Under the pieces are notes generated by a model. It was not told where the DNA came from. It searched no databases and worked only from the letters and a program-made list of their open reading frames with translations. This document shows positions 1 to 64,000 of a stretch of 64,000 nt of DNA, one piece after another. Numbering within the stretch: position 1 is the first letter of the stretch; each line of letters starts with the position of its first letter. The position numbers were made by a program, and so were the translations under genes. The stretch lies in sequence record PV805632.1, one strand, 5' to 3'. This DNA comes from a phage.

Positions 1-10
1 CGGAGAAGAA

Positions 11-271
11 ATGAATATTCATAACCTACGTTTGGTTGAAAGACTGTATGAAGAATACAACGACAACCGACAGCAATTGGCTAGTCTAAAAAAGTCCCCG
101 CATATGGTGAAAGTAACCTTCTGTGATACAGATTTGGGGGTACAAGCTCGTGCAAGCATAATCCCTAAATTACTAGCATTTTATCAAAAGAAAGTGGATG
201 ACTTAGAGAAACGCCTGAAGCATTTAGGAGTTGATCTATCTTTATTACCTGAAGAAGAGGAAGAAGAGTGA
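11..271 (+). CDS. hypothetical early protein (acidic EEEEEE C-terminus)
   Basis: 86-aa ORF in track; 4-nt overlap with next ORF; no recognisable motif. Confidence 0.4.
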   Translation: MNIHNLRLVERLYEEYNDNRQQLASLKKSPHMVKVTFCDTDLGVQARASIIPKLLAFYQKKVDDLEKRLKHLGVDLSLLPEEEEEE

Positions 272-453
272 AACTTACTCAGTCCCAAGCAATTTTCCTT
301 CGCATGGTTCAAGGTGGTTCTGCCACCAGCAACCGTAATAACAAAACCGCACAGTCTCTTAAGAAGCTAGGCTTAGTACAGTTCAATGCTGGTCTTGGGT
401 GGTCATTAACCCCTACCGGTGTACTTCAACTCAACGAGTTAAAAGGTAACTAA
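268..453 (+). CDS. hypothetical small protein
   Basis: 61-aa ORF with GTG start, tightly packed between neighbours; no motif. Confidence 0.3.
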   Translation: MKLTQSQAIFLRMVQGGSATSNRNNKTAQSLKKLGLVQFNAGLGWSLTPTGVLQLNELKGN

Positions 454-780
454 ATGAAAACTTTAATTGCTGTTGTTCTAGTAGCTCTATCAGTTCTGTC
501 ATTCGGTGCTCAAGCATCCAGTCGTGCAACCTTGTTGGAAGCTGCTGCTGATTACAAAGCCAATGAGGGTAACTTTTTGAACCAGGGTTACTTCATGGGC
601 ATGGTTACCATGGCAGCAGAGGCAGGGGATAACTGTGTACCTGATGGTATAAAGTTAGGTCTCCTTTTTGACAAAGTGGCTTCTATTATTCTGTATGACC
701 GAAAGGTTAATGCAGTAAAAAAACCATCAGACATGATTCTGTTAGCGATAGATACAGCGTATCCATGCGTTAAATCTTAA
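454..780 (+). CDS. putative secreted small protein
   Basis: 108 aa; N-terminus MKTLIAVVLVALSVLSFGAQA looks like a Sec signal peptide with AQA cleavage motif. Confidence 0.5.
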   Translation: MKTLIAVVLVALSVLSFGAQASSRATLLEAAADYKANEGNFLNQGYFMGMVTMAAEAGDNCVPDGIKLGLLFDKVASIILYDRKVNAVKKPSDMILLAIDTAYPCVKS

Positions 781-814
781 TTAGTAATTCCATTAACTTT
801 AGGAGAGTAAGTAA

Positions 815-1867
815 ATGGCGAGCATTGACTCCTTGACTGTATGTAATACACGTCAAGCCCGTAACTTTATTATCCGTGCCTTGCAAGCAGGTAACGTACC
901 GTTCCTGACTTCATCACCGGGTATGGGTAAGTCTGCAATTATTCGTTCTATTGCAGAAGAATTTGGTATGAAGCTGATTGACCATCGTCTGTCTACTTCT
1001 GCCCCGGAAGACTTATCTGGTCTACCATTCCGTAATGGTGACCGTGCAGAGTTTATTCCATTTGCTGACTTATTCCCTATCGAGGGTGACGAAGTACCAG
1101 AAGGCTATAATGGCTGGCTCCTGTTCCTTGATGAGTTCAACTCAGCTAAAAAAGAAGTAGTAGCTGCTGCATACAAACTGATTCTAGACCGTATGACCGG
1201 GCAGAAAAAACTTCACCCTAATGTGATGATTATCTGTGCCGGTAATAAAGCTACTGACCGTGCTATCGTTAACCCACTGGGTACTGCAATGCAGTCTCGC
1301 GTTGTCCACTTCGAAATGGAACTTAACTTCGACATTTTTGTTGAAGACGTAATGATTCCTCAAGAATGGGATGAGCGTCTGGTTGCATTCTTACATGCTA
1401 ACCCTGGTTATCTGCACGACTTCGACCCTGCCCATAAGAACAAAACATTCTGTTGTCCACGTACCTGGGACTTTGTTAACAAAGACCTCAAGAACCGACC
1501 AGAAGGTGCTTTGCCTGATGAAGATTCTATCTACTATGCAGGCCACGTTACTGCTGGTAAGGCTACAGAGTTTGTTCAGTTCACTCAGGTATACAATCGT
1601 ATGATTACGATTGATAAGGTAGTCAAAGACCCTTTGGGCTGTGCACTACCAGAGGATAATAACCTGTGCTGGGCTACCGTTAACCACCTGGCTAACAAGA
1701 CCACTGAAGATAACTTCGTTGATGTACTTAAGTACATTGAACGCTTTAAAACGTTCACCCATAAGATTCTGTACTTCCGTACAGCAGGCAAAGCATTACC
1801 AGAAATTCAGGCTACCCCTGAATGGCGTAAAGCTGCTGCCAATATATCTCGTTACATTCACGGATAA
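815..1867 (+). CDS. AAA+ ATPase, MoxR-like
   Basis: Walker A SPGMGKSA, Walker B LLFLDEFN, sensor-1 ICAGN; AGGAGAG RBS upstream of ATG. Confidence 0.8.
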   Translation: MASIDSLTVCNTRQARNFIIRALQAGNVPFLTSSPGMGKSAIIRSIAEEFGMKLIDHRLSTSAPEDLSGLPFRNGDRAEFIPFADLFPIEGDEVPEGYNGWLLFLDEFNSAKKEVVAAAYKLILDRMTGQKKLHPNVMIICAGNKATDRAIVNPLGTAMQSRVVHFEMELNFDIFVEDVMIPQEWDERLVAFLHANPGYLHDFDPAHKNKTFCCPRTWDFVNKDLKNRPEGALPDEDSIYYAGHVTAGKATEFVQFTQVYNRMITIDKVVKDPLGCALPEDNNLCWATVNHLANKTTEDNFVDVLKYIERFKTFTHKILYFRTAGKALPEIQATPEWRKAAANISRYIHG

Positions 1868-1874
1868 TCACAAC

Positions 1875-3050
1875 ATGAACCAGATACCTCAGCACACACT
1901 TAGTGATGAACAACTCATGCGTGAGTATGACCGTATTCAGGCGCAGGCATTTCTTGGACGCAGTGCAGCGTTTTTTGGTTCATTGCTGTGTAGTCTTAAG
2001 TTCTCATGGAAACGTGAGGGCTGTCCCACTGCATGTACCGATGGGATAGAACTCCATTTCAACCCAGACTTCTTTATCTGGATGTGCCCTGATGCAAGAG
2101 AAACGGTGCTAATGCACGAACTCTGGCATGTGGCATACCTACATGGCATCCGTTGTGGAAGCCGTGACCCAGAAGTCTGGAACCAGGCATGTGACCACTT
2201 CATTAACCTTCAGTTAGAGGAAGATGGTTACAAGTTCACTGGTATCGACGAAGGCATTTGCAAAGACCCTCAATATAAAGGATGGGTCGAAGAAGACATC
2301 TACGATGACCTGATGAAGAACCCTCAGAAAAGGCAGAAGCCGTCAGGGGGTGCTGGAGCAGGTCTTGCTGGCGACATGAAAGCTCCCTCTTCGGGGCAGT
2401 CCCAGGGTGCTGTTGTCAACAACGTAGTACGTGCAATGCAAAGCCAGAAGATGGCTGGTGGAATGATGCCCGGTAAAGGTGCTGGTCGTATGGAAGAGGT
2501 TATTACCCAATTCCTTAAACCAGTGGTTCCTTGGCAGGAAGTCCTGCTGAACTTCTTTACCGACATTGATGGTACACACTATACGTGGGCCAGACCTAAC
2601 CGTCGTTTCACTGACGTCTATCTACCTTCTCTGGAAGATGATGAAGGACGCTTACGACACTTAGCCTACTTTGAGGATGTATCTGGTTCTATTAGTAGTG
2701 CTGACTCTCTGCGTTTTAACTCAGAGGTTGCCTACGTTAAGAGCCAGTTCAATCCTAAGAAGATGACCCTAATTACCTTCGACGATATTATCCAAGAAGA
2801 AATAGACATCACTGAAGAAGATACTTTTGAAGAGATTAAGATTACTGGTCGTGGTGGTACAAACCTTGAACCAGTGCGTGAATGGATCATTAAGAATAAG
2901 CCAACCGCTGCAATCATATTCTCCGATATGTATGTTCGTCCTATGGAAGAATTGCCATTTGATATCCCTATCATCTGGTGTGTTCTGAATAATCCTAATG
3001 CTACCGTACCTTTTGGGGAGGTAGTTCATATCCCTAAAGGAATGAAATAA
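1875..3050 (+). CDS. VWA-domain protein (MIDAS motif) with HExxH-like motif, partner of the MoxR-like ATPase
   Basis: MIDAS-like DVSGSIS, HELWH motif; ATG at 1875 chosen because the track start at 1641 overlaps the upstream gene; ATPase-VWA pairing is a known arrangement. Confidence 0.65.
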   Translation: MNQIPQHTLSDEQLMREYDRIQAQAFLGRSAAFFGSLLCSLKFSWKREGCPTACTDGIELHFNPDFFIWMCPDARETVLMHELWHVAYLHGIRCGSRDPEVWNQACDHFINLQLEEDGYKFTGIDEGICKDPQYKGWVEEDIYDDLMKNPQKRQKPSGGAGAGLAGDMKAPSSGQSQGAVVNNVVRAMQSQKMAGGMMPGKGAGRMEEVITQFLKPVVPWQEVLLNFFTDIDGTHYTWARPNRRFTDVYLPSLEDDEGRLRHLAYFEDVSGSISSADSLRFNSEVAYVKSQFNPKKMTLITFDDIIQEEIDITEEDTFEEIKITGRGGTNLEPVREWIIKNKPTAAIIFSDMYVRPMEELPFDIPIIWCVLNNPNATVPFGEVVHIPKGMK

Positions 3051-3556
3051 TGATTGTTAATGGTAATTCTCTATACCGTTCATCTCAATTGCTGGATGTC
3101 CCAGACCGTAAGGTATCCGAGCATGGTGTAAGCTATGGATTAGGCGAAGCTGGTTATGATATTCGTATCAAACAAGACATTACCTTCTATCGCTTATTTG
3201 GGTTAATTCCAATGGTGAAAATCGTTGATGGAAAACAAGTATCACGCCATCTCGGTAAATTCGCATTGGCTTCAGCAATTGAGAAATTCAACATGTCTCC
3301 GTCCTGTGTAGCTATCGTTCACGATAAGTCCACATGGGCAAGACGTGCATTATCTGTGTTCAATACCGTAATAGAACCAGGATGGAAAGGGTATCTTACC
3401 CTCGAACTGGTCTATCATGGTCGTAAGAAACTGCATATCCCGGCTGGTGCTGGGATAGCTCAAGTATTATTTCATCTGGTTCAAGAGCCTGCTAATTACA
3501 ACGGCAAGTATCAGAACCAGGAGGACAAACCAGTAGCTGCAAGAAGCAGTAAATAA
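3050..3556 (+). CDS. dcd: dCTP deaminase (dUTPase-superfamily fold)
   Basis: 168 aa; start overlaps upstream stop (TAATG); sequence resembles dCTP deaminase family from memory. Confidence 0.7.
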   Translation: MIVNGNSLYRSSQLLDVPDRKVSEHGVSYGLGEAGYDIRIKQDITFYRLFGLIPMVKIVDGKQVSRHLGKFALASAIEKFNMSPSCVAIVHDKSTWARRALSVFNTVIEPGWKGYLTLELVYHGRKKLHIPAGAGIAQVLFHLVQEPANYNGKYQNQEDKPVAARSSK

Positions 3557-3565
3557 GGAAACAAC

Positions 3566-3766
3566 ATGTCAGTATTTCAAGTAACTCCTGTTGACAGTAC
3601 CCAACGTAAAACTATTGTTGCAACTAACGTAGTAGATGTAGATGAAACTCCGGCTGGTGCTGTAGTTCATCTGATTGATGGGCGAACTGTAACTGTAAAA
3701 GAAAGCTATCGTTCAGTACGTGGTTACGTCCGTAAAGCTTTAACTGCTGACTCTGACGCAGAGTAA
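3566..3766 (+). CDS. hypothetical protein
   Basis: 66-aa ORF with GGAAACAAC-ATG context; followed by palindromic terminator. Confidence 0.45.
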   Translation: MSVFQVTPVDSTQRKTIVATNVVDVDETPAGAVVHLIDGRTVTVKESYRSVRGYVRKALTADSDAE

Positions 3767-3776
3767 GTAGCTGCCT

Positions 3777-3803
3777 AAATAGCCCAGCATAGCTGGGCTA
3801 TTT
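3777..3803. terminator. palindromic hairpin terminator (9-bp GC-rich stem, 3-nt loop, AAA/TTT flanks)
   Basis: TAGCCCAGC-ATA-GCTGGGCTA at 3780-3800 flanked by AAA and TTT. Confidence 0.5.
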
Positions 3804-3839
3804 GTGAAGAAACTAACTCAACCCCACATAGGAACCATC

Positions 3840-4100
3840 ATGGAATCTTTAGCAGCAATTCTCGTTCTGTTATTTGCACTTGCTATATACCTTATCCCTA
3901 CTATTATTGCTTTTGCACGAGGCCATGCCTCTAAGTGGGGCATTGGTGTACTCAATATCGTATTAGGCTGGTCTTTAGTCTTCTGGGTAGTAGCACTGAT
4001 TTGGTCACTGTCTAATAAAGGACAGTCTCAGACTACAATCGTTAACGTTGGTAGTGGTAACCAGTACAACGTGTCTCAAACGAGCCAGTCTGATAAGTAA
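3840..4100 (+). CDS. small two-TM membrane protein, superinfection-immunity (Imm)-like
   Basis: IYLIPTIIAFARGH...LNIVLGWSLVFWVVALIWSL resembles the Imm_superinfect family motif as I recall it; AGGA RBS 7 nt before ATG 3840; the GTG at 3804 lies inside the terminator. Confidence 0.5.
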   Translation: MESLAAILVLLFALAIYLIPTIIAFARGHASKWGIGVLNIVLGWSLVFWVVALIWSLSNKGQSQTTIVNVGSGNQYNVSQTSQSDK

Positions 4101-4174
4101 CTAACTTAAGCATCATTGTATAGTGGTGCTTGTGGAAGTTGCTTCCAGCTCATTACTTATCCATCTCCTAATCC

Positions 4175-4201
4175 AAGCCCACCTAACCCGTGGGCTTTTT
4201 T
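4175..4201 (+). terminator. rho-independent terminator
   Basis: AGCCCAC-CTAACCC-GTGGGCT followed by TTTTTT. Confidence 0.6.
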
Positions 4202-4222
4202 AATTACAGGTAGTAAATACTA

Positions 4223-4666
4223 ATGCGTATCCCATTCCTAAGAAAAAGGGAACGAAATCCTGTTCTTTATAATAAAGGCATAGAGGATGAGTACGAACTC
4301 AACCGTAAAGCTCGTTCCTACGCAACAAAATTATTCATGGGGACTAGCAACCCTAATAGATTACTGGACTTTGTTTTCGAACAAGTCTTTATCATATACA
4401 GCTTAGCTATGTCTGCTGGTTCACAAGAAGTAAGTGATAAGGCAAGATATGCTCTCTGTATGCTCCGGAAAGAGTACGAAGCCATCCTGTATGAAGACTT
4501 GTACTCCTTTAAGAAAGAAACCGCTGTAGCGTGTTCTGTGGCTCTTACTGAAGGTATAGCAGTATTACAAGAACTGCCCCGTAGTGAGTTTAAACTGGTA
4601 TATGTCCAGGCCAGGAGAATTACAGAAAACCGTAGTGGTATTACCAACTATCTAAGGTCATTCTAA
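4223..4666 (+). CDS. hypothetical protein
   Basis: 147-aa ORF; stop overlaps thyX start (TAATG). Confidence 0.5.
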   Translation: MRIPFLRKRERNPVLYNKGIEDEYELNRKARSYATKLFMGTSNPNRLLDFVFEQVFIIYSLAMSAGSQEVSDKARYALCMLRKEYEAILYEDLYSFKKETAVACSVALTEGIAVLQELPRSEFKLVYVQARRITENRSGITNYLRSF

Positions 4667-5610
4667 TGATTAAGGCAACTGTCATTGCAGATTCCGTTCA
4701 TCATGTAACGGGTACTCGTATTACTACCTTTGAATTGGTTTATCCTCGATTCATTCACAGTGAGTTTATGACCCACCGTGTATTCAACCGCAATGCTTCA
4801 AGTAGTCGTGCTATCCCTACTTCTAAGTTTATTGAACAGGTTCGTAATGAACCAGTAATGCCAAGTCACTGGGGCAAGAACCAGAAAGGTATGCAGGCAT
4901 TTGAAGAATTGTCTGAAGACCAACGTAGTGATGCAACCTTTATCTGGGAACAGGCTGCATCCAGTGCTGCTACCTATGCAGAAATGCTACGTCGTGGACA
5001 AGTACATAAGCAGATTGTTAACCGCATTCTGGAACCATTCACACATATCCGTGTAGTGGTAACTTCAACTAGCTGGGCTAACTTCTACGGCTTACGTGAC
5101 CATGAGGATGCCCAACCAGAAATTCGTTTACTGGCTCAGGCCATGAAGAAAGCTCATGAAGAATCTGTTCCGCAAAAGCTCAAGAAAGGTGACTGGCATC
5201 TGCCTTATATTCGCAGGATTGATTGTATTAACGCTTACGATCATTGCAAATATCAACGAGTTACTTGTGATAAACCAAGTGATGAAGAAGTTTTAGGCTT
5301 ACTGCTTAAAGTCTCTGCTGCTCGTTGTGCTCGTGCCTCCTATAACAACTTTGAAGGCAAGCCATCTACTATTAGTGATGACCTTGCTCTCTTTGCTAAG
5401 TTGGTAGAGAAACAACCAATACATGCATCACCTACTGAGCATCAAGCTACCCCTATGGACTTCAGTACCAAGTTTGTTAACAACCAGAACCCATTAACCT
5501 GGGAACAAGGTGTTACCTCTATGGACCGTGAAGGTAAGCTGTATTCTGGTAACTTAATGGATTTCATCCAATTCCGTAAACTAATCCCCGGAGAAACAAT
5601 TACAGAATGA
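4666..5610 (+). CDS. thyX: FAD-dependent thymidylate synthase ThyX
   Basis: ThyX signature RHRVFNRNASSSR (RHRxxxxxxxSxR) at residues about 37-49; 314 aa. Confidence 0.85.
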   Translation: MIKATVIADSVHHVTGTRITTFELVYPRFIHSEFMTHRVFNRNASSSRAIPTSKFIEQVRNEPVMPSHWGKNQKGMQAFEELSEDQRSDATFIWEQAASSAATYAEMLRRGQVHKQIVNRILEPFTHIRVVVTSTSWANFYGLRDHEDAQPEIRLLAQAMKKAHEESVPQKLKKGDWHLPYIRRIDCINAYDHCKYQRVTCDKPSDEEVLGLLLKVSAARCARASYNNFEGKPSTISDDLALFAKLVEKQPIHASPTEHQATPMDFSTKFVNNQNPLTWEQGVTSMDREGKLYSGNLMDFIQFRKLIPGETITE

Positions 5611-5843
5611 AACGTCTAGCTATCCAAGCAACGATTATAAGTATCATCCTGGTTCTGGAATTTGTATTTGCACTGCATGGTGCACAGAGCCTGGAAGAGA
5701 TGTTTTTCGTAGTAGCCCGTTTCTCTGCGTGTGTTCTTGGTTTATGGTGTGTGTATTACTATGCACGCGACTATGTAGCTATCAAGGAACACGATGATGC
5801 TAAGGAACGTCTACGGCAATTCGTAGAAGAGAATCGTAAGTAA
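5607..5843 (+). CDS. small membrane protein
   Basis: 78 aa with two hydrophobic segments; 4-nt overlap with thyX. Confidence 0.45.
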   Translation: MKRLAIQATIISIILVLEFVFALHGAQSLEEMFFVVARFSACVLGLWCVYYYARDYVAIKEHDDAKERLRQFVEENRK

Positions 5844-5847
5844 ACCT

Positions 5848-5874
5848 AAGACCTCCTCCGGGAGGTCTTTTTTT
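5848..5874 (+). terminator. rho-independent terminator
   Basis: AAGACCTCC-TCCG-GGAGGTCTT followed by TTTTTTT. Confidence 0.65.
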
Positions 5875-5902
5875 GGTTTCAATTACTGTCCCAGGAGGAC
5901 TT

Positions 5903-6127
5903 ATGGCAAGTTGGTACGCAACTATGTTGGAGAAGGATTCCAATGGACTATACAGGGAATCCGTCGGTAGTTTTAAAAACATCTGTATAGATGGGCGTTT
6001 ACATGAAGGTAATGCAATGGATATTGCAGAAGAAGCCCTGTCTAAAGAGTCAGGTTATGCAGGGTTTAAGCTGGAAAAACTTAATAGAGCCTGGGATTAC
6101 AGAAATCCTTTTATTTATAAAAATTAA
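5903..6127 (+). CDS. hypothetical protein
   Basis: ATG 5903 preceded by AGGAGG (5894-5899); the track start at 5873 sits in the terminator T-run. Confidence 0.45.
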   Translation: MASWYATMLEKDSNGLYRESVGSFKNICIDGRLHEGNAMDIAEEALSKESGYAGFKLEKLNRAWDYRNPFIYKN

Positions 6128-6136
6128 GGAAACAGT

Positions 6137-6349
6137 ATGCCTGCTAAATACCGTATCAAAGACACTCCACTAATGTGTGAGGGTGAGAAGGGTGACATTG
6201 TATATGCCTGTATACAGGATGATTTCAATGCTGCTCTGATGTTAACCCAAATGACAAATACACTGCATGTATCAGTAACACTGGACCCTACCGGGGACTA
6301 TCCATGCTTCCCTATCCCTGCTCATAACCTGGAGCAAATCCGTGATTAA
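6137..6349 (+). CDS. hypothetical protein
   Basis: 70-aa ORF with AAGGAAACAGT-ATG context. Confidence 0.45.
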   Translation: MPAKYRIKDTPLMCEGEKGDIVYACIQDDFNAALMLTQMTNTLHVSVTLDPTGDYPCFPIPAHNLEQIRD

Positions 6350-6656
6350 TCCTGAAGTTATTCATAGTAAAACTGGTAAGGCTGTACCACTTAGTGATAT
6401 TGCAGTTACTGGTGATATTGCTGCTTGCCCAGCTAATATCGCCTCCCTATGTATGTGCATTGCTGCACTAGCAGAAGAACGTAAATTATGGCTGGAACCA
6501 AGCAAAGAAATGGTACTGGCTGGCATGTCTGAACTGAATGCACTTCTGAAAGAAATGTATGACGAGGATGGACAATTAGTTGAGCCAACTGATGATCAGA
6601 TTTCGGATGCTGTAGTATTCGTCCTTCAAGCAATGGCAGGTAAACGCAATGATTGA
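6342..6656 (+). CDS. hypothetical protein
   Basis: 104-aa ORF overlapping the upstream gene by 8 nt. Confidence 0.4.
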   Translation: MINPEVIHSKTGKAVPLSDIAVTGDIAACPANIASLCMCIAALAEERKLWLEPSKEMVLAGMSELNALLKEMYDEDGQLVEPTDDQISDAVVFVLQAMAGKRND

Positions 6657-6789
6657 AGTATTCATCTATTTCATGGCTCTACCCTACATACTTAATGAGT
6701 TATTGGGTACATACGGTACAGCCGTAGGCATTTCTGTAGTTGTATTCAGTCTTTTCCTATAAGCAACATTTAAACTGGAGAGTAAATAA

Positions 6790-9354
6790 ATGTTAGTCGC
6801 AGATACCAATCAATCAGCCACTTCAGCGACACTGGGTGGCAAAGAAGCAATCGCTTTTGCCATCTCAGATGACCCGGCATTCTTTCATGTATTAAGTACC
6901 TCCTTGTATAACAACCCTACTCTGGCAGTAGTCCGTGAGACTATCTGTAACAGTTGGGATGCTCATATTGAAGCAGGTAAGACTGATACTCCTATCCGTA
7001 TTACTATTGATACAGACAATTTTATTACCTTCCGTGACTTCGGTAATGGGATACCAGATGAACTCATTGGTTCCATTTACGGTGTCTATGGTGCATCTAC
7101 CAAGAAGTCCAACAGTAGTGTTACTGGTGGCTTTGGTCTGGGATGTAAATCCCCATTCGCTTATACAGATAGTTTCCAGGTTACTTCATGGAACCAGGGA
7201 AAGATGTCGGTATATAACGTAGCTAAGGCTGCAATTGAGAATGATGGTAAACCGGGTATTGTCCCTATTGTTACTGGTATTCCTACTGAAGAATCCGGTC
7301 TGGAAGTTAAATTCCAACTGGGTAAGCATGATGTAAATACCTTTGTACATTACATCACATCAATTGTATTTAACGGCGAGATTAAGGCTGAGCTTAATAT
7401 TCCTAAACTTGTTCGTGAAGAAACGGGTAATAGTATTCAGCAAGGTAACTACACTCTACTGAATACTCTAGGTATGTCATTTGAACCTGGTTCATATGAT
7501 ATGTCTGATAGATGGTATCAAGGCTATATGGGTAACAGCACCATCTTTGTTCGCTACGGTAACGTAATGTACCCAATAGTATCTAGTCCGGCTAGTGAAG
7601 AGGCTGTAGGTCTTATTCTCAACTTCATGAATATCATTGGAGCTGATAATTTAGTAGTTCAGGCTGCACCGGATACCTTAGCTATTGCCCCTAGTCGTGA
7701 AACTCTGTCTAACCAGAAGTTAACCGACGATGGTATTACTACTCTATGCGTAAATTTAGTAGATCGTATGGAGAAAGAAATTAAGGCTAAGATTCCTGAA
7801 GCTATTAAGCAGATTGAAGAATATGCCTCCAAATCTTCTACTCGCTACTGGGAATACCCATCTTTCATTCTTGCTGTTACAGATGAGATTGTTAGACGCT
7901 ATATGTCCTCTAGCTTGTGGGCTAAGCAACGTAAGCATCATATTAAGCACTGGCGTAATCTATCTAATAAGGCATTACTAGCTCGCCCTGAATATGCAGG
8001 TCTTAAAAGACTGTATGGTAAGGCTATGCGTGCTCTTAAGGATACCCGTGAAGATAGTACCAACCATTCTTTCCAGGATTTGGTATATCGTCATCTGCAC
8101 CTACCTCAGCTTGCTGCTTTAAAAGCTACAGGTATTAAGTGGTCTGGTTACATAATGAACCAAGGTAACTGTGTTGACTTAGTGAAGGGTAAACTTACTG
8201 ACTACTTTAAGATGGGTTATAACTCCCACCTAGGTATTGGTATTTTCACTACCAGGAACGTTGTAGTTACCCGACGTTTATCTGACTGTGCAGACTCTTT
8301 CTCATACTTCCCAGAGTACATCCAAGGTGACCTGGAGCGAACAGCTTTTGTTCACGTCGTTGGTCCTAAGAAAGGGGAAGCAGAGAAAGCTGTAGCTAAG
8401 TTCACTGCTATGGGTTATCGGGTTATTGACCTTACTCAATATAATGAGTGGGACAGGCCAACTAACTTCCGCAGGGAACAGGCTAAGATAGCTGCTGAGA
8501 AGCGGGCTAAGACAATAGCTGCCAATAAAACCAAAGCAGGTGGTAAAACTAATGCACTGGTTTCATTGAATGCAGTACTTGGTACTTCCCCTGTACGAGA
8601 TAAAAATGGAGATTTGGTATCTAAACCACACATTGACAAGGATTTTGCTGACCCAAGATTCCATGAGGAACCTAGATTCGTTGAGGTGGATCTGCCTAAG
8701 TACTACGTACCAGCCAGTCAGGTTGTTTCTGGTAGACCAGAAACTGCCAAGATTGGAACCATGTGGAAATGGTGGGAGTTGTCTGATGAGATGAAGGCAG
8801 AGACTGTTGTCTGTCGTAATCAAATCGAAGTTAACAAAGCCAAACGACGTGGTGCTATTCATATTGATGATGTTCGTTTTAACGAACTGATGTCCGTCAT
8901 TACCAGTAAAGGATTCAAGAAATATGCTACTGAACAGCGTATCGGTGTTCTTGAGTATCTTGATTTAAATGACAAAGAGTACTGTGAAATCCTCGACATT
9001 CTTGGACTAACATTCAAACCATTACAGAGTCTGGTTCTTAAACCAGAGTATGAATGGGCATGTAACTTCCTAAGAAATCATTCGAGTAACAAAGATAAAC
9101 TGGTTGAGAAGGGCCTCATTAAGTCAGTAGATGACTTGGAACCATATGTAAAGATGGTTAATCCTCGTATGCATAAGCATTTCGAAGTACTTAACGAGTA
9201 CAAAGGGTTATTTAGATATAGCTGGGCTAAAAATGACATCCTACAGACGCTAGACTTAGGTAGTTTAGTTAAACACCTCAAGAAGAATCCAGAGGATATC
9301 CCTGGGTTTAAGTCCCTCTACCGTAATCGTCTAAATAAACTGAAAGGTAAATAA
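6790..9354 (+). CDS. rIIA: rIIA-like protein (GHKL/HATPase-like N-terminal region)
   Basis: 854 aa; GHKL-type motifs NSWDAH, DFGNGIP, GGFGLG near N-terminus; GGAGAG RBS; adjacent to rIIB-like ORF. Confidence 0.7.
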   Translation: MLVADTNQSATSATLGGKEAIAFAISDDPAFFHVLSTSLYNNPTLAVVRETICNSWDAHIEAGKTDTPIRITIDTDNFITFRDFGNGIPDELIGSIYGVYGASTKKSNSSVTGGFGLGCKSPFAYTDSFQVTSWNQGKMSVYNVAKAAIENDGKPGIVPIVTGIPTEESGLEVKFQLGKHDVNTFVHYITSIVFNGEIKAELNIPKLVREETGNSIQQGNYTLLNTLGMSFEPGSYDMSDRWYQGYMGNSTIFVRYGNVMYPIVSSPASEEAVGLILNFMNIIGADNLVVQAAPDTLAIAPSRETLSNQKLTDDGITTLCVNLVDRMEKEIKAKIPEAIKQIEEYASKSSTRYWEYPSFILAVTDEIVRRYMSSSLWAKQRKHHIKHWRNLSNKALLARPEYAGLKRLYGKAMRALKDTREDSTNHSFQDLVYRHLHLPQLAALKATGIKWSGYIMNQGNCVDLVKGKLTDYFKMGYNSHLGIGIFTTRNVVVTRRLSDCADSFSYFPEYIQGDLERTAFVHVVGPKKGEAEKAVAKFTAMGYRVIDLTQYNEWDRPTNFRREQAKIAAEKRAKTIAANKTKAGGKTNALVSLNAVLGTSPVRDKNGDLVSKPHIDKDFADPRFHEEPRFVEVDLPKYYVPASQVVSGRPETAKIGTMWKWWELSDEMKAETVVCRNQIEVNKAKRRGAIHIDDVRFNELMSVITSKGFKKYATEQRIGVLEYLDLNDKEYCEILDILGLTFKPLQSLVLKPEYEWACNFLRNHSSNKDKLVEKGLIKSVDDLEPYVKMVNPRMHKHFEVLNEYKGLFRYSWAKNDILQTLDLGSLVKHLKKNPEDIPGFKSLYRNRLNKLKGK

Positions 9355-9358
9355 TCTG

Positions 9359-10462
9359 ATGAAAATCGAACTGATTTCTATCATCGCACTGGCAGTTGAC
9401 AGTCGAAACCTCACACTGTGGAAGCCTGATGGCTCCACGGTTGTATACCCTCAGAGCGACCCACGGGTTGCTCGTATTGTATCTGAAGCACAGACTAAAG
9501 GTCTGGGCACTACCCAGGATCAAATAGAAGTAAACATTGCACCAGAAGTAGAACTTCGTACTGAATACCTGGAAGCAGAGAAGAACACCAACGGATTCGT
9601 TCGTTTCTTTAAGGTAGCTAAAGCTAAACTCAAAGAGTTCTTCGAAGATGGTACAGGTGTTTCACCAGCCCGTACCGTTTCAGATATTAAGCTGGGTAAT
9701 CCTACTAAGACACTAGTGTCTAAAGCTATGGATACTTTTCTGGCTGTCCAGGCTAATGAACCAGAAGTAACGGTAGCAGATGGTTACTACGACAAACGTG
9801 ACAATCTGATGTGGGTTACCGGTTGGGATAAAGACCATAACCATCTTGCACTGGTTCGTTTTATTGACTACGTACTTTGTTGGAGTCATAAGCATACTGA
9901 TCATATTCTTGCACAGGAGTGGCCTATTGCAATTCGTGCAGTATCTGATGATGAAATGGGTGAGTTTGCTAAACAAGCCCAATACATCAAAGGTGTACAC
10001 ATTGTATTTACCAACCGTGGAGAAACACCACTGCCTTACGTGGAAGTAGCTAAAACCTCGAACCAGGATAAGCTGGCTGCTGCTTCAGAGAAACTGGCTG
10101 CATTAGGTGCTATCAGTACTGATGACACTAACTTCCATACTGATGTGAAGGAAGATGAAGTGGTTGTTGCTGTTACCAACAATGGGGTTATCCCTGGGGT
10201 TGAGAACCTGCAACGCCACCTGCGTCAGTCTGCCAAGCTGAAAGACTATAAGGGCTTTACTAAGTTCCTTGAGCGTCTGGCTCCGGTTATTAAAGACCGT
10301 CTGCACTCAGTGGAAGACCTGATGAAGTTCATGGAAACTGCTGAACTGCCTATCGCTGATGATGGCTCTATCCTGTTCCTGAAACGACTTAAGTTCAGAG
10401 GTGAAGAAATGGTAAGCGTGTATTCGTTGACTGTCACTCAGGCAACATTCGTCAGTGGGTAG
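9359..10462 (+). CDS. rIIB: rIIB-like protein, N-terminal segment (possibly a frameshifted single gene with 10543..11403)
   Basis: 367-aa ORF immediately after rIIA; the next frame is open from 10405 and the two ORFs together give about 680 aa; assignment by position and size only. Confidence 0.45.
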   Translation: MKIELISIIALAVDSRNLTLWKPDGSTVVYPQSDPRVARIVSEAQTKGLGTTQDQIEVNIAPEVELRTEYLEAEKNTNGFVRFFKVAKAKLKEFFEDGTGVSPARTVSDIKLGNPTKTLVSKAMDTFLAVQANEPEVTVADGYYDKRDNLMWVTGWDKDHNHLALVRFIDYVLCWSHKHTDHILAQEWPIAIRAVSDDEMGEFAKQAQYIKGVHIVFTNRGETPLPYVEVAKTSNQDKLAAASEKLAALGAISTDDTNFHTDVKEDEVVVAVTNNGVIPGVENLQRHLRQSAKLKDYKGFTKFLERLAPVIKDRLHSVEDLMKFMETAELPIADDGSILFLKRLKFRGEEMVSVYSLTVTQATFVSG

Positions 10463-10542
10463 GTTGTAAAGTACAGGTACGAGAAGACCTGGTAGACCCT
10501 GACCGTCGTCAGGACTGCTCTAATGGTCTGCACGTAGCATCT

Positions 10543-11403
10543 ATGAGCTATATCCGTACCTTCGGTGGTAACGTAACTATCCTTGGTAAAGTAGCACCAG
10601 AAGATGTATTTGCTGTTCCTGAGTACAACACTAATAAGATGCGTGTAGCTGCGTATCACATTATTGCTGAACTACCAGAAGAGGAACGTTGCAACGTTAA
10701 CAATGGTATCTATCTGTCTAATACAGAAGTGGGTAAGAAGTTACTTAATGATGCCATCGTTGGGAACCATAGTTCACCTACCACACTTGTTATGGTTGGT
10801 GGGCATCGTGGTACTAACCTCAAATACACCAATCTATCGTCTGGTTCTGTAGAACAATTCCGTACAGTTGCTAATAAAGAGGCACTGAATATGGAAGAGT
10901 CACTGAATGAAGCTGTAGCTGCTGAACCAGTGAAGGCTACTGACCTTAAACCTATTGTTAATAAGGCTCCTACCGTGAAAGAACAAATCCAGGAACTGAT
11001 TAAAGAGTTCCTTAACGCTGCTACTCCAGAAGATAAATTAGCTGCTGCTGATTTACTTGTGGAAATGCGAGGTAAGGCTCGTAAGCCATGGGCTGCTTTA
11101 GGTGTTGGTTCCGATGTGGTATCTAAGATTGCTGATGTACGTAGTACTCGCATTCCTGCACCAAAAGCGAAACCAGTGAAGAAAACTAAGGTTCACCGTT
11201 CGGCTACTGCTACTAAGGTAGCACCGTCTGGTAAACACGCTGATAATCTGCGTAGCATCCTGAATGATACGTCCTACTCTGACTATCAGAAAGGTCATGC
11301 TCTGCAAGACTATAAGCGTCATGCTAAGAAGTCATTCACTGCAATGGGTCTGACTGAAGAAGAAGCTAAGTTAGCTACCAAGCTGGTCAAGGCCGTTAAG
11401 TAA
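10543..11403 (+). CDS. rIIB-like protein, C-terminal segment (frame open upstream to 10405, no RBS at ATG 10543)
   Basis: 286-aa ORF; its frame continues 46 codons upstream and overlaps the end of 9359..10462. Confidence 0.4.
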   Translation: MSYIRTFGGNVTILGKVAPEDVFAVPEYNTNKMRVAAYHIIAELPEEERCNVNNGIYLSNTEVGKKLLNDAIVGNHSSPTTLVMVGGHRGTNLKYTNLSSGSVEQFRTVANKEALNMEESLNEAVAAEPVKATDLKPIVNKAPTVKEQIQELIKEFLNAATPEDKLAAADLLVEMRGKARKPWAALGVGSDVVSKIADVRSTRIPAPKAKPVKKTKVHRSATATKVAPSGKHADNLRSILNDTSYSDYQKGHALQDYKRHAKKSFTAMGLTEEEAKLATKLVKAVK

Positions 11404-11418
11404 TAGCCTGTTCAAATG

Positions 11419-11442
11419 CCCTCACTTATAATAAAGTGAGGG
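11419..11442 (+). promoter_or_regulatory. 9-bp stem-loop just after the rIIB-like stop (terminator-like, no U-tract)
   Basis: CCCTCACTT-ATAATA-AAGTGAGGG. Confidence 0.4.
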
Positions 11443-11465
11443 TAAATTTGAAGAGGAAATGTACT

Positions 11466-11861
11466 ATGAGTTCTGTATACAGAGTTAATCGCAAAGCAAC
11501 TGATGAAGACATCATTCGTATGAATGCTGTTGGTCTGTCCCTCGCAACTATCGCTAAGACGTTGGGGGTTCACCCCACTACGGTTACTTTGCGATTGCGT
11601 TCTTTAAACATTGAACCAGCCGACACACGTCGGACGTTCATGGAGAATGTACTCCGTCCATTACCAACCCATGTGGTAGATTGGCTATCAGAGCAAGTTG
11701 GTCCTGCTTATGAGATTCGTTCATATGTAAGGGACTTGATTCTGGAGGCATATAATAATCGCCACCTTAACCAAGAGAGTGAGCATGACAAGTTCATCCG
11801 TTTGTACGCTGGAAAACACACGGCAATGGTTTCTAAAAGCCGTACCAAATCCGACGAGTAA
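11466..11861 (+). CDS. small putative DNA-binding protein (helix-turn-helix-like)
   Basis: ATG 11466 with AAGAGG 9 nt upstream; segment GLSLATIAKTLGVHPTTV resembles an HTH. Confidence 0.45.
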   Translation: MSSVYRVNRKATDEDIIRMNAVGLSLATIAKTLGVHPTTVTLRLRSLNIEPADTRRTFMENVLRPLPTHVVDWLSEQVGPAYEIRSYVRDLILEAYNNRHLNQESEHDKFIRLYAGKHTAMVSKSRTKSDE

Positions 11862-11882
11862 GAATATTAGTACCCAGATTGG

Positions 11883-12239
11883 TTGCCATCTGGAAGAAGT
11901 AGAGGAAATGCTTCAGACCATTTATCCAATGGTAGTTACGATGCAGAACTACTACAACGTGCACAGGATGCCATTACAAATCTGGCAAACCATATGAAGC
12001 GTAAGGCCGATGCCTACCGTATTGACGTTAGTACTGACCTGCTGGATGCACTGGCAGACCAGATTGTTACAGCAACTGGCGTCGGTACTTTCCTTGGGAT
12101 GAATGTCCCCGGAGCATTGGCTGAGGTCAATCGCTCAAACTATTCCAAGTTCGAAGATGGGGAACCTATCTTCAACGAGAACAAGAAAGTCATGAAGGGG
12201 AAAGATTATACTCCCCCTGATTTAAAACCTTACATCTAA
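11883..12239 (+). CDS. putative MazG-like nucleotide pyrophosphohydrolase, C-terminal part (N-terminal motif lies in another frame, 11779..11997)
   Basis: TTG-start ORF; LLDALADQIV and EVNRSNYSKF resemble MazG-like helices; HLEEVEEML (EExxE-like) is in the overlapping frame. Confidence 0.35.
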   Translation: MPSGRSRGNASDHLSNGSYDAELLQRAQDAITNLANHMKRKADAYRIDVSTDLLDALADQIVTATGVGTFLGMNVPGALAEVNRSNYSKFEDGEPIFNENKKVMKGKDYTPPDLKPYI

Positions 12240-12259
12240 CCCTCTACGGAGGGTTTTTT
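12239..12259 (+). terminator. rho-independent terminator
   Basis: ACCCTC-TACG-GAGGGT followed by TTTTTT directly after the stop codon. Confidence 0.6.
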
Positions 12260-12272
12260 ACTGGAGATTTAA

Positions 12273-13583
12273 ATGTTTTCCAAACCTACCAAAGCCCCAT
12301 TGAACCAGGGGCAAGAAGCGGTTGCGAAGGAGTTCTTCGACTTCCTGCTCGACCCTAATGCCACAGAGTTCGGAATCAGTGGACCTGGAGGAACTGGTAA
12401 GACATTCCTGATGTCGCACCTCATTGATGACACTATGCCTGCATATATGGAAACCTGTTCTCTAATGGGAACCAAGCCTCTGTATAACGAAGTTGTCATG
12501 ACTGCGACCACGAACAAAGCTGCTGAAGTTCTGGCTCAAGCTACTGGGCGTCCAACGTCTACCTATCATTCCTTCCAGGGGCTGATTGTTAAGAATGACT
12601 TTAAAACCGGTGAGGCTACTGTCGTACCGTCTAAGTCATTCGCTATTAAGAAGAACAAAATCATCTTCGTAGACGAAGCATCCATGATTGACCGTCAATT
12701 ACTTAAGTATGCACGTGAAGGCACTCACCAGTGCAAACTGGTATTCGTAGGTGATGCTTCTCAGCTTCTGCCTGTTAAAGAGAGTAAATCTCCAGTGTAT
12801 GCTGGCAATATTCCAACACACTATCTGACTGAACAGATGCGTACCGATACACCAGAACTCAAAGCGTTGCATCAGCAATTGCGTGATACGGTGGAAGGTA
12901 AGACAGGCTTCCTGCCTATTAAATGTATTCCAGGCATTATTGACTGGGTACAGGGGGAAGAGATGGAGAAACTGGTTCTCAGTCACTTCACTCAACCCAC
13001 CAATAGCCGCATTGTTGCTTACACCAATGACCAGGTTATTAATTACAATAACTACATTCGTGAAGCTAACGGTTACGTGGGGGAATATTCCATCGGTGAG
13101 CAGCTAGTTTCTAACTCAGCCGTTCGCTTGGGCGTGGAAGACCGTCTGTCTATTGAGCAGGACGTAAAACTTATTGACCAGGATAGTAGTACTCGCATGA
13201 TTCAAGTCACGGGAGACCTGGAACTGGAAGTCCGTGATAGTACTCTAGACCTTGGTTATGGTGGTATTGTTAGTGAAGTACCAGTTCCTACCGACCCAGA
13301 CTACTTCAACCGTTTGGTTAAGTGGTTAGGTAAAGAGAAGAACTGGGAACCTTACTTCCGCCTTAAAGAAACCATTCCAGACCTGCGTGCTACTCATGCA
13401 TGTACTGTTCATAAATCACAAGGCTCTACTTACGACACAATCTTCATTGATGCAAATGACCTCTCAAGCTGTCGCCAACCTGATATGGTTGCCCGTCTGC
13501 TTTACGTCGCTGTGTCTCGTGCCCGTAAGCGAGTAGTGTTCTATGGCAATCTTGCCAGTAAGTATGGTGGTCTAACTTTCTAA
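12273..13583 (+). CDS. SF1 DNA helicase (Dda/RecD-like)
   Basis: Walker A GPGGTGKT, Walker B IIFVDEASM, C-terminal helicase-like motifs (TVHKSQGST, VAVSRAR). Confidence 0.8.
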   Translation: MFSKPTKAPLNQGQEAVAKEFFDFLLDPNATEFGISGPGGTGKTFLMSHLIDDTMPAYMETCSLMGTKPLYNEVVMTATTNKAAEVLAQATGRPTSTYHSFQGLIVKNDFKTGEATVVPSKSFAIKKNKIIFVDEASMIDRQLLKYAREGTHQCKLVFVGDASQLLPVKESKSPVYAGNIPTHYLTEQMRTDTPELKALHQQLRDTVEGKTGFLPIKCIPGIIDWVQGEEMEKLVLSHFTQPTNSRIVAYTNDQVINYNNYIREANGYVGEYSIGEQLVSNSAVRLGVEDRLSIEQDVKLIDQDSSTRMIQVTGDLELEVRDSTLDLGYGGIVSEVPVPTDPDYFNRLVKWLGKEKNWEPYFRLKETIPDLRATHACTVHKSQGSTYDTIFIDANDLSSCRQPDMVARLLYVAVSRARKRVVFYGNLASKYGGLTF

Positions 13584-13593
13584 GGGAGGGTAT

Positions 13594-14124
13594 ATGCCTC
13601 AGATTGGTTCAGCGACTATTGGTCAGGTTGCCAATAGTAGTGAGATAGTCAAACACCTGTTCTTAGCAGAGCTGGTTCGTCTTGATGGTGTGTTAAACGG
13701 CATTATTGATAAGAATGATCGTATCAATGGTGTAGATGTATCGGCTGGATTCCTTCACCAAGGGGAGTTCTATCAGCGTTCTAACGCTACCAGACCTCCA
13801 ACCTACGGTGAGCGATTAACACTTAATCCAGAACTTTGGCCTGCAATGGACAAGTATCTGAAAGCCTCCAGTCGTCTGATTATGGAAGTACACCTTGTGA
13901 ACCAGACTGTATATCGTCTGGTTCGTGGTTGTATGTCCTATCAGGATGTACGTGATGCTTTACCTGAATGTCTGGTAGCACAAGACCAAACTGGTCAGTA
14001 CAAAGGACTACCACGTACTCGTGAAGCAGCTTGGACTCTTGCTGGTGACGCTATGGCAATCAAACAGTATGAGAAGATTCTACCTTCTATTGAGTACTAT
14101 GCAGCTTCACATCTGATCTTCTAA
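13594..14124 (+). CDS. hypothetical protein
   Basis: 176-aa ORF between helicase and polymerase. Confidence 0.5.
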   Translation: MPQIGSATIGQVANSSEIVKHLFLAELVRLDGVLNGIIDKNDRINGVDVSAGFLHQGEFYQRSNATRPPTYGERLTLNPELWPAMDKYLKASSRLIMEVHLVNQTVYRLVRGCMSYQDVRDALPECLVAQDQTGQYKGLPRTREAAWTLAGDAMAIKQYEKILPSIEYYAASHLIF

Positions 14125-14133
14125 GGTAAAGCT

Positions 14134-16713
14134 ATGCGTTACATCACCTCTCAGGATACTGGCAAGTATCCTATTGCTATCCTCGGTCATCAAATCCGAA
14201 GGGAGGAGATGATTAAAACCTACCTGCTGCCTTATGACCTAAGCATGGAAGATTTCATCTTCCTTGAACTCCATTCTGCCCCCGGCAAGAAGAAAACTCC
14301 TGCAAGGGAGATTAAAGAGTTCATACAGCAGGAACTACAGCAAGTACTGGATGATGCAGAGACTCAGTACATTATCTGTACCGATTCTGACTACTTCAAA
14401 ATACTGACTAAAGAAGCTAAAGCAGAGGCTAACCTCGGCTATGTTTGTGATTCAGTATGGGGTAAGCAGAAGGTTATCTATACACCTAGCTACAGACAGG
14501 TCTTTTATGACCCACCTGTAGTGAAAGCCAAGATTGCTCAGGGAATGGATGCATTACTTAACCACATTCGCGGACAGTATGCTGAACCAGGGCAGGGAAT
14601 AATTGAGTTTGAAGCCTACCCAGATACACCCGAAAAGATTAAAGCCTGGTTGGACCAGTTGCTTGAGATGAATAAGCCTCTGGCTATAGACATCGAATCG
14701 TTCGGTTTAAAGCACTATAACGCAGGTATAGGAACGATTACGTTCTGTTGGAGTAAGACACAAGGCATAGCCTTTAATGTGGACTATGAGCCGATTAAGG
14801 GGGCTACTGAAGCTCCTTATGGGCGTATTAACAGGAACGATGTTGTTCGTAACCTGTTACGTGAGTTCTTCATTAAGTACACTCAACGGCAGATGTATCA
14901 CAACATTAGCTATGACGTGTACATACTTATCTATCAGTTATTCATGGATAACCTGATTGATACAGAAGGCTTACTACATGGCATGGAAATCATGCTGCGT
15001 AATTGGGACTGTACTAAGTTAATCACCTACCTGGCTACTAACAGTTGCGCCGGTAATCACCTTAGTCTGAAAGAACAGGCTCAGGAATATGCTGGTAACT
15101 ATGCTCAGGACGATATTAAAGACATACGTCTTATTCCTAATGAGCAACTGTTACGCTACAACCTCATTGATGGTTTATGTACGTGGTACACCTACGAGAA
15201 GCACTGGGATACTCTCATTGCTGATGACCAACTGGATGTTTACAACAACATCTTTAAACCAGCCTGTGAAGACATTATTCAGATGCAGTTAACCGGTATG
15301 CCCATGAACATGGAAACCGTTAACCAAGTGGCTGAAGAGATGGAAACTGACAGGAACCAGGCTTTGAAAACTATTCGTGAATCTAAGCTCATGAAGAATT
15401 TCACCCTGATGCTGCGTCAGGAATGGGTAGATGATAAGAATGCTAAGCTTAAGAAGAAGCAGGTAACACTGGCTGATTGTGACATTGAGTTTAATCCTAA
15501 CTCCGGTCCTCAATTACAGAAGCTGTTATTTGATTATATTGGCTTACCGGTTCTTGGTCTTACTAAGAGCAAGCAACCTGCTACTGACGGTGACACTATT
15601 AAAGCACTGCGTACACATACGCAGAGTGAAGATGTTAAGGAACTGCTCAATGCACTTATCGACTATAAACTTGTGGATAAGATTATCACTAGTTTTATAC
15701 CAGCTTTCAGGAATGCCCAACCGGGGCCGGATGGCTGGCACTATCTGTTCGGAAACCTCAATCTGGGAGGCACAGTCTCCGGCAGGTTATCGGCTTCAGA
15801 GCCAAATCTACAAACAATTCCATCCGGCTCTAAATATGCCAAGAAGATTAAGAAATGCTTCGAAGCCCCTCCTGGCTGGATATTTTGCGGTTTGGACTTC
15901 GCCTCGCTGGAAGACAGAATATCTGCATTGACTACTAAAGATCCTCAGAAACTTAAGGTGTATACCGATGGTTACGATGGTCATAGTCTTCGTGCGTATG
16001 CTTACTTTGGCGAGCAGATGCCAGATATAGTAGACACAGTTGAGTCAATCAATTCTATTCAGACGAAGTACAAGCACTTGCGCAGCGATTCTAAAGCCCC
16101 AACATTCTTGCTTACCTATGGTGGCACGTATATGGGCTTGATGAAAAACTGTGGCTTCTCAGAAGAGAAAGCTAAAACAACAGAGAAGCGTTATCACGAT
16201 CTCTATGTAGTTAGTGATGCGTGGGTTCAGGCTAAGCTAGACGAAGCTGCCAAGACTGGCTATGTTACTGCTGCATTTGGTTTGAGAGTGCGTACTCCTT
16301 TACTGGCTCAGGTATTACGTGGGACATGTAAGACTCCATATGAAGCAGAAGCTGAAGGTAGAACTGCTGGTAATGCTTTAGGGCAAAGCTGGTGTCTACT
16401 TAATAACCGTGCTGGTTCAGAGTTTATGCGTAAAGTCAGAGCCAGTGAGTTCAGGTTAGATATACGTCCTAGTATTCATATTCATGATGCTCAGTACTTC
16501 ATGATTCGTGACAACATGGATACTTTGCAGTACACGAACAAGCATTTGGTTGAGGCTGTTAACTGGCAAGACCATCCTGATATTGCTCATCCAGAAGTTG
16601 GTTTGGGTGGGGAACTATCCTTGTTCTACCCAACGTGGGCTAACGAGATTGAGATTCCAAATCACGCTACCCCGGAAGAAGTTCATCAAATAATTCAAAA
16701 GGCATTCGCATGA
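14134..16713 (+). CDS. DNA polymerase, family A, with 3'-5' exonuclease domain
   Basis: 859 aa; exo motif DIESFG, YHNISYDVY; motif-B-like KAPTFLLTYGG; motif-C-like HIHDAQYF. Confidence 0.85.
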   Translation: MRYITSQDTGKYPIAILGHQIRREEMIKTYLLPYDLSMEDFIFLELHSAPGKKKTPAREIKEFIQQELQQVLDDAETQYIICTDSDYFKILTKEAKAEANLGYVCDSVWGKQKVIYTPSYRQVFYDPPVVKAKIAQGMDALLNHIRGQYAEPGQGIIEFEAYPDTPEKIKAWLDQLLEMNKPLAIDIESFGLKHYNAGIGTITFCWSKTQGIAFNVDYEPIKGATEAPYGRINRNDVVRNLLREFFIKYTQRQMYHNISYDVYILIYQLFMDNLIDTEGLLHGMEIMLRNWDCTKLITYLATNSCAGNHLSLKEQAQEYAGNYAQDDIKDIRLIPNEQLLRYNLIDGLCTWYTYEKHWDTLIADDQLDVYNNIFKPACEDIIQMQLTGMPMNMETVNQVAEEMETDRNQALKTIRESKLMKNFTLMLRQEWVDDKNAKLKKKQVTLADCDIEFNPNSGPQLQKLLFDYIGLPVLGLTKSKQPATDGDTIKALRTHTQSEDVKELLNALIDYKLVDKIITSFIPAFRNAQPGPDGWHYLFGNLNLGGTVSGRLSASEPNLQTIPSGSKYAKKIKKCFEAPPGWIFCGLDFASLEDRISALTTKDPQKLKVYTDGYDGHSLRAYAYFGEQMPDIVDTVESINSIQTKYKHLRSDSKAPTFLLTYGGTYMGLMKNCGFSEEKAKTTEKRYHDLYVVSDAWVQAKLDEAAKTGYVTAAFGLRVRTPLLAQVLRGTCKTPYEAEAEGRTAGNALGQSWCLLNNRAGSEFMRKVRASEFRLDIRPSIHIHDAQYFMIRDNMDTLQYTNKHLVEAVNWQDHPDIAHPEVGLGGELSLFYPTWANEIEIPNHATPEEVHQIIQKAFA

Positions 16714-17015
16714 CTAAAAGTACTAAAGAAACCGTCGTCAAAAAATATCATTGGATGGTGGCAGCACAGGTAATCTTCCAGCTTCCTAAAGCCGATGATG
16801 GTTCCCTGCTTACCATGAACACAATGCTGCTCACTGACGAACCTCATGTGACTTATAAAGATTTGGCCCGTGTCAATCACTCCCTGAAAATTAGTCTGGA
16901 CCAGCGTTTCGACACCTCAGTTGACCTGAAAGATATTGTTTATCTGTCTCTTAGCAACCTGGGTCTGATGTCTGAACCAGAGTTCCAGGCAAACATGATT
17001 CCCAAGGGGGAATAA
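16710..17015 (+). CDS. hypothetical protein
   Basis: 101-aa ORF, 4-nt overlap with polymerase. Confidence 0.45.
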   Translation: MTKSTKETVVKKYHWMVAAQVIFQLPKADDGSLLTMNTMLLTDEPHVTYKDLARVNHSLKISLDQRFDTSVDLKDIVYLSLSNLGLMSEPEFQANMIPKGE

Positions 17016-17299
17016 TGACTAAGCTCTCCGGTGGTCTTAATAACTACTATGTAGTTTCAATTAAGAATCCCCAACGGAAAGAGCAAGAGCCATATCAAGC
17101 AGAGTGTGAGGATATTATCCAAGCACTGGGCATGACCTTCGATGAAGGTTGTGCCTTTAAAGCTCTATGGCGAAATGCTGCTGCCCGTATGGGTAATGGT
17201 AAACCTGGCAACTCTTCAGTGTACGACTCAGAGAAGATTGTGCATTATGCCAATCGAATATTGAAAAAGGCTTACAATGAAAGTAACCAACAATCATGA
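17015..17299 (+). CDS. hypothetical protein
   Basis: 94-aa ORF, overlaps the upstream stop. Confidence 0.45.
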   Translation: MTKLSGGLNNYYVVSIKNPQRKEQEPYQAECEDIIQALGMTFDEGCAFKALWRNAAARMGNGKPGNSSVYDSEKIVHYANRILKKAYNESNQQS

Positions 17300-18257
17300 T
17301 GTCTCACTGGCTCTGGCTGTATGGCTATTACATGATGAGTATGATTATGTAGACAATCCCAAGTACCTGTCTGCTACTACATTGCTTAAGCCCATTAAGC
17401 AAATCGTCATGAAGCATCGTGTAGATTTTAGTGACCAGTCCATTGATGTTATGGATTTTGTTTCCACATCAATGGGTACTGGCTTACATGATTCTATCGA
17501 GAAAGCCTGGAAGCTAGGCCATAAGACTGCATTGAAGAAGCTAGGTTATCCTCAGCGAGTAATTGATGCAGTAGTCATTAACCCAACCAAAGAAGACTTT
17601 GCTGCTAACCCTGACCTTATCCCAATCTACATTGAACAGCGTGGAACCAAGCAGGTTAAGGGATGGACTATTGGTGGTAAATTCGACATCGTAACAGAAG
17701 GTCTGTTGCAAGACTTCAAGTCTACCTCAACCTATTCCTGGGTTGCTGGTTCCCGTGATGATGAACACAAGATGCAAGGCAGCTTGTACCGTTGGATTCA
17801 CAACGACATCATTACTGAGGATGTCATTCGTATTAACTACATCTTCACCGACTTCATGAAACACATGGCTAACAGCAATCCGAACTATCCTGCTAATCGT
17901 ATTATGCATAAGGATATACCATTGCTATCTGTCGAGAAGACTGAGCGTTGGGTGGAAGAGAAGATTCACTTAATCGAAAAGTACTGGGATGCACCTGAAG
18001 AGGAAATCCCTGAATGTACTGACGAGGAGTTGTGGCGAACAGAGCCACAGTTCAAATACTTCTCTGATGCTTCTAAGGTAGATGTACCTGGGGCCAGAAG
18101 TACCAAAAACTTTGGCGATATGGCATCTGCCCGTATCTTCATGGCTGAAAAAGGTGGCAAGGGTGCTATCAAGGTTGTGGAGGGGCAGGTTAAACGCTGT
18201 TTATATTGCCCTGTCGCATCCATTTGCAAACAAAGAGAGAGATATTTTCCATCATGA
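17277..18257 (+). CDS. PD-(D/E)XK-family nuclease with C-terminal Cys cluster (Cas4/RecB-like exonuclease)
   Basis: GKFDIV ... LQDFKSTS (D...D/E-x-K-like) and C-terminal CLYCPVASIC (CX2CX5C). Confidence 0.5.
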   Translation: MKVTNNHDVSLALAVWLLHDEYDYVDNPKYLSATTLLKPIKQIVMKHRVDFSDQSIDVMDFVSTSMGTGLHDSIEKAWKLGHKTALKKLGYPQRVIDAVVINPTKEDFAANPDLIPIYIEQRGTKQVKGWTIGGKFDIVTEGLLQDFKSTSTYSWVAGSRDDEHKMQGSLYRWIHNDIITEDVIRINYIFTDFMKHMANSNPNYPANRIMHKDIPLLSVEKTERWVEEKIHLIEKYWDAPEEEIPECTDEELWRTEPQFKYFSDASKVDVPGARSTKNFGDMASARIFMAEKGGKGAIKVVEGQVKRCLYCPVASICKQRERYFPS

Positions 18258-20407
18258 GCATTGACCTTACCGGAGTAGTGCATCATCCAGCGATTGAAGA
18301 AATCGTAGATGTGCTCTGCAATAAAACCCAGAATAACGACCGGGGATTCTTCCGTGTCGAAGTAGCCTACTTCTTGGCTAAAATGGCATCCTGCATGGGT
18401 GCAACCATCGTAACTAAAGACCGTGGTGACCTGCCGGTAAACATCTACGCTATGGCGTTGGCTACATCTGGTTTCGGTAAAGGTCACTCGGTAAATATCA
18501 TTGAAGACGGGTTCATGACTGGCTTCCGTAAACGTTTTATGGAAGACACCATGCCCGTCATTGCAAATGACCGTTTATGGAAGATTGCTAACGAACGTGC
18601 TGCTCGTCAGGGTACGGACCAGAATGATGAGTTCGATAAAGTTGAGGCAGAGTATAAGCGTGCTGGGGCATTCCCATTCACATTCGACTCTGGTACAGCA
18701 CCTGCTGTAAAACAGCTTCGTCACAAGCTGCTTATGGCTGGTTGTGGTGCTATTAACTTACAAATTGATGAGATTGGTTCCAACCTCATTGCCAACGTTG
18801 AAGTTCTTAACCTGTTCCTTGAGTTGTATGACCAGGGGAAAGTAAAACAGAAGTTAACCAAGAACACTGCTGAAAGTATTCGTGGTGAAGAACTGGATGG
18901 TAAAACTCCTGCTAACCTGCTGCTGTTCGGTACTCCGAGTAAGCTGCTGGATGGTGGTCAGACCGAAGACCAGTTCTATGACTTCCTCGATACAGGGTAT
19001 GCACGTCGTTGTCTATTTGCCATTGGGCACTTAGATAAACGAGCACATGCAACGATGACTCCGGAAGAAATCTACCATAACCTGATTAAGCAGGATAACG
19101 TTCAGTCTCTTGGTAAGTGGGCCAACCACTTCCATAGTCTGGCTGACCCAAACCTGTTTGGCTTTAAGATGATTGTGGAAGATGCAGTGGGTATTGCTCT
19201 GATTGCTTACAAAATTGATTGTGAGAAACAAGCAGAGGCTATGGCTGACCACGAAGAAATTCGTAAGGCTGAAATCTCCCATCGTTACTTCAAGGCTCTT
19301 AAACTGGCAGGTGCATTGGCGTTTGTTGACCAGAGTTCATTCATTGAGATGTCTCACCTTAAACAAGCAATCCTGCTCGTAGAAGAATCTGGGGCAGCAT
19401 TCCAGGGTATTCTCAATCGTGAGAAAGCCTATGTGAAGCTGGCTAAGTACATTGCCTCCGTAGGTAAAGAGGTTACTCATGCTGACTTGCTGGAGTCGTT
19501 ACCATTCTATAAGAGTGGTAATGCAGCTCGTAATGAGATGATGACTCTTGCTACAGCATGGGGTTACAAACAGCACATCATTATTAAGAAGACCTTCAAT
19601 GAAGGTATTGAGTTCTTCCGTGGGGAGACTCTGAAAGAGACTGACACCAATGAGATGATAGTGGCATATAGTGATAGCTTTGCTTATGACTATGTTGGTG
19701 AACGTGTACCGTTTGACCAGCTACATGTATTAACCCAAGCTCCCGGTATGCACTGGGTAAACCATCACATGAAGAATGGGCATCGTTCTGAAGAGAACGT
19801 TATTCCAGGATTTAACATGATTGTTATTGACTGTGATGGTGGAGTACCACTGCATACGTGCCATGAACTGATGAAGGAATATAAGTTCATGACCTATACC
19901 ACTAAGCGTCATACCGATGAAGAGAACCGTTTCCGTTTGATTATTCCAATGAACTATGAGTTACACCTCGACACTGAGGAATACAAAGAGTTCATGAATA
20001 ACGTTATGGCTTGGCTACCATTCGAAACGGATGAGTCTGCTAACCAACGAGCTAAGAAGTGGATGTCCTGTGAGACTGGTTCCTATCATTACAACCTTGA
20101 TGCGAATCTGTTGGATGTACGTGACTTTATTCCTCGTACCAGTAAGAACGAGCAGTTCCAGAACCAGATGAAGGAAGTTCAGTCGTTGGATAATCTGGAG
20201 CGTTGGTTCGCTGGTCGTATTGCCTCCGGTAATCGTAATAATCAAATGATTAAATACGCACTGGCATTAGTAGACAGTGGTTGGGACTTTGCTCAGGTAC
20301 AGCAAGCCGTCTACTCATTCAATAAGAAACTGGCTAATCCATTACCAGATGATGAATTGAATTCAACCGTAATGGTCACCGTGGCTAAACGCTTCGCTGG
20401 CAAGTAA
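18254..20407 (+). CDS. putative DNA primase / replication protein
   Basis: about 717 aa from ATG 18254 (ATGA overlap with upstream stop, AGAGAGAG RBS); assigned by size and position, no motif confirmed. Confidence 0.45.
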   Translation: MSIDLTGVVHHPAIEEIVDVLCNKTQNNDRGFFRVEVAYFLAKMASCMGATIVTKDRGDLPVNIYAMALATSGFGKGHSVNIIEDGFMTGFRKRFMEDTMPVIANDRLWKIANERAARQGTDQNDEFDKVEAEYKRAGAFPFTFDSGTAPAVKQLRHKLLMAGCGAINLQIDEIGSNLIANVEVLNLFLELYDQGKVKQKLTKNTAESIRGEELDGKTPANLLLFGTPSKLLDGGQTEDQFYDFLDTGYARRCLFAIGHLDKRAHATMTPEEIYHNLIKQDNVQSLGKWANHFHSLADPNLFGFKMIVEDAVGIALIAYKIDCEKQAEAMADHEEIRKAEISHRYFKALKLAGALAFVDQSSFIEMSHLKQAILLVEESGAAFQGILNREKAYVKLAKYIASVGKEVTHADLLESLPFYKSGNAARNEMMTLATAWGYKQHIIIKKTFNEGIEFFRGETLKETDTNEMIVAYSDSFAYDYVGERVPFDQLHVLTQAPGMHWVNHHMKNGHRSEENVIPGFNMIVIDCDGGVPLHTCHELMKEYKFMTYTTKRHTDEENRFRLIIPMNYELHLDTEEYKEFMNNVMAWLPFETDESANQRAKKWMSCETGSYHYNLDANLLDVRDFIPRTSKNEQFQNQMKEVQSLDNLERWFAGRIASGNRNNQMIKYALALVDSGWDFAQVQQAVYSFNKKLANPLPDDELNSTVMVTVAKRFAGK

Positions 20408-20463
20408 GTAAACAGGAGTCTTTCTTTGGTTTGAAGGACTCCTAAACTAAACGAGGAAAAATA

Positions 20464-21216
20464 ATGTCCGAAGAAATCTCCAATGATATGAACACTCAGC
20501 TAATTCTGATTGCAGGATTCTCAGCGAGTGGTAAATCAGCATCATTGCGTAATATCCGGAACCAGGATCGCTGGTTGTATCTGAATACGGAAGCAGGTAA
20601 GCGTCTACCTTTCCGTAATAAGTTCAACACCTACAACATTGAAGACCCATATCAGATTTGGGAAGCATTTGATGTTGCATCTCCGGGTGGTGAAATGGCA
20701 GACGATGTTGATGGTATCATTATCGACTCTGCTACCTTCATGATGGACATGCTGGAATCCCAGTATGTATTGCCATCTGCTAATACCCAGAAAGCCTGGG
20801 GAGACTTTGCACAGTTCTTTAAAATACTGCTGCAACAAAAAGTCGTTAAGTTTGGTAAGCCAGTAATCATTACTGCTCATGCCAAAGATGAACTCGATGA
20901 AGCTGCTGGTGTGATGAAAACATTCATCCCAGTTAAGGGTTCACTGAAGAACAATGGCCTTGAGGCTTACTTCTCTACAGTGGTTTACGCAGAACGCGTA
21001 GACATTAAAGAGCTGGAGAAGTATGGCAACAAGATGCTTGATATTACGGAAGAAGAACGTGACTTAGGCTATAAGCACGTATTCCAGACACGTCCAACCA
21101 AGAAGTCTGTTGGTAAACGACTTCGCTCACCAATGGGTATGTTTGATAAGTCGCAGACTTATATTGATAATGATGCCCAAAAACTCTTAGACCATCTGGC
21201 TGAATACTACGCTTAA
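20464..21216 (+). CDS. P-loop NTPase (small phage ATPase, possibly recombination/replication-associated)
   Basis: Walker A GFSASGKS, Walker B-like GIIIDSAT; 250 aa. Confidence 0.5.
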   Translation: MSEEISNDMNTQLILIAGFSASGKSASLRNIRNQDRWLYLNTEAGKRLPFRNKFNTYNIEDPYQIWEAFDVASPGGEMADDVDGIIIDSATFMMDMLESQYVLPSANTQKAWGDFAQFFKILLQQKVVKFGKPVIITAHAKDELDEAAGVMKTFIPVKGSLKNNGLEAYFSTVVYAERVDIKELEKYGNKMLDITEEERDLGYKHVFQTRPTKKSVGKRLRSPMGMFDKSQTYIDNDAQKLLDHLAEYYA

Positions 21217-21256
21217 GCGTTTGCCTGGTTGTTAATCACTTATTAGGAAAAATATT

Positions 21257-22060
21257 ATGTCACTGTTCGGTAACTTGAAAGAAAAGACCAAAAACGTTGA
21301 AGCTGCAAAAGACACTCTTGGTGGTGGTGGCTTCGGTGTGAAAGAATCTGATATCTACACCGGTACTGTAAAAGTAGCTTACGTAGGTAAAGCTGATTCT
21401 GGTGCAGACTGGATGCAATTAATCATCGAAAACCTGAAAGGTTCTGACGGCAATAATGCTGGTGAGTTCCGTGCTCAGGTGTACTTTACTTCTGGTAATG
21501 CTAAAGGCAATAAGCCAACTTACGAGAAGAATGGTAAAGAATACTTCCTGCCTGGTTACACTGTCATTAATGACATGATGCTTATGGCTACTGGTTGTGA
21601 ACTGCCGGATGCAGACTTTGAAGAGAAGATTGTTAAAGTCTATGACTTCGATCTGAAAGCTGAAACCAACAAGTCTGTCATGGTTCCAGTTGACCTGGTT
21701 GGTCAGACTGTTACCTTCGCTCTGGAAAAGGTTCTGGAAGCTAAACAGGTTAAAGGTGACAACGGTTACGTTGACTCCGGTGAAACTCGTGAAGTAAACG
21801 AGATTCAGAAAGTGTTTCACCCGGAACTGCTGGTCACAGTCGTCGAGGCTCAGGAAGCAGAGAAGGCTGAGAAAGAACTGACTCCAGAACTGGCTGTATT
21901 CTATGGAGCATGGCTGGAAAAGAACAAAGGTAAAACCCGTGATAAGACCAAGGGTTCTGCTGGTGGCAATGGTAAAGGTGGATTGCCTCCTAAACCAGGT
22001 GCAGGTGCTGGCACTGGTACTACTCCAGCTGGTGGTAAATCTCTATTCGGTAAGCGTTAA
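21257..22060 (+). CDS. putative single-stranded DNA-binding protein (N4 SSB-like by position), Gly-rich C-terminus
   Basis: 267 aa; downstream of primase and ATPase; Gly/Pro-rich tail; positional call only. Confidence 0.4.
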   Translation: MSLFGNLKEKTKNVEAAKDTLGGGGFGVKESDIYTGTVKVAYVGKADSGADWMQLIIENLKGSDGNNAGEFRAQVYFTSGNAKGNKPTYEKNGKEYFLPGYTVINDMMLMATGCELPDADFEEKIVKVYDFDLKAETNKSVMVPVDLVGQTVTFALEKVLEAKQVKGDNGYVDSGETREVNEIQKVFHPELLVTVVEAQEAEKAEKELTPELAVFYGAWLEKNKGKTRDKTKGSAGGNGKGGLPPKPGAGAGTGTTPAGGKSLFGKR

Positions 22061-22614
22061 TGAAAATCCCAATTGTCGGCGCAGATATTAGCCTCCGCAA
22101 TTGGGGATTAGCTCGTGGGATGCTGGACATTGAGTCCGGCGTCTTCGAGCAGGTCGAACTTAAACTGGTTCAAACTGAAGTTGACCATAACAAACAAGTT
22201 CGAACCAACTCCAAAGATATACAAGCTGCCCATGATTTGTTTCTTGGTTGTGAAGAATGGTTACGGTCTGCTAAAGCAGTATTTGTAGAAGTACCAGTAG
22301 GCTCTCAGTCTGCTAATGGTATGAAGTCCTATGGTGTATGCGTAGGATTAATCGGTGCATTCCGTGCATTGGGTTGCCCAATCTTTGAAGTATCCCCAAT
22401 TGAAAACAAACTTGCACTGGTCGGTGATAAAACTGCATCCAAAGACACGATGATTCGTGCTGCTCATGCCATCTATCCTGAAGCCAACTGGCTCACGGAT
22501 AGTAAAGGTAAACTTCTGAATAAGAATGAGCACTTAGCTGATGCAATCGGTGCAATCCACGCTGGGGTAAATCTTCCAGCTTTCCAGAATCTCATTAAAT
22601 TAATAAAGGCATAA
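22060..22614 (+). CDS. RuvC-like Holliday junction resolvase
   Basis: N-terminal IVGADIS (catalytic Asp context), FVEVPVG, C-terminal HLADAIGAIHAG resembling the RuvC ADAxxxA/H motif. Confidence 0.55.
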   Translation: MKIPIVGADISLRNWGLARGMLDIESGVFEQVELKLVQTEVDHNKQVRTNSKDIQAAHDLFLGCEEWLRSAKAVFVEVPVGSQSANGMKSYGVCVGLIGAFRALGCPIFEVSPIENKLALVGDKTASKDTMIRAAHAIYPEANWLTDSKGKLLNKNEHLADAIGAIHAGVNLPAFQNLIKLIKA

Positions 22615-22615
22615 T

Positions 22616-23065
22616 ATGCAAATCGTTCTGAACCAGTCTGAAGTTGAAGCTGCTATTGAAGCTTATGTAAATGAGCAAGTTAATCTTGCCGGGGACATTA
22701 ATATCCTGGTGAATGCAGATGGTACTGCCACTATCGGTATTAATGAAGAGGCCGGTCATAGTGATGACACTCCCCCCGTGGTAGAGAAGAAGACTCGTCG
22801 TTCTCGTAAGAATCCACAAGAAGCCAAACACCGTCCGGTAGAACCGGAACCGGTTGTTGAGGATGAAGCTGAAGAAGAGGTAAAGGAAGAAGAAATCCAG
22901 ACCTCTACTGGTGGTGTGAACGGGAGTTCTACGCCGGAACCTGAAGAAGTAGTAGCTGAACCAGAAGCACAAGAAGAAGTTGTGCAGGAGGAAGTTAAGG
23001 CAGAAGAACCAGCAGAGAAACCTGCTGCGAAGCCTTCACTGTTCGCTGGCCTAAAACGTAGTTAA
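22616..23065 (+). CDS. acidic hypothetical protein
   Basis: 149-aa ORF rich in E/V/P low-complexity sequence. Confidence 0.45.
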   Translation: MQIVLNQSEVEAAIEAYVNEQVNLAGDINILVNADGTATIGINEEAGHSDDTPPVVEKKTRRSRKNPQEAKHRPVEPEPVVEDEAEEEVKEEEIQTSTGGVNGSSTPEPEEVVAEPEAQEEVVQEEVKAEEPAEKPAAKPSLFAGLKRS

Positions 23066-23296
23066 TCTGGTAGGTGGCTCAGAAGCTGCTGCTAGGTGTG
23101 GTAGTGTTTATAGTCCTGATGCTACTACTGGTCAGGATTATAGACGTGTCGGCTCCATACATAGCTTTTATCATCACTGTCATTATCCTGTGGAAATGCA
23201 GTGGTAAACACGGTGGTGACAAGCCGCCAGAATAACAACAACCGAACCAGTGGATTGGAATACTCTCCCCAGTCCATTGGTTCAACCGAGGCTAAT

Positions 23297-23467
23297 ATGA
23301 ACAAATTTACTATTCACTGGCTCAATGGAATAGTTAGTTCTTTCATGGGTGGGGAACCTGTTGAAGGAAACAAAGCATTCCACATTGATTCAGAAGGCTG
23401 CAAAATCTTAGTACCATACGCTTGGTATAAGAATGGTGAAGTTGAAGCATTGAAAAAGAGCAGTTAA
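23297..23467 (+). CDS. hypothetical small protein
   Basis: ATG 23297 with GAGG 8 nt upstream; the longer track ORF from 23201 lacks an RBS. Confidence 0.4.
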   Translation: MNKFTIHWLNGIVSSFMGGEPVEGNKAFHIDSEGCKILVPYAWYKNGEVEALKKSS

Positions 23468-24525
23468 TATCGTGAAGGGTTCTGTCAGAATCCTTTGAGA
23501 TAGGAACTCCTATCATAACCTTTCTTAACTTAATCTTTGCCGTATGGCACTGACGCTAGGGGTGGCCCCCCATCCGTCAGACAGACTATTTTAAGAATAG
23601 GTTATCTCAGAAAATGTAAAGCAACATTCGGGTTAATCAATGGCCTCTTCTATAGGGGCCATTTCTGAATCTTAGGCTATATCCCAAAGGTTAGTATCTT
23701 TGGGATAAGGCTTCAGATCCCTTATCAAACTAACTGCTCAATGTTGAGTATATTAACTAACCAAGCCCAGTAAGGGGGCGGGAGTTTAATGCCGGTAAGC
23801 ATAAGCCTATCCGTCTACGACATCGAACTGTTAGATCTTACGTGCAACATAGGGTAATGGGAGGATTCGTCCCCTCCCACCTATTATGAACCAATTCGAA
23901 GTAGCACTGATTGATTAGCTGTGGAAGGTAGGCCGATGTCCACAAGCATGGCCCAGAATCAGTGCTACCCCTAATTGGAAGAATTAAGACGGGTCTGGTG
24001 AAGTAGATGGGGTTCGATTCCCTCCGGTGGAGTAATCCACTAGCGTGCTTGGTGCACGAATAAGACTTAGTACTGGTGGTTCGATTCCATCCCCCGTTAC
24101 CCGAAGTCGCCAGGTACTTATGGCAAACAACGAGGTAGTAACGAACTAGTCATTCGTCAAACGCCTCACCTAATTATGAGTCAGCAAGAACGCCTTCACC
24201 TAAACTTAAACAAAAAAGCTTAACGCAATAATTATGTAGGGGTATGTAAGGATTGCGAAGAAGGAGCCAGTTAGAGCCTGGTATGACTCACCTATTTAGC
24301 AGTAACATAGTCCTGATTGCATAGCACTCTAAAGACAACACTGGTAAGACAGTCCAGTGGCTGCTAATGTATAGTTATTCCCCTCGACGGGAATTTCGCT
24401 AGTGAAGGTAACACTTAAAAATCCAAACCTACGTCTTACTACTATCGGGCTATCAACCCACGGTCGCTTAACCCACTGGTGGTAGCAGTTTGACGGCCTG
24501 CCTCGTTGACTGCGTTAAAGTCACT
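23468..24525. other. ORF-free, highly structured non-coding region (candidate ncRNA / degenerate tRNA-like / origin region)
   Basis: no ORF of 60 aa or more on either strand; many perfect inverted repeats; two GGTTCGATTCC motifs; see findings. Confidence 0.5.
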
Positions 24526-24562
24526 AAGTCCCTCGGAGCCGTCACTCTGGGGGACTTTTTTA
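24526..24562 (+). terminator. strong rho-independent terminator
   Basis: about 12-bp stem AAGTCCCTCGGAG / CTCTGGGGGACTT followed by TTTTTT. Confidence 0.65.
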
Positions 24563-24590
24563 TTTGAGAACTACTTATGAGACGTTTTAT

Positions 24591-24743
24591 ATGATTGACC
24601 TAATCTTAACCCCGTATGCCTATGAGGTAACGGATAACCGAGGACGTAAGTCTTTGGTGTTTGCAGGTAGCGTAGCCTATAACAACGCAGTCATGTTTAA
24701 ATACAAACTTAAACCACTCTATGAGGCTAACAATGGAATTTGA
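24591..24743 (+). CDS. hypothetical small protein (50 aa)
   Basis: hand-translated ATG..TGA ORF; overlaps next small ORF (ATGGAATTTGA). Confidence 0.3.
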   Translation: MIDLILTPYAYEVTDNRGRKSLVFAGSVAYNNAVMFKYKLKPLYEANNGI

Positions 24744-24870
24744 TGATTTAGATTTTGAAGCTATTGAAAAGGCGAACCAGGAGAAGCTGGAACAGGCTAA
24801 TCGTGAAGCTGAAGAGCTAGAAAACGCTAAAGGTAACAACGATTGCACGAGTGGTGGTTGCACCATTTAA
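24733..24870 (+). CDS. hypothetical small acidic peptide with Cys-containing C-terminus (45 aa)
   Basis: hand-translated MEFDDLDFEAIEKANQEKLEQANREAEELENAKGNNDCTSGGCTI. Confidence 0.3.
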   Translation: MEFDDLDFEAIEKANQEKLEQANREAEELENAKGNNDCTSGGCTI

Positions 24871-24947
24871 CAAACAAGTGTAAGGTAGTTTTTACCGAAA
24901 GGTACTGAACTACTTACGTAGTGAGGCTGTAATAGCCAAAACAAAGA

Positions 24948-24969
24948 AAGCCCCTCATTTGAGGGGCTT
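24948..24969. terminator. bidirectional hairpin terminator between plus- and minus-strand blocks
   Basis: AAGCCCCTCA-TT-TGAGGGGCTT with T-rich flanks on both strands. Confidence 0.6.
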
Positions 24970-24975
24970 TCTTAT

Positions 24976-25578
24976 TTATACAGGATTTACTGTTTGAAAT
25001 ACCCTGACAGATACCTTAGTGAGTGTAATAGTTTGTCCACTAACGTTATGCATACCTAATTGTATGCCATTGACCATAAATGGGTCAGTGCTGCCCATGG
25101 TATATGTTGCAAGGTTTACTTCCTCGTTGCTTATATCATTACCCTGGAATTTAGAACTAAAAGCAGAACCCCTTATAGTTGTTCCATTGGGTCGTCTTGT
25201 TTGTGTTCTCCACTCTCTAACTGTCCCATCATCCCCGGCAATACTACCAGTAATCCGTACTACGAAAATTACTTGTGTATTGCCTTCTCTAGCAGGGAAG
25301 AGTAGATTGTTATCTAATATAGTAGTACCAGCAGTTCCTGCCGGATCCTTAGTTAAGCCTTCCAAACTAAAATAATTGAACCAGCTTGTATCAGTGATTG
25401 TCTGGCTTCCAGCCCAATCCCATATATCTAATAAAAAAGGATTTGGCAATTCTTTTGCCAAATCCTCGTCCGTTTTGGATGCAAGTATGCTTTTCCCCTT
25501 GTCTCCGATAAGGGTCATTCCACCCATAACCAAAGGCATTGCATCAAAACCCTGATCGTATTTGTCTTTAATGGTCAT
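24976..25578 (-). CDS. hypothetical protein
   Basis: about 200 aa from the internal Met (MTIKDKYDQ); the first Met of the track ORF lies inside the upstream terminator hairpin. Confidence 0.45.
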   Translation of the reverse strand: MTIKDKYDQGFDAMPLVMGGMTLIGDKGKSILASKTDEDLAKELPNPFLLDIWDWAGSQTITDTSWFNYFSLEGLTKDPAGTAGTTILDNNLLFPAREGNTQVIFVVRITGSIAGDDGTVREWRTQTRRPNGTTIRGSAFSSKFQGNDISNEEVNLATYTMGSTDPFMVNGIQLGMHNVSGQTITLTKVSVRVFQTVNPV

Positions 25579-25605
25579 AAAGTCCCCGTAGATAATAATA
25601 AAAAG

Positions 25606-25630
25606 AAAGCCCACACTACTGGTGGGCTTT
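25606..25630 (-). terminator. rho-independent terminator downstream of the giant ORF
   Basis: AAAGCCCAC-7 nt loop-GTGGGCTTT; on the minus strand followed by a T-rich tract. Confidence 0.55.
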
Positions 25631-25636
25631 ATTTTA

Positions 25637-28600
25637 TCAATTTACAAGGTTTATCCAAGGGTTCAGGTTGTGAGCACGAAGACCCTGACCAAAGCCCCAT
25701 GAGTAATCCAGACTACCCTTAGCAGCAATACTAAAGATGTTGTCCTGAATAGGTAAGCCAACATTACCAAACATGGTAGGAGTTGGAGCCAACATCGCCA
25801 TTGCTGCATGTACTGGGTTGTTACGAATCATGGACACTGCAACCTTAGCTGAACGAATCTTAAAGTTGTAGAACCACATCAAACCAACGCTTTCCATATA
25901 CCCACGGAAGCGACCAGGCAGACGGTCATAGTTAATGAACTCTTCGGTTACACGTCCCAGTGCTTCTTCACGAGTCTTACCTTTACGCTGGGTCAATTCA
26001 TCATAGATGATTGCTTTAGCGATAAAGTCAGAGTACTCAACCGTCTTCTGGATACCCTGGAACAGAGCAGTATCCTTAGTGATAAGTGCATAACGACCAG
26101 CAGCACGTACAGACTTAGGTAACTTATCCGCCAGCTTTTCCATGTATTCGTGAAGTTTACCTTCAGTAATCAGGATGTCATCACGACCAATACCAGCATC
26201 TGCAATTGAAGAGAACTCACCAGCTTCTATCAGAGGCCAGATACTCATACGCTTATGGCTATCAGTAATGGACTGAATCTCAGCCTTAAGTTTACGAATC
26301 TGGTTCGGGTTAGTAGCTGCACGTAATTCTGCTTCTGCATCTACCTGACGTAAACGAGATTTAAGGTATTGGTTAATCTCAGCAGTCTTCCGTGGAATGC
26401 TCTTAGCAATGCTCTTAACCGGTACACCACGAGCAACCATCTGGTAAAGGTTAGCCAAAAAGTTAACAACAGGTACGACTACTGACTTAACTACAATCAG
26501 AGTCTTAGCATCTTTAACTAAATTTTGAACCAGGTTCTCACCACCCATTAAGTACTTATAGGCACGGTTACCGGCTAAACCCAGAATAGCTTTTTTAAAA
26601 GTATTAAGCGTTTCCGGGGACCAACGAGAATTACCAGACCAAGCATCACCAATCGAAGCTGCACGATAGCCAAGTGCATCATTCAGCATGTCACGACGTA
26701 CCCACAGTTCACCCTCACCAAACAGTTTTTCTGCTTTCCGTCGAGTTTCACTGTTCATCAGCTTAAGAGCATCAGCAGTTACTGGGTCCAGTTTAGAACC
26801 AAAAAGGTTCACGTACTGGGACTTATTAGCAGCAGACATCTTAATGTCTTCCTTGTACATGCTATACAGGTTCTCAATCAGCATATCGTTGAAACGCTGA
26901 GCCTTAGCTTCTTCCACCTGACGACCACGCCATACACCAATTGCACGGGCAAGATGATTTTCACCTTCAATATGCTTCAGCATATTAGGGTTAATTGATT
27001 CCTCATAAGCAACCACATCACCTTTAGCATTATATACGGGCAATAGTGGTTCATTACCACGTTCACCACGAGCTAGTGCTTTAGCGATACGGTCTACAGA
27101 AGGCTTGTCAGTAATACGACCAGCTACCATGGAACCCATCGTAAAGCCTGTACCGAGGTCTACACCACCAGCAGTATTACGAACGTTCTGTAGAATACCT
27201 TGTGAGAACGGAGCCTGTGCCTGTACTGGGGCAAAGTAGTAGCTACGTGCCAGACCTCGGTTAGCAGAGCTACCTTGATAAGTACTCAGACGTACATAGG
27301 ACTTCTCTATCAAATCACCAAACTGGCTATCTTCAGCAACAACCAGACTAACACCCTGTTTAGTCTCACTAGGGATATACCCTTTGTACTGGTTCAGGGT
27401 TGCACGCATATTAGATTTGGCTTTAGCCATTTCATCTTTACGCTGCCCAACCAGGTAAGAAGTAGCAAAGTCCATTCCCTCAACTTCTGTCTGAGCCAGT
27501 GAAGATAACATCTCACGGTCGGACTTGTTCATTGCTTCCAGTGCATACAGGGTAATAAGTTTATCCAGTTGAGCTACATCTACAATAGAGCGAGTAGTCT
27601 TACGTTCACCTAACATACGAGAGATTGCAGTAGCATTCCGCAGCAAGTTTTTACCGACTGTGCCATTAATCATGTACTGAGCCAGTTGCTTAGATTTACG
27701 GTTAATCAGAGGCCAGTTACGACCAGCTTGTTTCTGCAAATCTGCTTCCAGCTTATTCACTTCACGGTCAACAATCTTCTGGTCAGATAGCAGGTCACGG
27801 ATTTCAGCCAGAGACATGGTGTCACGCAGGACAGCTAAGTCAGTTTTACCCATACCAGTGTACATTGCTTTCCACTCATCCTTAGTCAGCTTACGGCTGA
27901 ACTTAGATGCGATAGTGGTAGGCAGGTGTTCACGGAACTGCTGACGGTCAGCCTGCACCTGTGCACGAACTGCTTTAATCAAATCGTATACAGAAGCATT
28001 ACTCTTAGTACGACCGGTTAAGTCATTAACCAGGTCATGGAAAGGTTGCCATACTTTACCCTGGTTCATTGCAACCATAACGCCTTCAGCTACGTTTGCA
28101 CCATTCTTCTCTGTAGCAATAGCAGCCATTAGTTGTGCAGCATGAGCAGCACCCTTAACCAATGGATTTTTGGTATTGGCTGCAACTTCACGAGCACTTT
28201 CTAAAACACGGGTAGACAGTACATCAATAGAGTCCACCAAATACTGGTTAGCACGGTCAATAGCATTACCACTAGGAGTAGCAACGGAATCATAGAATGA
28301 CTGTGCATTAAGGCTAGTCTGCATGATTGTTTGAGCCAGTGCATCCATACCTTCCTGTACGTTGGTAGCTTTAGTGTCACCTGCTACACGAGCATTCAGG
28401 CTTGCCATTGCAGCAGTACCAATGTTAGTCAGCATTGCATCGACGGTATTCCCAGATTTCTTATCTGCTTTCATAACAGGAATGTTAGCCAGTACATTAC
28501 GTACCTCTTCACTTACCATTGCCAGACCAACAAAGGTAGGCAGTATTGAAGAACGACCCTGCGCATCAAACTCAATATTGTTAGCACCCATGATGGTATC

Positions 28601-31600
28601 GAACTTCTGCTGTGCATAGTAACGGTCAGCAGGGTTAGTACTATCTGGGTCAGTCATGAATGATTCAACAGTCAGGTTCTTAGTAACGTGTGCATAGTAT
28701 TCCTGTGCACGAGAAAGAGCAGCCGGACTAATAGCAGCTTCAGTAGCGAGTGCAGCAACAATGTTAGTAAAGAGACGCTGCTCCTGCATATTCATAGTGA
28801 AGCCATGAGCCTGAACATCACGGGTTACTTTAGTTGCGTGCTTTTTCGCATCAGAGAACTTACCTTCACGGATTACTTGCTGTACTGGTTCTGAACCAAT
28901 GTAGTTAGTAATCAGCTTATCAAATGTCTGTCCTAACTCTTCCAGACGGGTATTGTCACCATATGCTTTGTTATGGAACAAGGTAGTATCTTTGGCTACA
29001 GCAGCCGTAGGAGCCTGTCCACGCATAACTACTGAAGAGTTAAACAGTAAGCCAGAGAACATATCATCTGCATTAGCAGGTGCTTTCTTGCGACCAAATA
29101 CCAGACGTTTGATTGCTTCATATACTGACTGAACCATGGCTTTCAGTGCAGTGGTCTTCTTCTGCTTACTAATTAATTCACGGTTAGTTAAGCCCCAAGC
29201 CATGTACTCATTCAGTGCAGCAGCTTTAGCCATTGCTGGTTCAATAAAGCCGTTAGACAAGTGACCATTAATGGTATTAAGTGCATCAGCATATGCTTCA
29301 CGTACTGCCGGAGATTCATCCATAACATCCAGATTACGGAACTGGTTCATCAAGTCTTCAATATTCTGGACTGCTTCATTAGGAGTACCCTCATAGTGAG
29401 CCAGTACAGATTCAAAAGTAGAAGCATGTACTAATTCATGAACCAGAGTCTCTAGGGAAGGGGTAACTAAGTAGATGGTTTTATCATCAAAGTTAGTCCA
29501 GCCATACGCATTACCAGCTTCGGCAGCTTCAATATCTTCCGGTGCTGGACGAGTAATGTTCTTCTCAATAGCATAGGCATCCAGTTGAGCAGGAGTACCG
29601 TAAACAACTTTGTAGTCTTTAGCAGCAAGGGATTTCTGTATCTCTTTCAATACTGCTTGCTGTTCTGGAGACATCTCTTTAGCCAGCTTGGTAATAGCAG
29701 TATTAGACAATAGACGTACACCAGACTTAAGTACACGACCAACTTGTTCCATTGCTGGCACTTCTTTAACAGGTGCTTCTTTAGTAGGTACTTCTTTCAC
29801 TGGATCTGCTTTAGCAGCACGTACTGCATCACGACGCTTATTTAATTCAGCATCAAACAGTTCGTTCAGCTTAGCTACTTGCTGGTCTACAGTCAGTCCC
29901 TCAAGAGAAATTTTACCGTTGTTCACATAAGGAGCACCTACAGCAGCCATCTGGTCAACAGTGGTCTGTACCTGGTTCATTACTTTGTGGCGAATATCCA
30001 CACTTAAAGCAATGTTACGCAGGTTACGCTCAATAAGGTTAACACCTGAATTCTTAATCATATCAATCTTATACTGCCTGTCTCCCTCAACGCGACTGAT
30101 ATGAGAAAGCTGTTCAAAATCTAAAGCGGAACGGGCAATGTCATCAATTGTCTTATCTGACAACTTATCAAAGTCTACATTCTTCAAGAACTCAGAGAAG
30201 GATTCATATACAGCCTTGATAGGATTCCCCTGCCAGGAAGTGTATACAGCCTCGTTTGCTTTACGACTTGCATCAGTGATGTCACTAATACCAATGTTCA
30301 TACCATCAAAGATTTTCAGGGTATTCTTCGGAGCACCTTTCATAGTAGAAAGGGTCTGCATCATCATGCCATCACCAGTACCGATGGTCATAAATGGAAT
30401 ACCTGCAACACCTGCTTGTGAAGGAGCATAGATGCTCATTGGCACACGCATACGGTCATCTAAGTTGGTAGCCAGTACTTGGTTAGCAACGTCAGTACTC
30501 TCACTGCCAGCAAGGTAGAAAGTCTGTGAGCCAGTCTCAATCATTGGAGCCAATGGAGATAATGATTCCTGGATTTCATTCAGTTCTTTCTGTGTTAAGA
30601 AATCACCCTTCTTCCAGGTTGGGTCTTTTTCTTTTTCTGCTAGCTTAGCCTGTACTGCTTGCTGGAACATATCCTGCAATACCAGAGACTGAATCTGAGT
30701 AGCCTTCTGCAAGTTCTCAGTAGAGTACATCAGACCTTCACCAACAGTATTACGGATACCGGTACGCATTGGCTCAACGAACAAATGGAGCATGTTCTCT
30801 TGTAAGTTCTTCAGAGCATTACCGGATACGGTAAATTTCTGAGGGTCTAACTTACCAGTCAGAGCACCATCTACTTCCTTAATAAATAACTTACCTTTGC
30901 GCTTAGCTGGAATTTTACCAGTCAGTGCTTCCATAGAAGTAAGGAAGGTATCCAGCATAGCCTGAGCATCTGCCTCAGACGCAGCCTCTTTACCAAACAT
31001 TGCCATAGCCGGGGAAATGCTGGGGTCAGCAGCACGTGCTTGCAGAACGTCGCTGAAACGTTCGTAGATGGTGTCAGTAATTGCACCGACTATATTACCA
31101 GCAATACCACGTGCACCAGCACCATAGATGGTAATGGTCAGGGGGTTTTTAGCGATGCCACGTTTCAGGTCCAGAGTACCATCTTCATTCAGGTTAAAGT
31201 CTTTAATGAACAGGTCCATTAACTTCTGGAGATGATTTATCTGGTTTATAACTGGAACGTTGTTACGGTAAGTAGTACGTAACGCATTCAGTGCTTGTTG
31301 CAGACCATTGGTAGATGCTTCATACAAGTCAACATTATCGTCGATAGAACAATGTTCGTTCATCGTTTTACCAGCACGACCGAAGAACAAACCACCTTTG
31401 GCAGTATTCTTAATCCAGTCTGGGGTGAACTTACCACCAGTCATTAATACCATTGCGTTGATTGGGCCGTTGGTTACACCATCAGCTTCAACGTACAGAG
31501 GGGTAGTAAAATTAGCACGGTCATCACTGTTCAGGTAACGGGCATATTCCATCAGGGCCATGAGAGCTACGAAGGATTTGTTATCACCCAGAGAGGTTTT

Positions 31601-34600
31601 CAGAATATCTACTGCATCAGTAGGTAAATAACCAGACTTATCAAACTCAACCATCATATCAACAGCAGGTTTCAAATTACCTTCCAGAGCTTTGGTCAGA
31701 TTTTCAGACATAGCTTCACGGGACATTTTATGTACCTTGATGCCCAATGCCTGAGCCAGACCTAACTGGAAGTCAGAGAATGCTTGGCTGTTTTCATTAC
31801 TCAAGTCGATAGTGGAGAAGGTTGGCAGAATTGCTTCACGAACCAGTTTACTGGATTGTGGGTTATTCTTACCAAGCATCTGCATACGACCTACACGGGT
31901 CATGTTGTAACCGTAGTGAATGGGGGTATCCAAACCATTCTCTTGTTCTTTTAGCTGATTAATTAAACCGAACAAAGAATCATATGCCATAGATACCGAT
32001 AAGTTCTTACCTTCCAGAGATTTGGCAGTGTTTTCATTCAGCAAATCAGGATTAAGAGAACCAGCACCCATCAGTTCCAGAATGCCGTCTCGGCCTAATG
32101 CTTCATAGAAGTTAACCATCGGCATGTGTACACGGAACTCCGTAGCCTGTTCAGCTTTCAAAGCAGCTTTCTGTTCCGGGGTATTCCTAACAGCAGGGTT
32201 ACGTAACTGAGTTTGAGCCACGGAAGGAATGTCATCACCGAAGTACGTTTTCTCTTCCGGATTTACCAGCACAGCTTCCTCAATTGCTGTAGGGAAATTA
32301 TTAATAGGGTCTTTATCTGCCAACTTATTAATAGTGTACAAACCAATAGTCTTATTAGAATCCGGGTCAATCTCAGACACATCCAGCATAGTCTCAGTAA
32401 CTGCACCCATCTCGATGAGGGAAGACAGAATCTCTGTAGCCATTGCCACTGGAATACCCTTGGTATAACCCAGTGGTGCATTAGGGTTACGGTTTAAACC
32501 CCAGTAGGATTCAATCTTTTGAGCCAGTGAGTTAGTAGCCTCAATCAGAGTCTGGGCATTCTCGAACTCAGCCAGAATACTTTCTGGTAACAGAGATGCA
32601 TCTACACCAGTAATAGCAGCCACGTCTTTCATATCTTTAATGGCAGCATTCTGTGTAGCAGTCAGTCGCCATTGCAGACCAGCAAGTACAGCAGTCTCTA
32701 ACAACTGGTCATTGAACTTAAAGGTATCTCCATCTTTCTCTACGATGTTAAGTAACTTACCACCTACCCAACGGTTAGCCTCAGTACCTTCTGCAAAACG
32801 TTTACCAACATTTTTATTAGCAAGGAACTTAGCCAGTCGTTCAGACAGAGTAGCCTTCAGAGTTTCCCCAAAGTCCATCAAGTCTTGATAGCGTTCTAAC
32901 ACATCACCTGCGAGAACGTTATTTTCTTTTTGAGTGAACGCTTCAAAGCGAGCAGCAGAAGACAGTGCTTGCTTGATATCAGCCAAAGGAGATTCAGAAC
33001 CAATGGTACGGGACTTAGGTTCTTCCGGTAGGGTAAATGCCTTCAGGAACTGGTTCGGTGTCTTCTCATTGTTATAGACAGGGAACACTGCTTCCATTCC
33101 AGAAAGGGGTTTGCCACCCACTGTATAATCTGCTTTCAGCTGAGCCAGTGATACTTCATCCTTCTCCACGTTGTTAGTGTTACGACCAGTGGTATCTACA
33201 CCAACCAGAATCTGTGCATTATTGGCTTCAACGAAAGACTGAACAGTATTGAATTGTTCAGCAGTCAGCTTCTGATTATCAAACAGTTGCAGAGATACAA
33301 ATGGTTGTTCACTGCCTTTATAGAAGGTAGAGCGAATAGCACCTGTATCCAGGGACATATCACGATACCCATCATGCCCAAATACGTCGGACAGGCTGAT
33401 ATGGTCGCCATTAGAACCAACCACAGTACCATCAGCAAACAGCCATGGACTCTCCCTACGATCACCATACTTATTAAGAGTTTCCTGTGAAATAGTATTT
33501 TCTTTCACATAGGCATCTCTTTCAGATTCAGTAGGTTGCTCGATGGTATCCTCATTAGTGGGGGTAGCATCATCTACAACCGGGCTAGTCTTTTCAGACT
33601 TAGGTACTTTCTCTTCCTGTACAGGTGTAACTTCTGGCTGGGAGAATGTATTACGTACATAGTTCATAAAATCATTACGTGCTTGAGAAGGAGAAGACCA
33701 TACTTCCCGTGTGCTACGTAAACTAAAGATTCGACCTTCAGGAGTCATTACGTAAGGTACATTTGTTTTACCGTACTTAAATGAAGTGAGTACATCTGAC
33801 TTACCAGTAACAGTGCTTTCCCCTGGAATGACAATAGTCTTACCACCAGTAGAGGGAACAGCACGAACACCCTCAATATCCTTACCAAGAGAAATATACT
33901 CTTTACCGTTGTAATCAAAGTACTGACCTATCTGCATATAGGTAGCTTGTTGCTTACCAGTAAACTCAGCAGTTTTCATCTCCGGGCCGTTAGGTACAGA
34001 CGTACTTTCAGACTTAGGCTTAGATACTTTCTCTGGTTCTGACTTAGACTCTACAGTGTTAGGAGCAGTTTTATTGTTTACCACTGGTTTAGCTTTAGAC
34101 TGTACAGTAGTAGTGTCCTCTTGCACTGGTGCAGGGGTTTCATCAACCTGATTCACTGGTTCATTAGTCTGTTGGGACTGAGTGGCATTAAGACCACCTT
34201 GACGGAACTCTTTAACTACCTGGGCAGCTGGCTTGTTCAGACGTGAATCCAACGAGGTAACTTTCACATGAGAAACATTAAGCTCCGGGTAAGCCGTAGC
34301 AAGTGCGTTAGCAATATCAGCTACGGTCTTAGCTTCCAGCGCTACTTGCTGGGCAAACTTAACAGACTTGGTATCATAAGGATTAACACCGAGGCCAGTA
34401 CGACTACGTACCCATTCACGCGTAGGCGTGAGAGCCTGATAATGAACAGACTTATTCTTATCCGCATTCCCCGAAATCAGATGCTCATTCAACGCTCCGA
34501 CCTTATTCTGCATGTGCTGGGCGAACTTCATAAAATCGCTCAGATAAGCGGAGGCCAAATCGAAGTTACCAGAGTTATACGCAGAACGAATGCGTTTCGC

Positions 34601-36898
34601 ATGTTGCAACGCAGAGTACTGTCCTTCATTAGAACGAGACTCGTCGGTTTTAATCTGTTTACTAACGATGTCTTGACGACGTAAGCCCAGTTCTTCTGCT
34701 TTAGCATCATACTCACGTGCACCCTGTAACAGAGCAGCAGCTGATTGCAGGGCAGCACGTTGACGATTATTCAGTGTAATCTTACCCTCACTCGCATGCT
34801 TCAGAACCATGTTCACTGAATCTGCATCCAGTACTTCTGGAGACACATCAGCAGCCATAGCAATGTTGTTTGCTTGGGCTTGGTTAGCTTCTTCAGTAGC
34901 TTTCAGCTTACCTGCTTCAGCCTGTTCCTGAATCATAGAATGGATGGCACGGAATGCACGAAGTACTTTAGGGGTATTCTGTATGTTAGCCATCAGACCG
35001 GAGAACTGGTCTACGATTGCAGCAGCAGGGGAACCTTGTTCCAGATTAGCCAGTGCACCTGGGTCACGGTTAATGAAGCTATCCATAGACATGATGTTGT
35101 CATACATCTGGATTGCAGCTTCCATTTGAACGTTAGGGTCTTCAGCAGTATTAACCAGGTCAGCCATCTTCTGAATAGCTTCCACACGGTTAGTGGAACC
35201 AGAAACAGCTTCGCGGATTACTGGGTTAGCTTGCTCCAATTCTACTGGGTCAAACTTCATTGCCTGAGTTAAATCAGCAGCATACTGGGTAGCAGCAGCC
35301 TTCTCTTCTGGAGTGATATCCATTGCATCTACTGCTTCCTGTACAGTTGCTTGTGCTTGCTCTGCCTGAGCAGCAGCTTCCTGTGCAGCAGCATTAACCG
35401 TAGCATCAGCTACAGGGGATGCTTGTTCATTACGCTTAGCAACTTCTTCACCACGTTGAACCAGGATGTTAGTAAGAGGAGATGCAGCTTTTGCTAATGT
35501 TTTACCAACCAGAGAAGCACCAGCCAGAGTAGTACGAAGAGCAGGGCCAGCAGCAGCACCGGCAGCTTTAACAGTTGCACCAGGAGCTTGAGCAACCCCA
35601 GCACTACCGAAGCCATAAAGTGCACCAAGACCAGCTTGCTCACCAACCCCTTTGAGAGTATCTCGGGATGCATCAACATTTTCCTTGATTGCACGGTTCT
35701 GGGCATACTGACCAAAGCCTGACTGAATACCTTCTTCAACTGTTTCACGTAGCATATTGGAACCAGCACCAGCCAGTGAACCTACCTTAAGTGGGTTAAG
35801 TTCAAAGCGAGATACCAGTGGACCGGTAGCAGCAGCAACTGGAGCAGTTAAGCCAGCAGCAAGGATACCTGTTTCAGATGCAGTCTGACGACGTGCTTCA
35901 TCAGGAGATAAACCATCGGCAATATGTTGTTGGTAAACAGGAGACTTACTTGCCAGTTCTGGATGGGACATCTTCATGATTTCAGAAGCAGTCTGTTGGT
36001 ATGCACCACCAGCTTCCATAGCACCGATTGCAATAGCAGGTGCAGCAACACGACCAGTAGACAATGCAACCTGTGCAGGACGTGAACCCAACCCAGCAGC
36101 TAAGGTAATACCCTTAACAGCTTTATCACCACCTACCATTACTTTACCGAGTGCAGATACACCACGGATAAGTGGACCACCGGTAAAGAGGGAACCAACA
36201 CCTTCACTCAGTCCATCTGAGGCAGCCATACCATTATCAAGTGTGTTAGCAACAGAGTCGAAAGCGTCACGACCAATACGAGACAGGGAGGCAACCAAAT
36301 CGCTCTCCCCGTTTTTGATATCCTGTTCATAGAGTTTCTGGTTCTTTTGGGCAGAAATCTGGTTCTGATTCTGAACAACTTTACGGGTAGCATTCAGTGC
36401 ATCAGACTGTAGATTGTGTACACCTTCATTCAACCAATCCATCCCGGAAGCAATGGTTGCCCCGGCATTATCATTGACCAGACCTGCGCCAAGAGCAGCA
36501 ATGCCCCCAAGGGTATTAGCAACACCAAGACCAACACCAGAAAGAGTATCGCCAAATGCTTCTGCGTTAGTACGCTGTTTAGATAAGTCCTGACGTACAG
36601 CATCCGCAGCATTAGCTCGGCTATTAAGAATCTGTAAACCTTGCTCATTACCGTACTTATTAATGATTTCTAATGGGGAGGCTTGAGTGAAATCTGCCTG
36701 AAGTGAACCTGGTTCGAATGCACCGATTCCAAGATTACCTACTCGTCCAGTCTGGAGATTGTAAGCATTCTCTGGGGTTAATTGGAAAGGGTTTTGCCCT
36801 TGTGCAGCTTGCTTCTGAGAGGTTGCAGTAGAGACATCGACTTGCTTAGCATTAGTGATGCTGTCTGCGAAACCTGCCAGACGGTCAAATGTTGACAT
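25637..36898 (-). CDS. giant virion protein consistent with the N4-type virion-encapsidated RNA polymerase (vRNAP)
   Basis: continuous 11.3-kb ORF (3759 aa from the TTG in the track; 3753 aa from ATG 36898 with AGGAAA RBS); size and position in the late operon match the N4 vRNAP; catalytic motifs not verified. Confidence 0.7.
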   Translation of the reverse strand: MSTFDRLAGFADSITNAKQVDVSTATSQKQAAQGQNPFQLTPENAYNLQTGRVGNLGIGAFEPGSLQADFTQASPLEIINKYGNEQGLQILNSRANAADAVRQDLSKQRTNAEAFGDTLSGVGLGVANTLGGIAALGAGLVNDNAGATIASGMDWLNEGVHNLQSDALNATRKVVQNQNQISAQKNQKLYEQDIKNGESDLVASLSRIGRDAFDSVANTLDNGMAASDGLSEGVGSLFTGGPLIRGVSALGKVMVGGDKAVKGITLAAGLGSRPAQVALSTGRVAAPAIAIGAMEAGGAYQQTASEIMKMSHPELASKSPVYQQHIADGLSPDEARRQTASETGILAAGLTAPVAAATGPLVSRFELNPLKVGSLAGAGSNMLRETVEEGIQSGFGQYAQNRAIKENVDASRDTLKGVGEQAGLGALYGFGSAGVAQAPGATVKAAGAAAGPALRTTLAGASLVGKTLAKAASPLTNILVQRGEEVAKRNEQASPVADATVNAAAQEAAAQAEQAQATVQEAVDAMDITPEEKAAATQYAADLTQAMKFDPVELEQANPVIREAVSGSTNRVEAIQKMADLVNTAEDPNVQMEAAIQMYDNIMSMDSFINRDPGALANLEQGSPAAAIVDQFSGLMANIQNTPKVLRAFRAIHSMIQEQAEAGKLKATEEANQAQANNIAMAADVSPEVLDADSVNMVLKHASEGKITLNNRQRAALQSAAALLQGAREYDAKAEELGLRRQDIVSKQIKTDESRSNEGQYSALQHAKRIRSAYNSGNFDLASAYLSDFMKFAQHMQNKVGALNEHLISGNADKNKSVHYQALTPTREWVRSRTGLGVNPYDTKSVKFAQQVALEAKTVADIANALATAYPELNVSHVKVTSLDSRLNKPAAQVVKEFRQGGLNATQSQQTNEPVNQVDETPAPVQEDTTTVQSKAKPVVNNKTAPNTVESKSEPEKVSKPKSESTSVPNGPEMKTAEFTGKQQATYMQIGQYFDYNGKEYISLGKDIEGVRAVPSTGGKTIVIPGESTVTGKSDVLTSFKYGKTNVPYVMTPEGRIFSLRSTREVWSSPSQARNDFMNYVRNTFSQPEVTPVQEEKVPKSEKTSPVVDDATPTNEDTIEQPTESERDAYVKENTISQETLNKYGDRRESPWLFADGTVVGSNGDHISLSDVFGHDGYRDMSLDTGAIRSTFYKGSEQPFVSLQLFDNQKLTAEQFNTVQSFVEANNAQILVGVDTTGRNTNNVEKDEVSLAQLKADYTVGGKPLSGMEAVFPVYNNEKTPNQFLKAFTLPEEPKSRTIGSESPLADIKQALSSAARFEAFTQKENNVLAGDVLERYQDLMDFGETLKATLSERLAKFLANKNVGKRFAEGTEANRWVGGKLLNIVEKDGDTFKFNDQLLETAVLAGLQWRLTATQNAAIKDMKDVAAITGVDASLLPESILAEFENAQTLIEATNSLAQKIESYWGLNRNPNAPLGYTKGIPVAMATEILSSLIEMGAVTETMLDVSEIDPDSNKTIGLYTINKLADKDPINNFPTAIEEAVLVNPEEKTYFGDDIPSVAQTQLRNPAVRNTPEQKAALKAEQATEFRVHMPMVNFYEALGRDGILELMGAGSLNPDLLNENTAKSLEGKNLSVSMAYDSLFGLINQLKEQENGLDTPIHYGYNMTRVGRMQMLGKNNPQSSKLVREAILPTFSTIDLSNENSQAFSDFQLGLAQALGIKVHKMSREAMSENLTKALEGNLKPAVDMMVEFDKSGYLPTDAVDILKTSLGDNKSFVALMALMEYARYLNSDDRANFTTPLYVEADGVTNGPINAMVLMTGGKFTPDWIKNTAKGGLFFGRAGKTMNEHCSIDDNVDLYEASTNGLQQALNALRTTYRNNVPVINQINHLQKLMDLFIKDFNLNEDGTLDLKRGIAKNPLTITIYGAGARGIAGNIVGAITDTIYERFSDVLQARAADPSISPAMAMFGKEAASEADAQAMLDTFLTSMEALTGKIPAKRKGKLFIKEVDGALTGKLDPQKFTVSGNALKNLQENMLHLFVEPMRTGIRNTVGEGLMYSTENLQKATQIQSLVLQDMFQQAVQAKLAEKEKDPTWKKGDFLTQKELNEIQESLSPLAPMIETGSQTFYLAGSESTDVANQVLATNLDDRMRVPMSIYAPSQAGVAGIPFMTIGTGDGMMMQTLSTMKGAPKNTLKIFDGMNIGISDITDASRKANEAVYTSWQGNPIKAVYESFSEFLKNVDFDKLSDKTIDDIARSALDFEQLSHISRVEGDRQYKIDMIKNSGVNLIERNLRNIALSVDIRHKVMNQVQTTVDQMAAVGAPYVNNGKISLEGLTVDQQVAKLNELFDAELNKRRDAVRAAKADPVKEVPTKEAPVKEVPAMEQVGRVLKSGVRLLSNTAITKLAKEMSPEQQAVLKEIQKSLAAKDYKVVYGTPAQLDAYAIEKNITRPAPEDIEAAEAGNAYGWTNFDDKTIYLVTPSLETLVHELVHASTFESVLAHYEGTPNEAVQNIEDLMNQFRNLDVMDESPAVREAYADALNTINGHLSNGFIEPAMAKAAALNEYMAWGLTNRELISKQKKTTALKAMVQSVYEAIKRLVFGRKKAPANADDMFSGLLFNSSVVMRGQAPTAAVAKDTTLFHNKAYGDNTRLEELGQTFDKLITNYIGSEPVQQVIREGKFSDAKKHATKVTRDVQAHGFTMNMQEQRLFTNIVAALATEAAISPAALSRAQEYYAHVTKNLTVESFMTDPDSTNPADRYYAQQKFDTIMGANNIEFDAQGRSSILPTFVGLAMVSEEVRNVLANIPVMKADKKSGNTVDAMLTNIGTAAMASLNARVAGDTKATNVQEGMDALAQTIMQTSLNAQSFYDSVATPSGNAIDRANQYLVDSIDVLSTRVLESAREVAANTKNPLVKGAAHAAQLMAAIATEKNGANVAEGVMVAMNQGKVWQPFHDLVNDLTGRTKSNASVYDLIKAVRAQVQADRQQFREHLPTTIASKFSRKLTKDEWKAMYTGMGKTDLAVLRDTMSLAEIRDLLSDQKIVDREVNKLEADLQKQAGRNWPLINRKSKQLAQYMINGTVGKNLLRNATAISRMLGERKTTRSIVDVAQLDKLITLYALEAMNKSDREMLSSLAQTEVEGMDFATSYLVGQRKDEMAKAKSNMRATLNQYKGYIPSETKQGVSLVVAEDSQFGDLIEKSYVRLSTYQGSSANRGLARSYYFAPVQAQAPFSQGILQNVRNTAGGVDLGTGFTMGSMVAGRITDKPSVDRIAKALARGERGNEPLLPVYNAKGDVVAYEESINPNMLKHIEGENHLARAIGVWRGRQVEEAKAQRFNDMLIENLYSMYKEDIKMSAANKSQYVNLFGSKLDPVTADALKLMNSETRRKAEKLFGEGELWVRRDMLNDALGYRAASIGDAWSGNSRWSPETLNTFKKAILGLAGNRAYKYLMGGENLVQNLVKDAKTLIVVKSVVVPVVNFLANLYQMVARGVPVKSIAKSIPRKTAEINQYLKSRLRQVDAEAELRAATNPNQIRKLKAEIQSITDSHKRMSIWPLIEAGEFSSIADAGIGRDDILITEGKLHEYMEKLADKLPKSVRAAGRYALITKDTALFQGIQKTVEYSDFIAKAIIYDELTQRKGKTREEALGRVTEEFINYDRLPGRFRGYMESVGLMWFYNFKIRSAKVAVSMIRNNPVHAAMAMLAPTPTMFGNVGLPIQDNIFSIAAKGSLDYSWGFGQGLRAHNLNPWINLVN

Positions 36899-36965
36899 AG
36901 CATGTTTCCTGTTCAAACTTATATCGTATATAGGTAACCTACTCTACAGTAAGCCAGTGTAAGAA

Positions 36966-36985
36966 AAAAGCCCCGTAGGGCTTTT
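36966..36985. terminator. hairpin terminator between the 648-aa virion gene and the giant ORF
   Basis: AAAAGCCC-CGTA-GGGCTTTT (8-bp stem). Confidence 0.5.
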
Positions 36986-37001
36986 ATTAGTATGAAGTAT
37001 T

Positions 37002-38948
37002 TTAAGGCATTTTCACATACCCAGGTATGCCTTGGGCTTGGCGTATATACCGTATAGCACGCTCCTGGTTTTCTTTCTCAGCCTCCCGATCTACAGAAGC
37101 CTGTGATCGAAAATTACGTGGAGCCAGGTTTTGAGGGTCAGCCTGAACTTGGCCCTGGGCATTTTTAAGCATTTCAGCAGCTCTACGTACTTGTTCCTGT
37201 CGTGCAGGTAACAGTGCAGTAAGTCCAGTCTGCCCAGTAGCAATCTTATTCTGAGTATTTGTCAGTGCAGCTACAGCAGCATCATATGCAGTCTGTGCTG
37301 CCTGAATATTCTGCATAGCCTGAGCACGACCAAGGTTACGTACACTTGCTTCAAGGGGTTCACCACGTTTTAGCCCCTCAATCATTTGGTCTACCTGACG
37401 GTCATTAAGTCGCAAGCCATTACCGGCTTCTGGGGTTTGTCCTATGGTTAGATAATCAATAAGACGTCCTGTATTACTTTCCGGTACGTTAGTCATTGCA
37501 CGTTGAACAACAACACCTGCCATAGCCGGGGATACATTAGCACGCTGAGCAATATCATTGATACGAGCCACAACCCATTGTTTATCTGCCCCCTTAAAGT
37601 CACCCTCTAGTAATCTGTTAGCAACTTCCCCAACAGTAGAAGTGTCATTTAAGGCAGGTAAATAATCGGGGGCAATACTTCCAGCATTGTCCTCCATAGA
37701 ACGAGTACCAATCATACCGGTAGCCAGAGTAGATACTGCCTGATTGCCCTGAGCCATAGCAAGTGGGTCAGCCCCTACTTCAGCTTGAGCAATAACAGGT
37801 TTCATCTCTTCCCATGTCTTATCCTTATAAGCACCTGGAGTAGCGTTAGGCAGAGCAGCCCAGGTATCTTTAAGGTTACCGTTCTTACGAGCCTCGAAGA
37901 TAGCCCTACCAATCTTATCCTGGTTCTCAGGAGAAAGAGGCTGGCTTTGCCAATCTGAACCAAGAACTTTGGGAGCGAAGTCTAGCAGAGTAGCTTGGTT
38001 AATCTGGAATGCACCAACAGGAGAAGCACCCTGCTTCGTCTTCATACTATCCTGGTGTTTAATTACATCACCAATACTCATTTGAGTAATAGGGGTAGAT
38101 GTACCAGCAAACTGGTAAGTAACATCATAAGGGGAACCCTGACGAGTACCAGCAGTGCCTGGTGCAGACGTAGCACCAACATTGTTACCGTAAACACCTG
38201 GATATGCTCGTGCAAGCATTTCCTGCAAACGTGCCTGTGCAACCGGAGACAGATTCTTACTATAGGATTCTGCCAGAATACGGGCATCGTCAGCATTCTC
38301 AGCACCTCTAGTAATCAGTGCCATTACACCCGTAGCAGCCTGACTATCAGCATCATTACGTTGAGCAACACCCAAATCAAAACGGTTCTGTGCCTGATTA
38401 ATAGCCTGACCACTTTGGCCTTGAAGACGGCTCAGCATGTCCAATTGCTGGTCAGCAGGGAGTGCAGACAATGCATCGCGGGTCTGACTTAATGCAGCAT
38501 TAATACGGTTCTGGTCTCCAGACTGATAAGCCTCAGACAGTAAACGAATAGCTGGGGAAGCATTATCTAATGCAGAGTTAGTATCTTGTAACCGTCCAAG
38601 GTTATAAGAATTGTAGTCATTGGTTCCCTGCTGACCTTGTTGAGTCAGCAATGTACCTGCTCGCTCATCCAGGTTTTGGAGGGTACGCTGGTTTATCAAT
38701 GAACGGTCAACCCCCTGAAATAATGCACCAGATGCCAAAGCATTACGGTACTCAGTAGGGTCTTGGTACTGCATAGCATTCATCATGACGGCATTGCCAG
38801 CCTCCTGCTTGGCAGCGTTCTGGAAATTACCCAGTGCATCACTTAAGCCGGAGGTGGCGTTACCAATCATGCTACCAAATGTGCGAATGCTGTCACCAAC
38901 TCCGGAGAAGTTAGGTGCATCAACATTTCTCCACGTTATCTGAGCCAT
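37002..38948 (-). CDS. virion-associated protein (Q/A/N-rich)
   Basis: 648-aa ORF immediately upstream of the giant ORF; positional call. Confidence 0.45.
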   Translation of the reverse strand: MAQITWRNVDAPNFSGVGDSIRTFGSMIGNATSGLSDALGNFQNAAKQEAGNAVMMNAMQYQDPTEYRNALASGALFQGVDRSLINQRTLQNLDERAGTLLTQQGQQGTNDYNSYNLGRLQDTNSALDNASPAIRLLSEAYQSGDQNRINAALSQTRDALSALPADQQLDMLSRLQGQSGQAINQAQNRFDLGVAQRNDADSQAATGVMALITRGAENADDARILAESYSKNLSPVAQARLQEMLARAYPGVYGNNVGATSAPGTAGTRQGSPYDVTYQFAGTSTPITQMSIGDVIKHQDSMKTKQGASPVGAFQINQATLLDFAPKVLGSDWQSQPLSPENQDKIGRAIFEARKNGNLKDTWAALPNATPGAYKDKTWEEMKPVIAQAEVGADPLAMAQGNQAVSTLATGMIGTRSMEDNAGSIAPDYLPALNDTSTVGEVANRLLEGDFKGADKQWVVARINDIAQRANVSPAMAGVVVQRAMTNVPESNTGRLIDYLTIGQTPEAGNGLRLNDRQVDQMIEGLKRGEPLEASVRNLGRAQAMQNIQAAQTAYDAAVAALTNTQNKIATGQTGLTALLPARQEQVRRAAEMLKNAQGQVQADPQNLAPRNFRSQASVDREAEKENQERAIRYIRQAQGIPGYVKMP

Positions 38949-38960
38949 GATGGTTTCCTA

Positions 38961-39443
38961 TTAACGGGTTAGTTTATTAGCTGCAATGTAAGCGTCAGCC
39001 GAAGACTGGTCACGGTTCTCTGCTGTAGCACGACTACGAGCACGGTCTTCCAGTGCAGTGTTATAAGACTTAATCTGATTATTCAGGTTAGTGTTAGTAA
39101 CGCTCTTAGCAAAGTTCAACTGGTTTTTGGCTAACTTGTTAGCCTGGAAACCGCCATAGATATTGGCTAAGGAACCAAGTGCATCCAGACCTAGTTGGAA
39201 GGTAGGAATGTTCATGCCCAATTGGTCAGTCAAGCCTGAATCGTTACCAGAACCAAACAAAGAACTATCCAAACTACCATTTAAAAAATCCATGCCAACT
39301 GTTTGTCCGGGCCGATAATTCATTGCCGGAGTACTAAAGTTTTGCTTCTGGTTGTTACCAGATAACCAGGACAAAGCCCCTGGCTGAAGGGTTTGGTTGC
39401 CTGTTAAGAATGACAAATCCATGGGGATTCTCCTGTTAAACAA
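38961..39443 (-). CDS. hypothetical virion protein
   Basis: 160-aa ORF in the structural operon. Confidence 0.45.
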   Translation of the reverse strand: MFNRRIPMDLSFLTGNQTLQPGALSWLSGNNQKQNFSTPAMNYRPGQTVGMDFLNGSLDSSLFGSGNDSGLTDQLGMNIPTFQLGLDALGSLANIYGGFQANKLAKNQLNFAKSVTNTNLNNQIKSYNTALEDRARSRATAENRDQSSADAYIAANKLTR

Positions 39444-41571
39444 GGTCTGTATTAAGAGTCATATCAGAGTAGCTGCCAATCATGTTTAAAGACATGTCAG
39501 CTATATCCGAACCAGTCATAAGAGTACGTGAGAGGAAAGAATCCAACGACTCCATTGACACAAATTGCATAGGGTCAATTACACCCTGCCCAGCAGTACC
39601 AAACATTTCTTCATACTGCTTATTGATTGCCATCATATCAGTATTGTACTGCTGCATTACATTCTCTGCTTTCTGAATAGTAGCAGCCGTAGATGCATTA
39701 ATATACTGGCTAATACCATTACCTACTGAACTGGTAAGCTGCATAATGTTCTGAGCATTCATCATTTCACCGGCTAAGGTAGATAAGGATGTACCAGTAG
39801 ACATAGCAGTACCAACGTTCATAGCCACCATTGAAGCAATAGCAGCAATGATAAAACCTAGCTTATCACCAAACAGAGAAGTGGATACTTTAGTGACAAT
39901 AGATATCATAATCATTGCAGCAATGGCGTTTGCTACAGCACCTACTATTACAGCAGCTAATCCAACAAAACCTAGCGATGCACCAACTGCACCATAAGCC
40001 CCAAGAATACCTGCACCACCAGCACTACCAGCACCCATAGTAAATACGGATATAACGACAGCAACTACAACAACCACAATCTTAAAGGCAGAGGACTGAT
40101 ACCACTTTTTCTTAACCTTTTTATATGAGTTCATTACTAAGTAAGAGCAGGCAGTAGATAACTGAGTGCTACGAACTAGTGACATTGAACGATAGATGTT
40201 GGTGTGCAGGGGAATAATGAATCCACTCTCTTCTGCATCACCCATTGCTTCAGCAACATCAATATTTACTGACTTATTTTTATATACCTTGTTGCTATGA
40301 TGAAGGCCCAATACCCTAAGTTTACGGTAGGTATTATTACCATCCTGCCAAAGCAACTCATATTCTTGCATAGTATAAAACGTAGGGGTAACTTCCAGCT
40401 TTTTGCTAGCACCAGCACGCATGTTCTTACGGGTAAGGGTTATATCCCCTGCATATCTGGCTCGAAGTTGTCCTTGTTTAGCACCAGCCCATGCTTCACC
40501 GGAATGGGTAGTTTCAAATACGTAGTTCCAACTAATAGTCATATCATACTTATAATGCTTACTACTATGCACCCTAAACTCCCGCTTAGGTATAACAGGG
40601 TATTCTGGCAGAGGTGGAGGTGTTCCAACAATTTGACCTTCCTGCCTGTTCCACCATTCCTCATATGCATCAACTGCATCATTTGCTGCCTGATAACCTG
40701 CAATCACTGCTTCCAGTGTAGGGTAGGTTGGATCAGGTGGAAATGCTTCAGTAGCCATCTGAAAGAAACGGTAGATGTATTCCTTAGCAGTATCTTCTGG
40801 AGTATTAAGAGATACACCGAATGTGCCATAGATGTATTGAATATCGCCTATGTCATCATTCTTCTTAAGCTCAGTCACTACTTTATCTAGCTTACCACCA
40901 GTAGCTTTATAGAGTGCCTTCTTACAGTGGGGGTAGATTGTGTCATTCTCTACCCATTGCTTATCATTCCTGATTGGAATAAATGGATAGAATCGGTTAT
41001 CAGTAGCCTCAGTTTCAAACAGTGAATCGAGTGTAGCGTTACCTGAGTTCTTCTTATAGATAAGCATCTTAGGTGTACCAACAGCAGTCATCTCAGTGTC
41101 AGTACGAGTAGTCTGGGATGAGTACTTACGAACCAGTGTCTCTGTGGTCGTGGTGATTGTATCTGTGCGAGTAACACCACCACCTAAATTAACTACATTA
41201 GTGGTTACAGTAGTACTGGATTGAACCTCACCGAACTTTCTATGAGTCATTACCCTATCAGATACAACTACAGTTACATCATCAGGCTTCTCAGTGAATC
41301 CTCTACGGTAAACCTTAACGTAAGAGTTCCAGTTATCCACACTTGGTACAGTAACAGTACTGTCTTCATATGGTCTACCATCAGAGTAAACAGAATGAAT
41401 CTGTATAGTCTTAGTAAGATTGGTTGTGTTAGCCGTCGTATTACTTGAGATGGTAGTCCATAACAGAGTAGACGGTAAGTCATTTTCGCTGTTATAGACA
41501 GTAGTCGGACCTACTACCGGTGGATTGGTAGCCGGGGACTTATAGAACGTGTAATCAGCATAGAGATACAA
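39436..41571 (-). CDS. virion structural protein, C-terminal part (likely one gene with 41514..42086)
   Basis: 711-aa ORF with TTG start and no RBS; its frame is open upstream to 41643 and overlaps the preceding ORF. Confidence 0.5.
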   Translation of the reverse strand: MYLYADYTFYKSPATNPPVVGPTTVYNSENDLPSTLLWTTISSNTTANTTNLTKTIQIHSVYSDGRPYEDSTVTVPSVDNWNSYVKVYRRGFTEKPDDVTVVVSDRVMTHRKFGEVQSSTTVTTNVVNLGGGVTRTDTITTTTETLVRKYSSQTTRTDTEMTAVGTPKMLIYKKNSGNATLDSLFETEATDNRFYPFIPIRNDKQWVENDTIYPHCKKALYKATGGKLDKVVTELKKNDDIGDIQYIYGTFGVSLNTPEDTAKEYIYRFFQMATEAFPPDPTYPTLEAVIAGYQAANDAVDAYEEWWNRQEGQIVGTPPPLPEYPVIPKREFRVHSSKHYKYDMTISWNYVFETTHSGEAWAGAKQGQLRARYAGDITLTRKNMRAGASKKLEVTPTFYTMQEYELLWQDGNNTYRKLRVLGLHHSNKVYKNKSVNIDVAEAMGDAEESGFIIPLHTNIYRSMSLVRSTQLSTACSYLVMNSYKKVKKKWYQSSAFKIVVVVVAVVISVFTMGAGSAGGAGILGAYGAVGASLGFVGLAAVIVGAVANAIAAMIMISIVTKVSTSLFGDKLGFIIAAIASMVAMNVGTAMSTGTSLSTLAGEMMNAQNIMQLTSSVGNGISQYINASTAATIQKAENVMQQYNTDMMAINKQYEEMFGTAGQGVIDPMQFVSMESLDSFLSRTLMTGSDIADMSLNMIGSYSDMTLNTDLV

Positions 41572-42086
41572 AGCACCTGGTTCAAAGTTAGTAGGTGTGA
41601 ATGTAATGGGGGAACTCCATCTAAGGAGGTCATAGTGATTACATTAGTATCTTCATCAATGTCTATGTCGAATCGTTCCATGATTCGACTTGGGGCATTC
41701 TCATAAAGATACTGATCACACCATTGCTCAAAGTCAGCAAAGCCAATCTCTGCTGCCTGAACATAGACAGATTCTCCAGCAGGTGGGGTAATTTGATCCT
41801 CTATAACAGTAGGGTCAATCTTAGCCAGTACACCTAACGAAGAACCTGCCATACCAACTTCTGAATCATAGTGATTCTTACTCCAGCTAGAAAACAGTCG
41901 CATACGTATACCAGGCCCCTTCAGATAACTATCAGAGATAGTGTCTGCCATAGTGAATCCTGTATCAGCAACAATCTTACCGATGACTACAGTCTTCATA
42001 TAGTTTGGACGCTTGTGTATATCCCCTGCCATGTTATAGACAGAGGATGCTACGTATACTTTGGTCTTACTACTGAATAAGCCCAT
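41514..42086 (-). CDS. virion structural protein, N-terminal part (possible frameshift at GGGGG 41607-41611)
   Basis: 190-aa ORF overlapping the 711-aa ORF by 58 nt in another frame. Confidence 0.45.
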   Translation of the reverse strand: MGLFSSKTKVYVASSVYNMAGDIHKRPNYMKTVVIGKIVADTGFTMADTISDSYLKGPGIRMRLFSSWSKNHYDSEVGMAGSSLGVLAKIDPTVIEDQITPPAGESVYVQAAEIGFADFEQWCDQYLYENAPSRIMERFDIDIDEDTNVITMTSLDGVPPLHSHLLTLNQVLCISMLITRSISPRLPIHR

Positions 42087-42087
42087 A

Positions 42088-42930
42088 TTAATTCAGCCCG
42101 TTGTTAATCTTCAGCTTGGACAAAATGGTATCAATACTTGCGTTGGTGAAACCATTAGGTGGGTTCAAGCCTTCATCAATAGTCTTCTGTGTAATCCATG
42201 CATCAGTAAACAGCTTAGATGCTTTAACTTCTGCATCACGTTGGTAAGAAGTAATCTGTTGAGAGTACAACTCTTTCTGCTTACCTACGGAACCCCTAAC
42301 GGCTGCACCGTCTGTACGAGTATCCAATGTCTGTGCACGTTGTGCCTCAGTCTGCTCAGTAATCAGTTTAAGCTGTTGAGGTAACATCTGGTTAGCATTA
42401 AACAATGCAGCACAGTATGTTTCAGACTCAGTAGCAATCTTCATCTTAGTGAGGGCATATTCACTTTTAGCAGACAGTGCCTGAATCTTAGCCAGCACAT
42501 ACTGAGCTTTAGAAGTAGCCAATGTAACACGAGCAGTAACAGCCTGAATCTGTGCCATAGCAGCAGCCCAGTATGCTTGGTCACGACCAAGTAAGAACTG
42601 AACAGCATTACTCATGCATGATTCCATCATGGCAATATAGGCTTTGGTATATTCACCACCAGTAATACGGTTAGCTTTAAACTCAGCTTTAAGATGGTTG
42701 TGTGCAGATTCCATTAAAGCATCAAACGTACCGCTACCACCCACTTCACGGGTAGTAAGTGATTCATTAGTTACTTTAGTAATAGCATCAAAGATTGGGG
42801 AATCATCTCCACCAGGGATATCCCATTCAGGACCAGACATATCAATGTCAGGGAGGGTAAAGTCATCACCCTTTGTTAACTCTTCTAGGAGTCGGTTAGC
42901 TTCTACCTCAGCAGAACAAGACATAATCAT
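42088..42930 (-). CDS. hypothetical virion protein
   Basis: 280-aa ORF in the structural operon. Confidence 0.45.
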
Positions 42931-43000
42931 TCCTCTTGGTTCAAAAAGAAACGGCCCACGGAGTTACCCCAGTGAGCCGTGTTGAACTGTAGCTTATACG

Positions 43001-43642
43001 TTAATCGTTCAGGCTACCAGCAGCAATCTGTGCTTGAGCCAGTTGAGCCAATTCTGCTTCAGTCAGCGGAGGCAATACTTCAATGGAGAACTCACGTGCT
43101 TCTGTTGCACGGATATCCGGTAAGCCATTCTTACCTTTACGAGTCGTAATGTTGATGAACTTACGCTCTTTAAGGAACTCGTAGATACAGTACGGAATAT
43201 GATAACCATTGTCGGTGACTTCACCGAACGGAACAAACTTACGTACAGTACCCATATATTCGTTAGCTACGGTGATAATCTCACCCGGCAGGTCTTTCTT
43301 CTTAGGATCAAGGTTCTGGATACGTACACGAATCAGTCGAGTCTGCTCTGCACGAATCTTCTGACCCAGAGTCATCTTCTTAACACCAGCTTCCTGTTTT
43401 TCACCCAAAGGGTTAACAGCAGCTTCTTTTACTTCTGGTTCATCTTTTGCTTGTGCAGCTTCAATCTTCTCACGGAGTTTCTCAACGGAGATGTTGTTAG
43501 AGAACTTAATATTCATCAACGTTGCACGTTGCTTAAGAACCTCAAGTTCGCTAGGCATTGCAATATCGTTAACGGTATCTTCGTTGCCCTGTACGTCCAG
43601 TTCTACGCCAGTGGTCGGTTTATCGTTAATGCTCATGTTCAT
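43001..43642 (-). CDS. hypothetical virion protein
   Basis: 213-aa ORF downstream of the capsid gene. Confidence 0.45.
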   Translation of the reverse strand: MNMSINDKPTTGVELDVQGNEDTVNDIAMPSELEVLKQRATLMNIKFSNNISVEKLREKIEAAQAKDEPEVKEAAVNPLGEKQEAGVKKMTLGQKIRAEQTRLIRVRIQNLDPKKKDLPGEIITVANEYMGTVRKFVPFGEVTDNGYHIPYCIYEFLKERKFINITTRKGKNGLPDIRATEAREFSIEVLPPLTEAELAQLAQAQIAAGSLND

Positions 43643-43672
43643 ATTTCCTGTGGTTCAACTAGTTTTATTAAG

Positions 43673-43692
43673 AGGGGGACACTAGTCCCCCT
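43673..43692. terminator. hairpin downstream of the capsid gene (attenuator/terminator-like)
   Basis: AGGGGGAC-ACTA-GTCCCCCT (8-bp stem). Confidence 0.4.
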
Positions 43693-43709
43693 TATTTTAT
43701 TTAGGACTA

Positions 43710-44912
43710 TTACAGAGGAGCAACAGTCTTAATCAGAGCCAGACGTTCCGGACGTTTAACCAGGATACCGTAGTACCACTTGATGGAGCTGAAGCCAGTC
43801 TCACCATACGGGTCATTACGGTCAGCAGTTTCTCGACCAGGCATCTTAGTCATGATGGAGAACTTAACAGACTTACCATCAGTCTGGAAGCCAATGGTAG
43901 AGAAGGAGTCATCACCAACTACCAGCATCGGGAATACGTCGTAGTGTTCTTGACCACTAACCATAGAAGAACGGTAACCTGGGTTAGTAGAGACTTGAGC
44001 ACCAGCACCTGCCCAATGCAGCATCTCAGGAACCTGGATAATACGGAACTTGTCGATACAACCAATCTCACCATTCATCAGAGTACCAGCATCAGCATAG
44101 TGCTGAACCTCGATGAATGCTTTATTACCGAACAGATCTTTCATCGCTTTCAGTTCTGGAACCAGTTCAGAACCAACGTACATTACACGAGTACCACCAA
44201 GTACTTTGGTATCGGTAAGTTTAGAGCCAGTGATGATAGTAGTCTGAGTCGGAGTACGGTTCTCAGTAAGAATCTGGTCAAGACGCATCAGGTTCTTATA
44301 AGAAACTACAGACGGGGTAGCACCTTCACCAGTGATGGTAGCATCGGAGGTAGCAGCACCTGCATACAGTACAGTACCAGCAGCAGCCAACAGGTCTTTC
44401 TGGAGAACAGCTTCAGTCAGCTGTACAGCACCGTTCATCAGTTCGCGAGACAGGTGTTCTTTCAGTTGGTCATCAGAATCAAAGTCCAGGGACTCTTGAG
44501 TAAATTCGTAGAAGAAACCAAACTTATGAATGGAACCTTCACGAGACAGACGGGTAAAGCCTACACGGTTAACACGACCACCGTTCTCTGTCAGCAGAGG
44601 CAGTTTAGAGGTGATGTTACCAACGTCTCGGGAAGAACCATACAGGTTACCGTTAACGATGGTAGCACCATTAGCATCAATACCCTGGTCGTTGATGTTC
44701 TTATCGTCAAGCAGTGGAACGTACTCATACACCTTAACAGTCTTACCATAGTTCTTCGGCATGTTAATGGTGTTAGCCAGTGGCATGAAGTACTGGTCTT
44801 TACGGGACTGAATAATAGCTTTCTTCAGCCAGTAATAGGTATTCATCTGGTCGGAACCAGCACCATCAATGCTAGATTTCTGGCCGTCAATTGGGGCGTT
44901 ATAGTTTAACAT
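43710..44912 (-). CDS. putative major capsid protein
   Basis: 400 aa, between scaffold-like gene and terminator hairpin; size and position match the N4-type major capsid protein; not motif-verified. Confidence 0.6.
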
Positions 44913-44928
44913 ATCATCTTATTCCTGT

Positions 44929-46161
44929 TTAAAGACTACCCGGTACTGGGAGTTTAGCGAAATCTTCATCACTCATGGCGAGTGGGTTTACAATAGGTGT
45001 TGCTTTACGTGTAGCAGCCCGATTAAGGGAAGCTGCTTTAGCTTGCTCACTGTTAGCCAGAGTCTGCTTAGGTTGTGCTACTCGCACTACCGGCTGAACC
45101 ACTGGTTTAACTGCTTGTACCGGTTCTGGCTTAGCTACTCGGTTAAATGCCCCCTGCTGTGCAAGGAGGTTACCGACGTGGTTATAAGCCTGAATGAACG
45201 GAGTACCTACCGGAATCTGGCCTAACATCTGAAGACGGTTCACTTCGTTTGCAATGGTGTCATAAATACCATTCTCACGTTGTTCGTGAATAGTCTGGAG
45301 TAGGCCACGATTCTGGTAAAGAGCTTCTTTACTGGCAGCATCCCATGTCGAGCCGATAACACCTAATGTAGCTTGTCCTTCTTGAGTAGACTTTAAGTCG
45401 TCAATTTCGGTTGCAAAATCTGCTTCGGTGTCGGTAACACGGTGATTGCCACCCTGGTAGTTAATTTCCTCATCTGGGTTAAAGTCCAGAGGATCTGTAC
45501 CAGAGTCTTTGAGCAACTTCTTAATGGCTTCTGGATTCTTTTTATCCAGGTCAATCAGGAAGGAAAGTTTATCCTCATCCATTAAACCGTTGTTCTGTAA
45601 CATCAGCATTACCTTACGGTAAGGCTTCAGTTCTTGCATCTTACGAGTATAGTTAGCACCCATCTGCATCAGGCTAATGGCCTCCTCCGGTGAACGGGGA
45701 GTAATCACTTTGCCGTTAGCTTTAAAAGGAGCCATCAACTTCTCGTAACCTTCCTTATAGTTGAAGTCAGCAGGCAGACCTTCAGACTGTTTGCCTTCTT
45801 CTTTCTGTTCCTGGCCTAGTTCAGTAGTAGAAGGTTCAGCTTTAGTAATCGGCTCACCGTTACTATCAACTTCTGTGTCAACAACTTTATCAACAACTTT
45901 ATCATCAACTTTATCAGAAGTTAAAGAATTTGCTGAATCTTCTTCATCAGGTTCGGCTTCAGGGGGGGTTTCTTCGGTTGGTAGGTCTTCAACAGCAGGA
46001 GTGTCAACTTCTTCTTCAGGAGTCTGTACGCCGTTGGTTTCTGGGTTGTTCTGAGTGGAAGTATCTTCCTCAGCAATAATTGCTGGGGCTTCCATATTCA
46101 GAATCTCATCATCCGACATTGCGAGAATGTCGGAAGCTGTGGTTGCAGCTTCCGTAGTCAT
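44929..46161 (-). CDS. putative scaffolding protein (acidic, low-complexity N-terminus)
   Basis: 410-aa ORF directly upstream of the capsid gene; E/D/T-rich. Confidence 0.4.
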   Translation of the reverse strand: MTTEAATTASDILAMSDDEILNMEAPAIIAEEDTSTQNNPETNGVQTPEEEVDTPAVEDLPTEETPPEAEPDEEDSANSLTSDKVDDKVVDKVVDTEVDSNGEPITKAEPSTTELGQEQKEEGKQSEGLPADFNYKEGYEKLMAPFKANGKVITPRSPEEAISLMQMGANYTRKMQELKPYRKVMLMLQNNGLMDEDKLSFLIDLDKKNPEAIKKLLKDSGTDPLDFNPDEEINYQGGNHRVTDTEADFATEIDDLKSTQEGQATLGVIGSTWDAASKEALYQNRGLLQTIHEQRENGIYDTIANEVNRLQMLGQIPVGTPFIQAYNHVGNLLAQQGAFNRVAKPEPVQAVKPVVQPVVRVAQPKQTLANSEQAKAASLNRAATRKATPIVNPLAMSDEDFAKLPVPGSL

Positions 46162-46180
46162 AGGAAATATCTCCGGTTAA

Positions 46181-46525
46181 TTATTCGTCTTCAGGTTCAG
46201 CACGAACTGCGTCGAGTTCTTCTTCTACCTGTAGAATAACGTCAGCTTCGTTTTCGCCCATACGAATGGCAAGATCAAGCCAACGACGTAAGTGACCAGC
46301 AGCTTGAGCCATGTTCAATGCATCTGCACGGTTATTAGGTTCAAGCAGTGGGTCACCAGACTCTTGCACGTAACGTGCACAATCTTCCGTACAGAACTGG
46401 CGAAGAATTACTTTACGGAACAGTGGATTCTCCAGAAGTTTACGTACATCTTCTGCATGTGCAACTGCACCTTTAGCAGCTTCCAGTCGATGTTCCAGTC
46501 CAGCGATTGTTGATTCTTTACTCAT
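46181..46525 (-). CDS. hypothetical protein
   Basis: 114-aa ORF between portal and scaffold-like genes. Confidence 0.45.
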   Translation of the reverse strand: MSKESTIAGLEHRLEAAKGAVAHAEDVRKLLENPLFRKVILRQFCTEDCARYVQESGDPLLEPNNRADALNMAQAAGHLRRWLDLAIRMGENEADVILQVEEELDAVRAEPEDE

Positions 46526-46538
46526 GTGAAGGTCTGCC

Positions 46539-48809
46539 TTACAGGTTCATGCCAAGAGCCGATGCTGGGTCTTGGCTAGGGTCATAGTATTGGGAACTAA
46601 GTGAATAAGCTGGGTCTTGCTGAGCAGCTAAATCCCGTTCTGGTATAGAGTTCACGTTAGTCAAAGTATTATATCCAACAGCTGCAGATATGTTGGGGGT
46701 AGTTTCCCCTTCTTTAATAGGTGTTGTCAATGCCTTAGTTATCTGAAGGTTCTGGTTTCCTTGGGATTGTGCTTTTTGTTTTTCCATATCACGAGCATGT
46801 TTAGTACCAGATTCCTGTTCCAGATAATCCAGGTCTTTAAGGTCACCACTGGAAGCAGCCTCTTTAGCCTTAGCCATATTGAGTGCAATCTTACTTTGTA
46901 ACTCTTCATTCTCAAGCTGTGCTTTCTGAATTGCCAATTGCTTAAGCTGTTCTTCCATAGGGTCTGGCTGTGGTTGCCAGGTACGTAACTCATGAGCCAG
47001 GTCGGGCATACGTTTAAGTTCTGCAATCTTAGCTACGAGAGATAACGTAATAGTTTGGTCAACCGTATTACCCAATGTTTGAACCATGAAGCTCAAGTCC
47101 TGGGATTTCTGGTTATCAATTTCAGCAGTGTTGATATCAACCTCAATATCGAAGTTACCTTTAAGGTCTTCACGGTTAATCTCTACATACTGCTCGTTAG
47201 TAATACGTACTACTTCTTTCTCAGATAAGAACACAGCATTCATTGCACAAATCTTAGTACCAATGTCTGCCATGCCCTTAGCTAATCGGCGAAGGATTGC
47301 CATCTCACGTTTGGATGCTGCATCAAGTGCACCACGAATACCGGCAGCCACTTCCCCGTATGCTGAACCAGTTACACCACCAGAGAATGCTTTAACACCA
47401 GTTAATGATTCAGCTTCCTGGTTTTGCATCTGGGTCATTATTATTGCCGACTGAGGTAACTCAGGGAACTTATGTTCCATAATGGCCTGACTAGGATTAC
47501 CCTGCATTGGGTTGTATTCGTAGTCTTGCCCATCGTCATATCGACGACGGTTTAGTGTATCCAACATCCCTTTAGGATAACCACGTTGACCGTTTGCACT
47601 TCGACCTAACAGGTCAATCATCCCACGCATAGTTGCACCAAGAATTGCTTGGTTATCCCCTAACAGTTCAGCATCAGCTTCACCGAAGAGTTCGCGTTTA
47701 CGGGGCATGTAAGGAACAACTACTAAAGGTAATTTACCGTCAGGGAATGGGTTCCTCTCCATACGAATAAGAGTAGAACCAATCCAGGTAGCAACAATAG
47801 GTTCCAGAGAACCATCATCATTGATGTCGTAAAATCCCCAGTATTCGTAGGCAACAACTTTCTTACGAAGTGCATCCTTAAACTGAAAGTCACTTGGAGT
47901 CTTACTTTCATGGTCTGGGTCGGTCATAGGGCTAGAACTTTCCCAGTCAATCTTATCTAAATTGTGATAACGATCTTTGTTCTTCATGAGGTCTGCTTTG
48001 CATGTCTCAAAGGAGATAACTGCATACAGAGCCTTATCCAAATCACCGTTACAGCTTGGGTCAATAACTACGTTATTAGGGTTAAGCATTTCAACGGTAG
48101 GTCTGTTAACTAGTGCCTTCTCTACTTCTACTTCAGTAACTCCAGTCTGGATTGCATAGGTAGCTTCCCCAGTTTCATTAAAGTAGTTAACAGCTTCCTT
48201 AATATCTTCCGGCATTGTCTCATCGTACTCACGAGGATTCTCTGCCTGAAGCTGTAAAGCCTGTTGAAGAACATCTGCTTGTTCCTGGTTCTCGATTGGA
48301 TATAACTGGAAGACTGGTGTTTCTGTTTTAATCTTAACAGTCTTACGTTCCCAACCAATACGAGCAATACCAGTACCGTCATCTACAACACTGTGTACGT
48401 AATCATCCACCAGTTTTACTTTATTAAGCTGGGTACGAAATTGGTAGTTAAGAACTAATTCATTCTGTCGTGCAGCTAACTCATCCTCAAAAGTAACCGG
48501 AGTTACTTTAAAGAGCTTATTAGATGAGAGGAATGGCTCAGACAATGGAGCATATCGCCACTCTGCCTGACGGCGAACCAGTCTGGGTTGGACTTGTGAG
48601 CGTCCCTTAACCTTTGGGGGTTTAGCCTTACCTTTAACTTCCATCAGGTCATTCCACTCACGAATCTGAGCCATAATTGCATCGTGAGCAGGTTTAGCCG
48701 ATTCCAAATCACCCTTCAGTAATTGGATACTTGGTTCCTTCTTCCAGTCCGTTAGCTTCTCTGATTGAGCTGGGTCTGGTAAAGGCTTAAAAGTGTCTTG
48801 GTGTTCCAT
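46539..48809 (-). CDS. putative portal protein
   Basis: 756 aa; size and position (upstream of scaffold/capsid) match the N4-type portal; not motif-verified. Confidence 0.6.
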
Positions 48810-48817
48810 AGTTAATC

Positions 48818-49345
48818 CTATTCAAAAAGTTTACGGTCAGCCTGAATTTGTTTACCCAACTCAATTAGTTGGTTGTCACGGAGTCTAACAGTTGCCCGGA
48901 GTTCTTCAACCAAACGTCTGCCTTCTTCAAGACTGTTGTCGAGTCTGGCTGCATGGCTTGCAAGACTTCTGCACTCAAGGGTTCCGGCTTCGGCTTGACG
49001 TTTATATACCGATGCTCGTCTTTCAGACTGTTGCATCCGGCTGTCGTAATCACTGCTAACGCGAGCAAGCTCGCTTGCGTAATTACTCTCAGCCGTCTGC
49101 AACCTAGAGGTGAGTATCCCGACTTCATAACTATGGTTTCTTTGGAGAGCATTGTATTTGTCCTGTATTTTTTGTGTTGCCTTCAGGTCTTCGGCTTTTT
49201 GGGCATCCCACTTCTTTTGAACAGTAGACTGTCCATTGGAATTGCCCCAAAAGTAAATGGTGGCCCCGAGGACCACCACCAGAAGATAAGGCCAACCTTT
49301 AGAGATTAGCATCTTCATTACATGCCTCCAGTGGTACATTACCAA
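48818..49345 (-). CDS. i-spanin (Rz-like): N-terminal TM helix plus periplasmic coiled coil
   Basis: TM segment [16 protein letters not shown], charged helical remainder; a later Met (49318 or 49312) may be the true start. Confidence 0.55.
48865..49128 (-). CDS. o-spanin (Rz1-like lipoprotein) embedded in another frame of the i-spanin gene
   Basis: signal peptide plus lipobox LAVITTAGC, Pro-rich mature part; fully embedded in 48818..49345. Confidence 0.5.
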   Translation of the reverse strand: MKSGYSPLGCRRLRVITQASLLALAVITTAGCNSLKDEHRYINVKPKPEPLSAEVLQAMQPDSTTVLKKADVWLKNSGQLLDSVTTN

Positions 49346-49934
49346 TTCGGTTAGCTACCCAACCATACGTAAAGTCTGGCATGTTCAATGAGGTGTAGTG
49401 GTTCAGTTGTTTAGCATCGAGTAACTTAATCATTACCTTACATGCTGCAACTTTGCCTCGTTTTTTCTGTAATGCTTTATATGCATTAACAGTACCTGCA
49501 CCGACTTTACCATCAACTTGTATTTTAGGGTAGTCTTTGCCATCACGGGACATTTCATTAAGAGATTGCTGCAACCACTTGGCTGGTCTGGTTACACCAG
49601 TGTTAACACCAGCATCAACCAGTTTGTGTGTTACAGCAGGAGATATATCAGCGAAGGCTACGAAGTTAGGCTTAATAACGTAGTCATCAATGTATATCTC
49701 AGCAGCCATCTCTTTAGATAAACCCTTCATGGAACCATCCCAACCATACTCAGTAGCCAGAACTTCTTTATGAGACTTAGCTACTGATTGGGTAATACCA
49801 TGATTAGTTTCCCCACCCGGGTCACGAGGATTGTTTACGTACCCTCCTTCCATATAGAACACTGCCCCCAGAATAGCAGCGATAACTCCTCCCACTGCAC
49901 CCCCTTTTGCAGCAAGTTTCTGTTTAGCTTTCAT
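49299..49934 (-). CDS. endolysin: GH108 N-acetylmuramidase with C-terminal peptidoglycan-binding domain, possible SAR N-terminus
   Basis: YMEGGYVNNPRDPGGETNHGIT matches the GH108 catalytic motif; Gly/Ala-rich hydrophobic N-terminus GGAVGGVIAAILGAVF. Confidence 0.8.
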   Translation of the reverse strand: MKAKQKLAAKGGAVGGVIAAILGAVFYMEGGYVNNPRDPGGETNHGITQSVAKSHKEVLATEYGWDGSMKGLSKEMAAEIYIDDYVIKPNFVAFADISPAVTHKLVDAGVNTGVTRPAKWLQQSLNEMSRDGKDYPKIQVDGKVGAGTVNAYKALQKKRGKVAACKVMIKLLDAKQLNHYTSLNMPDFTYGWVANRIGNVPLEACNEDANL

Positions 49935-50184
49935 GAGAATCTTCCTTTGGATGGAATCGTATTAGTCTGCCTACAATATTTAAGGCAAACAGTGCGATTG
50001 TAATACTGGAACCATGGGGAATATATTCAAGGATGTGACGTGGTAGTCCCGTCAACATTGGTTGGATAATATCTACTGTAGAAAACAGAATTAATCCAAA
50101 TGCACTAATCTGAACAGATGCCCACTTCCAGGACTTCTTCCAGTTAGGAACTAGCCCTATTTTTCTTTTTAGCTTGTGAACCAT
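49924..50184 (-). CDS. putative holin (two TM helices; possibly a pinholin if the endolysin is SAR-type)
   Basis: start taken at internal Met MVHKLKRK; two hydrophobic segments; directly upstream of endolysin. Confidence 0.45.
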   Translation of the reverse strand: MVHKLKRKIGLVPNWKKSWKWASVQISAFGLILFSTVDIIQPMLTGLPRHILEYIPHGSSITIALFALNIVGRLIRFHPKEDSHES

Positions 50185-50501
50185 GCGAATATCTCCCGTC
50201 TTGCAGCAGCCAATACACCAATAATTGCACCTGCACCAGCCCACACCCACTTACCAAAAATTCCAGCACCTGCAACCTTATGTTTAATGGTGATGAACTC
50301 TTCGATGGTAGGTTCAGACTTAGTGATGCTCTCCTCTACCCGTCTAAGTCGGGTACTAAGATCACCCATAGACTCGCTTAGCTTTTTAATAGACTCATCC
50401 ATTTTCTCCCTTTCCCTCGATTCACGAGTTTGGTTTTCGAAAATGTTTCTCAGTCTCTCTTCGAGTCGGGCTAGAGTTACGTTATCTGGTTCATTTCCCA
50501 T
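50169..50501 (-). CDS. membrane-anchored coiled-coil protein (lysis-associated?)
   Basis: 110 aa, charged helical N-terminus and C-terminal TM AGAGIFGKWVWAGAGAIIGVLAA. Confidence 0.4.
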   Translation of the reverse strand: MGNEPDNVTLARLEERLRNIFENQTRESREREKMDESIKKLSESMGDLSTRLRRVEESITKSEPTIEEFITIKHKVAGAGIFGKWVWAGAGAIIGVLAAARREIFAWFTS

Positions 50502-50577
50502 AGGGATTTTCTCAGGTTAGTTAAGTCGTAATTGACTGAAACAGTCTACATAAAGGTTTGATTGGGGTACAACAAAA

Positions 50578-50598
50578 AAGCCCCTCCCTCATGGGCTT
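50578..50598 (-). terminator. rho-independent terminator (second of a tandem pair)
   Basis: minus strand AAGCCC-9 nt loop-GGGCTT followed by TTTTTTGTT. Confidence 0.55.
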
Positions 50599-50631
50599 CG
50601 AAGATTAAATACTTTTTCTGATGATAAAAAT

Positions 50632-50649
50632 AACCCCGCCGAAGCGGGG
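50632..50649 (-). terminator. hairpin terminator CCCCGC-TTCG-GCGGGG (18-nt element also present at 53258-53275)
   Basis: minus strand hairpin followed by TTATTTTTAT; exact 18-nt repeat of the element upstream of the gene. Confidence 0.55.
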
Positions 50650-50677
50650 CATAATTTTAGTTAACTGCTATGCCAGA

Positions 50678-53233
50678 TTAGCCCACATTACCAATAGTCA
50701 TGCTGTACTCAAGAGTAAATAACTGACTAGAAGCAGACGTGTTATATAATCCTACATAACCAGATGTAGCTACAGTAGTAGAGAATGCAGACGTAGTTGC
50801 CGTGCCATCATCTGACTCTACGGTAAAGGTATGAGCACCAGTAGAGGCGGAAGTATATTCCCATACTTTAAAGCCTTTATCTTCACGAGTAGTATCACCA
50901 AATACTACCCAGTCAGTTGGGTTAGTATTGTTGAACGTACCGATGCACATATTACCTGCAGCATTCACACCGACTAACACACCAACATTAGTAAGTGGGT
51001 TATAGTTAAGTGCAATATAGGTGTTTTTCTTAAGACCTTTCGGTACAGCCAGATAACCTACAGATGCAGCATTATAAAGGTGAGAGTCTGCGGTTTTACT
51101 GAACTGAGTACCAGACAAAACTTCACCAAATACACCATAGTCATTGGCGTTAGACTGCTTCATTACTGGAGCAGGGCGGGTCATGTTAGGTTCTTTGCTA
51201 AGACGAACCATCGGCAGCTTAACCCCATCCGTTTTGTAAGAACCAAACTTCAGCATAGGGAAGTAAGCATCAGTAGGACTACCATCAATGATATAACGGA
51301 TAAAGTTCAAACCTTTACGTAATCGCCCCATATAGGTAGTAAGGGTTTTGCCACCCCCAAAGTAACTCATGGCAGTCTTGCCATTAAGCACGGTACGGTA
51401 GGCATTAATTTGAGTATTACGCTCTTGGTATTCACCGGACTCAATCAATGCTTTGCCCGCAGGAGACTCAACACGGATGTTGTGCTGTTGCCCAACAACG
51501 GCAGCATTAGTCCATGGTTCTAGAAGGGATACAGTCATACCTTCTTCTTCACACCATACCATTGTGGTCATGGTTACATTTTCATTAGTTACACACTTAG
51601 ACAGAAAACGGAATACGTTCAGAGCAGGAGCACCAGATACAGGTACATACTGTGGTGCATAGTGAGTACCGGAAGGATACCCTACACAATCCCAATAGTT
51701 TTCTACAGCAGCCTGAGTGATCATATCCCCCGGTCTAACACGACGACAGTACTTATTACCAAGGGTCTGCATATACATCGCATTACCCATAGCCATTTGT
51801 CCAAGTTCTTGTGGGTGAGTAGTATCCCAGGTTCCATCCTTCTTAACATAGTAGTAGTACCCAGTTTGCTCATTGCGGCTACTTGCACTAGTCAGATTTG
51901 GTCCCAAGTTAAAATACTCAACACCTAGTTTATCTGCCATGTACTTCTTAGTACTAAGCTCAAATGCCATACGTACTGAGTCATTATCGTTGACTGTTAC
52001 AATACCAACAGCACAACCGTAGCCCCATGCTTTACGAACAAACTTGTCAATCTGGTCACGGTAGGTAGCGATACTAGCACTACTGTCATTCCAACCCATT
52101 GCAAGGATACATACACGAGGAGCTTCTGCACCATAGCGTGTGTTACCGAAGAACCCACGGTCGAAGTTACGATAGCCCCAACCGTCGGATAACTTCTTAC
52201 CAGATACGGAACAGTTAGCTGATTGGTAAATAGTTTCACCACTACGACGAGACTGTGTGAGCAACAAGCCATTCATCCAGTGTTCAGTCCATGAGTGGGA
52301 ACCTCCAGATAAAGAATGATTGTATGTACTTGGGGCATCTAAGTCACCATCTGAGTTAGTTGGCGGAGAACTCCAGTCCTGTTTACCCCATGCACCATCA
52401 GTAATGGAATCGCCAATGATACCGATACGACAAAATGTCTGGTCACGGAATGCACAGTATATTTCGTCATTAACGGTTTTATTGTTACCATTCATTGAAG
52501 CAGCAATGTCAAACGTATGGTCCTTTGCATACCACTGGTTTTTAACAATAAGTTTGCCTTCCCCAACAAACTTACGGACATCATCATCGGGGAGTAAGTT
52601 ACAACGAATGGTAACACCCTTAGGGATAAAGATTTTACCGGGGAAAGCATAAGCAGCTGCACGGTTATCCGTAGTAGTATTAACAACAATACCAGGAACA
52701 TCATATACGGAAGTAGAACCAACAGGAGGAATTAGACCACTGTTTAATTCTTGTCGTATTAATTCATCATTAGCAATAACCCATGCAGTGGGAGAAATAC
52801 CACCTGCACTAAACGGAGTAGAGTTAAGTGGTACGCTCTTGGGTAACCCACCAGCCCAGCGATACTGCGTGCCATTATGAGTAAGCAACTCATTCTTGGT
52901 CTGTATAACTGAGCCAGAAGTAAACGTATCCGGTAAAGTTACATATTCTTTGCGAGTAACAGCTAATGCACCTAAGTCCACGCTACCAGCAGAGTGAACT
53001 AATACACCAGCAGGGCTAAGGCTTATAGCAGTAACACCTGAACCAATGTTAGCAGGTAAGGAATAAGCACGTTGTGTAGCTTTGTCATAGATGACTTTGT
53101 AACCAGTAAGCAGAGCACCCACTGAGAAGTAAACAACCTCAGATTGTTTAACCCCAAAGTGACGTGCTATTGCTTGTTTATTGGTTAGGATTCCTGTTGA
53201 ACCCTTACCGCCTTGTGAGAACATTTCGTTCAT
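50678..53233 (-). CDS. tailspike protein with SGNH/GDSL esterase domain (probable O-antigen/capsule deacetylase)
   Basis: all four SGNH blocks in order: GDSIT, SLSGGSHSW, AMGWNDS, TWDTTHP; 851 aa; in G7C-like N4 phages an SGNH tailspike deacetylates O-antigen (from memory). Confidence 0.75.
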   Translation of the reverse strand: MNEMFSQGGKGSTGILTNKQAIARHFGVKQSEVVYFSVGALLTGYKVIYDKATQRAYSLPANIGSGVTAISLSPAGVLVHSAGSVDLGALAVTRKEYVTLPDTFTSGSVIQTKNELLTHNGTQYRWAGGLPKSVPLNSTPFSAGGISPTAWVIANDELIRQELNSGLIPPVGSTSVYDVPGIVVNTTTDNRAAAYAFPGKIFIPKGVTIRCNLLPDDDVRKFVGEGKLIVKNQWYAKDHTFDIAASMNGNNKTVNDEIYCAFRDQTFCRIGIIGDSITDGAWGKQDWSSPPTNSDGDLDAPSTYNHSLSGGSHSWTEHWMNGLLLTQSRRSGETIYQSANCSVSGKKLSDGWGYRNFDRGFFGNTRYGAEAPRVCILAMGWNDSSASIATYRDQIDKFVRKAWGYGCAVGIVTVNDNDSVRMAFELSTKKYMADKLGVEYFNLGPNLTSASSRNEQTGYYYYVKKDGTWDTTHPQELGQMAMGNAMYMQTLGNKYCRRVRPGDMITQAAVENYWDCVGYPSGTHYAPQYVPVSGAPALNVFRFLSKCVTNENVTMTTMVWCEEEGMTVSLLEPWTNAAVVGQQHNIRVESPAGKALIESGEYQERNTQINAYRTVLNGKTAMSYFGGGKTLTTYMGRLRKGLNFIRYIIDGSPTDAYFPMLKFGSYKTDGVKLPMVRLSKEPNMTRPAPVMKQSNANDYGVFGEVLSGTQFSKTADSHLYNAASVGYLAVPKGLKKNTYIALNYNPLTNVGVLVGVNAAGNMCIGTFNNTNPTDWVVFGDTTREDKGFKVWEYTSASTGAHTFTVESDDGTATTSAFSTTVATSGYVGLYNTSASSQLFTLEYSMTIGNVG

Positions 53234-53257
53234 ATAAACCTCTTTGTTTTTCTAAGA

Positions 53258-53275
53258 AACCCCGCCGAAGCGGGG
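53258..53275 (-). terminator. hairpin CCCCGC-TTCG-GCGGGG between the two tail fibre/spike genes
   Basis: identical to the 18-nt element at 50632-50649; followed on the minus strand by TTTCTT and an AAAGAGG RBS. Confidence 0.5.
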
Positions 53276-53280
53276 GTATT

Positions 53281-56200
53281 CTACCTGATAATGAACTTAC
53301 CGAGGCTAATATCATTTATCAAAGTTGCTACTATGTTTGCCAGTTGGGTGGTTGTTAACGTGTTCACATCACCACCACGCAACTGTCCGGCGTTGGTGAA
53401 CGGGAACTGCTGAGGCTGAGCGCTATTGTAGAACTGGTTACCCTCTTCATACCGAGAAGACGGCGTAGAAGTGTAAAGGATTCCTTTAGTAGTCGCAGGA
53501 ACAGAACAATTCACGATGTTTACATGACCAGCGATGCCAACGCACTCGATAGGGCGATCAACAGTACCAAACGGTTGAACACCAACCAGGCGATGCACGT
53601 TCAAGCTCTGAGCTGCCTGCGCGTACAGATAAGAACTAGGCTGCCCGTTAACACCTCTGATGTTCCAGTTATCCACTTCAATATGACGGGCATTATGAAT
53701 CTGACAGATTGCTTGACCGTCTGCATCAGGAAATGCGCCAACAATACGCACGTTCTTCATAGTGATGTCGGAAGTAGCTGTTGCGTTCAACCCGCAGTTA
53801 ATCATAACAGCTTTAGACCCAGATTGTGTGCAGTGGATTGTTAACCCATCGAATTCAATATCACCTAGATTTACCGTGTGAGAGGATCCATCCTTACGCA
53901 AAAAGAATACAGCCCAATCTGTGTGACCTGTTATTAAGATATTACTAAATCGCAGGCGTGTGCAGACTACCGGATAATATCGACAGAGGATTGGCTGTGA
54001 ACAATTCTTGATTGTGATGTTGTCATACGTGACATCACTGGAACCCTCAATCGCAATACCCGCATTACATGCTTCAATGTAAGCACCGGTCACACTTCCG
54101 TTGGTGAAGTTTGCGCGGATGCCATGCGATTCACAGTTCTTAATTGTTACGTTGCTAATGTTGACGCGAGTAATTGCAGTACCATTACCGCCGCCAACAC
54201 CAGTAACCAAATCGTCAGACTGAAGACGCAAACCGTTACCGCCGGATCCATTAATACTAATATCATGAATCATCACATTAAGCGTGCGACCGGGACGTGT
54301 TGAAGTCATAAACACAGAAGATGCCCATGTGTCTCTAGTACGGATATGATGTATATGTGCTTCTGTTGCGTTCCCAACAATAATCGCCATACCCTGACGG
54401 TTGCTGCCGTCCGGCTGTTGGATTTGTCCACGCCCACAATCGTGAGAATACAGGTTGTTTGCAAGCGTCCATCTACCATAATCCATTGTTACGTTGCTAT
54501 TCCATGCCCCCTGCAATTCACACCCTGAAAGCTCAAGCGTACCAGCAGATTGCATAGCCAACCCAACGCCAGGGTCAAATGACGCATCCTGTCGGTAGAA
54601 ATCAAAAAGGAAGTTACCGACAATGCGGATGTCATAAGGGGTATAGTCATATTCATTGTTTGTATCATTCCATGTTCTCGGTGAACGCAGCCAGAACTGA
54701 CGCGAATCTACCGTCACTTTCGGTAATAGCGGTTTGAGGTGAATATCCCCCTGGATGGTGAATATACCCTCAACTGTAACCGGTGAATAGCCAATGTAAA
54801 TATTACCTGCCTTTGGTAGTAGGCGCGAAAGCTGCGCATCGTTCTGCGCAATCTTCCAGCCAGTGATCACTTCGTTGAAGAACGAAGCCGGATATAGCTC
54901 GTGAGCGCCGTTAATGACGGTCTGGTCGAAACTGGTGACTGTCACAGATGACGTAAGCGCGGAACCCAACATCATCAGATTGCCACTCACCCTGACAAAC
55001 AGTACTCCTGACGGAATAACATCACCGACAGACAACGAACGGTTATTTTCTGTTGGGAAGCACGAACCACCGTAAAAACCTGATGGTATGTTGGTGGTAA
55101 AACTATTGTATTCTACCCAGGCGTTTGCCGATACTCCGCCAGTATTTATCGGCGTAGAGTTAGCCCCCACTGTTTTTGGTAAGGTTCCACCCCAGGCGTA
55201 GCACTGACCAGCAGCAACATGCCATACGACATCTAATTTGCTAGTAACTGTTGCACCCTCCTCAAAACTACCATCAACAAGCGTTAAGCCAGCCTCTGCA
55301 AGACTACGACGCCATAGTTCTCTGGTATTTCGCTGTTGGTAGGAATCCAGCAGAGTAACAGTAATATTTCCGGGGGAATAAGTTAACTGCCCATTGGAGA
55401 CAGCGTTGATGTAAACATTAGTAGGTAGAGTGGGTAACCCATAAATGTGTTGTGTAACTACATCATAAATTACCTTCTTACCATTAAGTACCTGAGTAGT
55501 ATCCGTACTAAGGATTACTTCAGAATCTTTTACGTTAGCTGCACGAGCCACTTCCTGAATAGTGTGGTCTGTTATTTCAAGTACCTTAGCTTCACCGCCC
55601 AACTGAACAATAAGACGGTCATTGGTTGCCAATGGTTCAGTAAGAAGGATTCGGTTATTGTCTGAGTCAATCGTATAGGAGTTATTAGTTAACCCTTTAT
55701 GGAAACGTAAACCATTCTTGTATACAGCAGGTACAGACTGGAAAGTGAAAGGAATATCAATTACCTGCTCCCCACCAACAGCAGCACCATGATTGTACAA
55801 CCAGTTAATAGTTACCCAGTCGGATACGTTAGGGTTATCCGGTGTAGCAGGAACACCTGTACGCATAACAACAACAAAGTCACCCTGCTCCAGTGGAGTA
55901 GTAAACTTAATCTCAAAAGCTACTGGGTCATACTCAAAATCGTAACCCTCAGTCTGCCAATCACCATTAACAATCATAAATGGTGCACCAGCCGTCTCAT
56001 CTGGGATACGAATGGTAGTCTCACCACCATTAGCTGAACCAGAGTTATAAACCCAAGGGATATACCCACCACCATTGGTGGACTCACCACCACTTCCACC
56101 AGTACCGGAAGTAGCTACCTTAACCCATGAACCAGTTGCAGTAGTATCATCTGGTAGGATACCGGTACGATCACCATCTACGTACAAATAGTCAGTAACC

Positions 56201-56481
56201 TGACGGTCACCTGCACGGGAGAATCCGTAGATACGGGCATACTTAGCATCAGCAGTAAGAGCCTTAAGTTCAGCCTCAGATTGTACGCCAATAACCATTC
56301 CATATTGATTCAGAAAATCATACAGGAGTTTCAGGTTACCCAAATTACAATACACAGTTCGGACTACGTGGTAAGCATTACCAAGTAGTGCGTCTACCAT
56401 TGGGTCGTTGGATTTATTCTGGCAGTAAGGATTGGACCAATCCTGATTTGCATCGAAGGGGGTATGTGCGTTCATCGCCAT
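53281..56481 (-). CDS. tail fibre/spike protein with right-handed beta-helix (pectin-lyase-like) repeats
   Basis: 1066 aa; G/N/T/S-rich repeats (NISNVTIKNCESHGIRANFTNGS, DNITIKNCSQPI); upstream of the SGNH spike. Confidence 0.65.
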   Translation of the reverse strand: MAMNAHTPFDANQDWSNPYCQNKSNDPMVDALLGNAYHVVRTVYCNLGNLKLLYDFLNQYGMVIGVQSEAELKALTADAKYARIYGFSRAGDRQVTDYLYVDGDRTGILPDDTTATGSWVKVATSGTGGSGGESTNGGGYIPWVYNSGSANGGETTIRIPDETAGAPFMIVNGDWQTEGYDFEYDPVAFEIKFTTPLEQGDFVVVMRTGVPATPDNPNVSDWVTINWLYNHGAAVGGEQVIDIPFTFQSVPAVYKNGLRFHKGLTNNSYTIDSDNNRILLTEPLATNDRLIVQLGGEAKVLEITDHTIQEVARAANVKDSEVILSTDTTQVLNGKKVIYDVVTQHIYGLPTLPTNVYINAVSNGQLTYSPGNITVTLLDSYQQRNTRELWRRSLAEAGLTLVDGSFEEGATVTSKLDVVWHVAAGQCYAWGGTLPKTVGANSTPINTGGVSANAWVEYNSFTTNIPSGFYGGSCFPTENNRSLSVGDVIPSGVLFVRVSGNLMMLGSALTSSVTVTSFDQTVINGAHELYPASFFNEVITGWKIAQNDAQLSRLLPKAGNIYIGYSPVTVEGIFTIQGDIHLKPLLPKVTVDSRQFWLRSPRTWNDTNNEYDYTPYDIRIVGNFLFDFYRQDASFDPGVGLAMQSAGTLELSGCELQGAWNSNVTMDYGRWTLANNLYSHDCGRGQIQQPDGSNRQGMAIIVGNATEAHIHHIRTRDTWASSVFMTSTRPGRTLNVMIHDISINGSGGNGLRLQSDDLVTGVGGGNGTAITRVNISNVTIKNCESHGIRANFTNGSVTGAYIEACNAGIAIEGSSDVTYDNITIKNCSQPILCRYYPVVCTRLRFSNILITGHTDWAVFFLRKDGSSHTVNLGDIEFDGLTIHCTQSGSKAVMINCGLNATATSDITMKNVRIVGAFPDADGQAICQIHNARHIEVDNWNIRGVNGQPSSYLYAQAAQSLNVHRLVGVQPFGTVDRPIECVGIAGHVNIVNCSVPATTKGILYTSTPSSRYEEGNQFYNSAQPQQFPFTNAGQLRGGDVNTLTTTQLANIVATLINDISLGKFIIR

Positions 56482-57182
56482 CCTCGTTGTTCAAATTTAG
56501 TTTCGGTAATTGAAATACTTCCATTAGCCAGGTCGTAATCAACAACCTCACCACAGATGCTTTCATACGTTTGCAGATACTCTGCTGCTTTAGCGTTAGC
56601 TTCAGGAGTATTCAAACCAGTGTGGTAACGATAACCCACCCAGTTATGAAGTGCCGTCATTAGCGTATCAGTTAAATCAACTTCCTGTTCTTCATCACCC
56701 GTAAGAACTGGGTGCTTAGCTTGATACGTTACGTTAAGTGCCTCGAAGTGTCGAGGTCGCATACACTGAATAGTATCAGGCCGTGGGGTGAAAATAGCAT
56801 GAGGGTCTGAATCGTCGTTCAGTCTACGTCGATTCCCCGAGTTATCAAACACATTTAAGATTTTAATAACATCATCCTGGAAAGGTTTCATGAACCCATC
56901 CATGATGTACGGATATTGAACCTCAAGAGTAGGCTTAGTAAATTTGGAGTAAGCATATTTGGATTGAAGAGGGTAATCAGTACGCCCTTCCTTCATCTCC
57001 ACAATGCAGCTATTTGTCTTAAGAGGGAAACGACTATGCAGTCGTACCAGTCCTTCATTAATAGCAGCCAGTATCTCCGGCTTACTATCTGGTTCAATAT
57101 CTAGTCTGTCATCCGTGACTGCACCAGTACCTTTTAAGGTACTTAGTGCTAAGCCTCGGTATACTTCCGATAATTTCTGCAT
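56472..57182 (-). CDS. hypothetical virion/tail protein
   Basis: 236-aa ORF between terminase and tail fibre gene. Confidence 0.45.
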   Translation of the reverse strand: MQKLSEVYRGLALSTLKGTGAVTDDRLDIEPDSKPEILAAINEGLVRLHSRFPLKTNSCIVEMKEGRTDYPLQSKYAYSKFTKPTLEVQYPYIMDGFMKPFQDDVIKILNVFDNSGNRRRLNDDSDPHAIFTPRPDTIQCMRPRHFEALNVTYQAKHPVLTGDEEQEVDLTDTLMTALHNWVGYRYHTGLNTPEANAKAAEYLQTYESICGEVVDYDLANGSISITETKFEQRGWR

Positions 57183-57188
57183 GGTTCC

Positions 57189-58799
57189 TCACACAATGTA
57201 TGAACGTAGTGGGTTAACACTATCTTCTTCTTCCTCATCCCACATTGGGTCACCCTTGTTATCCACCAAAGTCATACCTGCTTGTGGTTTCCAAGGATTG
57301 AGATAACCCAGCATGGAGATAGTATCAATACAGTCATCCTTACCTTTAATTCCATTAATGGTAGCTAGTTTAATCTGGCCCATGAACAGACCCATAATAG
57401 TTGTATCTCTCAACTCTTCCGGGAAGTACATCTTACCAGCTTTGAACCATGGAACTACCAGGTTGAAACGTGACAGTTTAGAGGTTACAGGACGGATGCC
57501 TGGCTTACCACCCTCAGAGGATGCAAAGTTAAAGAAGACATTACGGTTAATCATTTCTTTCTGAAGGAGTGAAATGAATCCACCCTGCTGTCCTGTAATT
57601 TCAACACCAACGTTTTGTGGTTGGTATTCCTGAACCAGACGGAACAAGTCGTCGAAGTTCTTATCCATAAGCTGACGATTAGCCACACCATCAACCCAGA
57701 ACCAATCTCCATTAGAACTGTAAGCCCAAACTGATATGACACTATAGTCACTAGTCTGTTTCTCCGAAGTAGCAAAGTCAGTTGTAATGTAATAGTTATA
57801 GCAAGACTTCATCCTTAACAATTGCTGCCTGCTATACCATTTAATCTCACTATCCTGAACAAGACGTTCATCTTCAGAACTAATACGAAGCATAAGTTCC
57901 TGGTAGAAGCCAGCCAACTTACCAGTCTTAACTGCCATGTCGTATTGGGCTTTAATGTAGTCATACGAGAAACGGTCATCCCATGCACCTTGAAACTCTT
58001 CTCTACTACAAGGGAACTTCTCACACACAGGCCATACGTTGACATCCCATGCACCGGACTCTACTGCTTCAATGATAATGTCTTCCTTATTAAAGGGAGT
58101 ACCATTGAAAATTACTTTACGACGTGTTGGGTCAAGAGCATGGTTCACACCTTTATAGACAGTATCCTTAATAGCTTCCATGCTTGTCTTAGAGTTAGCA
58201 TCACCATCACTAATCAAGTCATCCAGTACACATAGTGTCGGACGTTTACCGTATATCTTCGTACCACGAAGACCAGTCTTGGCACCAAACAGTTTAACCC
58301 CTAGGCGATGACCTTCTGCATTACGAAACTCTAACAGGTTATCTGTAAAAATAGCTTCGGGTATCCACTGCTGAAGGAACTCACTATTCTTGTATCGGAA
58401 CTCAATGTTCTTACGTGCAGACTTAGCACCGTTATCCATTGAGTCAGATACGTAAATCATTCCTTCTACTTTACCAAGACTTGGTAAATGCCCAAACACT
58501 GCCAAGAACAAAGTAAAGTATTCCATGAACACAGCAGTCTTACCTGCACCACGGAAACACAGGTTAACTACATACTGATTCGGGGTAATCATCTTATCCA
58601 ACATCTTCAGGTGAACTGGGGGTGTTTTGTTGGATTCACCCTCTTTACCATTAACCAACTTAATAAAGTTGGCAAAGGTAAGAGCAAACTGACTAGGAAC
58701 ATAGTTAGATGAATTAAGGTGGGAGTAATCCACCTGGTCTAGCCATTCATCTAGTTCCTGTTTAATTAACTCAGACATCTGTAATGTCCTCATCTGCAC
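57189..58799 (-). CDS. terL: terminase large subunit
   Basis: Walker A GAGKTAVFM, Walker B-like LCVLDDLISD, C-terminal nuclease-like region; 536 aa. Confidence 0.85.
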   Translation of the reverse strand: MQMRTLQMSELIKQELDEWLDQVDYSHLNSSNYVPSQFALTFANFIKLVNGKEGESNKTPPVHLKMLDKMITPNQYVVNLCFRGAGKTAVFMEYFTLFLAVFGHLPSLGKVEGMIYVSDSMDNGAKSARKNIEFRYKNSEFLQQWIPEAIFTDNLLEFRNAEGHRLGVKLFGAKTGLRGTKIYGKRPTLCVLDDLISDGDANSKTSMEAIKDTVYKGVNHALDPTRRKVIFNGTPFNKEDIIIEAVESGAWDVNVWPVCEKFPCSREEFQGAWDDRFSYDYIKAQYDMAVKTGKLAGFYQELMLRISSEDERLVQDSEIKWYSRQQLLRMKSCYNYYITTDFATSEKQTSDYSVISVWAYSSNGDWFWVDGVANRQLMDKNFDDLFRLVQEYQPQNVGVEITGQQGGFISLLQKEMINRNVFFNFASSEGGKPGIRPVTSKLSRFNLVVPWFKAGKMYFPEELRDTTIMGLFMGQIKLATINGIKGKDDCIDTISMLGYLNPWKPQAGMTLVDNKGDPMWDEEEEDSVNPLRSYIV

Positions 58800-59460
58800 G
58801 TACTAGTTTAGAACCAGCAATCTCTTTAGTAGGTACACCACTATTGATTGCATTAATTTGCTGTTCAGCCAATGCAGCAAGCGTTGCCTTGAGGTCAGTC
58901 AACCCAGAGTTTTCTCTTAAGTCCAGATTGATATTCGTTACCTGATCTTTCGGTTTAGCTAAGTGGGTAAGGATAGAGTTAGCTGCATCACATCTTACCT
59001 TCTCACTTACCGCTGTAGTCATCAGTTCAACCTGAACATTGATTGCCTTCTGATAGTTGTCTTGGTTCACAATCCACACCGGAACCAAACTTTGTTCCAT
59101 GATGAGGTTAACTAACTTACCTCTGTGATAAGCAGATACGTAAGCACTAATATCTTTCTCACTGGTTCCTCGAGCTACAAGTTCTGCTTGTCGGTTAGGG
59201 AATGTTTTGAAGTAGGCTTCCTTATTTGAATAGCCCATGTGTTTGTAAGTCACATACTGAACTGCATTCATGTAGTCCTGTGTCTTAAACTTACCCTCCT
59301 TCATAACACCAGAGTAAGAGATGAAGTTTTCACGGAATGCTTCAGCAACCAGTTGGTCTTGGGTTATGTTGTTAATCGTGTCTACCAACTCCTGGCTTAC
59401 ACTGTTCTTGAAGTTAGCAGGTAAGGCATTAATGATCTGCTGCTTAGTTAGCTCTCTCAT
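58771..59460 (-). CDS. hypothetical protein upstream of terL (possible small terminase subunit)
   Basis: 229-aa ORF overlapping the terL start; positional guess only. Confidence 0.35.
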   Translation of the reverse strand: MRELTKQQIINALPANFKNSVSQELVDTINNITQDQLVAEAFRENFISYSGVMKEGKFKTQDYMNAVQYVTYKHMGYSNKEAYFKTFPNRQAELVARGTSEKDISAYVSAYHRGKLVNLIMEQSLVPVWIVNQDNYQKAINVQVELMTTAVSEKVRCDAANSILTHLAKPKDQVTNINLDLRENSGLTDLKATLAALAEQQINAINSGVPTKEIAGSKLVRADEDITDV

Positions 59461-59631
59461 ACTTATCTCTCTACAAAGTTATGTCTATTATCGAAGATTC
59501 TTTTCTTGGGGTGGGATACCCCTTGAAGAAACTCTAACACACAGTTACACTTTAGTCATGATATAGAAAAAGTTCATGATACTAAATAGTATGTAATGTT
59601 CCGATGACCCTATCCCCAAAAGGAGTAACCT

Positions 59632-59922
59632 TTGAGAATCTATATGAGAGTCATCGACTCTAAAGACGAATACTCAGAGATAGACCATACCAAAGCTGGC
59701 TTTATGGCTGGTGACATAATCCTTACCCATGACGAAGATACATTCCATGAGTTATCTGGAATGATGCTATTAGAGAACCGTCCTGGTATTACCATCTTAG
59801 AACCGCAAGAAACTTACTCTTTAGAAAAGTCTATTCCATCTCTTGTGTTCTTCACAAAATTACCTCATAGTGTCCCCATCAAACGAAGCAAAGATAGCGT
59901 TCGGATGACGGTGATGATGTGA
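59632..59922 (+). CDS. small early protein, member 1 of a tandem paralog family
   Basis: TTG start with AAGGAG 7 nt upstream; shares the motif DEDTFHELSGMMLLEN...ILEP with the next three ORFs. Confidence 0.4.
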   Translation: MRIYMRVIDSKDEYSEIDHTKAGFMAGDIILTHDEDTFHELSGMMLLENRPGITILEPQETYSLEKSIPSLVFFTKLPHSVPIKRSKDSVRMTVMM

Positions 59923-60071
59923 TTAGTCATACCGCCTAGTAGACAGTGGCGGTACTCGTAAAGAGTTAATAACTTCTACAGTCAGGGTTCCCCGGCTCCT
60001 TTCCTACTCCGTAGGTCTAACGGTACATAAGTACCTAGGGGGGTGAACTGACCCGTGATTGAAAACGGTAA

Positions 60072-60108
60072 GGGGTAGGGTCGAGAGGCTCTACCCCATT
60101 TCTTTTTC
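60072..60108 (+). terminator. rho-independent terminator-like hairpin
   Basis: GGGGTAG...CTACCCC stem followed by ATTTCTTTTTCT. Confidence 0.45.
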
Positions 60109-60123
60109 TGGAGGCATGCAATT

Positions 60124-60522
60124 ATGAGCATCTACGCTTTTGATATTGATATTACTGGAGTACTCCGTAAACAGGAACCCTATTACCTTGGGGAACCAGA
60201 AGTAGTAAGTAAGTTCACTGCCCCGTCACAATCAGTATTCTTACCAGATTGCGAAGAGTCCCATGAAGTAATTGGTTCTCTTTTTTTATCCAACCTTCAA
60301 CTTAACACTGTGATATTGTCTGAACCAAGGGTGTATGACCTTACCTATTATGATGGGTTTAACGAGTTCTTCCCCGGCATACGCTTCTATAAGATAGATG
60401 GTTGGGAATTGATAGCTGACCATAACGTCTTTAATAAAACACTTTCCATTTACTTCAGACCTATTCCTAAAGGAAGGAAAATCAATCATGAAATTCATAA
60501 TGACTATCCCCAGTTTTGCTGA
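60124..60522 (+). CDS. small early protein, paralog family member 2
   Basis: motif CEESHEVIGSLFLSN...VILSEP. Confidence 0.45.
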   Translation: MSIYAFDIDITGVLRKQEPYYLGEPEVVSKFTAPSQSVFLPDCEESHEVIGSLFLSNLQLNTVILSEPRVYDLTYYDGFNEFFPGIRFYKIDGWELIADHNVFNKTLSIYFRPIPKGRKINHEIHNDYPQFC

Positions 60523-60802
60523 AAATGAATCCATGTACACAACTGACTTCACTTTAGAAGAGGTCATGAACAGCAACCCTCATCAAGTAATCCTGGTTCC
60601 TACTTTAGAGGATTATCACGAAGTAAGGGGTCAGTTATTCTTAGCAGGCAATGACCGTAAGGTTGTATGCATTATCCCACCTTCTGTCTATACCAACTAT
60701 AACGCTAATGACCCCATACCGTACATGCTGGTATCCGATGAATACCAATGGGGGAGTCGTTACGAGAATGGTGAATATCATTACTACTATGTAAGGAAGT
60801 AG
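60488..60802 (+). CDS. small early protein, paralog family member 3
   Basis: motif LEDYHEVRGQLFLAGN...CIIPPSVY aligns with member 2. Confidence 0.45.
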   Translation: MKFIMTIPSFAENESMYTTDFTLEEVMNSNPHQVILVPTLEDYHEVRGQLFLAGNDRKVVCIIPPSVYTNYNANDPIPYMLVSDEYQWGSRYENGEYHYYYVRK

Positions 60803-60805
60803 GGT

Positions 60806-61102
60806 ATGCACCTGTACTGCCTGATTAGCTATGCCACTACCTGTTATCTATCCCCGTATACAATGGATAATATCCTGGCAGGTAAGGGGAGTGTTGCCAC
60901 CATCCTATATGAACCAAGTGAAGAAGCAGAAGTATTCCTGGGTACTTGCTTAATACTGGGGCAACCTATCCAGTTCATTAAGATAGTGGATTCTGTGGAA
61001 ATACCGGAGCACACCTGTGTGTACATACTGTCTGATAAAGAACCTATGGTAGCTACTACTCTTACAGGTAGACTCATTACCCGAAAGCTCCCTCCTATTT
61101 AA
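60806..61102 (+). CDS. small early protein, paralog family member 4 (more diverged)
   Basis: motif SEEAEVFLGTCLILGQ. Confidence 0.4.
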   Translation: MHLYCLISYATTCYLSPYTMDNILAGKGSVATILYEPSEEAEVFLGTCLILGQPIQFIKIVDSVEIPEHTCVYILSDKEPMVATTLTGRLITRKLPPI

Positions 61103-61128
61103 CTGCTTATAAGTGAGATAGCTATAAT
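61099..61128 (+). promoter_or_regulatory. candidate sigma70-type promoter
   Basis: TTAACT (61099-61104), 18-bp spacer, TATAAT (61123-61128); by-eye match only. Confidence 0.3.
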
Positions 61129-61206
61129 ATTTTTGCATGTCAAAAATGTGATAGTTATGTATGGCTACAGTGGTGTGGCTAGGGCTACACCCTTACACGT
61201 TAACTA

Positions 61207-61220
61207 CCCCCCCCCCCCCC
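61207..61220. repeat. homopolymeric poly-C tract (14 nt)
   Basis: CCCCCCCCCCCCCC read directly from the sequence. Confidence 0.9.
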
Positions 61221-61326
61221 GGTATGTTGACTCATGGGTGTACTACCCTACCCCACCTTACACGTTACACGTTGCTCCGCAACTTATGGACATGTCGTCC
61301 TATCATCAACTATTGGAGCTATCATC

Positions 61327-61650
61327 ATGACTACTACCGCTACTGTACGTATGACCGCAGGAACTCTGCTGGGTACTGTTAACTCTGCTGCTACTACTGT
61401 TGCAGATTCATTCGGTGCTGCTACTAAAGCAGTTGGTATGCTTAATTCTTACGTAGCTACTATGGCAAAGAAACAAGCCATTCGTACTAAATTAGAAATG
61501 CATACTTTCGAAAACAAATTAGCTGAAGAAACAGCTATGAACGAGACTATGCGTAAGAAAAGTATCGAAGAATTCTGCAAAGATCCAGAAAACGCTCGTA
61601 TCTACAACGCAGAATATTCAAGAATAATTGACATCCTGTCTAAAGACTAA
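61327..61650 (+). CDS. hypothetical protein
   Basis: ATG 61327 with GGAG 8 nt upstream; the longer track ORFs run through the poly-C tract. Confidence 0.45.
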   Translation: MTTTATVRMTAGTLLGTVNSAATTVADSFGAATKAVGMLNSYVATMAKKQAIRTKLEMHTFENKLAEETAMNETMRKKSIEEFCKDPENARIYNAEYSRIIDILSKD

Positions 61651-61653
61651 ATC

Positions 61654-61680
61654 AATAGGAGGCTCTTCGAGCCTCCTATT
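61654..61680. promoter_or_regulatory. perfect 12-bp stem / 3-nt loop hairpin (terminator or hairpin-type promoter)
   Basis: AATAGGAGGCTC-TTC-GAGCCTCCTATT immediately after a stop codon; no U-tract. Confidence 0.5.
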
Positions 61681-61740
61681 AAGGGCATTAGATAGATAGA
61701 TAGTCAGTTCTGTATAAAAAGATAGGAGAGATACCTACTA

Positions 61741-61886
61741 TGAGCAAACTAAAAAACGCATTCATGCTGATTGTCAGTGTCCTTGCACTTGTTGCTATGG
61801 TTTCCGTATACATTGGAAAACCTCTGGTAAACACTGACTATGGTCATGGTCAGAAAGTAAAATCCATCCTGCTAATGGATAAGTAA
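61741..61886 (+). CDS. hypothetical small membrane protein (48 aa)
   Basis: hand-translated; single hydrophobic helix FMLIVSVLALVAMVSVYI. Confidence 0.3.
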
Positions 61887-62070
61887 AATGTCCCTGAATC
61901 TAAATCACCGTAAGAATCTCTGGATATCTTACATACCCTAAAAGACAACGACGCTCCGCGTCTTATGGATGATGTAAATGCATCCACTAATCATTGAAAT
62001 TTTATCCTTTTGTTTGGGTGTTCTCACCGACGAGTTCACCCGTAAATCACATAAATCTGGAGAGTACAAA

Positions 62071-62454
62071 ATGTCTATTCAAAAATTCACTTTCGGTCAA
62101 TCTAACGCTGCTGCTACTTCTACTGCTAAAACTGATAAACCAAAAGCTCAGTTCTGGCTGAACATTGGTTATGTAGCTAATGAAGGCTCTGATGATGAGA
62201 AATTCATCTCGCTGCCTACTGGTATTCCACTGGATACTCAGGAACCACTGCCAACTAACAGCAGCAATGCTGACTTCCGTGCTATGCGTTGTGCACAGAA
62301 CGATTTGTTAGAACAGTTAATCGAATATGCTCAGAACCTGAAACCAGGTGAAGAAGGCATCATTAACCTGCAAGTTCAACTTCGTCGTGTGAAAGCAGAG
62401 GCTGCTGACATCCCAGCAGACGAGAATAAATATGCTCGTAAACTGACTTTCTAA
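62071..62454 (+). CDS. hypothetical protein
   Basis: ATG 62071 with GGAGAG RBS; the track start at 61978 lacks an RBS. Confidence 0.45.
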
Positions 62455-62463
62455 TCAACCACT

Positions 62464-62492
62464 GGACTCCCTTCGGGGAGTCTTTTATTTTT
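62464..62492 (+). terminator. rho-independent terminator
   Basis: GGACTCCC-TTCG-GGGAGTC followed by TTTTATTTTT. Confidence 0.65.
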
Positions 62493-62597
62493 AACTCAGC
62501 GATAAACTAAGTTTAACTTTTAGGGGCTTTTCGACGAAGAGTCACTAAAACTTAAACGTAAACAGAAGCAGATAACTTAGAGTAAGGAGTAATCAAG

Positions 62598-62897
62598 ATG
62601 CGTACACTATGTAACCGTTATAATCCAACCGGACTGATTAACATCATGGCCTTATATGGTAGCAAAATGACTTATGGTGCTCGTTGGCAAGTGTCTGTAG
62701 AAGACAAGAATGGCAAATGTCATGACCACTACTTCGTAGCTAAGCCTACTCGTAAACAAATCCGTAAACTTCACAAAGTACGTAAGCATTACTTACTAAG
62801 TAAATGCTACGAATGTGGCAAAAGGATAGAACTAGGTAAAGAATTTACTTTTGATGATCTCAACTATGCTCACAATAACTGCTTAGGAACTAAATAA
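62598..62897 (+). CDS. hypothetical protein with Cys/His cluster (possible zinc ribbon)
   Basis: CHDH ... CYECGK ... HNNC. Confidence 0.4.
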   Translation: MRTLCNRYNPTGLINIMALYGSKMTYGARWQVSVEDKNGKCHDHYFVAKPTRKQIRKLHKVRKHYLLSKCYECGKRIELGKEFTFDDLNYAHNNCLGTK

Positions 62898-62898
62898 A

Positions 62899-63303
62899 AT
62901 GACTACTCATAAAATTGTAAAAAGCTGGACTACTGAAGCTGGTTTATCTGCTGTAATCCTGCTAGTAAATGATGGTTCTCACCATTGTGGTTACGTAGCA
63001 TTGCCTGCTGATTTAGCAGACAAAGACTTTATTAATTATGATCCAGAAGAATCCATTTCTGTTCATGGTGGTGTTACCTATCAAGATGCACTTCCTCAAT
63101 TAGAGGATAAAATCGCTATCGGTTTTGATTGTGCTCATCACGGTGACCTCATGAAATGCCCTGAGAAGTACAAAGGTACTCCTCTGGAAGGACTGCGCAT
63201 GTATTCAGAAGGTGTATGGCGAGATGAGCAATATTGCACCAATGAGTGTGAGTCTATGGCTAAACAACTAATGGCAATGTTGCCTAAACAACTAGAAGGA
63301 TAA
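62899..63303 (+). CDS. hypothetical protein with His-rich motifs (possible metal-binding)
   Basis: GSHHCGY ... CAHHGD. Confidence 0.4.
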   Translation: MTTHKIVKSWTTEAGLSAVILLVNDGSHHCGYVALPADLADKDFINYDPEESISVHGGVTYQDALPQLEDKIAIGFDCAHHGDLMKCPEKYKGTPLEGLRMYSEGVWRDEQYCTNECESMAKQLMAMLPKQLEG

Positions 63304-63307
63304 TGCT

Positions 63308-63460
63308 ATGAAGCTACTAGCAGAGATTCTGTGTATTTTATTAATGATACTGCTGGTAGCTGCATTTCCGTGGCTATTAGCCGTAGGCATTATTATTGGT
63401 ATGCTCGTAGCCGGAGCGAGTGATGCTCGTGGCAGAGATGAGCCAGGTGGAGATGTGTAA
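63308..63460 (+). CDS. small hydrophobic membrane peptide (50 aa)
   Basis: hand-translated MKLLAEILCILLMILLVAAFPWLLAVGIIIGMLVAGASDARGRDEPGGDV. Confidence 0.35.
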   Translation: MKLLAEILCILLMILLVAAFPWLLAVGIIIGMLVAGASDARGRDEPGGDV

Positions 63461-63658
63461 ACACTGCCAGAAGAGTATGTACGGGGGAACCAGTGATATT
63501 CACTAACATTGAGGATGCCATTGAAGAATGTATCTTCCGTAGATATCACACTGGAGTACAGAAACGACACTATGGTGTTGTGCAACTCAATGGCTATCAA
63601 ATGGCTGTAAGAATTGTACGTAACAATAAACCTTTTAACTTTATGTGGAGTACTAAAC

Positions 63659-63787
63659 ATGCGTAAGTCATTAATCATGGGAACCAAAGCTGACGTACAA
63701 AAGATGAAAGAGCGTCTGGCTGCTAAGCAACAGGCATCTGAACCAGTACGTAAGATTGTTACCTTCAATCATCCGTGCATCAAATAG
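63659..63787 (+). CDS. hypothetical small protein (42 aa)
   Basis: hand-translated ORF ending just before a strong terminator. Confidence 0.3.
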   Translation: MRKSLIMGTKADVQKMKERLAAKQQASEPVRKIVTFNHPCIK

Positions 63788-63789
63788 TA

Positions 63790-63821
63790 AGGAGTCCTCC
63801 AATAGGAGGCTCCTATTTTTT
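63790..63821 (+). terminator. rho-independent terminator
   Basis: AGGAGTCCTCC-AATA-GGAGGCTCCT (1-nt bulge) followed by TTTTTTATTTTT. Confidence 0.65.
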
Positions 63822-64000
63822 ATTTTTGAATAGTTAGATATGTATTTAAATAGGAGAAAGAACCTTGAATGAAATAGTATGCATACTTCCACACTTAGCT
63901 AAAGTAGCTGATAGGAATATACGGATACATTTACCCTTCCCATTAAGTAACCCATTCACTCGTAATGAAAGAACCACAGTAGAGGATATAGAGGTAGCTT

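Follow-up and report, generated by a model that had tools for sequence, protein, structure and literature searches.

What do an ATPase and a putative metallopeptidase with a VWA domain, encoded side by side in a phage genome, do together during infection? The question is raised by two adjacent genes in the stretch of PV805632.1 analyzed here (64,000 nt, the window), which belongs to a G7C-like (Gamaleyavirus) N4-like coliphage. A sequence-only reading of the window had pointed out the pair and had called the role of ATPase-VWA pairs in phage infection not well defined. That assessment agrees with the searchable literature, in which no functional study of DUF2201, of N4 gp24/gp25 or of phage MoxR-VWA-metalloprotease pairs was found. 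The pair itself is already known: Iyer et al. 2021 reported its architecture from jumbo phages, and in RefSeq close relatives are labeled ATPase and VWA-like protein. As a genome-scan result, the locus re-identifies a gene pair that has been annotated and discussed before.

Identity and genomic setting of the gene pair

The two genes are present as the earlier reading described them, with Pfam and PHROG E-values far beyond chance. The first (815..1867, plus strand, as are all features below) encodes 350 aa and carries AGGAGAG 5' of its ATG, and the second (1875..3050) encodes 391 aa counted from the ATG at 1875. The mechanical ORF of the second gene extends upstream to a GTG at 1641; ATG 1875 was taken as the start because homologues begin with MNQI, and the intergenic gap is 7 nt. 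Both products gave full-length matches to PHROG profiles (phrog_1297, E = 9e-134, and phrog_1314, E = 2e-143, respectively). The region is 93-96% identical at the nucleotide level to G7C-like phages (56 records), shares with G7C the gene order gp17.x-gp24-gp25-dcd, and corresponds to two G7C genes that are annotated by their similarity to N4 gp24 and N4 gp25, respectively. The two genes are orthologues of N4 gp24 and gp25, and are referred to by these names hereafter.

Both belong to the 14 core genes of N4-like phages, among which gp24 is listed as 'unknown' and gp25 as 'vWFA domain', and their transcripts in N4 are of the middle class (PMC4193335). The 'early region' in which the sequence-only reading had placed them is imprecise for this reason, and 'middle region' is the better term. 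In the window the pair shares its arm with genes for dCTP deaminase, ThyX and rII, and the late structural genes are on the opposite strand. The gene immediately downstream (3050..3556) encodes a dCTP deaminase (Pfam DCD), the orthologue of N4 gp26, whose start overlaps the gp25 stop in TAATG; it is part of the gp24/gp25 transcription unit and lies outside the two-gene module. Its adjacency is absent in Pseudomonas N4-like phages, where the neighbor is a helicase gene. Scanning 1..4300 for promoters and terminators with a tool that has no model of N4 middle promoters returned counts equal to those in shuffled sequence. The sole convincing terminator in that scan lies at 4175..4197, 3' of an imm-like gene.

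Motifs, profiles and predicted folds of the two proteins

The gp24 product consists of an AAA+ module (approximately residues 1-200) followed by an all-helical C-terminal region that extends to residue 350. The module carries the complete AAA+ motif set, judged from sequence conservation. The Walker A/P-loop S34-P-G-M-G-K-S40 (914..934) retains G38, K39 and S40 in 54/54 phage and 59-60/61 cellular homologues, D106 and E107 of the Walker B motif L102-L-F-L-D106-E107 (1118..1135) are invariant, and the sensor 1 residue N144 (1244..1246) is found in 115/115 homologues. Two arginines are equally invariant (115/115 each): R162 (1298..1300), whose position makes it a candidate arginine finger, and R216 (1460..1462) in a C-P-R-T-W motif. 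The S-P-R motif is a feature of the lids of MoxR ATPases and chelatases, and likeness to it suggests R216 as a candidate sensor 2. As a set, these elements are kept in each of the 54 phage homologues and in 60-61/61 cellular homologues. Residues 59-99 (989..1111), which separate strand 2 from Walker B, contain an invariant P64-x-D66-x-x-G69-x-P71 and short strands, modeled at a pLDDT of only 56-75; this segment may represent the helix-2 insert, a clade 7 feature of the MoxR class.

Profile searches place gp24 among AAA+ proteins, with Pfam AAA (28.3 bits, cut-off 21.2) as the sole AAA threshold passed. AAA_5 stays below threshold for gp24 itself (18.2 bits, cut-off 22) and the AAA_3 search gave no match, whereas cellular and jumbo-phage homologues pass AAA_5 (24-30 bits) and reach 21-26.4 bits for AAA_3/bpMoxR, just under 27. 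The AF2 model (mean pLDDT 88.5) retrieved 443 PDB matches at E ≤ 1e-3 with Foldseek, the best 50 of which are all AAA+ proteins. NorQ occupies ranks 1, 2 and 5 (E = 6e-7 to 1.4e-6), and superposition on CbbQ (6l1q, 5c3c) gave target-normalized TM scores of 0.60-0.64 at an rmsd of 5.2-5.7 Å. NtrX, clamp loader, dynein, RuvB and midasin AAA folds trail NorQ/CbbQ, the first four of them within one order of magnitude. At the sequence level, the only significant PDB matches are midasin AAA domains (E = 4e-5). The model and the motifs thus support gp24 as a MoxR-class AAA+ ATPase with a predicted fold nearest to NorQ/CbbQ and other AAA+ folds close behind, and the earlier assignment of a MoxR-type ATPase with Walker A/B and sensor 1 stands.

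The gp25 product (1875..3050; AF2 mean pLDDT 79.7) combines a zincin-like domain, a linker and a compact VWA/MIDAS domain. Residues 17-253 match Pfam DUF2201_N, a putative metallopeptidase family (186.5 bits, E = 1e-54), and within this match the HExxH-like HELWH that had been noticed before maps to residues 81-85. The stretch H81-E-L-W-H85 ... H90 (2115..2144) lies on a predicted helix (residues 72-87) which follows strands 42-45, 53-55 and 59-62 and precedes a second helix (residues 99-116) bearing D107 in an A-C-D motif (2193..2195). Among 129 phage and cellular homologues, H81, H85 and D107 are invariant (129/129), while E82 is kept in 123/129 and H90 in 126/129; D107 is a candidate third zinc ligand, H90 being the other candidate. 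The catalytic Glu is missing in 6/75 cellular homologues, and catalysis is therefore not a property of every family member.

Secondary profile matches of DUF2201_N are weak and fall exclusively on zincin families (Peptidase_M48, SprT-like, M78, PhageMetallopep, M13 and astacin). Peptidase_M48 matched weakly in 5 of the 20 members tested (best E = 0.0015), and the PDB M48 entry 3c37 aligned, again weakly (E = 0.4), over the strand and the HExxH helix. The whole-model fold search of gp25 recovered VWA matches only and no solved zincin structure for the N-terminal domain, because the VWA matches dominated it. A single-sequence search of the PDB with gp25 gave no match at E ≤ 1, and its profile gave only marginal matches to integrin I domains (E ≥ 0.17). 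Conservation and profiles support the N-terminal domain as zincin-like and as a putative metallopeptidase. An alternative label, 'HNH endonuclease', is attached to phrog_1314 and to many GenBank records; we rejected it, as Pfam finds DUF2201_N and DUF2201 only. It has most likely spread from the HNH homing endonucleases inserted beside gp24/gp25 genes.

The two gp25 domains are joined by the linker W238-x-R-P-N-R-R244 (2586..2606), in which R243 and R244 are kept in 129/129 and W238 and P241 in 128/129 homologues. Residues 232-252, which include the linker, are modeled at a pLDDT below 50. The linker is probably flexible and may bind a partner or the pore, or be the place of a cleavage.

The C-terminal domain is supported, on sequence and model, as a VWA domain whose MIDAS site is complete and predicted to bind metal. 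Pfam DUF2201 (VWA-like) covers residues 263-386 (119.3 bits, E = 1.4e-34), so that profile searching does recover the VWA/MIDAS fold from 1875..3050, and relatives of gp25 also touch Pfam VWA, VWA_2 and VWA_CoxE. The MIDAS sequence DVSGSIS reported earlier occupies residues 268-274, after a predicted strand (residues 263-268), and D268, S270 and S272 of its D268-V-S-G-S272 core (2676..2690) are invariant (129/129), as are the MIDAS threonine T329 in G-G-T (2859..2861) and the MIDAS aspartate D351 in F-S-D (2925..2927). Foldseek matched the domain at probability 1.0 to the CLCA1 VWA domain (the best match, E = 5e-4), the ArnB-paralogue VWA2 (5a8j, rmsd 3.3 Å over 128 columns), integrin I domains, the MDN1 MIDAS domain and BatB. 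At about 128 residues the domain is very compact, which accounts for the modest E-values of these matches (5e-4 to 1e-2), and its predicted secondary structure shows no evident NorD-like 'finger'.

Association of the two genes and possible modes of action

Pairing of the two genes extends well beyond N4-like phages. A gp24-like ATPase gene lies upstream of the gp25 homologue on the same strand in approximately 70 of 80 cellular loci, which are bacterial and mobile-element-like; in Asteriusvirus jumbo phages the two genes are next to each other, and in Wroclawvirus they are nearby. Neighbors in the cellular loci include DNA ligase (WGR-ligase), DUF4942 methyltransferase, integrase and Gp157 genes, and virion genes are absent from the 5 kb on either side. 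The cellular modules have a third gene, which found no match in Pfam or PHROGs, and a profile of it found nothing in the window. Because the genes co-occur in other phage groups and in most of these bacterial loci, gp24 and gp25 very probably work together.

Taking NorQ/NorD, CbbQ/CbbO and midasin as analogues, we consider it probable that gp24 and gp25 form a two-gene machine, an ATPase with a peptidase-VWA protein, that remodels or cleaves a protein captured by the MIDAS site. Starting from the gene identities, motifs, folds and conserved pairing, we infer a course of events that would run from assembly of the complex and docking on the ring to capture of a substrate and proteolysis. The gp24 product would most likely assemble as a hexameric ring, on which gp25, as its dedicated partner, would dock via the VWA domain and/or the linker. 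An acidic residue of a protein substrate would be captured by the MIDAS metal, ATP hydrolysis by gp24 would pull or twist gp25 and thereby remodel the bound substrate, and the HExxH domain might then cut either the substrate or gp25 itself. The two genes lie in the middle-class arm, alongside nucleotide-metabolism genes. The dCTP deaminase and ThyX were considered as clients; this idea is weakened because that neighborhood is not conserved, either in Pseudomonas N4-like phages or in the cellular loci.

A more specific form of this proposal is speculative and rather unlikely. In it, gp24-gp25 would be an ATP-gated, MIDAS-targeted site-specific protease, and a novel type of AAA+ protease, in which the VWA domain is the adaptor bridging motor and zincin, and the linker serves as a pore-engaged handle or an autoprocessing switch. 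The substrate would act at a step common to N4-like phages, rV5-like phages, several jumbo phages and a class of integrative elements, and might be, for example, a maturing replication or transcription factor or a maturing protein that is to enter the virion.

A role in the virion, with the pair acting as an assembly chaperone and processing protease that folds, assembles and trims structural proteins, is possible, though on the unlikely side. Iyer et al. [quoted passage not shown] The Asteriusvirus pair is flanked by structural genes, and virion-protein genes lie near the gp24/gp25 homologues of roseophage RPP1 (Chan et al., PMC4193335). Here and in N4, however, the pair resides in the middle-class arm on the strand opposite to the late structural genes, and the neighborhoods of the cellular homologues described above are free of virion genes. 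Virion mass spectrometry of phAPEC6 points both ways: its MoxR ATPase gp265c was detected with 6 peptides, but gp264c, the gp25 homologue, is not in the virion list, and this list also holds thymidylate synthase and therefore includes non-structural carry-over.

Doubtful, too, is a protease for host take-over or counter-defense, by which the module would destroy or disable a host defense or stress protein soon after entry of the phage or mobile element. Expression of gp24/gp25 ahead of the late genes would suit it, as would the mobile-element-like company of the homologous modules (DUF4942 methyltransferase, WGR-ligase, integrase) and the size of the family, which comprises approximately 21,700 clusters of gp25 relatives at 50% identity in public data and is scattered over unrelated virulent phages. 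Unlike fast-evolving anti-defense genes, though, gp24 and gp25 belong to the universal core of N4-like phages irrespective of host, keeping approximately 50% identity across these hosts with invariant sites. Searches of both proteins against NCBIfam and PADLOC gave nothing meaningful; the absent PADLOC match counts for little, because the PADLOC models describe defense and not anti-defense.

The nearest fold matches of gp24, NorQ and CbbQ, are metal-insertion or activase motors, and NorQD acts through an inter-domain linker, while gp25 has an invariant linker. These likenesses could also indicate a chaperone that inserts a metal cofactor into, or activates, a phage or host enzyme without proteolysis, in the manner of NorQD, CobST/ChlID and CbbQO, with HExxH as a metal-binding or delivery site; dCTP deaminase and ThyX genes adjoining the pair here, and thymidylate synthase close by in Asteriusvirus, would fit such a role. 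We nevertheless judge it distinctly improbable: the catalytic Glu, dispensable for a site that only binds metal, is retained at the high frequency given above (123/129), and the nucleotide-enzyme neighborhood is conserved neither in Pseudomonas N4-like phages nor in cellular loci. That gp24 and gp25 are mere neighbors with independent functions, as the Vequintavirinae might suggest by carrying the ATPase and DUF2201 genes approximately 4-5 kb apart on opposite strands, is very improbable given the same-strand adjacency in cellular loci and several unrelated phage groups, the 7-nt gap here and AAA+/VWA pairing as an established rule for MoxR ATPases (PMC9976466).

The remodeling or cleaving machine thus remains our preferred reading. 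As gp24 and gp25 are among the few genes common to all N4-like phages, finding their substrate would account for a core step in how N4-like phages develop, and it could also define a motor-adaptor-protease arrangement new to biochemistry.

Comparison with known systems

The resemblance to midasin (Rea1/MDN1) involves both proteins, its AAA domains matching the gp24 sequence and its MIDAS domain being among the gp25 fold matches. Midasin differs in carrying its six AAA modules and tethered MIDAS domain on one giant polypeptide chain, and it has no peptidase domain. An N-terminal HExxH protease domain is also found together with a VWA domain in CLCA proteins, which are self-cleaving. CLCA1 is secreted, eukaryotic and without an AAA+ partner; beyond the VWA fold match, its likeness to gp25 would lie in the domain order and is an analogy only.

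The p618 (MoxR) and p892 (VWA) proteins of ATV provide a viral precedent, for which interaction and ATPase stimulation have been shown experimentally (PMC4124505). ORF892 is a structural match of gp25 (rank 42) that is distant and at the level of fold only; p892 comprises 892 aa with no peptidase domain described, p618 is a virion component, and the virus is archaeal.

The mechanistic template is NorQD, which works through the linker joining the N-terminal and VWA domains (PMC9976466, PMC13036017). NorQ/NorD, CbbQ/CbbO and RavA/ViaA resemble gp24/gp25 in that the partner has an N-terminal domain, a flexible linker and a C-terminal MIDAS VWA domain. They differ in that gp24 has an additional C-terminal helical region of roughly 100 residues compared with NorQ, CbbQ and RavA. 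The VWA domain of NorD has approximately 300 residues, more than twice the length of that of gp25, where the pore 'finger' is not evident. The N-terminal domain of gp25 is zincin-like, whereas those of NorD, CbbO and ViaA have not been reported as such.

Closer still are the MoxR and metallopeptidase-vWA pairs that Iyer et al. 2021 (PMC7824862, Viruses 13:63) described in jumbo phages of group 2.2, which agree with gp24/gp25 in two-gene architecture and in Pfam domains. In Asteriusvirus Ecwhy_1 and in phAPEC6, an ATPase 29% identical to gp24 (E = 2e-23) is encoded adjacent to a DUF2201_N/DUF2201 protein. At 442 and 469 aa, the proteins of these jumbo phages exceed gp24 and gp25 in length, and structural genes flank them, whereas the pair of PV805632.1 lies in the middle/replication arm. 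The closest counterparts are gp24 and gp25 of N4 and G7C, core genes of the Schitoviridae. G7C carries an HNH homing endonuclease gene between gp24 and gp25, and in phage U1G an intron-borne HNH gene splits gp24; PV805632.1 has neither insertion. With orthologous genes in the same order, nothing essential distinguishes its module from those of N4 and G7C.

The gp24/gp25 gene pair and its surroundings

The phage is a G7C-like member of the N4-like phages (Gamaleyavirus, Schitoviridae). The 2.2-kb gp24/gp25 region displays 93-96% identity with 56 G7C-like genomes, and an N4 layout was recognized elsewhere in the window, including rIIA and a 3,759-aa virion RNA polymerase ORF on the opposite strand. 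The two co-directional ORFs, 815..1867 (+ strand, 350 aa, AGGAGAG ahead of the ATG) and 1875..3050 (+ strand, 391 aa from ATG 1875), are separated by 7 nt and are the orthologues of N4 gp24 and gp25, respectively. Mechanically, the gp25 ORF reaches back to GTG 1641; all homologues start at MNQI (ATG 1875), and the gp25 stop codon shares nucleotides with the start codon of the gene that follows (TAATG). The G7C record has the order gp24, gp25 and then gp26 dCTP deaminase, and annotates the first two as 'ATPase; similar to N4 gp24' and 'VWA-like domain-containing protein; similar to N4 gp25'. The sequence-only reading had placed the pair in the early region, which should read middle region, N4-like gp24/gp25 being middle-class genes (PMC4193335).

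The recognition of these genes as a MoxR-type ATPase with a VWA/MIDAS partner is correct and already known, since by 2009 annotations already gave N4 gp24 as an AAA ATPase and gp25 as a vWFA protein (PMC2784036), a 2014 list of core genes includes both (PMC4193335), close relatives carry the RefSeq names 'ATPase' and 'VWA-like domain-containing protein', and the fusion of metallopeptidase and vWA domains alongside a MoxR ATPase was explicitly described in 2021 (PMC7824862).

Immediately upstream of gp24 lies the orthologue of G7C gp17.3 (454..780, 108 aa), with a hydrophobic, signal-peptide-like N-terminus and a sub-threshold Pfam match to Rap1a type VI secretion immunity (E = 8e-4, 20.3 bits vs a cut-off of 27.7). 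Downstream, 3804..4100 is orthologous to G7C gp27.1, which in that genome is annotated as resembling the T4-type Imm superinfection-immunity membrane protein. It is followed by a hairpin (4175..4197), the only strong intrinsic-terminator-like one in the first 4.3 kb, which is probably the end of the transcription unit containing gp24/gp25. Further along, the rIIB-like gene is split into ORFs 9359..10462 and 10543..11403 by a 1-nt deletion, relative to G7C gp34, in an A-run around 10406, the deletion being either a real frameshift mutation or a sequencing error in the homopolymer.

Folds and conserved motifs of gp24 and gp25

Against Pfam, gp24 passed the threshold for the generic AAA family alone (28.3 bits), AAA_5 scoring 18.2 under a cut-off of 22; phrog_1297 ('ATPase') matched it end to end. 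Walker A (G38-K39-S40), Walker B (D106-E107), sensor 1 (N144), R162 and R216 were invariant or nearly so both among 55 aligned N4-like homologues (~50% identity) and after addition of 61 cellular homologues, and a P64-x-D66-x-x-G69-x-P71 motif is conserved between strand 2 and Walker B. In the PDB, the gp24 sequence matched midasin AAA domains alone (E = 4e-5 for the single-sequence search, 2e-3 for the profile search). The AlphaFold2 model (mean pLDDT 88.5) gave NorQ (E = 6e-7) and CbbQ (TM 0.60-0.64 normalised to target) as best PDB fold matches, with dynein and midasin modules, NtrX, clamp loader and RuvB close behind. Distant homologues from bacterial loci and jumbo phages passed AAA_5 and nearly reached AAA_3 and bpMoxR. 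Although the window sequence by itself falls below the curated MoxR profile of Pfam, we accept gp24 as a MoxR-class AAA+ ATPase because of its fold and the support from the wider family.

Two Pfam domains account for gp25: DUF2201_N, 'putative metallopeptidase domain' (residues 17-253, 186.5 bits), and DUF2201, 'VWA-like domain' (residues 263-386, 119.3 bits). In the set of 129 homologues (25-98% identity), no change was seen at the five MIDAS residues (D268, S270, S272, T329 and D351), at H81 or H85 of HExxH, at R93 or at D107, while E82 is kept in 123 and H90 in 126. The gp25 model (mean pLDDT 79.7) has a compact, VWA-like C-terminal domain, and it matched the solved VWA domains of CLCA1, the ArnB-paralogue VWA2, integrin I domains, MDN1 MIDAS and BatB with probability 1.0. 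Together with DUF2201 and the invariant MIDAS residues, these matches bear out the VWA/MIDAS assignment; a VWA fold, whose absence from 1875..3050 had been named as the refutation, is therefore present.

VWA matches filled the gp25 fold search list, and as a substitute check on the metallopeptidase fold the N-terminal domains of 20 diverse family members were compared with Pfam at a permissive threshold. Besides DUF2201_N, the recurring or best-E matches were zincins: Peptidase_M48 in 5 of the 20 (best E = 0.0015), and further SprT-like, M78, PhageMetallopep, M13, astacin and the eCIS core domain. Unrelated families were matched by single members in a few cases (E 0.06-1.1), which resembled noise. 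A PDB profile search aligned M48 peptidase 3c37 over the strand and HExxH helix (E = 0.4), and the model places three short strands before a long HExxH helix and a D107 helix, the usual zincin order. These weak profile matches and the predicted order support a zincin-like N-terminal domain, and do not in themselves prove catalysis. Between the domains, the linker W238-x-R-P-N-R-R244 (window 2586..2606) is invariant or nearly so in the 129 homologues and lies within residues 232-252, modelled at very low confidence (pLDDT below 50). Such a combination is typical of segments that gain order only upon binding, and possible roles of the linker are those of a pore handle, a pseudo-substrate or a site of cleavage.

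The 'HNH endonuclease' label of phrog_1314, the gp25 family, which is repeated in many GenBank/RefSeq N4-like records, was rejected, the domains being DUF2201_N and DUF2201 only. The most likely source of the name is the HNH homing endonucleases that have inserted next to these genes. In close relatives the locus is a homing-endonuclease hot spot: G7C has an HNH gene (L001 10917..11393) exactly in the gp24-gp25 gap (window junction 1868..1874), and in U1G an HNH gene annotated 'phage intron' (L082 732..1301) splits gp24 into two CDSs, gp25 also being annotated as two CDSs. No insertion of either type was found at gp24/gp25 in the window.

Pairing across bacteria and phages

A survey of one genome per species yielded 80 loci with a gp25 relative; in about 70, a gp24-like ATPase gene precedes it on the same strand. 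A third gene of ~300 aa stands beside or between the pair in 52 of 79 loci (among L012-L078, for example L038 4048..5007 and L054 2640..3515); its product begins with MITERAMLAAVH... and includes AGRYNK, Pfam and PHROG searches matched nothing to it, and the window encodes no equivalent. Neighbours include a DUF4942 methyltransferase, WGR with an ATP-dependent ligase, Sipho_Gp157, DUF6927 and integrase, and no virion genes were found within 5 kb; these contexts are mobile-element-like.

Among sequenced phages, 668 records hold gp25 relatives and 807 hold gp24 relatives, with host genera and phage groups largely shared. The two genes are adjacent in Asteriusvirus jumbo phages, a few genes apart in Wroclawvirus, and several kb apart on opposite strands in Vequintavirinae. 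By structure, the whole gp25 model also has relatives in cyanophage S-TIM5, Bacillus phage PBS1, a crAss-like virus and Lactococcus phage KSY1 and, more distantly, in ORF892, a VWA protein from Acidianus two-tailed virus. A gp25 profile recovered 21,674 relatives (E <= 1e-3) from 1.84 billion cluster representatives. The co-occurrence in cells and phages marks the pairing as ancient and widespread. It agrees with the usual association of MoxR ATPases with a VWA partner (PMC9976466) and is good evidence that gp24 and gp25 act jointly.

In two large bacterial contigs, one from a Roseococcus MAG (L003, 296 kb) and one from a Mesorhizobium yinganensis isolate (L004, 727 kb), gp24, gp25, dCTP deaminase and ThyX lie in N4-like order, their proteins sharing about 35-59% amino-acid identity with those of the window. 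These could be integrated or persisting N4-like elements, or assembly or binning artefacts.

Role in infection and comparison with NorQD

Three roles compete as sub-hypotheses, and we place confidence in none. Virion assembly and processing by the pair has been proposed for the jumbo-phage architecture by Iyer et al., with an analogy to ATV p618/p892 (PMC7824862, PMC4124505), and would agree with the structural genes flanking the Asteriusvirus pair and with mass-spectrometric detection of the ATPase gp265c (L086 1026..2351) in phAPEC6 virions. However, the phAPEC6 virion list lacks the gp25 homologue gp264c and includes thymidylate synthase, suggesting carry-over of non-structural proteins; moreover, N4-like gp24/gp25 are middle-class genes among nucleotide-metabolism genes, and the cellular relatives are away from virion genes. 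Host take-over or counter-defence would fit the mobile-element contexts of the cellular loci, but poorly suits universal, slowly evolving core genes. Cofactor insertion would fit the resemblance of gp24 to NorQ/CbbQ but leaves the conserved catalytic Glu unexplained. A literature search found no experimental work on the combination of MoxR ATPase and metallopeptidase-vWA protein, and the interest that remains is in so widespread a core phage module.

Beyond the identity, motifs, folds and pairing documented above, we infer the following mechanism by analogy: gp24 would form a ring on which gp25 docks, the MIDAS metal of gp25 would hold a protein substrate by an acidic residue, and an ATP-driven pull on gp25 would remodel the substrate and feed it to the HExxH site to be cleaved; alternatively, the pull might trigger self-cleavage of gp25. 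The unusually small gp25 VWA domain, with no obvious pore 'finger', and the few cellular members devoid of the catalytic Glu sit less comfortably with this scheme. In NorQ/NorD, one VWA protein is seated on the NorQ hexamer, the NorD MIDAS is required for action on the target enzyme and dispensable for motor binding, and ATP hydrolysis remodels the linker joining the N-terminal and VWA domains of NorD (PMC9976466, PMC13036017). The parts of gp25 follow the order of those in NorD: the N-terminal domain comes first, a conserved, flexible linker next, and the VWA domain with its MIDAS site lies at the C-terminus. A NorQD-style mechanism is therefore proposed for gp24/gp25.

What the first reader, a model, noticed from the sequence alone, without database searches (positions are those of the whole stretch)
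3777..4201. Terminator-flanked cassette encoding a superinfection-immunity-like membrane protein
A small two-TM protein (3840..4100) resembling the Imm superinfection-immunity family (from memory) is bracketed by a palindromic hairpin (3777-3803) and a strong terminator (4175-4201), unlike the surrounding tightly overlapping genes. This resembles an independently regulated, moron-like insert that could exclude superinfecting phage.
Basis: partly seen in the sequence, partly recalled or inferred. Interest (0 to 1): 0.4.

Follow-up and report, generated by a model that had tools for sequence, protein, structure and literature searches.

The report
Known Imm superinfection-exclusion gene in N4-like phage
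This is the already-annotated homologue of the phage T4 "Imm" membrane protein, which stops a second phage from delivering its DNA, sitting as a dispensable ~330-bp insert in an N4-like coliphage; it is real but ordinary.

Summary
The window is a close relative of coliphage vB_EcoP_G7C (Gamaleyavirus, N4-like). ORF 3840-4100 is the ortholog (98.8% identical) of G7C gp27.1, annotated "putative membrane immunity protein". It matches Pfam PF14373 Imm_superinfect over the full profile (61.7 bits, cut-off 27.9) and aligns directly to T4 Imm (33% identity). It keeps the two residues a 2026 preprint found T4 Imm needs for exclusion (R33/W50 = R27/W44 here). dN/dS is 0.07-0.39.

The gene is accessory. 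About 55 Gamaleyavirus records, Moo19 and more distant N4-like contigs carry it in the same slot. N4, phi G17, Moonfish and Jgk1 have a clean empty site.

Both bracketing hairpins are also present in the empty sites, N4 included, so they belong to the backbone and were not brought by the cassette. The insert (leader with ribosome-binding site, imm, and a stem-loop of its own) lies between two diverged copies of a ~50-nt "stop codon-hairpin-TTGTGGAAG" module. Moo19 has a perfect 16-nt direct repeat at the junctions.

No promoter of its own was found, and base composition matches the neighbours. The exclusion function is inferred and untested. What the protein targets is open, because this podovirus has no tape measure protein, which is T4 Imm's reported target. 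Already known; low interest.

The parts
3566..3766 (+). gp27 ortholog (66 aa), the upstream neighbour. Its stop codon begins the left copy of the repeated module.
   Evidence: PHROG 7594, 8e-31. 38% identical to N4 gp27. This is the divergent 'window-type' allele; phi G17 and Moonfish carry an N4-type allele instead.
3777..3803 (+). hp1: perfect 12-bp stem with 3-nt loop, followed by TTTGTG. A backbone element, present in occupied and empty sites alike. Either a terminator-like element or a hairpin-promoter-like element.
   Evidence: Covariation. Present in N4, phi G17, Moonfish and Jgk1. The core 7 bp are annotated 'stem_loop' in the G7C record.
3807..4131 (+). The ~325-bp insert relative to empty sites: leader with ribosome-binding site, imm, and hp2. 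The boundaries are ambiguous within the repeated TTGTG(G)AAG.
   Evidence: Comparison of empty and occupied sites. Perfect 16-nt direct repeat TTGTGGAAGTTCCTTC spaced 324 nt apart in Moo19.
3830..3833 (+). Shine-Dalgarno AGGA, 6 nt before the ATG.
   Evidence: Read from the sequence. The ribosome-binding region is unpaired in the fold of 3767-3839.
3840..4100 (+). imm: 86-aa PF14373 / T4 Imm homologue, ortholog of G7C gp27.1. Pfam domain at residues 16-57. The polar C-terminal tail (64-86) is variable.
4107..4132 (+). hp2: 11-bp stem-loop (3 G-U pairs) starting 7 nt after the imm stop codon. It is the only hairpin that belongs to the insert, and it is a diverged copy of hp1.
   Evidence: Folds. 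Present with four different sequences in all occupied genomes. Module similarity to hp1: 36-39 identities over ~58 nt, with 0-5 of 500 shuffles reaching the score in five of six genomes (21 of 500 in L021).
4133..4147 (+). hp3: TGGAAGTTGCTTCCA, 6-bp stem with 3-nt loop. A near-invariant backbone motif that directly follows hp1 in empty sites.
   Evidence: The motif is not enriched elsewhere in the window.
4148..4174 (+). Conserved non-coding spacer (..CATTaCTTATCC..) between hp3 and the terminator.
   Evidence: Invariant and near-invariant columns shared with N4. The ORF 4116-4223 that overlaps it is not frame-conserved, because 1-2-nt gaps occur between lineages.
4175..4203 (+). Intrinsic-terminator-like hairpin AAGCCCAC-CTAACCC-GTGGGCTT plus T6. 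A backbone element shared with N4.
   Evidence: Annotated as a terminator in the PhAPEC7, PhAPEC5 and SP5M records.
4223..4666 (+). gp29 ortholog, the downstream neighbour. The N4 gp28 homologue that most relatives have between the terminator and gp29 is missing here.
   Evidence: PHROG 9867..

Best explanation
ORF 3840-4100 is the Gamaleyavirus ortholog of G7C gp27.1, a homologue of the phage T4 Imm protein.

Shown here:
- It is a real gene under purifying selection. It encodes an ~86-aa protein with two hydrophobic helices joined by a basic RGH..K loop.
- It is a full-length member of Pfam PF14373. It keeps the Arg and Trp that a 2026 preprint found necessary for T4 Imm activity.
- It occupies a fixed slot (dCTP deaminase - gp27 - imm - [gp28] - gp29 - ThyX) in many N4-like phages. 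It is cleanly absent from that slot in others, so it is dispensable for lytic growth.
- It lies between two diverged copies of a 'stop codon-hairpin-TTGTGGAAG' module. Upstream hp1, hp3 and the terminator belong to the phage backbone.

Inferred:
- The gene is transcribed rightward with the middle-gene block (phage RNAPII in N4). This would be by read-through of hp1, or from a start just after hp1, ending at hp2 and/or the conserved terminator.
- The protein inserts into the inner membrane of the infected cell with its N-terminus outside.
- There it blocks genome translocation of a later-arriving phage, as T4 Imm does by binding the incoming phage's tape measure protein.
- The short repeats flanking the gene provide the homology through which the gene is lost or swapped between co-infecting relatives.
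For: Family:
- PF14373 at E = 5.8e-17, 61.7 bits against a cut-off of 27.9, profile positions 1-42 of 42.
- PHROG 1039 at 1.3e-33.
- BLASTP to T4 Imm: 33% identity over 69 aa, E = 1e-10. T4 Imm itself hits the same Pfam model.
- R27 is invariant and W44 nearly invariant among 16 homologues. They align to T4 R33 and W50, whose mutation lowers exclusion (bioRxiv 10.64898/2026.03.06.709160).

Identity: 97.6% nucleotide and 98.8% protein identity to G7C gp27.1.

Real gene: dN/dS is 0.07-0.39 over 32 pairs.

Membrane hairpin.

Accessory status:
- Occupied in about 55 Gamaleyavirus records and Moo19 and in distant N4-like contigs with 62-70% identical Imm.
- Empty in phi G17, Moonfish, Jgk1 and N4.
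- No PF14373-like ORF anywhere in N4: best E = 0.82 in a six-frame search.

Backbone nature of hp1, hp3 and the terminator.

Repeat modules.

Against: - No experiment on any N4-like Imm was found in the literature searched.
- T4 Imm is reported to act by binding a tape measure protein. This podovirus has none. So if the gene excludes its own kind, the target must be different.
- No promoter was identified. Sigma-70-like sites are not enriched (18 found against 25.8 expected), and the motif that follows the hairpins does not recur elsewhere in the window.
- The structure model is of low confidence (pLDDT 66).
- PADLOC and NCBIfam give no match.
- PF14373 is widespread on plasmids and in bacterial genomes, where its role is untested.
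Confidence: 0.7

Rival explanations
1. The gene is ancestral to the Enquatrovirinae rather than an insertion. It would have been lost independently in the N4 lineage, in Jgk1 and in phi G17/Moonfish, by recombination between the flanking repeats or by replacement of the whole module.
For: - The same slot is occupied in many divergent N4-like lineages, with Imm identity falling to 62-70% and dS saturated.
- GC and GC3 are indistinguishable from the neighbours.
- Empty sites carry exactly one copy of the repeat, as a deletion between direct repeats would leave.
- phi G17 and Moonfish have swapped the whole gp27-hp1 module for an N4-type allele. Their loss is therefore secondary, by recombination.
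Against: - N4 has the intact hp1-hp3-terminator arrangement with no remnant of the gene. N4 is the most distant relative compared here (gp29 35% identical).
- The gene sits between duplicated copies of a backbone module, which looks like an insertion or duplication scar.
- The closest relatives of the protein outside N4-like phages are in unrelated myoviruses (Acinetobacter AP22-like, 62-64% identical over aa 20-75). That implies horizontal transfer at some point.
Confidence: 0.35
2. hp1 is not a terminator but a hairpin-type middle promoter, like those mapped in the N4-like Pseudomonas phage LUZ7. imm would then be an autonomous transcription unit, running from a start at about G3804-G3806 to hp2 or the terminator.
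For: - LUZ7 middle promoters are GC-rich hairpins with a stem of at least 6 bp and a 3-4-nt loop, about 15 nt upstream of a G start (PMC9163698).
- hp1 has a GC-rich 7-bp core, a 3-nt loop centred at 3790, and G residues 14 and 16 nt downstream.
- Its structure is maintained by covariation.
- Its 3' flank (UAUUUGUG) is a poor U-tract, and the terminator scan did not call it.
Against: - In N4, the closer relative, RNAPII promoters are described as short AT-rich sequences spanning -7 to +2 that start at T, not as hairpins.
- In empty sites hp1 is followed within about 70 nt by the terminator, so as a promoter it would make only a tiny RNA.
- hp1 sits directly after the gp27 stop codon, like the other G7C 'stem_loop' features, two of which have clear T-runs.
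Confidence: 0.3
3. The protein is a membrane protein of the Imm fold but does something other than superinfection exclusion. Examples would be tuning lysis timing or lysis inhibition, protecting the infected cell's inner membrane from the phage's own ejection proteins, or countering a host defence.
For: - The reported T4 target, a tape measure protein, does not exist in this phage (podovirus taxonomy).
- PF14373 proteins are common on plasmids and in bacteria, with no tested function.
- N4, which lacks imm, shows lysis inhibition, while G7C, which has it, reportedly does not (PMC12642591). This is a correlation between two phages only.
Against: - The core motif, including the two residues needed for T4 exclusion, is strictly conserved.
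- The only experimentally studied member of the family is an exclusion protein.
- The gene is dispensable and patchily distributed, as competition genes typically are.
Confidence: 0.2

Closest known systems
Escherichia phage vB_EcoP_G7C gp27.1 (AEL79635.1), 'putative membrane immunity protein'; named 'immunity to superinfection' in RefSeq NC_015933
   Same: It is the same gene in the same slot, 98.8% identical in protein. The same upstream stem-loop is annotated in that record.
   Different: The window is not G7C itself. It lacks G7C's gp24.1 HNH endonuclease. hp1 is perfect here, whereas G7C has an A·C mismatch and the loop TAT instead of ATA.
Phage T4 Imm (NP_049660, 83 aa; Pfam PF14373)
   Same: Both are small inner-membrane proteins with a full-length PF14373 domain. 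They are 33% identical, and R33 and W50 are conserved. T4 Imm blocks genome translocation of superinfecting T-even phage by binding the tape measure protein gp29.
   Different: T4 is a myovirus and its Imm targets its own kind of tape measure protein. The phage here is a podovirus without one, so the target is unknown. The C-terminal tail is unrelated. T4 imm is an early gene read by host RNA polymerase. This gene sits in the block that N4 transcribes with its own RNAPII (inference).
HK97 gp15 (superinfection exclusion protein acting on the tape measure protein)
   Same: It is proposed to use the same strategy: a small prophage- or phage-encoded inner-membrane protein that stops genome translocation (cited).
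   Different: No sequence relationship was tested or claimed. It is a functional analogue only.
PeSL cassettes of T4-type phages (composite promoter-terminator stem-loops that flank variable ORFs; PMC2839356, PMC4122927)
   Same: An accessory ORF is bracketed by repeated short stem-loop modules, and indels and module swaps between close relatives occur exactly at those repeats.
   Different: Here the module is repeated only at this one locus. No promoter activity is known for it, and the sequence is unrelated to PeSLs.
Morons of lambdoid phages
   Same: It is an extra, dispensable gene lying between two backbone genes, with hairpins on both sides.
   Different: No promoter of its own was identified. 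The downstream terminator and upstream hairpin pre-exist in the backbone. Base composition is not foreign. The phage is virulent, so any benefit comes during lytic infection and not to a lysogen.

Membership tests
Pfam PF14373 Imm_superinfect / T4 Imm family | Match to the family HMM above the curated gathering score, covering the whole domain | tested here: met
   61.7 bits against 27.9, E = 5.8e-17, profile 1-42 of 42 at residues 16-57. PHROG 1039 at 1.3e-33.
Pfam PF14373 Imm_superinfect / T4 Imm family | Direct pairwise similarity to the founding member, T4 Imm | tested here: met
   33% identity and 57% positives over 69 aa, E = 1e-10. T4 Imm hits the same model at 58.2 bits.
Pfam PF14373 Imm_superinfect / T4 Imm family | Small (~80-90 aa) protein with two hydrophobic membrane helices around a short basic loop | tested here: met
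   86 aa. Hydrophobic segments at about 1-29 and 33-59, with the loop RGHASKW carrying +2 charge. AlphaFold2 helices at 2-26 and 30-63, at pLDDT 66 only.
Pfam PF14373 Imm_superinfect / T4 Imm family | Conservation of the residues shown to matter for T4 exclusion (R33, W50) | tested here: met
   R27 and W44 align to them without gaps. R27 is invariant and W44 is at least 90% conserved in 16 homologues. The functional data come from a preprint.
Pfam PF14373 Imm_superinfect / T4 Imm family | Blocks DNA entry of superinfecting phage (exclusion phenotype) | not testable with these tools
   This needs plating-efficiency and DNA-entry assays. No published test for any N4-like Imm was found.
Pfam PF14373 Imm_superinfect / T4 Imm family | Binds the tape measure protein of the excluded phage | not testable with these tools
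   Reported for T4 only. The host phage here is a podovirus, so the partner, if any, is unknown.
Moron (autonomous accessory gene inserted between backbone genes) | Present or absent at one precise site among otherwise collinear relatives | tested here: met
   Occupied in about 55 Gamaleyavirus records, Moo19 and L018-L023. Empty in phi G17, Moonfish, Jgk1 and N4. The junctions lie at the repeated TTGTG(G)AAG.
Moron (autonomous accessory gene inserted between backbone genes) | Carries its own promoter and terminator | tested here: inconclusive
   The terminator and hp1 are backbone elements, also present in empty sites. The insert brings only hp2, which has no U-tract. No promoter was found. 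hp1 does fit the geometry of LUZ7-type hairpin promoters.
Moron (autonomous accessory gene inserted between backbone genes) | Base composition different from the surrounding genome | tested here: not met
   Insert GC is 0.412 against 0.405-0.428 for the neighbours. GC3 is 0.379 against 0.349-0.378 for gp26, gp29 and thyX.
PeSL-like mobile regulatory cassette | The same short stem-loop module repeated on both sides of variable ORFs | tested here: met
   The gp27-stop/hp1 and imm-stop/hp2 modules align with 30-39 identities over ~58 nt, and 0-5 of 500 shuffles reach the score in five of six genomes (21 of 500 in L021). Perfect 16-nt repeat in Moo19.
PeSL-like mobile regulatory cassette | The module recurs at many variable loci of the genome and contains a promoter | tested here: not met
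   TTGTGGAAGTT has one exact copy in 64 kb. With 2 mismatches there are 38 hits against 24.8 ± 4.8 expected, none in comparable contexts. Promoter activity is unknown.

The most novel reading that the evidence does not exclude
T4 Imm is now reported to work by binding the tape measure protein of the incoming phage. N4-like podoviruses have no such protein. So the conserved Imm of Gamaleyavirus and its relatives may be a cross-family weapon that shuts out long-tailed competitors (T-even-like, Chaseviridae, T1-like/Drexlerviridae-type siphoviruses) from a cell the podovirus has already taken. Alternatively, it may have been retargeted to the N4-type ejectosome (the vRNAP and its two companion ejection proteins). 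In addition, the duplicated stop-hairpin-TTGTGGAAG modules may work as a PeSL-like recombination device in the Schitoviridae.
Probability: 0.3. Interest if true: 0.55.

Novelty: already known. Interest (0 to 1): 0.22.

Why it matters
As it stands, this confirms an existing annotation. Two small points go beyond the records.

(1) The "terminator-flanked cassette" is really a ~325-bp insert inside an older hairpin-hairpin-terminator intergenic region that N4 also has. It lies between two copies of a short stem-loop module, and natural empty sites exist. That gives a clean, ready-made pair of imm+ and imm- relatives (G7C-like against phi G17/Moonfish) for testing superinfection exclusion in N4-like phages. 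No exclusion system has been characterised in that group (PMC12642591).

(2) T4 Imm has recently been reported to act on the tape measure protein. Finding a well-conserved homologue in a phage family without one raises a testable question about its target, and about competition between phage families in the gut.

Tried and rejected
- Not a spurious ORF. dN/dS of 0.07-0.39 and strict motif conservation reject that.
- The alternative GTG start at 3804 (98-aa ORF) is rejected. It lies in the 3' edge of hp1, all homologues start with ME.. after an AGGA/GGAG site, and the upstream sequence is not conserved as coding.
- The ORF 4116-4223 (35 aa) overlapping the 3' region is rejected. Frame-breaking 1-2-nt gaps occur between lineages.
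- No Rfam family matches 3300-4700. The only hit is a sub-threshold Trp_leader match at E = 0.78.
- No solved structure of a relative was found by sequence. The only hit is a designed repeat protein matching low-complexity sequence. I did not run a fold search, because the model is a low-confidence two-helix hairpin that would match anything helical.
- PADLOC and NCBIfam give no match.
- I tested TTGTGGAAGTT as a genome-wide promoter motif. It is not convincingly enriched.
- I looked for a donor in E. coli chromosomes and prophages. There is no DNA match in 5,426 complete genomes. Plasmid homologues are only 38-52% identical.
- hp1 as an N4 virion-RNAP early promoter was considered and set aside. 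The 3-nt loop with a purine at its centre on the template strand fits. But those promoters are confined to the left genome end and have 5-7-bp stems with conserved sequence, and the predicted +1 would be a T at 3801.
- G7C-focused papers held in the library (10.1101/542787, PMC11640937, PMC7650795) say nothing about this gene.

Full report
**What the window is.** Bases 3000-5000 are 97.6% identical to Escherichia phage vB_EcoP_G7C (Schitoviridae, Enquatrovirinae, Gamaleyavirus), and 63 phage records match. The local gene order is that of G7C and N4:
- gp24 (815-1867)
- gp25 (1875-3050)
- dCTP deaminase gp26 (3050-3556)
- gp27 (3566-3766)
- the ORF in question (3840-4100)
- gp29 (4223-4666)
- ThyX gp30 (4666-5610)

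These assignments rest.

**Checking the observation.**
- The ORF encodes 86 aa and has a good ribosome-binding site (AGGA, 6 nt, ATG).
- It has two hydrophobic segments separated by the basic loop RGHASKW.
- An AlphaFold2 model built on 16 sequences gives two long helices (2-26, 30-63) and a disordered tail. Mean pLDDT is only 66, so I use it for secondary structure only.
- The hairpin 3777-3803 is a perfect 12-bp stem with a 3-nt loop (-21.9 kcal/mol, z = -4.8, 0 of 200 shuffles).
- It is one of five distinct perfect hairpins with a stem of 10 bp or more in 64 kb.
- The terminator 4175-4197 plus T6 is a moderate intrinsic terminator (-12.5 kcal/mol).
- The simple scan finds about as many such sites as chance would give (10 against 8.5). 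The case for this one therefore rests on conservation, described below.
- The spacing contrast is real. The gaps are 73 and 122 nt around this ORF, against -8 to +29 nt at the other eleven junctions nearby.

**What the protein is.**
- It matches Pfam PF14373 (Imm_superinfect) over the entire 42-position profile, at 61.7 bits against a gathering score of 27.9.
- It matches PHROG 1039 "immunity to superinfection" at 1.3e-33.
- T4 Imm, fetched from NC_000866, aligns directly: 33% identity over 69 aa, E = 1e-10. T4 Imm hits the same Pfam model.
- The G7C record already calls the ortholog gp27.1 "putative membrane immunity protein". RefSeq calls it "immunity to superinfection".
- The gene is under purifying selection. 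Nei-Gojobori dN/dS is 0.07-0.39 over 32 pairs with dS > 0.15.
- A tblastn search finds the family in 453 phage records. Those listed include T4-like myoviruses, Acinetobacter AP22-like myoviruses (62-64% identical over the core) and ~46-kb enterobacterial phages, besides the N4-like group. A Chaseviridae myovirus, Mangalitsa, also carries it.

**How the founding member works.** A 2026 preprint (bioRxiv 10.64898/2026.03.06.709160) reports the following for T4 Imm:
- It co-purifies with, and binds, the helical-bundle domain of the tape measure protein gp29.
- This blocks formation of the inner-membrane conduit for the genome.
- The R33A and W50A mutations reduce exclusion.

In the gap-free part of the alignment these residues are R27 and W44 of the window protein. 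R27 is invariant and W44 nearly invariant among 16 homologues. I therefore commit to the same kind of activity: an inner-membrane protein that stops genome translocation of a later-arriving phage. This is inference from homology. I found no experiment on any N4-like Imm. A recent N4 preprint states that no superinfection exclusion system has been characterised for N4 (PMC12642591).

**Is it an insert?** Yes, in the sense of a presence/absence polymorphism at a precise site.
- The cassette DNA (3767-4222) is found at 80% coverage or more in 55 records. These are mostly Gamaleyavirus, plus Moovirus Moo19.
- The flanking gp29 is found in 75 records.
- Four kinds of phage have the flanks but not the gene:
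  - phi G17 and Moonfish (gp29 92.5% identical);
  - Jgk1 (53%);
  - N4 and its close relatives (35%).
- A six-frame HMM search of the whole N4 genome finds nothing (best E = 0.82), against 1.9e-43 for the single copy in the window.
- More distant N4-like metagenomic contigs, whose Imm is only 62-70% identical, carry it in exactly the same slot.
- The acquisition, if it was one, is therefore old. The insert's GC (0.412) and GC3 (0.379) are the same as its neighbours'.

**Anatomy of the site.** Reading empty and occupied sites side by side gives two layouts:
- Empty site: gp27 stop - hp1 - TTGTGGAAGTTNCTTCC (hp3) - CATTGCTTATCC.. - GCCCAC..GTGGGC-T6 (terminator) - next gene.
- Occupied site: the same, with about 325 bp set in between hp1 and hp3. 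The extra piece is a 36-nt leader with the ribosome-binding site, imm, and a second stem-loop hp2 (4107-4132) that starts 7 nt after the stop codon.

- hp1 is maintained by compensatory change. 96.9% of cells pair, and 6 of 12 pairs have double changes. 0 of 500 shuffles reach this, and slid controls pair at 34-53%.
- N4 has a completely different stem sequence at the same place.
- The terminator stem, its T-run and the CATTGCTTA block are invariant from N4 to the window. The flanking proteins, by contrast, are only 35-38% identical.
- hp2 is the only hairpin that travels with the gene. It exists in every occupied genome in four different sequence versions.

**The flanking repeats.**
- In Moo19 the insert is flanked by a perfect 16-nt direct repeat, TTGTGGAAGTTCCTTC, spaced 324 nt apart.
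- In the window the left copy has decayed to TTGTGAAG.
- The similarity extends further. The module "gp27 stop-hp1-TTGTGAAG" and the module "imm stop-hp2-TTGTGGAAG" align with 30-39 identities over ~58 nt. 0-5 of 500 shuffles reach the observed score in five of six genomes, and 21 of 500 in the sixth.
- So imm sits between two diverged copies of one short stem-loop module.
- The motif is not repeated elsewhere in the window, so it is a local duplication and not a dispersed regulatory element.
- phi G17 and Moonfish differ from typical Gamaleyaviruses not only in lacking imm. They also carry an N4-type gp27 allele (61-72% identical to N4 and Moo19, 39% to the window type). High similarity to the window resumes exactly at hp3. 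They therefore lost imm by module replacement through recombination.
- The closest described parallel is the PeSL stem-loop cassettes that flank variable ORFs and mediate indels in T4-type phages (PMC4122927). The present module occurs at one locus only and has no known promoter activity.

**Expression.** This part is inference.
- The gene lies on the rightward strand in the half of the genome that N4 transcribes with its own RNAPII (PMC4496689).
- No sigma-70-like site is enriched (18 against 25.8 expected). The best one (TTGACA-16-TATTGT, 3591-3618) lies inside gp27.
- hp1 could be a weak terminator or a 3'-end stabiliser for the gp24-gp27 transcript. Its 3' flank is UAUUUGUG, and G7C annotates four such stem-loops after genes.
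- Alternatively hp1 could be a hairpin promoter of the kind mapped for middle genes of the N4-like phage LUZ7: a GC-rich stem of at least 6 bp, a 3-4-nt loop, and a G start about 15 nt downstream (PMC9163698). G3804 and G3806 lie 14 and 16 nt from the loop centre.
- N4's own middle promoters are described differently, as AT-rich sequences from -7 to +2 that start at T.
- Only transcript-end mapping can decide between these.

**Verdict.**
- One correction: the bracketing hairpins belong to the backbone, and autonomy of regulation is unproven.
- The feature is already annotated in public records, so novelty is nil and interest low.
- One open point is worth a bench test. This phage family has no tape measure protein, which is the reported target of T4 Imm. 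Its well-conserved Imm must therefore either act on unrelated long-tailed competitors or have a different partner in the N4-type ejection machinery.

Noticed in passing
window 1867-1875 (compare L001 1400-1876): The window lacks the HNH homing endonuclease gp24.1 that G7C carries between gp24 and gp25. The window-to-G7C offset changes from 9046 to 9518 across this point, so the window is a G7C relative and not G7C itself.
   Followed up: partly
window 4204-4222; L002 2707-3087; L003 2725-3108: The N4 gp28 homologue (~380 nt) that PhAPEC7, E20, Jgk1 and the distant contigs have between the terminator and gp29 is missing in the window, G7C, phi G17 and Moonfish. This is a second indel right next to the imm site.
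   Followed up: partly
window 4020-4100; L015 1740-1823; L002 2527-2589: The Imm C-terminal tail comes in two unrelated alleles within Gamaleyavirus: ..SQTTIVNVGSGNQYNVSQTSQSDK (86 aa) and ..NQVTNVTVVQTNGGSKAE (80 aa). Moo19 shares the first tail almost base for base although its N-terminal half is diverged, which suggests recombination inside the gene.
   Followed up: partly
window 4133-4210; L004 5070-5135: A ~75-nt non-coding block (hp3 GGAAGTTNCTTCC, CATTGCTTA, terminator stem GCCCAC/GTGGGC, T6AATTA) is nearly invariant from N4 to the window, while the flanking proteins are only 35-38% identical. In empty sites, hp1 plus this block would make a ~100-nt structured unit, possibly a small RNA or a regulatory leader. 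It has no Rfam match.
   Followed up: partly
window 3591-3618: The best sigma-70-like match in the first 12 kb (TTGACA, 16 nt, TATTGT; 10 of 12) lies inside gp27, about 220 nt upstream of imm. Such sites are not enriched overall, so it may be chance.
   Followed up: no
L024 7668-7982 (N4 gp18): The N4 RefSeq record annotates gp18 as 'superinfection exclusion, similar to P22 gp17'. G7C-like phages lack N4 gp18-gp23. The two genera may therefore carry different accessory competition genes in neighbouring slots.
   Followed up: no
window 5848-5869: A perfect 9-bp GC-rich palindromic hairpin (AAGACCTCC-TCCG-GGAGGTCTT) with a T-run lies after gp30.1. The scan calls it on both strands. PhAPEC7 annotates a terminator at the equivalent place.
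   Followed up: no
window 24944-24973, 25438-25466, 61654-61680, 23680-23707: These are the other four perfect hairpins with stems of 10-13 bp in the window. 61654-61680 (AATAGGAGGCTC-TTC-GAGCCTCCTATT) has the same 12-bp stem and 3-nt loop geometry, and the same AATAG..CTATT ends, as hp1.
   Followed up: no
L026 2471-2725 (Escherichia phage Mangalitsa, Chaseviridae): A PF14373 homologue in an unrelated myovirus also sits isolated between long intergenic gaps, a few kilobases upstream of that phage's flavin-dependent thymidylate synthase. It shares 68.5% DNA identity with the imm core.
   Followed up: no

Follow-up and report, generated by a model that had tools for sequence, protein, structure and literature searches.

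A Single rIIB-Like Gene Is Distributed Over Two Reading Frames

The window, by which we mean the whole 64,000-nt stretch of phage DNA that was analyzed (record PV805632.1), contains at 9359–11403 on the plus strand a coding region that is distributed over two reading frames. The first ORF (ORF1) starts with an ATG at position 9359, is read in frame 2, encodes 367 aa, and ends at 10462. Frame 1 opens at 10405, directly behind a TGA at 10402–10404, and stays open up to the stop codon at 11401–11403 (ORF2), whereby the two frames overlap by 58 nt (10405–10462), which corresponds to about 19 codons. This layout had been described in the first-pass annotation, where it was also proposed that a single rIIB-like protein of N4-type phages is encoded by the two ORFs, one for its N-terminal and one for its C-terminal half. 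Sequence alignments bear this out. The 350 codons at 9359–10409 (frame 2) present 97.1% amino acid identity to residues 1–350 of gp34 from phage vB_EcoP_G7C (G7C), and the 331 codons at 10408–11403 (frame 1), which begin with NGKRVFVDCHSG, present 97.9% amino acid identity to residues 351–681 of the same protein. In G7C, the rIIB-like gp34 (“RIIB lysis inhibitor”, YP_004782163.1; NC_015933.1, 18878..20923) is a single CDS of 681 aa. Both ORFs also matched the same PHROG, namely phrog_2886 (“RIIB lysis inhibitor”), ORF1 at positions 1–259 of 552 (E = 1.9e-92) and ORF2 at positions 246–552 (E = 2e-117). Together, the two halves span the whole profile, of which the intact G7C gp34 covers positions 1–551. 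Since both halves match one protein family from end to end, the split is no chance juxtaposition of two ORFs. Searches of Pfam, NCBIfam, and PDB sequences with the rIIB-like protein yielded no match, and the family is named by PHROGs only.

The genes surrounding this region are organized as in G7C. Directly upstream, at 6790–9354 on the plus strand, lies an intact rIIA-like gene, which encodes 854 aa in one frame. Its product shows 94% amino acid identity to G7C gp33 and matches phrog_2979 (“RIIA lysis inhibitor”, E = 4e-290) as well as the Pfam family HATPase_c_3. This GHKL-ATPase gene and the rIIB-like gene are followed by gp35, gp36, and gp37 (with the helicase gene after gp35/gp36), so that the rIIB-like gene lies between gp33 and gp35 as it does in G7C. 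Both the match to the family profile and the gene order are those of the rIIB-like family. The single uninterrupted ORF of about 680–710 codons that characterizes the family is missed by one base and is obtained once one A is inserted. A single rIIB-like gene occupies 9359–11403, and the phage is a Gamaleyavirus of the G7C type (Schitoviridae, N4-like). Any role in lysis inhibition or exclusion resistance would be an analogy, as the name has been transferred from T4 by homology; the BASEL paper describes the rIIA/rIIB-like locus as “poorly understood” and cites the protection against RexAB in T4. Just 3′ of the rIIB stop codon, at 11419–11442, there is a perfect 9-bp hairpin (CCCTCACTT ATAATA AAGTGAGGG), whose counterpart in G7C is annotated as a stem_loop behind gp34 (20939..20962).

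The Frame Change Coincides With a Shortened A-Run

The DNA alignment places the frame change at 10407–10409 on the plus strand. Here, the window reads GAAGAAATGG, with AAA at 10407–10409, whereas G7C and Bas96 both read GAAGAAAATGG, with AAAA (G7C 19927–19930), so that GAAGA-AATGG of the window stands against GAAGAAAATGG in the alignment and the frame breaks after codon 350. In the catalogue of indels relative to G7C, this missing A is the only one in the rIIB-like gene. With one A inserted, the ORF extends over 2046 nt and contains no stop codon but the terminal one, and its 681 codons align to G7C gp34 without gaps and equal it in length; the joined size of about 680 aa expected in the first-pass annotation was thus accurate. 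What has to be revised is the statement that the overlap is free of homopolymers. The beginning of the overlap holds the AAA at 10407–10409, exactly at the AAAA of G7C and Bas96, and the argument made there against a homopolymer error falls away because the missing base sits in an A-run (A4 to A3).

As written, the gene would yield an N-terminal fragment with a nonsense tail, consisting of 349 native residues (350 with the Met codon at 10409–10411) and the 18 residues MVSVYSLTVTQATFVSG. The out-of-frame stretch of ORF1 (10410–10462, plus strand) comprises the last base of this Met codon, followed by VSVYSLTVTQATFVSG and the stop codon at 10460–10462. In the protein alignment the tail has no counterpart in any relative; the aligned relatives read NGKRVFVDCHSG at this place. 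The C-terminal 331 residues would go untranslated, since there is no place for translation to start in this part.

The sequence downstream of the break does not have the appearance of a decaying gene. Nei–Gojobori dN/dS values relative to G7C are 0.065 for codons 1–350 and 0.069 for codons 351–681, and neither a further stop codon nor a further indel occurs in the 331 downstream codons. A long-standing pseudogene was rejected on these grounds: since the C-terminal half has been constrained at the protein level just like the N-terminal one, the break, if real, must be extremely recent.

The Reading Frame Is Continuous in Related Phages

In a megablast search against 50,697 phage records, 56 G7C-like phages (Gamaleyavirus, Schitoviridae) spanned the full 2045-nt query, the best match being vB_EcoP_G7C itself with 95.2% nucleotide identity. 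The span is a multiple of three bases (2031–2061) in all 40 of the 40 records listed, compared to 2045 in the window. Furthermore, 15 loci were inspected directly, including N4 and IMG/VR contigs at 38–95% amino acid identity. All 15 carry one open frame of 681–709 codons across the site, where the protein reads ...G(E/T)(E/D)(N/D)GKRVFVDCHSG.... Hence, a broken rIIB occurs neither among the related records listed (40 of 56) nor in the 15 inspected loci. For some relatives, two annotated features lie under the match, which might be taken for a split gene; according to the annotations, these are an intact rIIB and a small downstream gene. Relatives that encode two separate proteins had been named beforehand as the observation that would speak against a single gene. 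Instead, one protein covers both ORFs in the relatives.

The rIIB-like gp34 of N4 belongs to the same family as the window gene and its 701 codons run through the homologous site in one open frame, but the two share only about 47% amino acid identity. The rIIB gene of T4 is only a distant relative of the window gene, which it matches via the PHROG core only (phrog_609 and others). T4 rIIB is the gene of the classic acridine-induced +1/−1 frameshift mutants. If the deletion in the window were real, it would be a lesion of the same kind, namely a single-base frameshift at a short A-run.

No Signals for Recoding or for a Second Gene Were Found at the Break

Among the explanations offered in the first-pass annotation was a programmed frameshift. 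In this case, −1 ribosomal frameshifting or transcriptional slippage within the 10405–10462 overlap would join the two frames into a full-length protein. The 58-nt overlap would allow for this, and a shift right after GAA GAA would restore the exact ancestral EENGKR. However, an X_XXY_YYZ heptamer is absent between 10403 and 10462, and re-pairing of the tRNAs from GAA to AGA or from ATG to AAT is impossible. For transcriptional slippage, the A3 run is much too short. Nor is there a stimulatory RNA structure, as the 92 nt at 10409–10500 fold with −19.6 kcal/mol, compared to a mean of −22.4 for shuffled sequences (z = +0.83). Moreover, the two-frame layout is not conserved. The relatives read through in one frame throughout, so that a recoding signal could not have been established by selection. 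Two other genes of the window, gp36 and gp53, are broken as well (see the following section); their breaks likewise lack slippery sites, and the gp53 breaks of other records sit at other positions. With neither a slippery heptamer nor a stimulatory structure nor a conserved layout, programmed frameshifting was rejected as very improbable.

It was also considered that rIIB is naturally split into two polypeptides in this phage and that the second one uses an unusual start. Both ORFs are indeed long and open. Against this, frame 1 contains no ATG, GTG, or TTG before the ATG at 10543, and a start at this position would lose 46 conserved residues. The first-pass annotation had already pointed out that this ATG lacks a ribosome binding site, and in fact no SD-like sequence precedes it, while true starts nearby have AAGG or GGAG. 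Neither is there a promoter-like site on the plus strand in this region. The break does not fall on a domain boundary but within the core common to all rIIB PHROGs (G7C residues about 285–446), the 18-residue tail of ORF1 matches nothing, and no relative has two genes here. The two-gene reading, for which start, SD sequence, and promoter are all missing and against which the single ORF of the relatives stands, was therefore rejected as well and appears even more improbable than recoding. Also when taken together, the two explanations account for only a very small part of the probability.

Two Further One-Base Deletions Occur in the Window

All G7C proteins were mapped onto the window by tblastn and every indel relative to G7C was catalogued. 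This revealed two further lesions of the same type. The first one is located at 11928–11929 (plus strand), where the window has AA and G7C has AAA. It splits gp36, the NTP pyrophosphohydrolase gene at 11785–12239 (phrog_671). G7C reads CCAAATGGTAG and the window CCAATGGTAG, which changes CCAAATGG into CCAATGG. By tblastn, gp36 was found in two frames of the window, and one inserted A restores its 151 aa. In the relatives, gp36 is one ORF in 16 of 16 loci (17 rows, with G7C present twice, as L008 and as the query). The second lesion is located at 41615, where the window has one C (on the coding strand, a G) in place of the CC of G7C, so that AACCTCC becomes AACTCC. It splits gp53, the tail-plug homologue on the minus strand (39436–42086), roughly at residue 157 of 883. 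One inserted base restores the 883 aa, and the gene is otherwise 99.1% identical to G7C at the nucleotide level. In N4, gp53 is the tail plug, in which the tail tube is corked by a knot made up jointly of residues 29–56 and 670–716 (PMC13434306). A true break at about residue 157 should thus be very harmful and would be hard to reconcile with an infectious virion. All other coding indels relative to G7C are multiples of three or are compensated within a few bases, which means that genuine evolution in this lineage kept the reading frames and that the three isolated deletions are outliers.

The lesions in gp34 (10407–10414) and gp36 (11928–11934) share the same sequence context, the 8-mer AAATGGTA, which in both cases has become AATGGTA. 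Their codon phase is identical, too, with A AAT GGT A changed to A ATG GTA and thereby Asn-Gly to Met-Val. Chance is an unlikely explanation for this common context, which suggests a systematic error that depends on the context and may be one of basecalling or polishing. The 8-mer was rejected as a deterministic error or recoding motif, since four other copies are intact in the window, at 6508 and 42123 and, on the minus strand, at 39275 and 57835. Of the shortened form AATGGTA, there are more than 30 sites.

Frame-broken conserved genes have precedents in public Gamaleyavirus records. In Bp4 (NC_024142.2), Uz-1 (OP312987.1), and pSb-1 (NC_023589.1), gp53 is annotated as two CDS, and rIIB is unbroken in these phages. 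The breaks are at about aa 379 in Bp4 and Uz-1, which have identical coordinates and record length, and at about aa 650 in pSb-1, compared to about aa 157 in the window. A conserved recoding site in gp53 was rejected because the break positions differ between Bp4/Uz-1, pSb-1, and the window. In Bp4, Uz-1, and pSb-1, the split of the tail-plug gene probably reflects frame errors specific to the individual records.

Outside of genes, a T-run at 4196–4201 has six T compared to seven in G7C. It follows a GC-rich stem as a terminator-like tail upstream of gp29, where the difference is harmless.

The Missing A Is Most Likely an Error of the Record

Out of the four options listed in the first-pass annotation, an indel error and a true pseudogene are left, the latter solely as a very recent null allele, while two genes and a programmed frameshift do not stand. 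We consider it most likely, at a probability of roughly 70%, that the missing A is a consensus error of sequencing or assembly in the record; the phage itself would then make a normal 681-aa rIIB-like protein. The lesions of the same type in gp36 and gp53 move the balance toward such an error, since a phage whose tail plug is truly broken would hardly be expected to be viable.

The other explanation is that the deletion is real. The AAA allele would then be a very recent frameshift null of the rIIB-like gene in the isolate or population, which would make the truncated 367-aa product only, and we would be dealing with a G7C-like phage that is null for rIIB, and possibly for gp36 as well, either by nature or through selection in the laboratory. 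By analogy with T4, what would be lost is a contribution to lysis timing or to Rex-type exclusion resistance. Several observations are consistent with this. A-runs are natural sites of frameshift mutation, and the rIIB lesion lies in such a run. rII mutants of T4 arise readily and are noticed through their plaque morphology. The lesions of the window are found in short runs (A4, A3, and C2), whereas longer runs inside genes (A6, T7) are intact; this distribution differs from the length-dependent profile that homopolymer errors of sequencing platforms classically show, and the four intact copies of AAATGGTA likewise speak against a simple artefact. Moreover, the presence of rIIA/rIIB varies among N4-like phages and the genes are absent from some of them, so that the locus is dispensable in some lineages and true loss of rIIB could be compatible with viability (PMC3670811).

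On the other hand, relaxed selection is not seen downstream of the break (dN/dS 0.07), and a viable phage with three simultaneous knockouts, i.e., of rIIB, gp36, and the tail-plug gene gp53, which encodes a structural protein of the virion, is unlikely. The unbroken rIIB of the relatives points in the same direction. Furthermore, the A3 allele was seen nowhere else. In exact DNA scans it was absent from IMG/VR and from JGI metagenome contigs, in both of which the A4 positive controls were found. No independent copy of the phage or of the allele was obtained by exact-protein look-up of ORF1, rIIA, and the helicase, nor by megablast against complete genomes and plasmids of E. coli. Altogether, a real null allele appears clearly less probable than an error of the record, although it is far more plausible than recoding or two genes. 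A more exotic version would take the breaks in gp34, gp36, and gp53 all as real and assume that some non-canonical recoding at the short runs allows them to be bypassed.

The finding as such is an ordinary one, as it concerns a known gene with a one-base deletion, which is probably a record error. For annotation, it follows that the region should be entered as a single rIIB-like gene, in corrected form or with a frameshifted/pseudo flag, and not as two hypothetical proteins, and that the record warrants checking also at gp36 (about 11928) and gp53 (about 41615). Should the deletion be real, it would provide a natural rIIB-null phage of the N4 type and thus a ready-made mutant for probing the rIIA/rIIB-like pair in N4-type phages, which would be mildly useful for understanding the role of these genes outside T4. 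Even then, it would not present a new kind of biology.

The Window Is a Circularly Permuted Genome of the G7C Type

As a whole, the window is a G7C-type genome that is circularly permuted with respect to the linear G7C record, with 94–97% identity to G7C over long collinear blocks and lower identity in short variable stretches. G7C positions 7–3290 map to window positions 61182–64000 and 1–262, directly after the match to the right end of G7C. The window therefore shows the 1160-bp terminal repeat in a single copy. Four of the HNH homing-endonuclease genes of G7C (gp2.1, gp24.1, gp41.1, and gp47.1) have no counterpart in the window, and the same applies to gp1.2 and gp17.1. Junctions of such gene absences relative to G7C are located near 1867–1884, 17259–17277, 23262–23304, and 62512–62524. 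The phage of the window is thus an HNH-poor relative of G7C. In the region homologous to the terminal repeat of G7C, a C14 homopolymer is found at 61207–61220 where G7C has C7. The length may truly vary here, or the longer run may have arisen during assembly where the terminal repeat was collapsed.

Follow-up and report, generated by a model that had tools for sequence, protein, structure and literature searches.

A gp36-type nucleotide pyrophosphohydrolase gene of a G7C-like coliphage, split over two reading frames by a one-base deletion that is probably a sequence error

The DNA analyzed here, a stretch of 64,000 nucleotides from sequence record PV805632.1 (the window), is that of a G7C-like Gamaleyavirus (Schitoviridae; N4-like coliphage). 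In megablast searches against GenBank phages, it was 97.8% identical to vB_EcoP_G7C across 11400-12300 and 96-97.5% identical to G7C (NC_015933) in the two 25-kb stretches tested, and identity of 96-97.8% with G7C extends through nearly the whole window. The order is circularly permuted relative to G7C, in that a tblastn search with G7C proteins placed G7C gp1 at window position 61327 onward. The window therefore runs through the genome ends, implying that it comes from an assembly that was circularly permuted or had its repeats collapsed. A poly-C tract at ~61200-61220 (14 C, versus 7 C in G7C) falls in the region where the G7C annotation places the terminal repeat. Four HNH homing-endonuclease genes of G7C (gp24.1, gp41.1, gp47.1, and gp2.1) have no counterpart in the window by tblastn, the corresponding gaps lying at ~1865-1885, ~17260-17280, ~23060-23300, and ~62450-62600, and gp41 is matched over only the first 85 of its 156 residues, beside one of these gaps. 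Losses and gains of HNH genes of this sort are typical presence/absence variation of mobile endonucleases.

The locus that concerns us comprises the following features.

11466..11861 (alternative start 11436), plus strand: gp35 ortholog, a 131-aa helix-turn-helix (HTH) protein, 100% identical to G7C gp35
11779..11997, plus strand: N-terminal ORF, GTG start, 72 aa, containing QWFLKAV and IGCHLEEVEEMLQ
11785..11928, plus strand: codons 1-48 of the gp36 ortholog (MTSSSVC...EEVEEMLQTIYP), frame = position mod 3 = 1, 100% to G7C gp36 aa 1-48 by tblastn
11883..12239, plus strand: C-terminal ORF, TTG start, 118 aa, containing DLLDALADQIV and EVNRSNYSKF
11928..11929, plus strand: site of the one-base deletion, AA here versus AAA in every relative
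11928..12239, plus strand: codons 49-151 and stop of the gp36 ortholog (NGSYDAELL...PPDLKPYI*), frame = position mod 3 = 0, 96% to G7C gp36 aa 49-151 by tblastn (at 11928-12236)
11929..11997, plus strand: out-of-frame tail of the N-terminal ORF (MVVTMQNYYNVHRMPLQIWQTI*, from translation)
12238..12262, plus strand: terminator-like hairpin AACCCTC-TACG-GAGGGTT with T-run (consensus scan only)
12273-13583, downstream of gp36: Dda-like helicase gene (gp37 in G7C)

gp36 belongs to a module for replication and nucleotide metabolism, in which it follows the gp35 HTH gene and precedes the Dda/RecD-like helicase gene, and the gene order (rIIB, gp35 HTH, gp36, Dda/RecD-like helicase) equals that in the G7C, ShWW44, and Bas96 annotations. 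The gp35 product, annotated in G7C as hypothetical, HTH, gives weak Pfam matches to HTH_38/HTH_23, and its cluster has 284 members in a collection of ~15 billion predicted proteins. The terminator-like hairpin lies directly 3' of the gp36 stop codon, ahead of the Dda-like helicase gene, and its sequence is kept in relatives. The original prediction had noted an overlap between the N-terminal ORF and the 3' end of the upstream HTH gene. The overlap is there, but it is not a product of the frameshift: it is native, because gp35 and gp36 overlap out of frame by 77 nt (window 11785-11861) in G7C and Bas96 as well.

Both ORFs, at 11779..11997 and 11883..12239, are present in the ORF list exactly as first described. 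The N-terminal ORF reads ...TRQWFLKAVPNPTSKNISTQIGCHLEEVEEMLQTIYP and then continues with 22 unrelated residues, carrying MVVTMQNYYNVHR; its match to the PHROG profile stops at residue 48, and the tail at 11929..11997, homologous to nothing, is a by-product of the deletion. The C-terminal ORF reads ...NGSYDAELLQRAQ...DLLDALADQIVTATG...EVNRSNYSKFEDGEP...PPDLKPYI, has TTG as its sole start, and shows no homology to anything over its first 15 residues. When each piece was compared with phrog_671, "nucleotide pyrophosphohydrolase," the N-terminal piece alone matched profile positions 532-580 (1.2e-4) and the C-terminal piece matched positions 578-657 (3.6e-24), showing that the pieces abut on a single family profile. 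The joined protein matched at 2.5e-32 over residues 8-151 (profile positions 538-657). The MazG-like resemblance of the two ORFs thus lies well beyond chance. If they were instead unrelated, independent small genes with MazG-like motifs by chance, Pfam and NCBIfam might be expected to match neither, as is indeed the case. Yet this reading fails on the abutting PHROG matches, on the absence of homology upstream in a C-terminal ORF with a TTG start only, and on the matches of both pieces to one continuous 151-aa protein read in a single frame in its relatives (at E <=1e-3, 1231 homologs when clustered at 90%, N4 gp36 among them at 67% identity, and 3115 representatives when clustered at 50%). 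We regard it as effectively ruled out, and it is close to certain that bases 11785-12239 are the ortholog of the 151-aa gp36 of G7C and N4.

The point at which the frame changes could be located exactly. Every relative reads CCAAATGG where the window reads CCAATGG, and alignments with G7C, ShWW44, and Bas96 open a single gap, with TATCCAAATGG in the relatives and TATCC-AATGG in the window. The same single gap appeared against a Logan contig whose encoded protein is 99% identical. Reinsertion of one A yields a 151-aa ORF, 147 of whose 151 residues (97%) are identical to G7C gp36, with 12 synonymous and 4 nonsynonymous codon differences, and all 4 variant residues are also present in the intact homolog P0001. 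The sequence after the frameshift is free of any sign of decay. That the lesion is exactly one base is close to certain. The original prediction, a frameshifted MazG-like gene of an N4-like phage with a region to be checked around 11930-11990, is therefore borne out in the phage (G7C-like), the gene (a gp36 ortholog), the superfamily evidence (below), and the position of the frame change, a one-base deletion at 11928-11929. As regards the frameshift itself, the break is there, but it probably reflects a sequence error rather than biology, for reasons set out below.

The break is confined to the window copy. A single frame, with no stop within the match, was found in all 46 IMG/VR loci encoding a relative (37-96% identity), 45 of which span the gene, L055 being cut by the contig end. 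Likewise, all 13 GenBank phages alignable at the site span 72 nt against the 71-nt query and so have the extra base. Exact searches with deletion-bearing 25-mers and 31-mers returned no match in viral, metagenome, or genome collections, and exact look-up among ~15 billion predicted proteins returned no truncated gp36 product. Members of the PHROG 671 group have a single uninterrupted ORF of ~140-155 codons, whereas the window copy is split at 11928. Shorter homologs of 110, 120, 144, and 147 aa were considered as possible frameshift products and rejected, since all four lengths read the intact frame, those of 110 and 120 aa beginning at its internal methionines M42 and M32. They are start choices by gene callers avoiding the 77-nt overlap. 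Many automatic annotations start gp36 internally in this way, giving 110, 120, 144, or 147 aa, so that the conserved N-terminal helix is partly or wholly missing from the product.

A tblastn search of all 78 G7C proteins against the window showed that only three genes are split between frames, namely rIIB, gp36, and gp53. According to the base-level indel list, all three splits result from single-base deletions in short runs, with no compensating indel: AAAA to AAA in rIIB, AAA to AA in gp36, and CC to C in gp53. The two other genes are as follows.

9359-11403, plus strand: rIIB ortholog (G7C gp34, 681 aa), break at ~10407-10410, GAAGAAAATGG in place of which the window has GAAGAAATGG
39439-42086, minus strand: gp53 ortholog, 883 aa, break at ~41616, GGAACCTCC in place of which the window has GGAACTCC (plus strand)

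In rIIB, residues 1-350 lie in one frame and residues 351-681 in another. The extra base was present in 40 of the 40 relatives listed at the rIIB site (the best 40 of 56 records) and in 40 of the 40 listed at the gp53 site (the best 40 of 57 records). The 14 core genes of N4-like phages include gp53 but not gp36 (PMC4193335), and from its position the gp53 deletion would cut the 883-residue product short at about residue 160. A one-base difference also occurs at window 4202, where the T-run behind a terminator-like hairpin is T6 versus T7 in G7C; it is intergenic and otherwise resembles the three coding deletions. The two deletions on the plus strand (rIIB, 10404-10413; gp36, 11924-11935) share the local context AA[A]TGGTA. 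As a systematic cause this context was rejected, other AAATGGTA sites in the window being intact, and it stands as an unexplained coincidence. It may be either just that or a context-specific base-calling error.

Could the two-frame layout be functional? Near 11928, programmed ribosomal frameshifting (-1 or +2) or transcriptional slippage might allow full-length gp36 to be produced, and the AA[A]TGGTA context common to the rIIB and gp36 deletions is the only site-specific hint of it. A shift would have to occur within 11862-11997 to rescue the protein, and this interval contains neither a full nor a partial slippery heptamer X_XXY_YYZ in the required frame, nor any homopolymer of at least 5; across the whole gene, no homopolymer exceeds the C5 at 12213. 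The single frame kept in 46 of 46 IMG/VR relatives and 13 of 13 GenBank phages also speaks against recoding, as do the unaffected AAATGGTA sites elsewhere and the gp53 deletion, which has a different local context. We consider such recoding exceedingly improbable. A broader possibility, that the deletions are genuine and either gp36 and rIIB are still made by unrecognised recoding at AA-TGG-TA or the phage is viable without intact rIIB, gp36, and gp53, is in our estimation very improbable.

The main rival explanation is that the deletion is real, a very recent inactivating frameshift in this lineage that would make gp36 a nascent pseudogene. Its product would then be a 70-aa N-terminal peptide consisting of the EExxE helix and 22 junk residues; the C-terminal fragment would be at most untranslated or internally initiated, and neither fragment would form the helical-bundle active site. 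Such a loss may be tolerated, as gp36 is absent from the 14 N4-like core genes (PMC4193335). The lack of decay in the flanks (12 synonymous versus 4 nonsynonymous differences) fits a very recent event and an error equally. The host supplies nucleotide-sanitising enzymes of its own, a further point in favor of this reading. Set against these considerations are the two other unique one-base deletions in the same sequence, in the core gene gp53 and in rIIB, and the absence of the deletion allele from every collection searched. On balance, we judge a real mutation to be unlikely, at perhaps one chance in a few.

We favor the alternative that the missing A in gp36 is a single-base error of sequencing, assembly, or consensus calling, because the window has three unique one-base deletions in short runs, this lesion among them, and one of the three cuts a core gene. 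A viable phage with deletions in rIIB, gp36, and the core gene gp53 together is improbable, and three unique -1 errors in 64 kb are what an unpolished long-read or flow-based assembly would produce, which favors a sequence error. Some points argue the other way: sequencing errors classically fall in long homopolymers rather than in runs of 2 to 4 bases, replication slippage also produces genuine one-base losses in short runs, and a real knockout of gp36, which lies outside the core set, could be tolerated. Our reading is drawn from the sequence alone, and with those points weighed we hold an error to be the probable cause. The real phage most likely carries one intact gp36 ORF.

Several lines of evidence place gp36 in the all-alpha (MazG-like) NTP pyrophosphohydrolase superfamily. 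The G7C protein, encoded by a single 151-codon ORF, is named "nucleoside triphosphate pyrophosphohydrolase family protein" in RefSeq, and in Bas96 the same gene is annotated "nucleotide pyrophosphohydrolase." Besides phrog_671, the joined protein matched two profiles named "MazG-like pyrophosphatase," phrog_2144 and phrog_12019, at 6.2e-5 and 2.1e-4, respectively. Neither ORF, nor the joined protein, had a relevant match in Pfam or NCBIfam, and none of the curated clan models (MazG PF03819, PRA-PH PF01503, MazG-like PF12643) passed, the relatives giving only sub-threshold PRA-PH and MazG-like matches. The "MazG-like" label of the original prediction consequently holds at the level of the superfamily only and not for Pfam, where no MazG-clan model reached threshold; gp36 is a member of no curated Pfam family within the superfamily.

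A profile built from 97 diverse members, mostly 37-52% identical to the first sequence, matched PDB entry 3nl9 at 3.3e-7, with DR2231 and a "MazG-related protein" (2yxh) below threshold. A 26-sequence profile searched against the PDB had returned spurious coiled-coil matches such as SMC6, which were discarded; a second homolog search with the profile added little extra diversity, and a single-sequence phmmer search of the PDB returned only DR2231, at a non-significant E of 0.43. Residues E37, E38, E41, D92, T96, N119, K122, K135, and K138 are invariant in the 97 sequences, and K72 and D88 are nearly so (D88 >=90% conserved).

A first AlphaFold run, on a shallow alignment of 29 sequences at least 66% identical, gave a pLDDT of 58, and Foldseek returned nothing meaningful with it. 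AlphaFold2 with the 97 diverse representatives predicted five helices with a pLDDT of 96.3 and a pTM of 0.87. This model matched predicted viral structures in BFVD at E values of 1e-9 to 3e-3, under the names "NTP-PPase-like protein," "MazG," "MazG-like nucleotide pyrophosphohydrolase," and "NTP pyrophosphohydrolase, DR2231-like"; those named NTP-PPase-like or MazG fell at 1e-9 to 2e-4, with TM scores of up to 0.8. Against the PDB, Foldseek with the good model placed DR2231 in the top 14 ranks at a non-significant E of ~1-3 and a TM score of ~0.4, and it did not return 3nl9. These weak PDB scores may stem from modeling as a monomer a protein whose working form is probably an intertwined dimer.

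The model also indicates what the deletion separates. Codons 1-48 span helices 1 and 2 (residues 8-19 and 25-43) with the invariant EExxE motif (E37, E38, and E41), and codons 49-151 span helices 3 to 5 with K72, D88, D92, N119, K122, K135, and K138; the carboxylate motifs EExxE and D-x-x-x-D lie on helices 25-43 and 84-103. The deletion falls at residues 48/49, in the loop joining helix 2 to helix 3 (51-73). On this model, one fragment would have the first metal-binding helix, the other the C-terminal lysines together with D88 and D92, and neither could form the active site alone.

By analogy with the superfamily, intact gp36 would hydrolyse (d)NTP to (d)NMP and PPi, with Mg2+ held by the carboxylates of EExxE and DxxxD. 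We found no experimental work on N4 gp36 in the literature; in N4-like roseophages, mazG has been counted with the auxiliary genes for nucleotide synthesis (PMC11934525). More speculatively, gp36 may act between two enzymes of the phage, dCTP deaminase (window 3050-3553) and ThyX (window 4666-5607), supplying dUMP from dUTP. We propose this role, which is plausible, because these two enzymes are encoded and the G7C annotation contains no dUTPase.

These results bear mainly on annotation quality. gp36 is an already known gene with a trivial lesion, probably an error, from which an automatic gene caller will report two meaningless small ORFs, in addition to a split rIIB and a split gp53. The locus is properly described as a single gene for a gp36-type NTP pyrophosphohydrolase in which one base is missing, probably through sequence error, and the three lesions flag the whole sequence for polishing or read-level checking. 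Were the deletions real, gp36 would be dispensable and, more surprisingly, gp53 too. The gp36 family itself is large (3115 clusters at 50% identity) and is captured by no Pfam model.

Among named relatives, PRA-PH (PF01503), of the MazG clan, is the only Pfam family recurring among gp36 members (9 of 26 at E <=1; 6 of 97 at E <=0.01, the best at 5.7e-4), although no member reaches the gathering threshold for PRA-PH or for MazG-like (PF12643), and the window protein matches neither. DR2231 of Deinococcus radiodurans (PDB 2yeu, 2yfd, 5hva, and others), a MazG-like all-alpha dUTP pyrophosphohydrolase, is likewise a small all-alpha protein with carboxylate metal ligands on helices, and it aligns weakly in sequence in the LLDALADQIV...EVNRSNYSK region, but its scores are non-significant (E ~0.4-3, TM ~0.4) and no shared substrate specificity can be claimed. 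The likeness to 3nl9, a structural-genomics entry for a "putative NTP pyrophosphohydrolase," extends over profile positions 34-144, where the alignment takes in the EExxE and D-x-x-x-D helices as well as the C-terminal N-x-x-K...K-x-x-K-P/G-x-x-W/Y-x-P motif; it is nevertheless remote, 3nl9 being a bacterial protein of 171 aa, "putative" by entry name. The closest counterparts are the phage proteins themselves. N4 gp36 (YP_950514.1) has the same position and is 67% identical to the repaired window protein, and G7C gp36 (YP_004782165.1) likewise lies after the gp35 HTH gene and before the gp37 helicase gene, shares the 77-nt overlap, and is identical at 147 of 151 residues. Unlike both, the window copy is missing an A at 11928-11929 and consequently occupies two frames.
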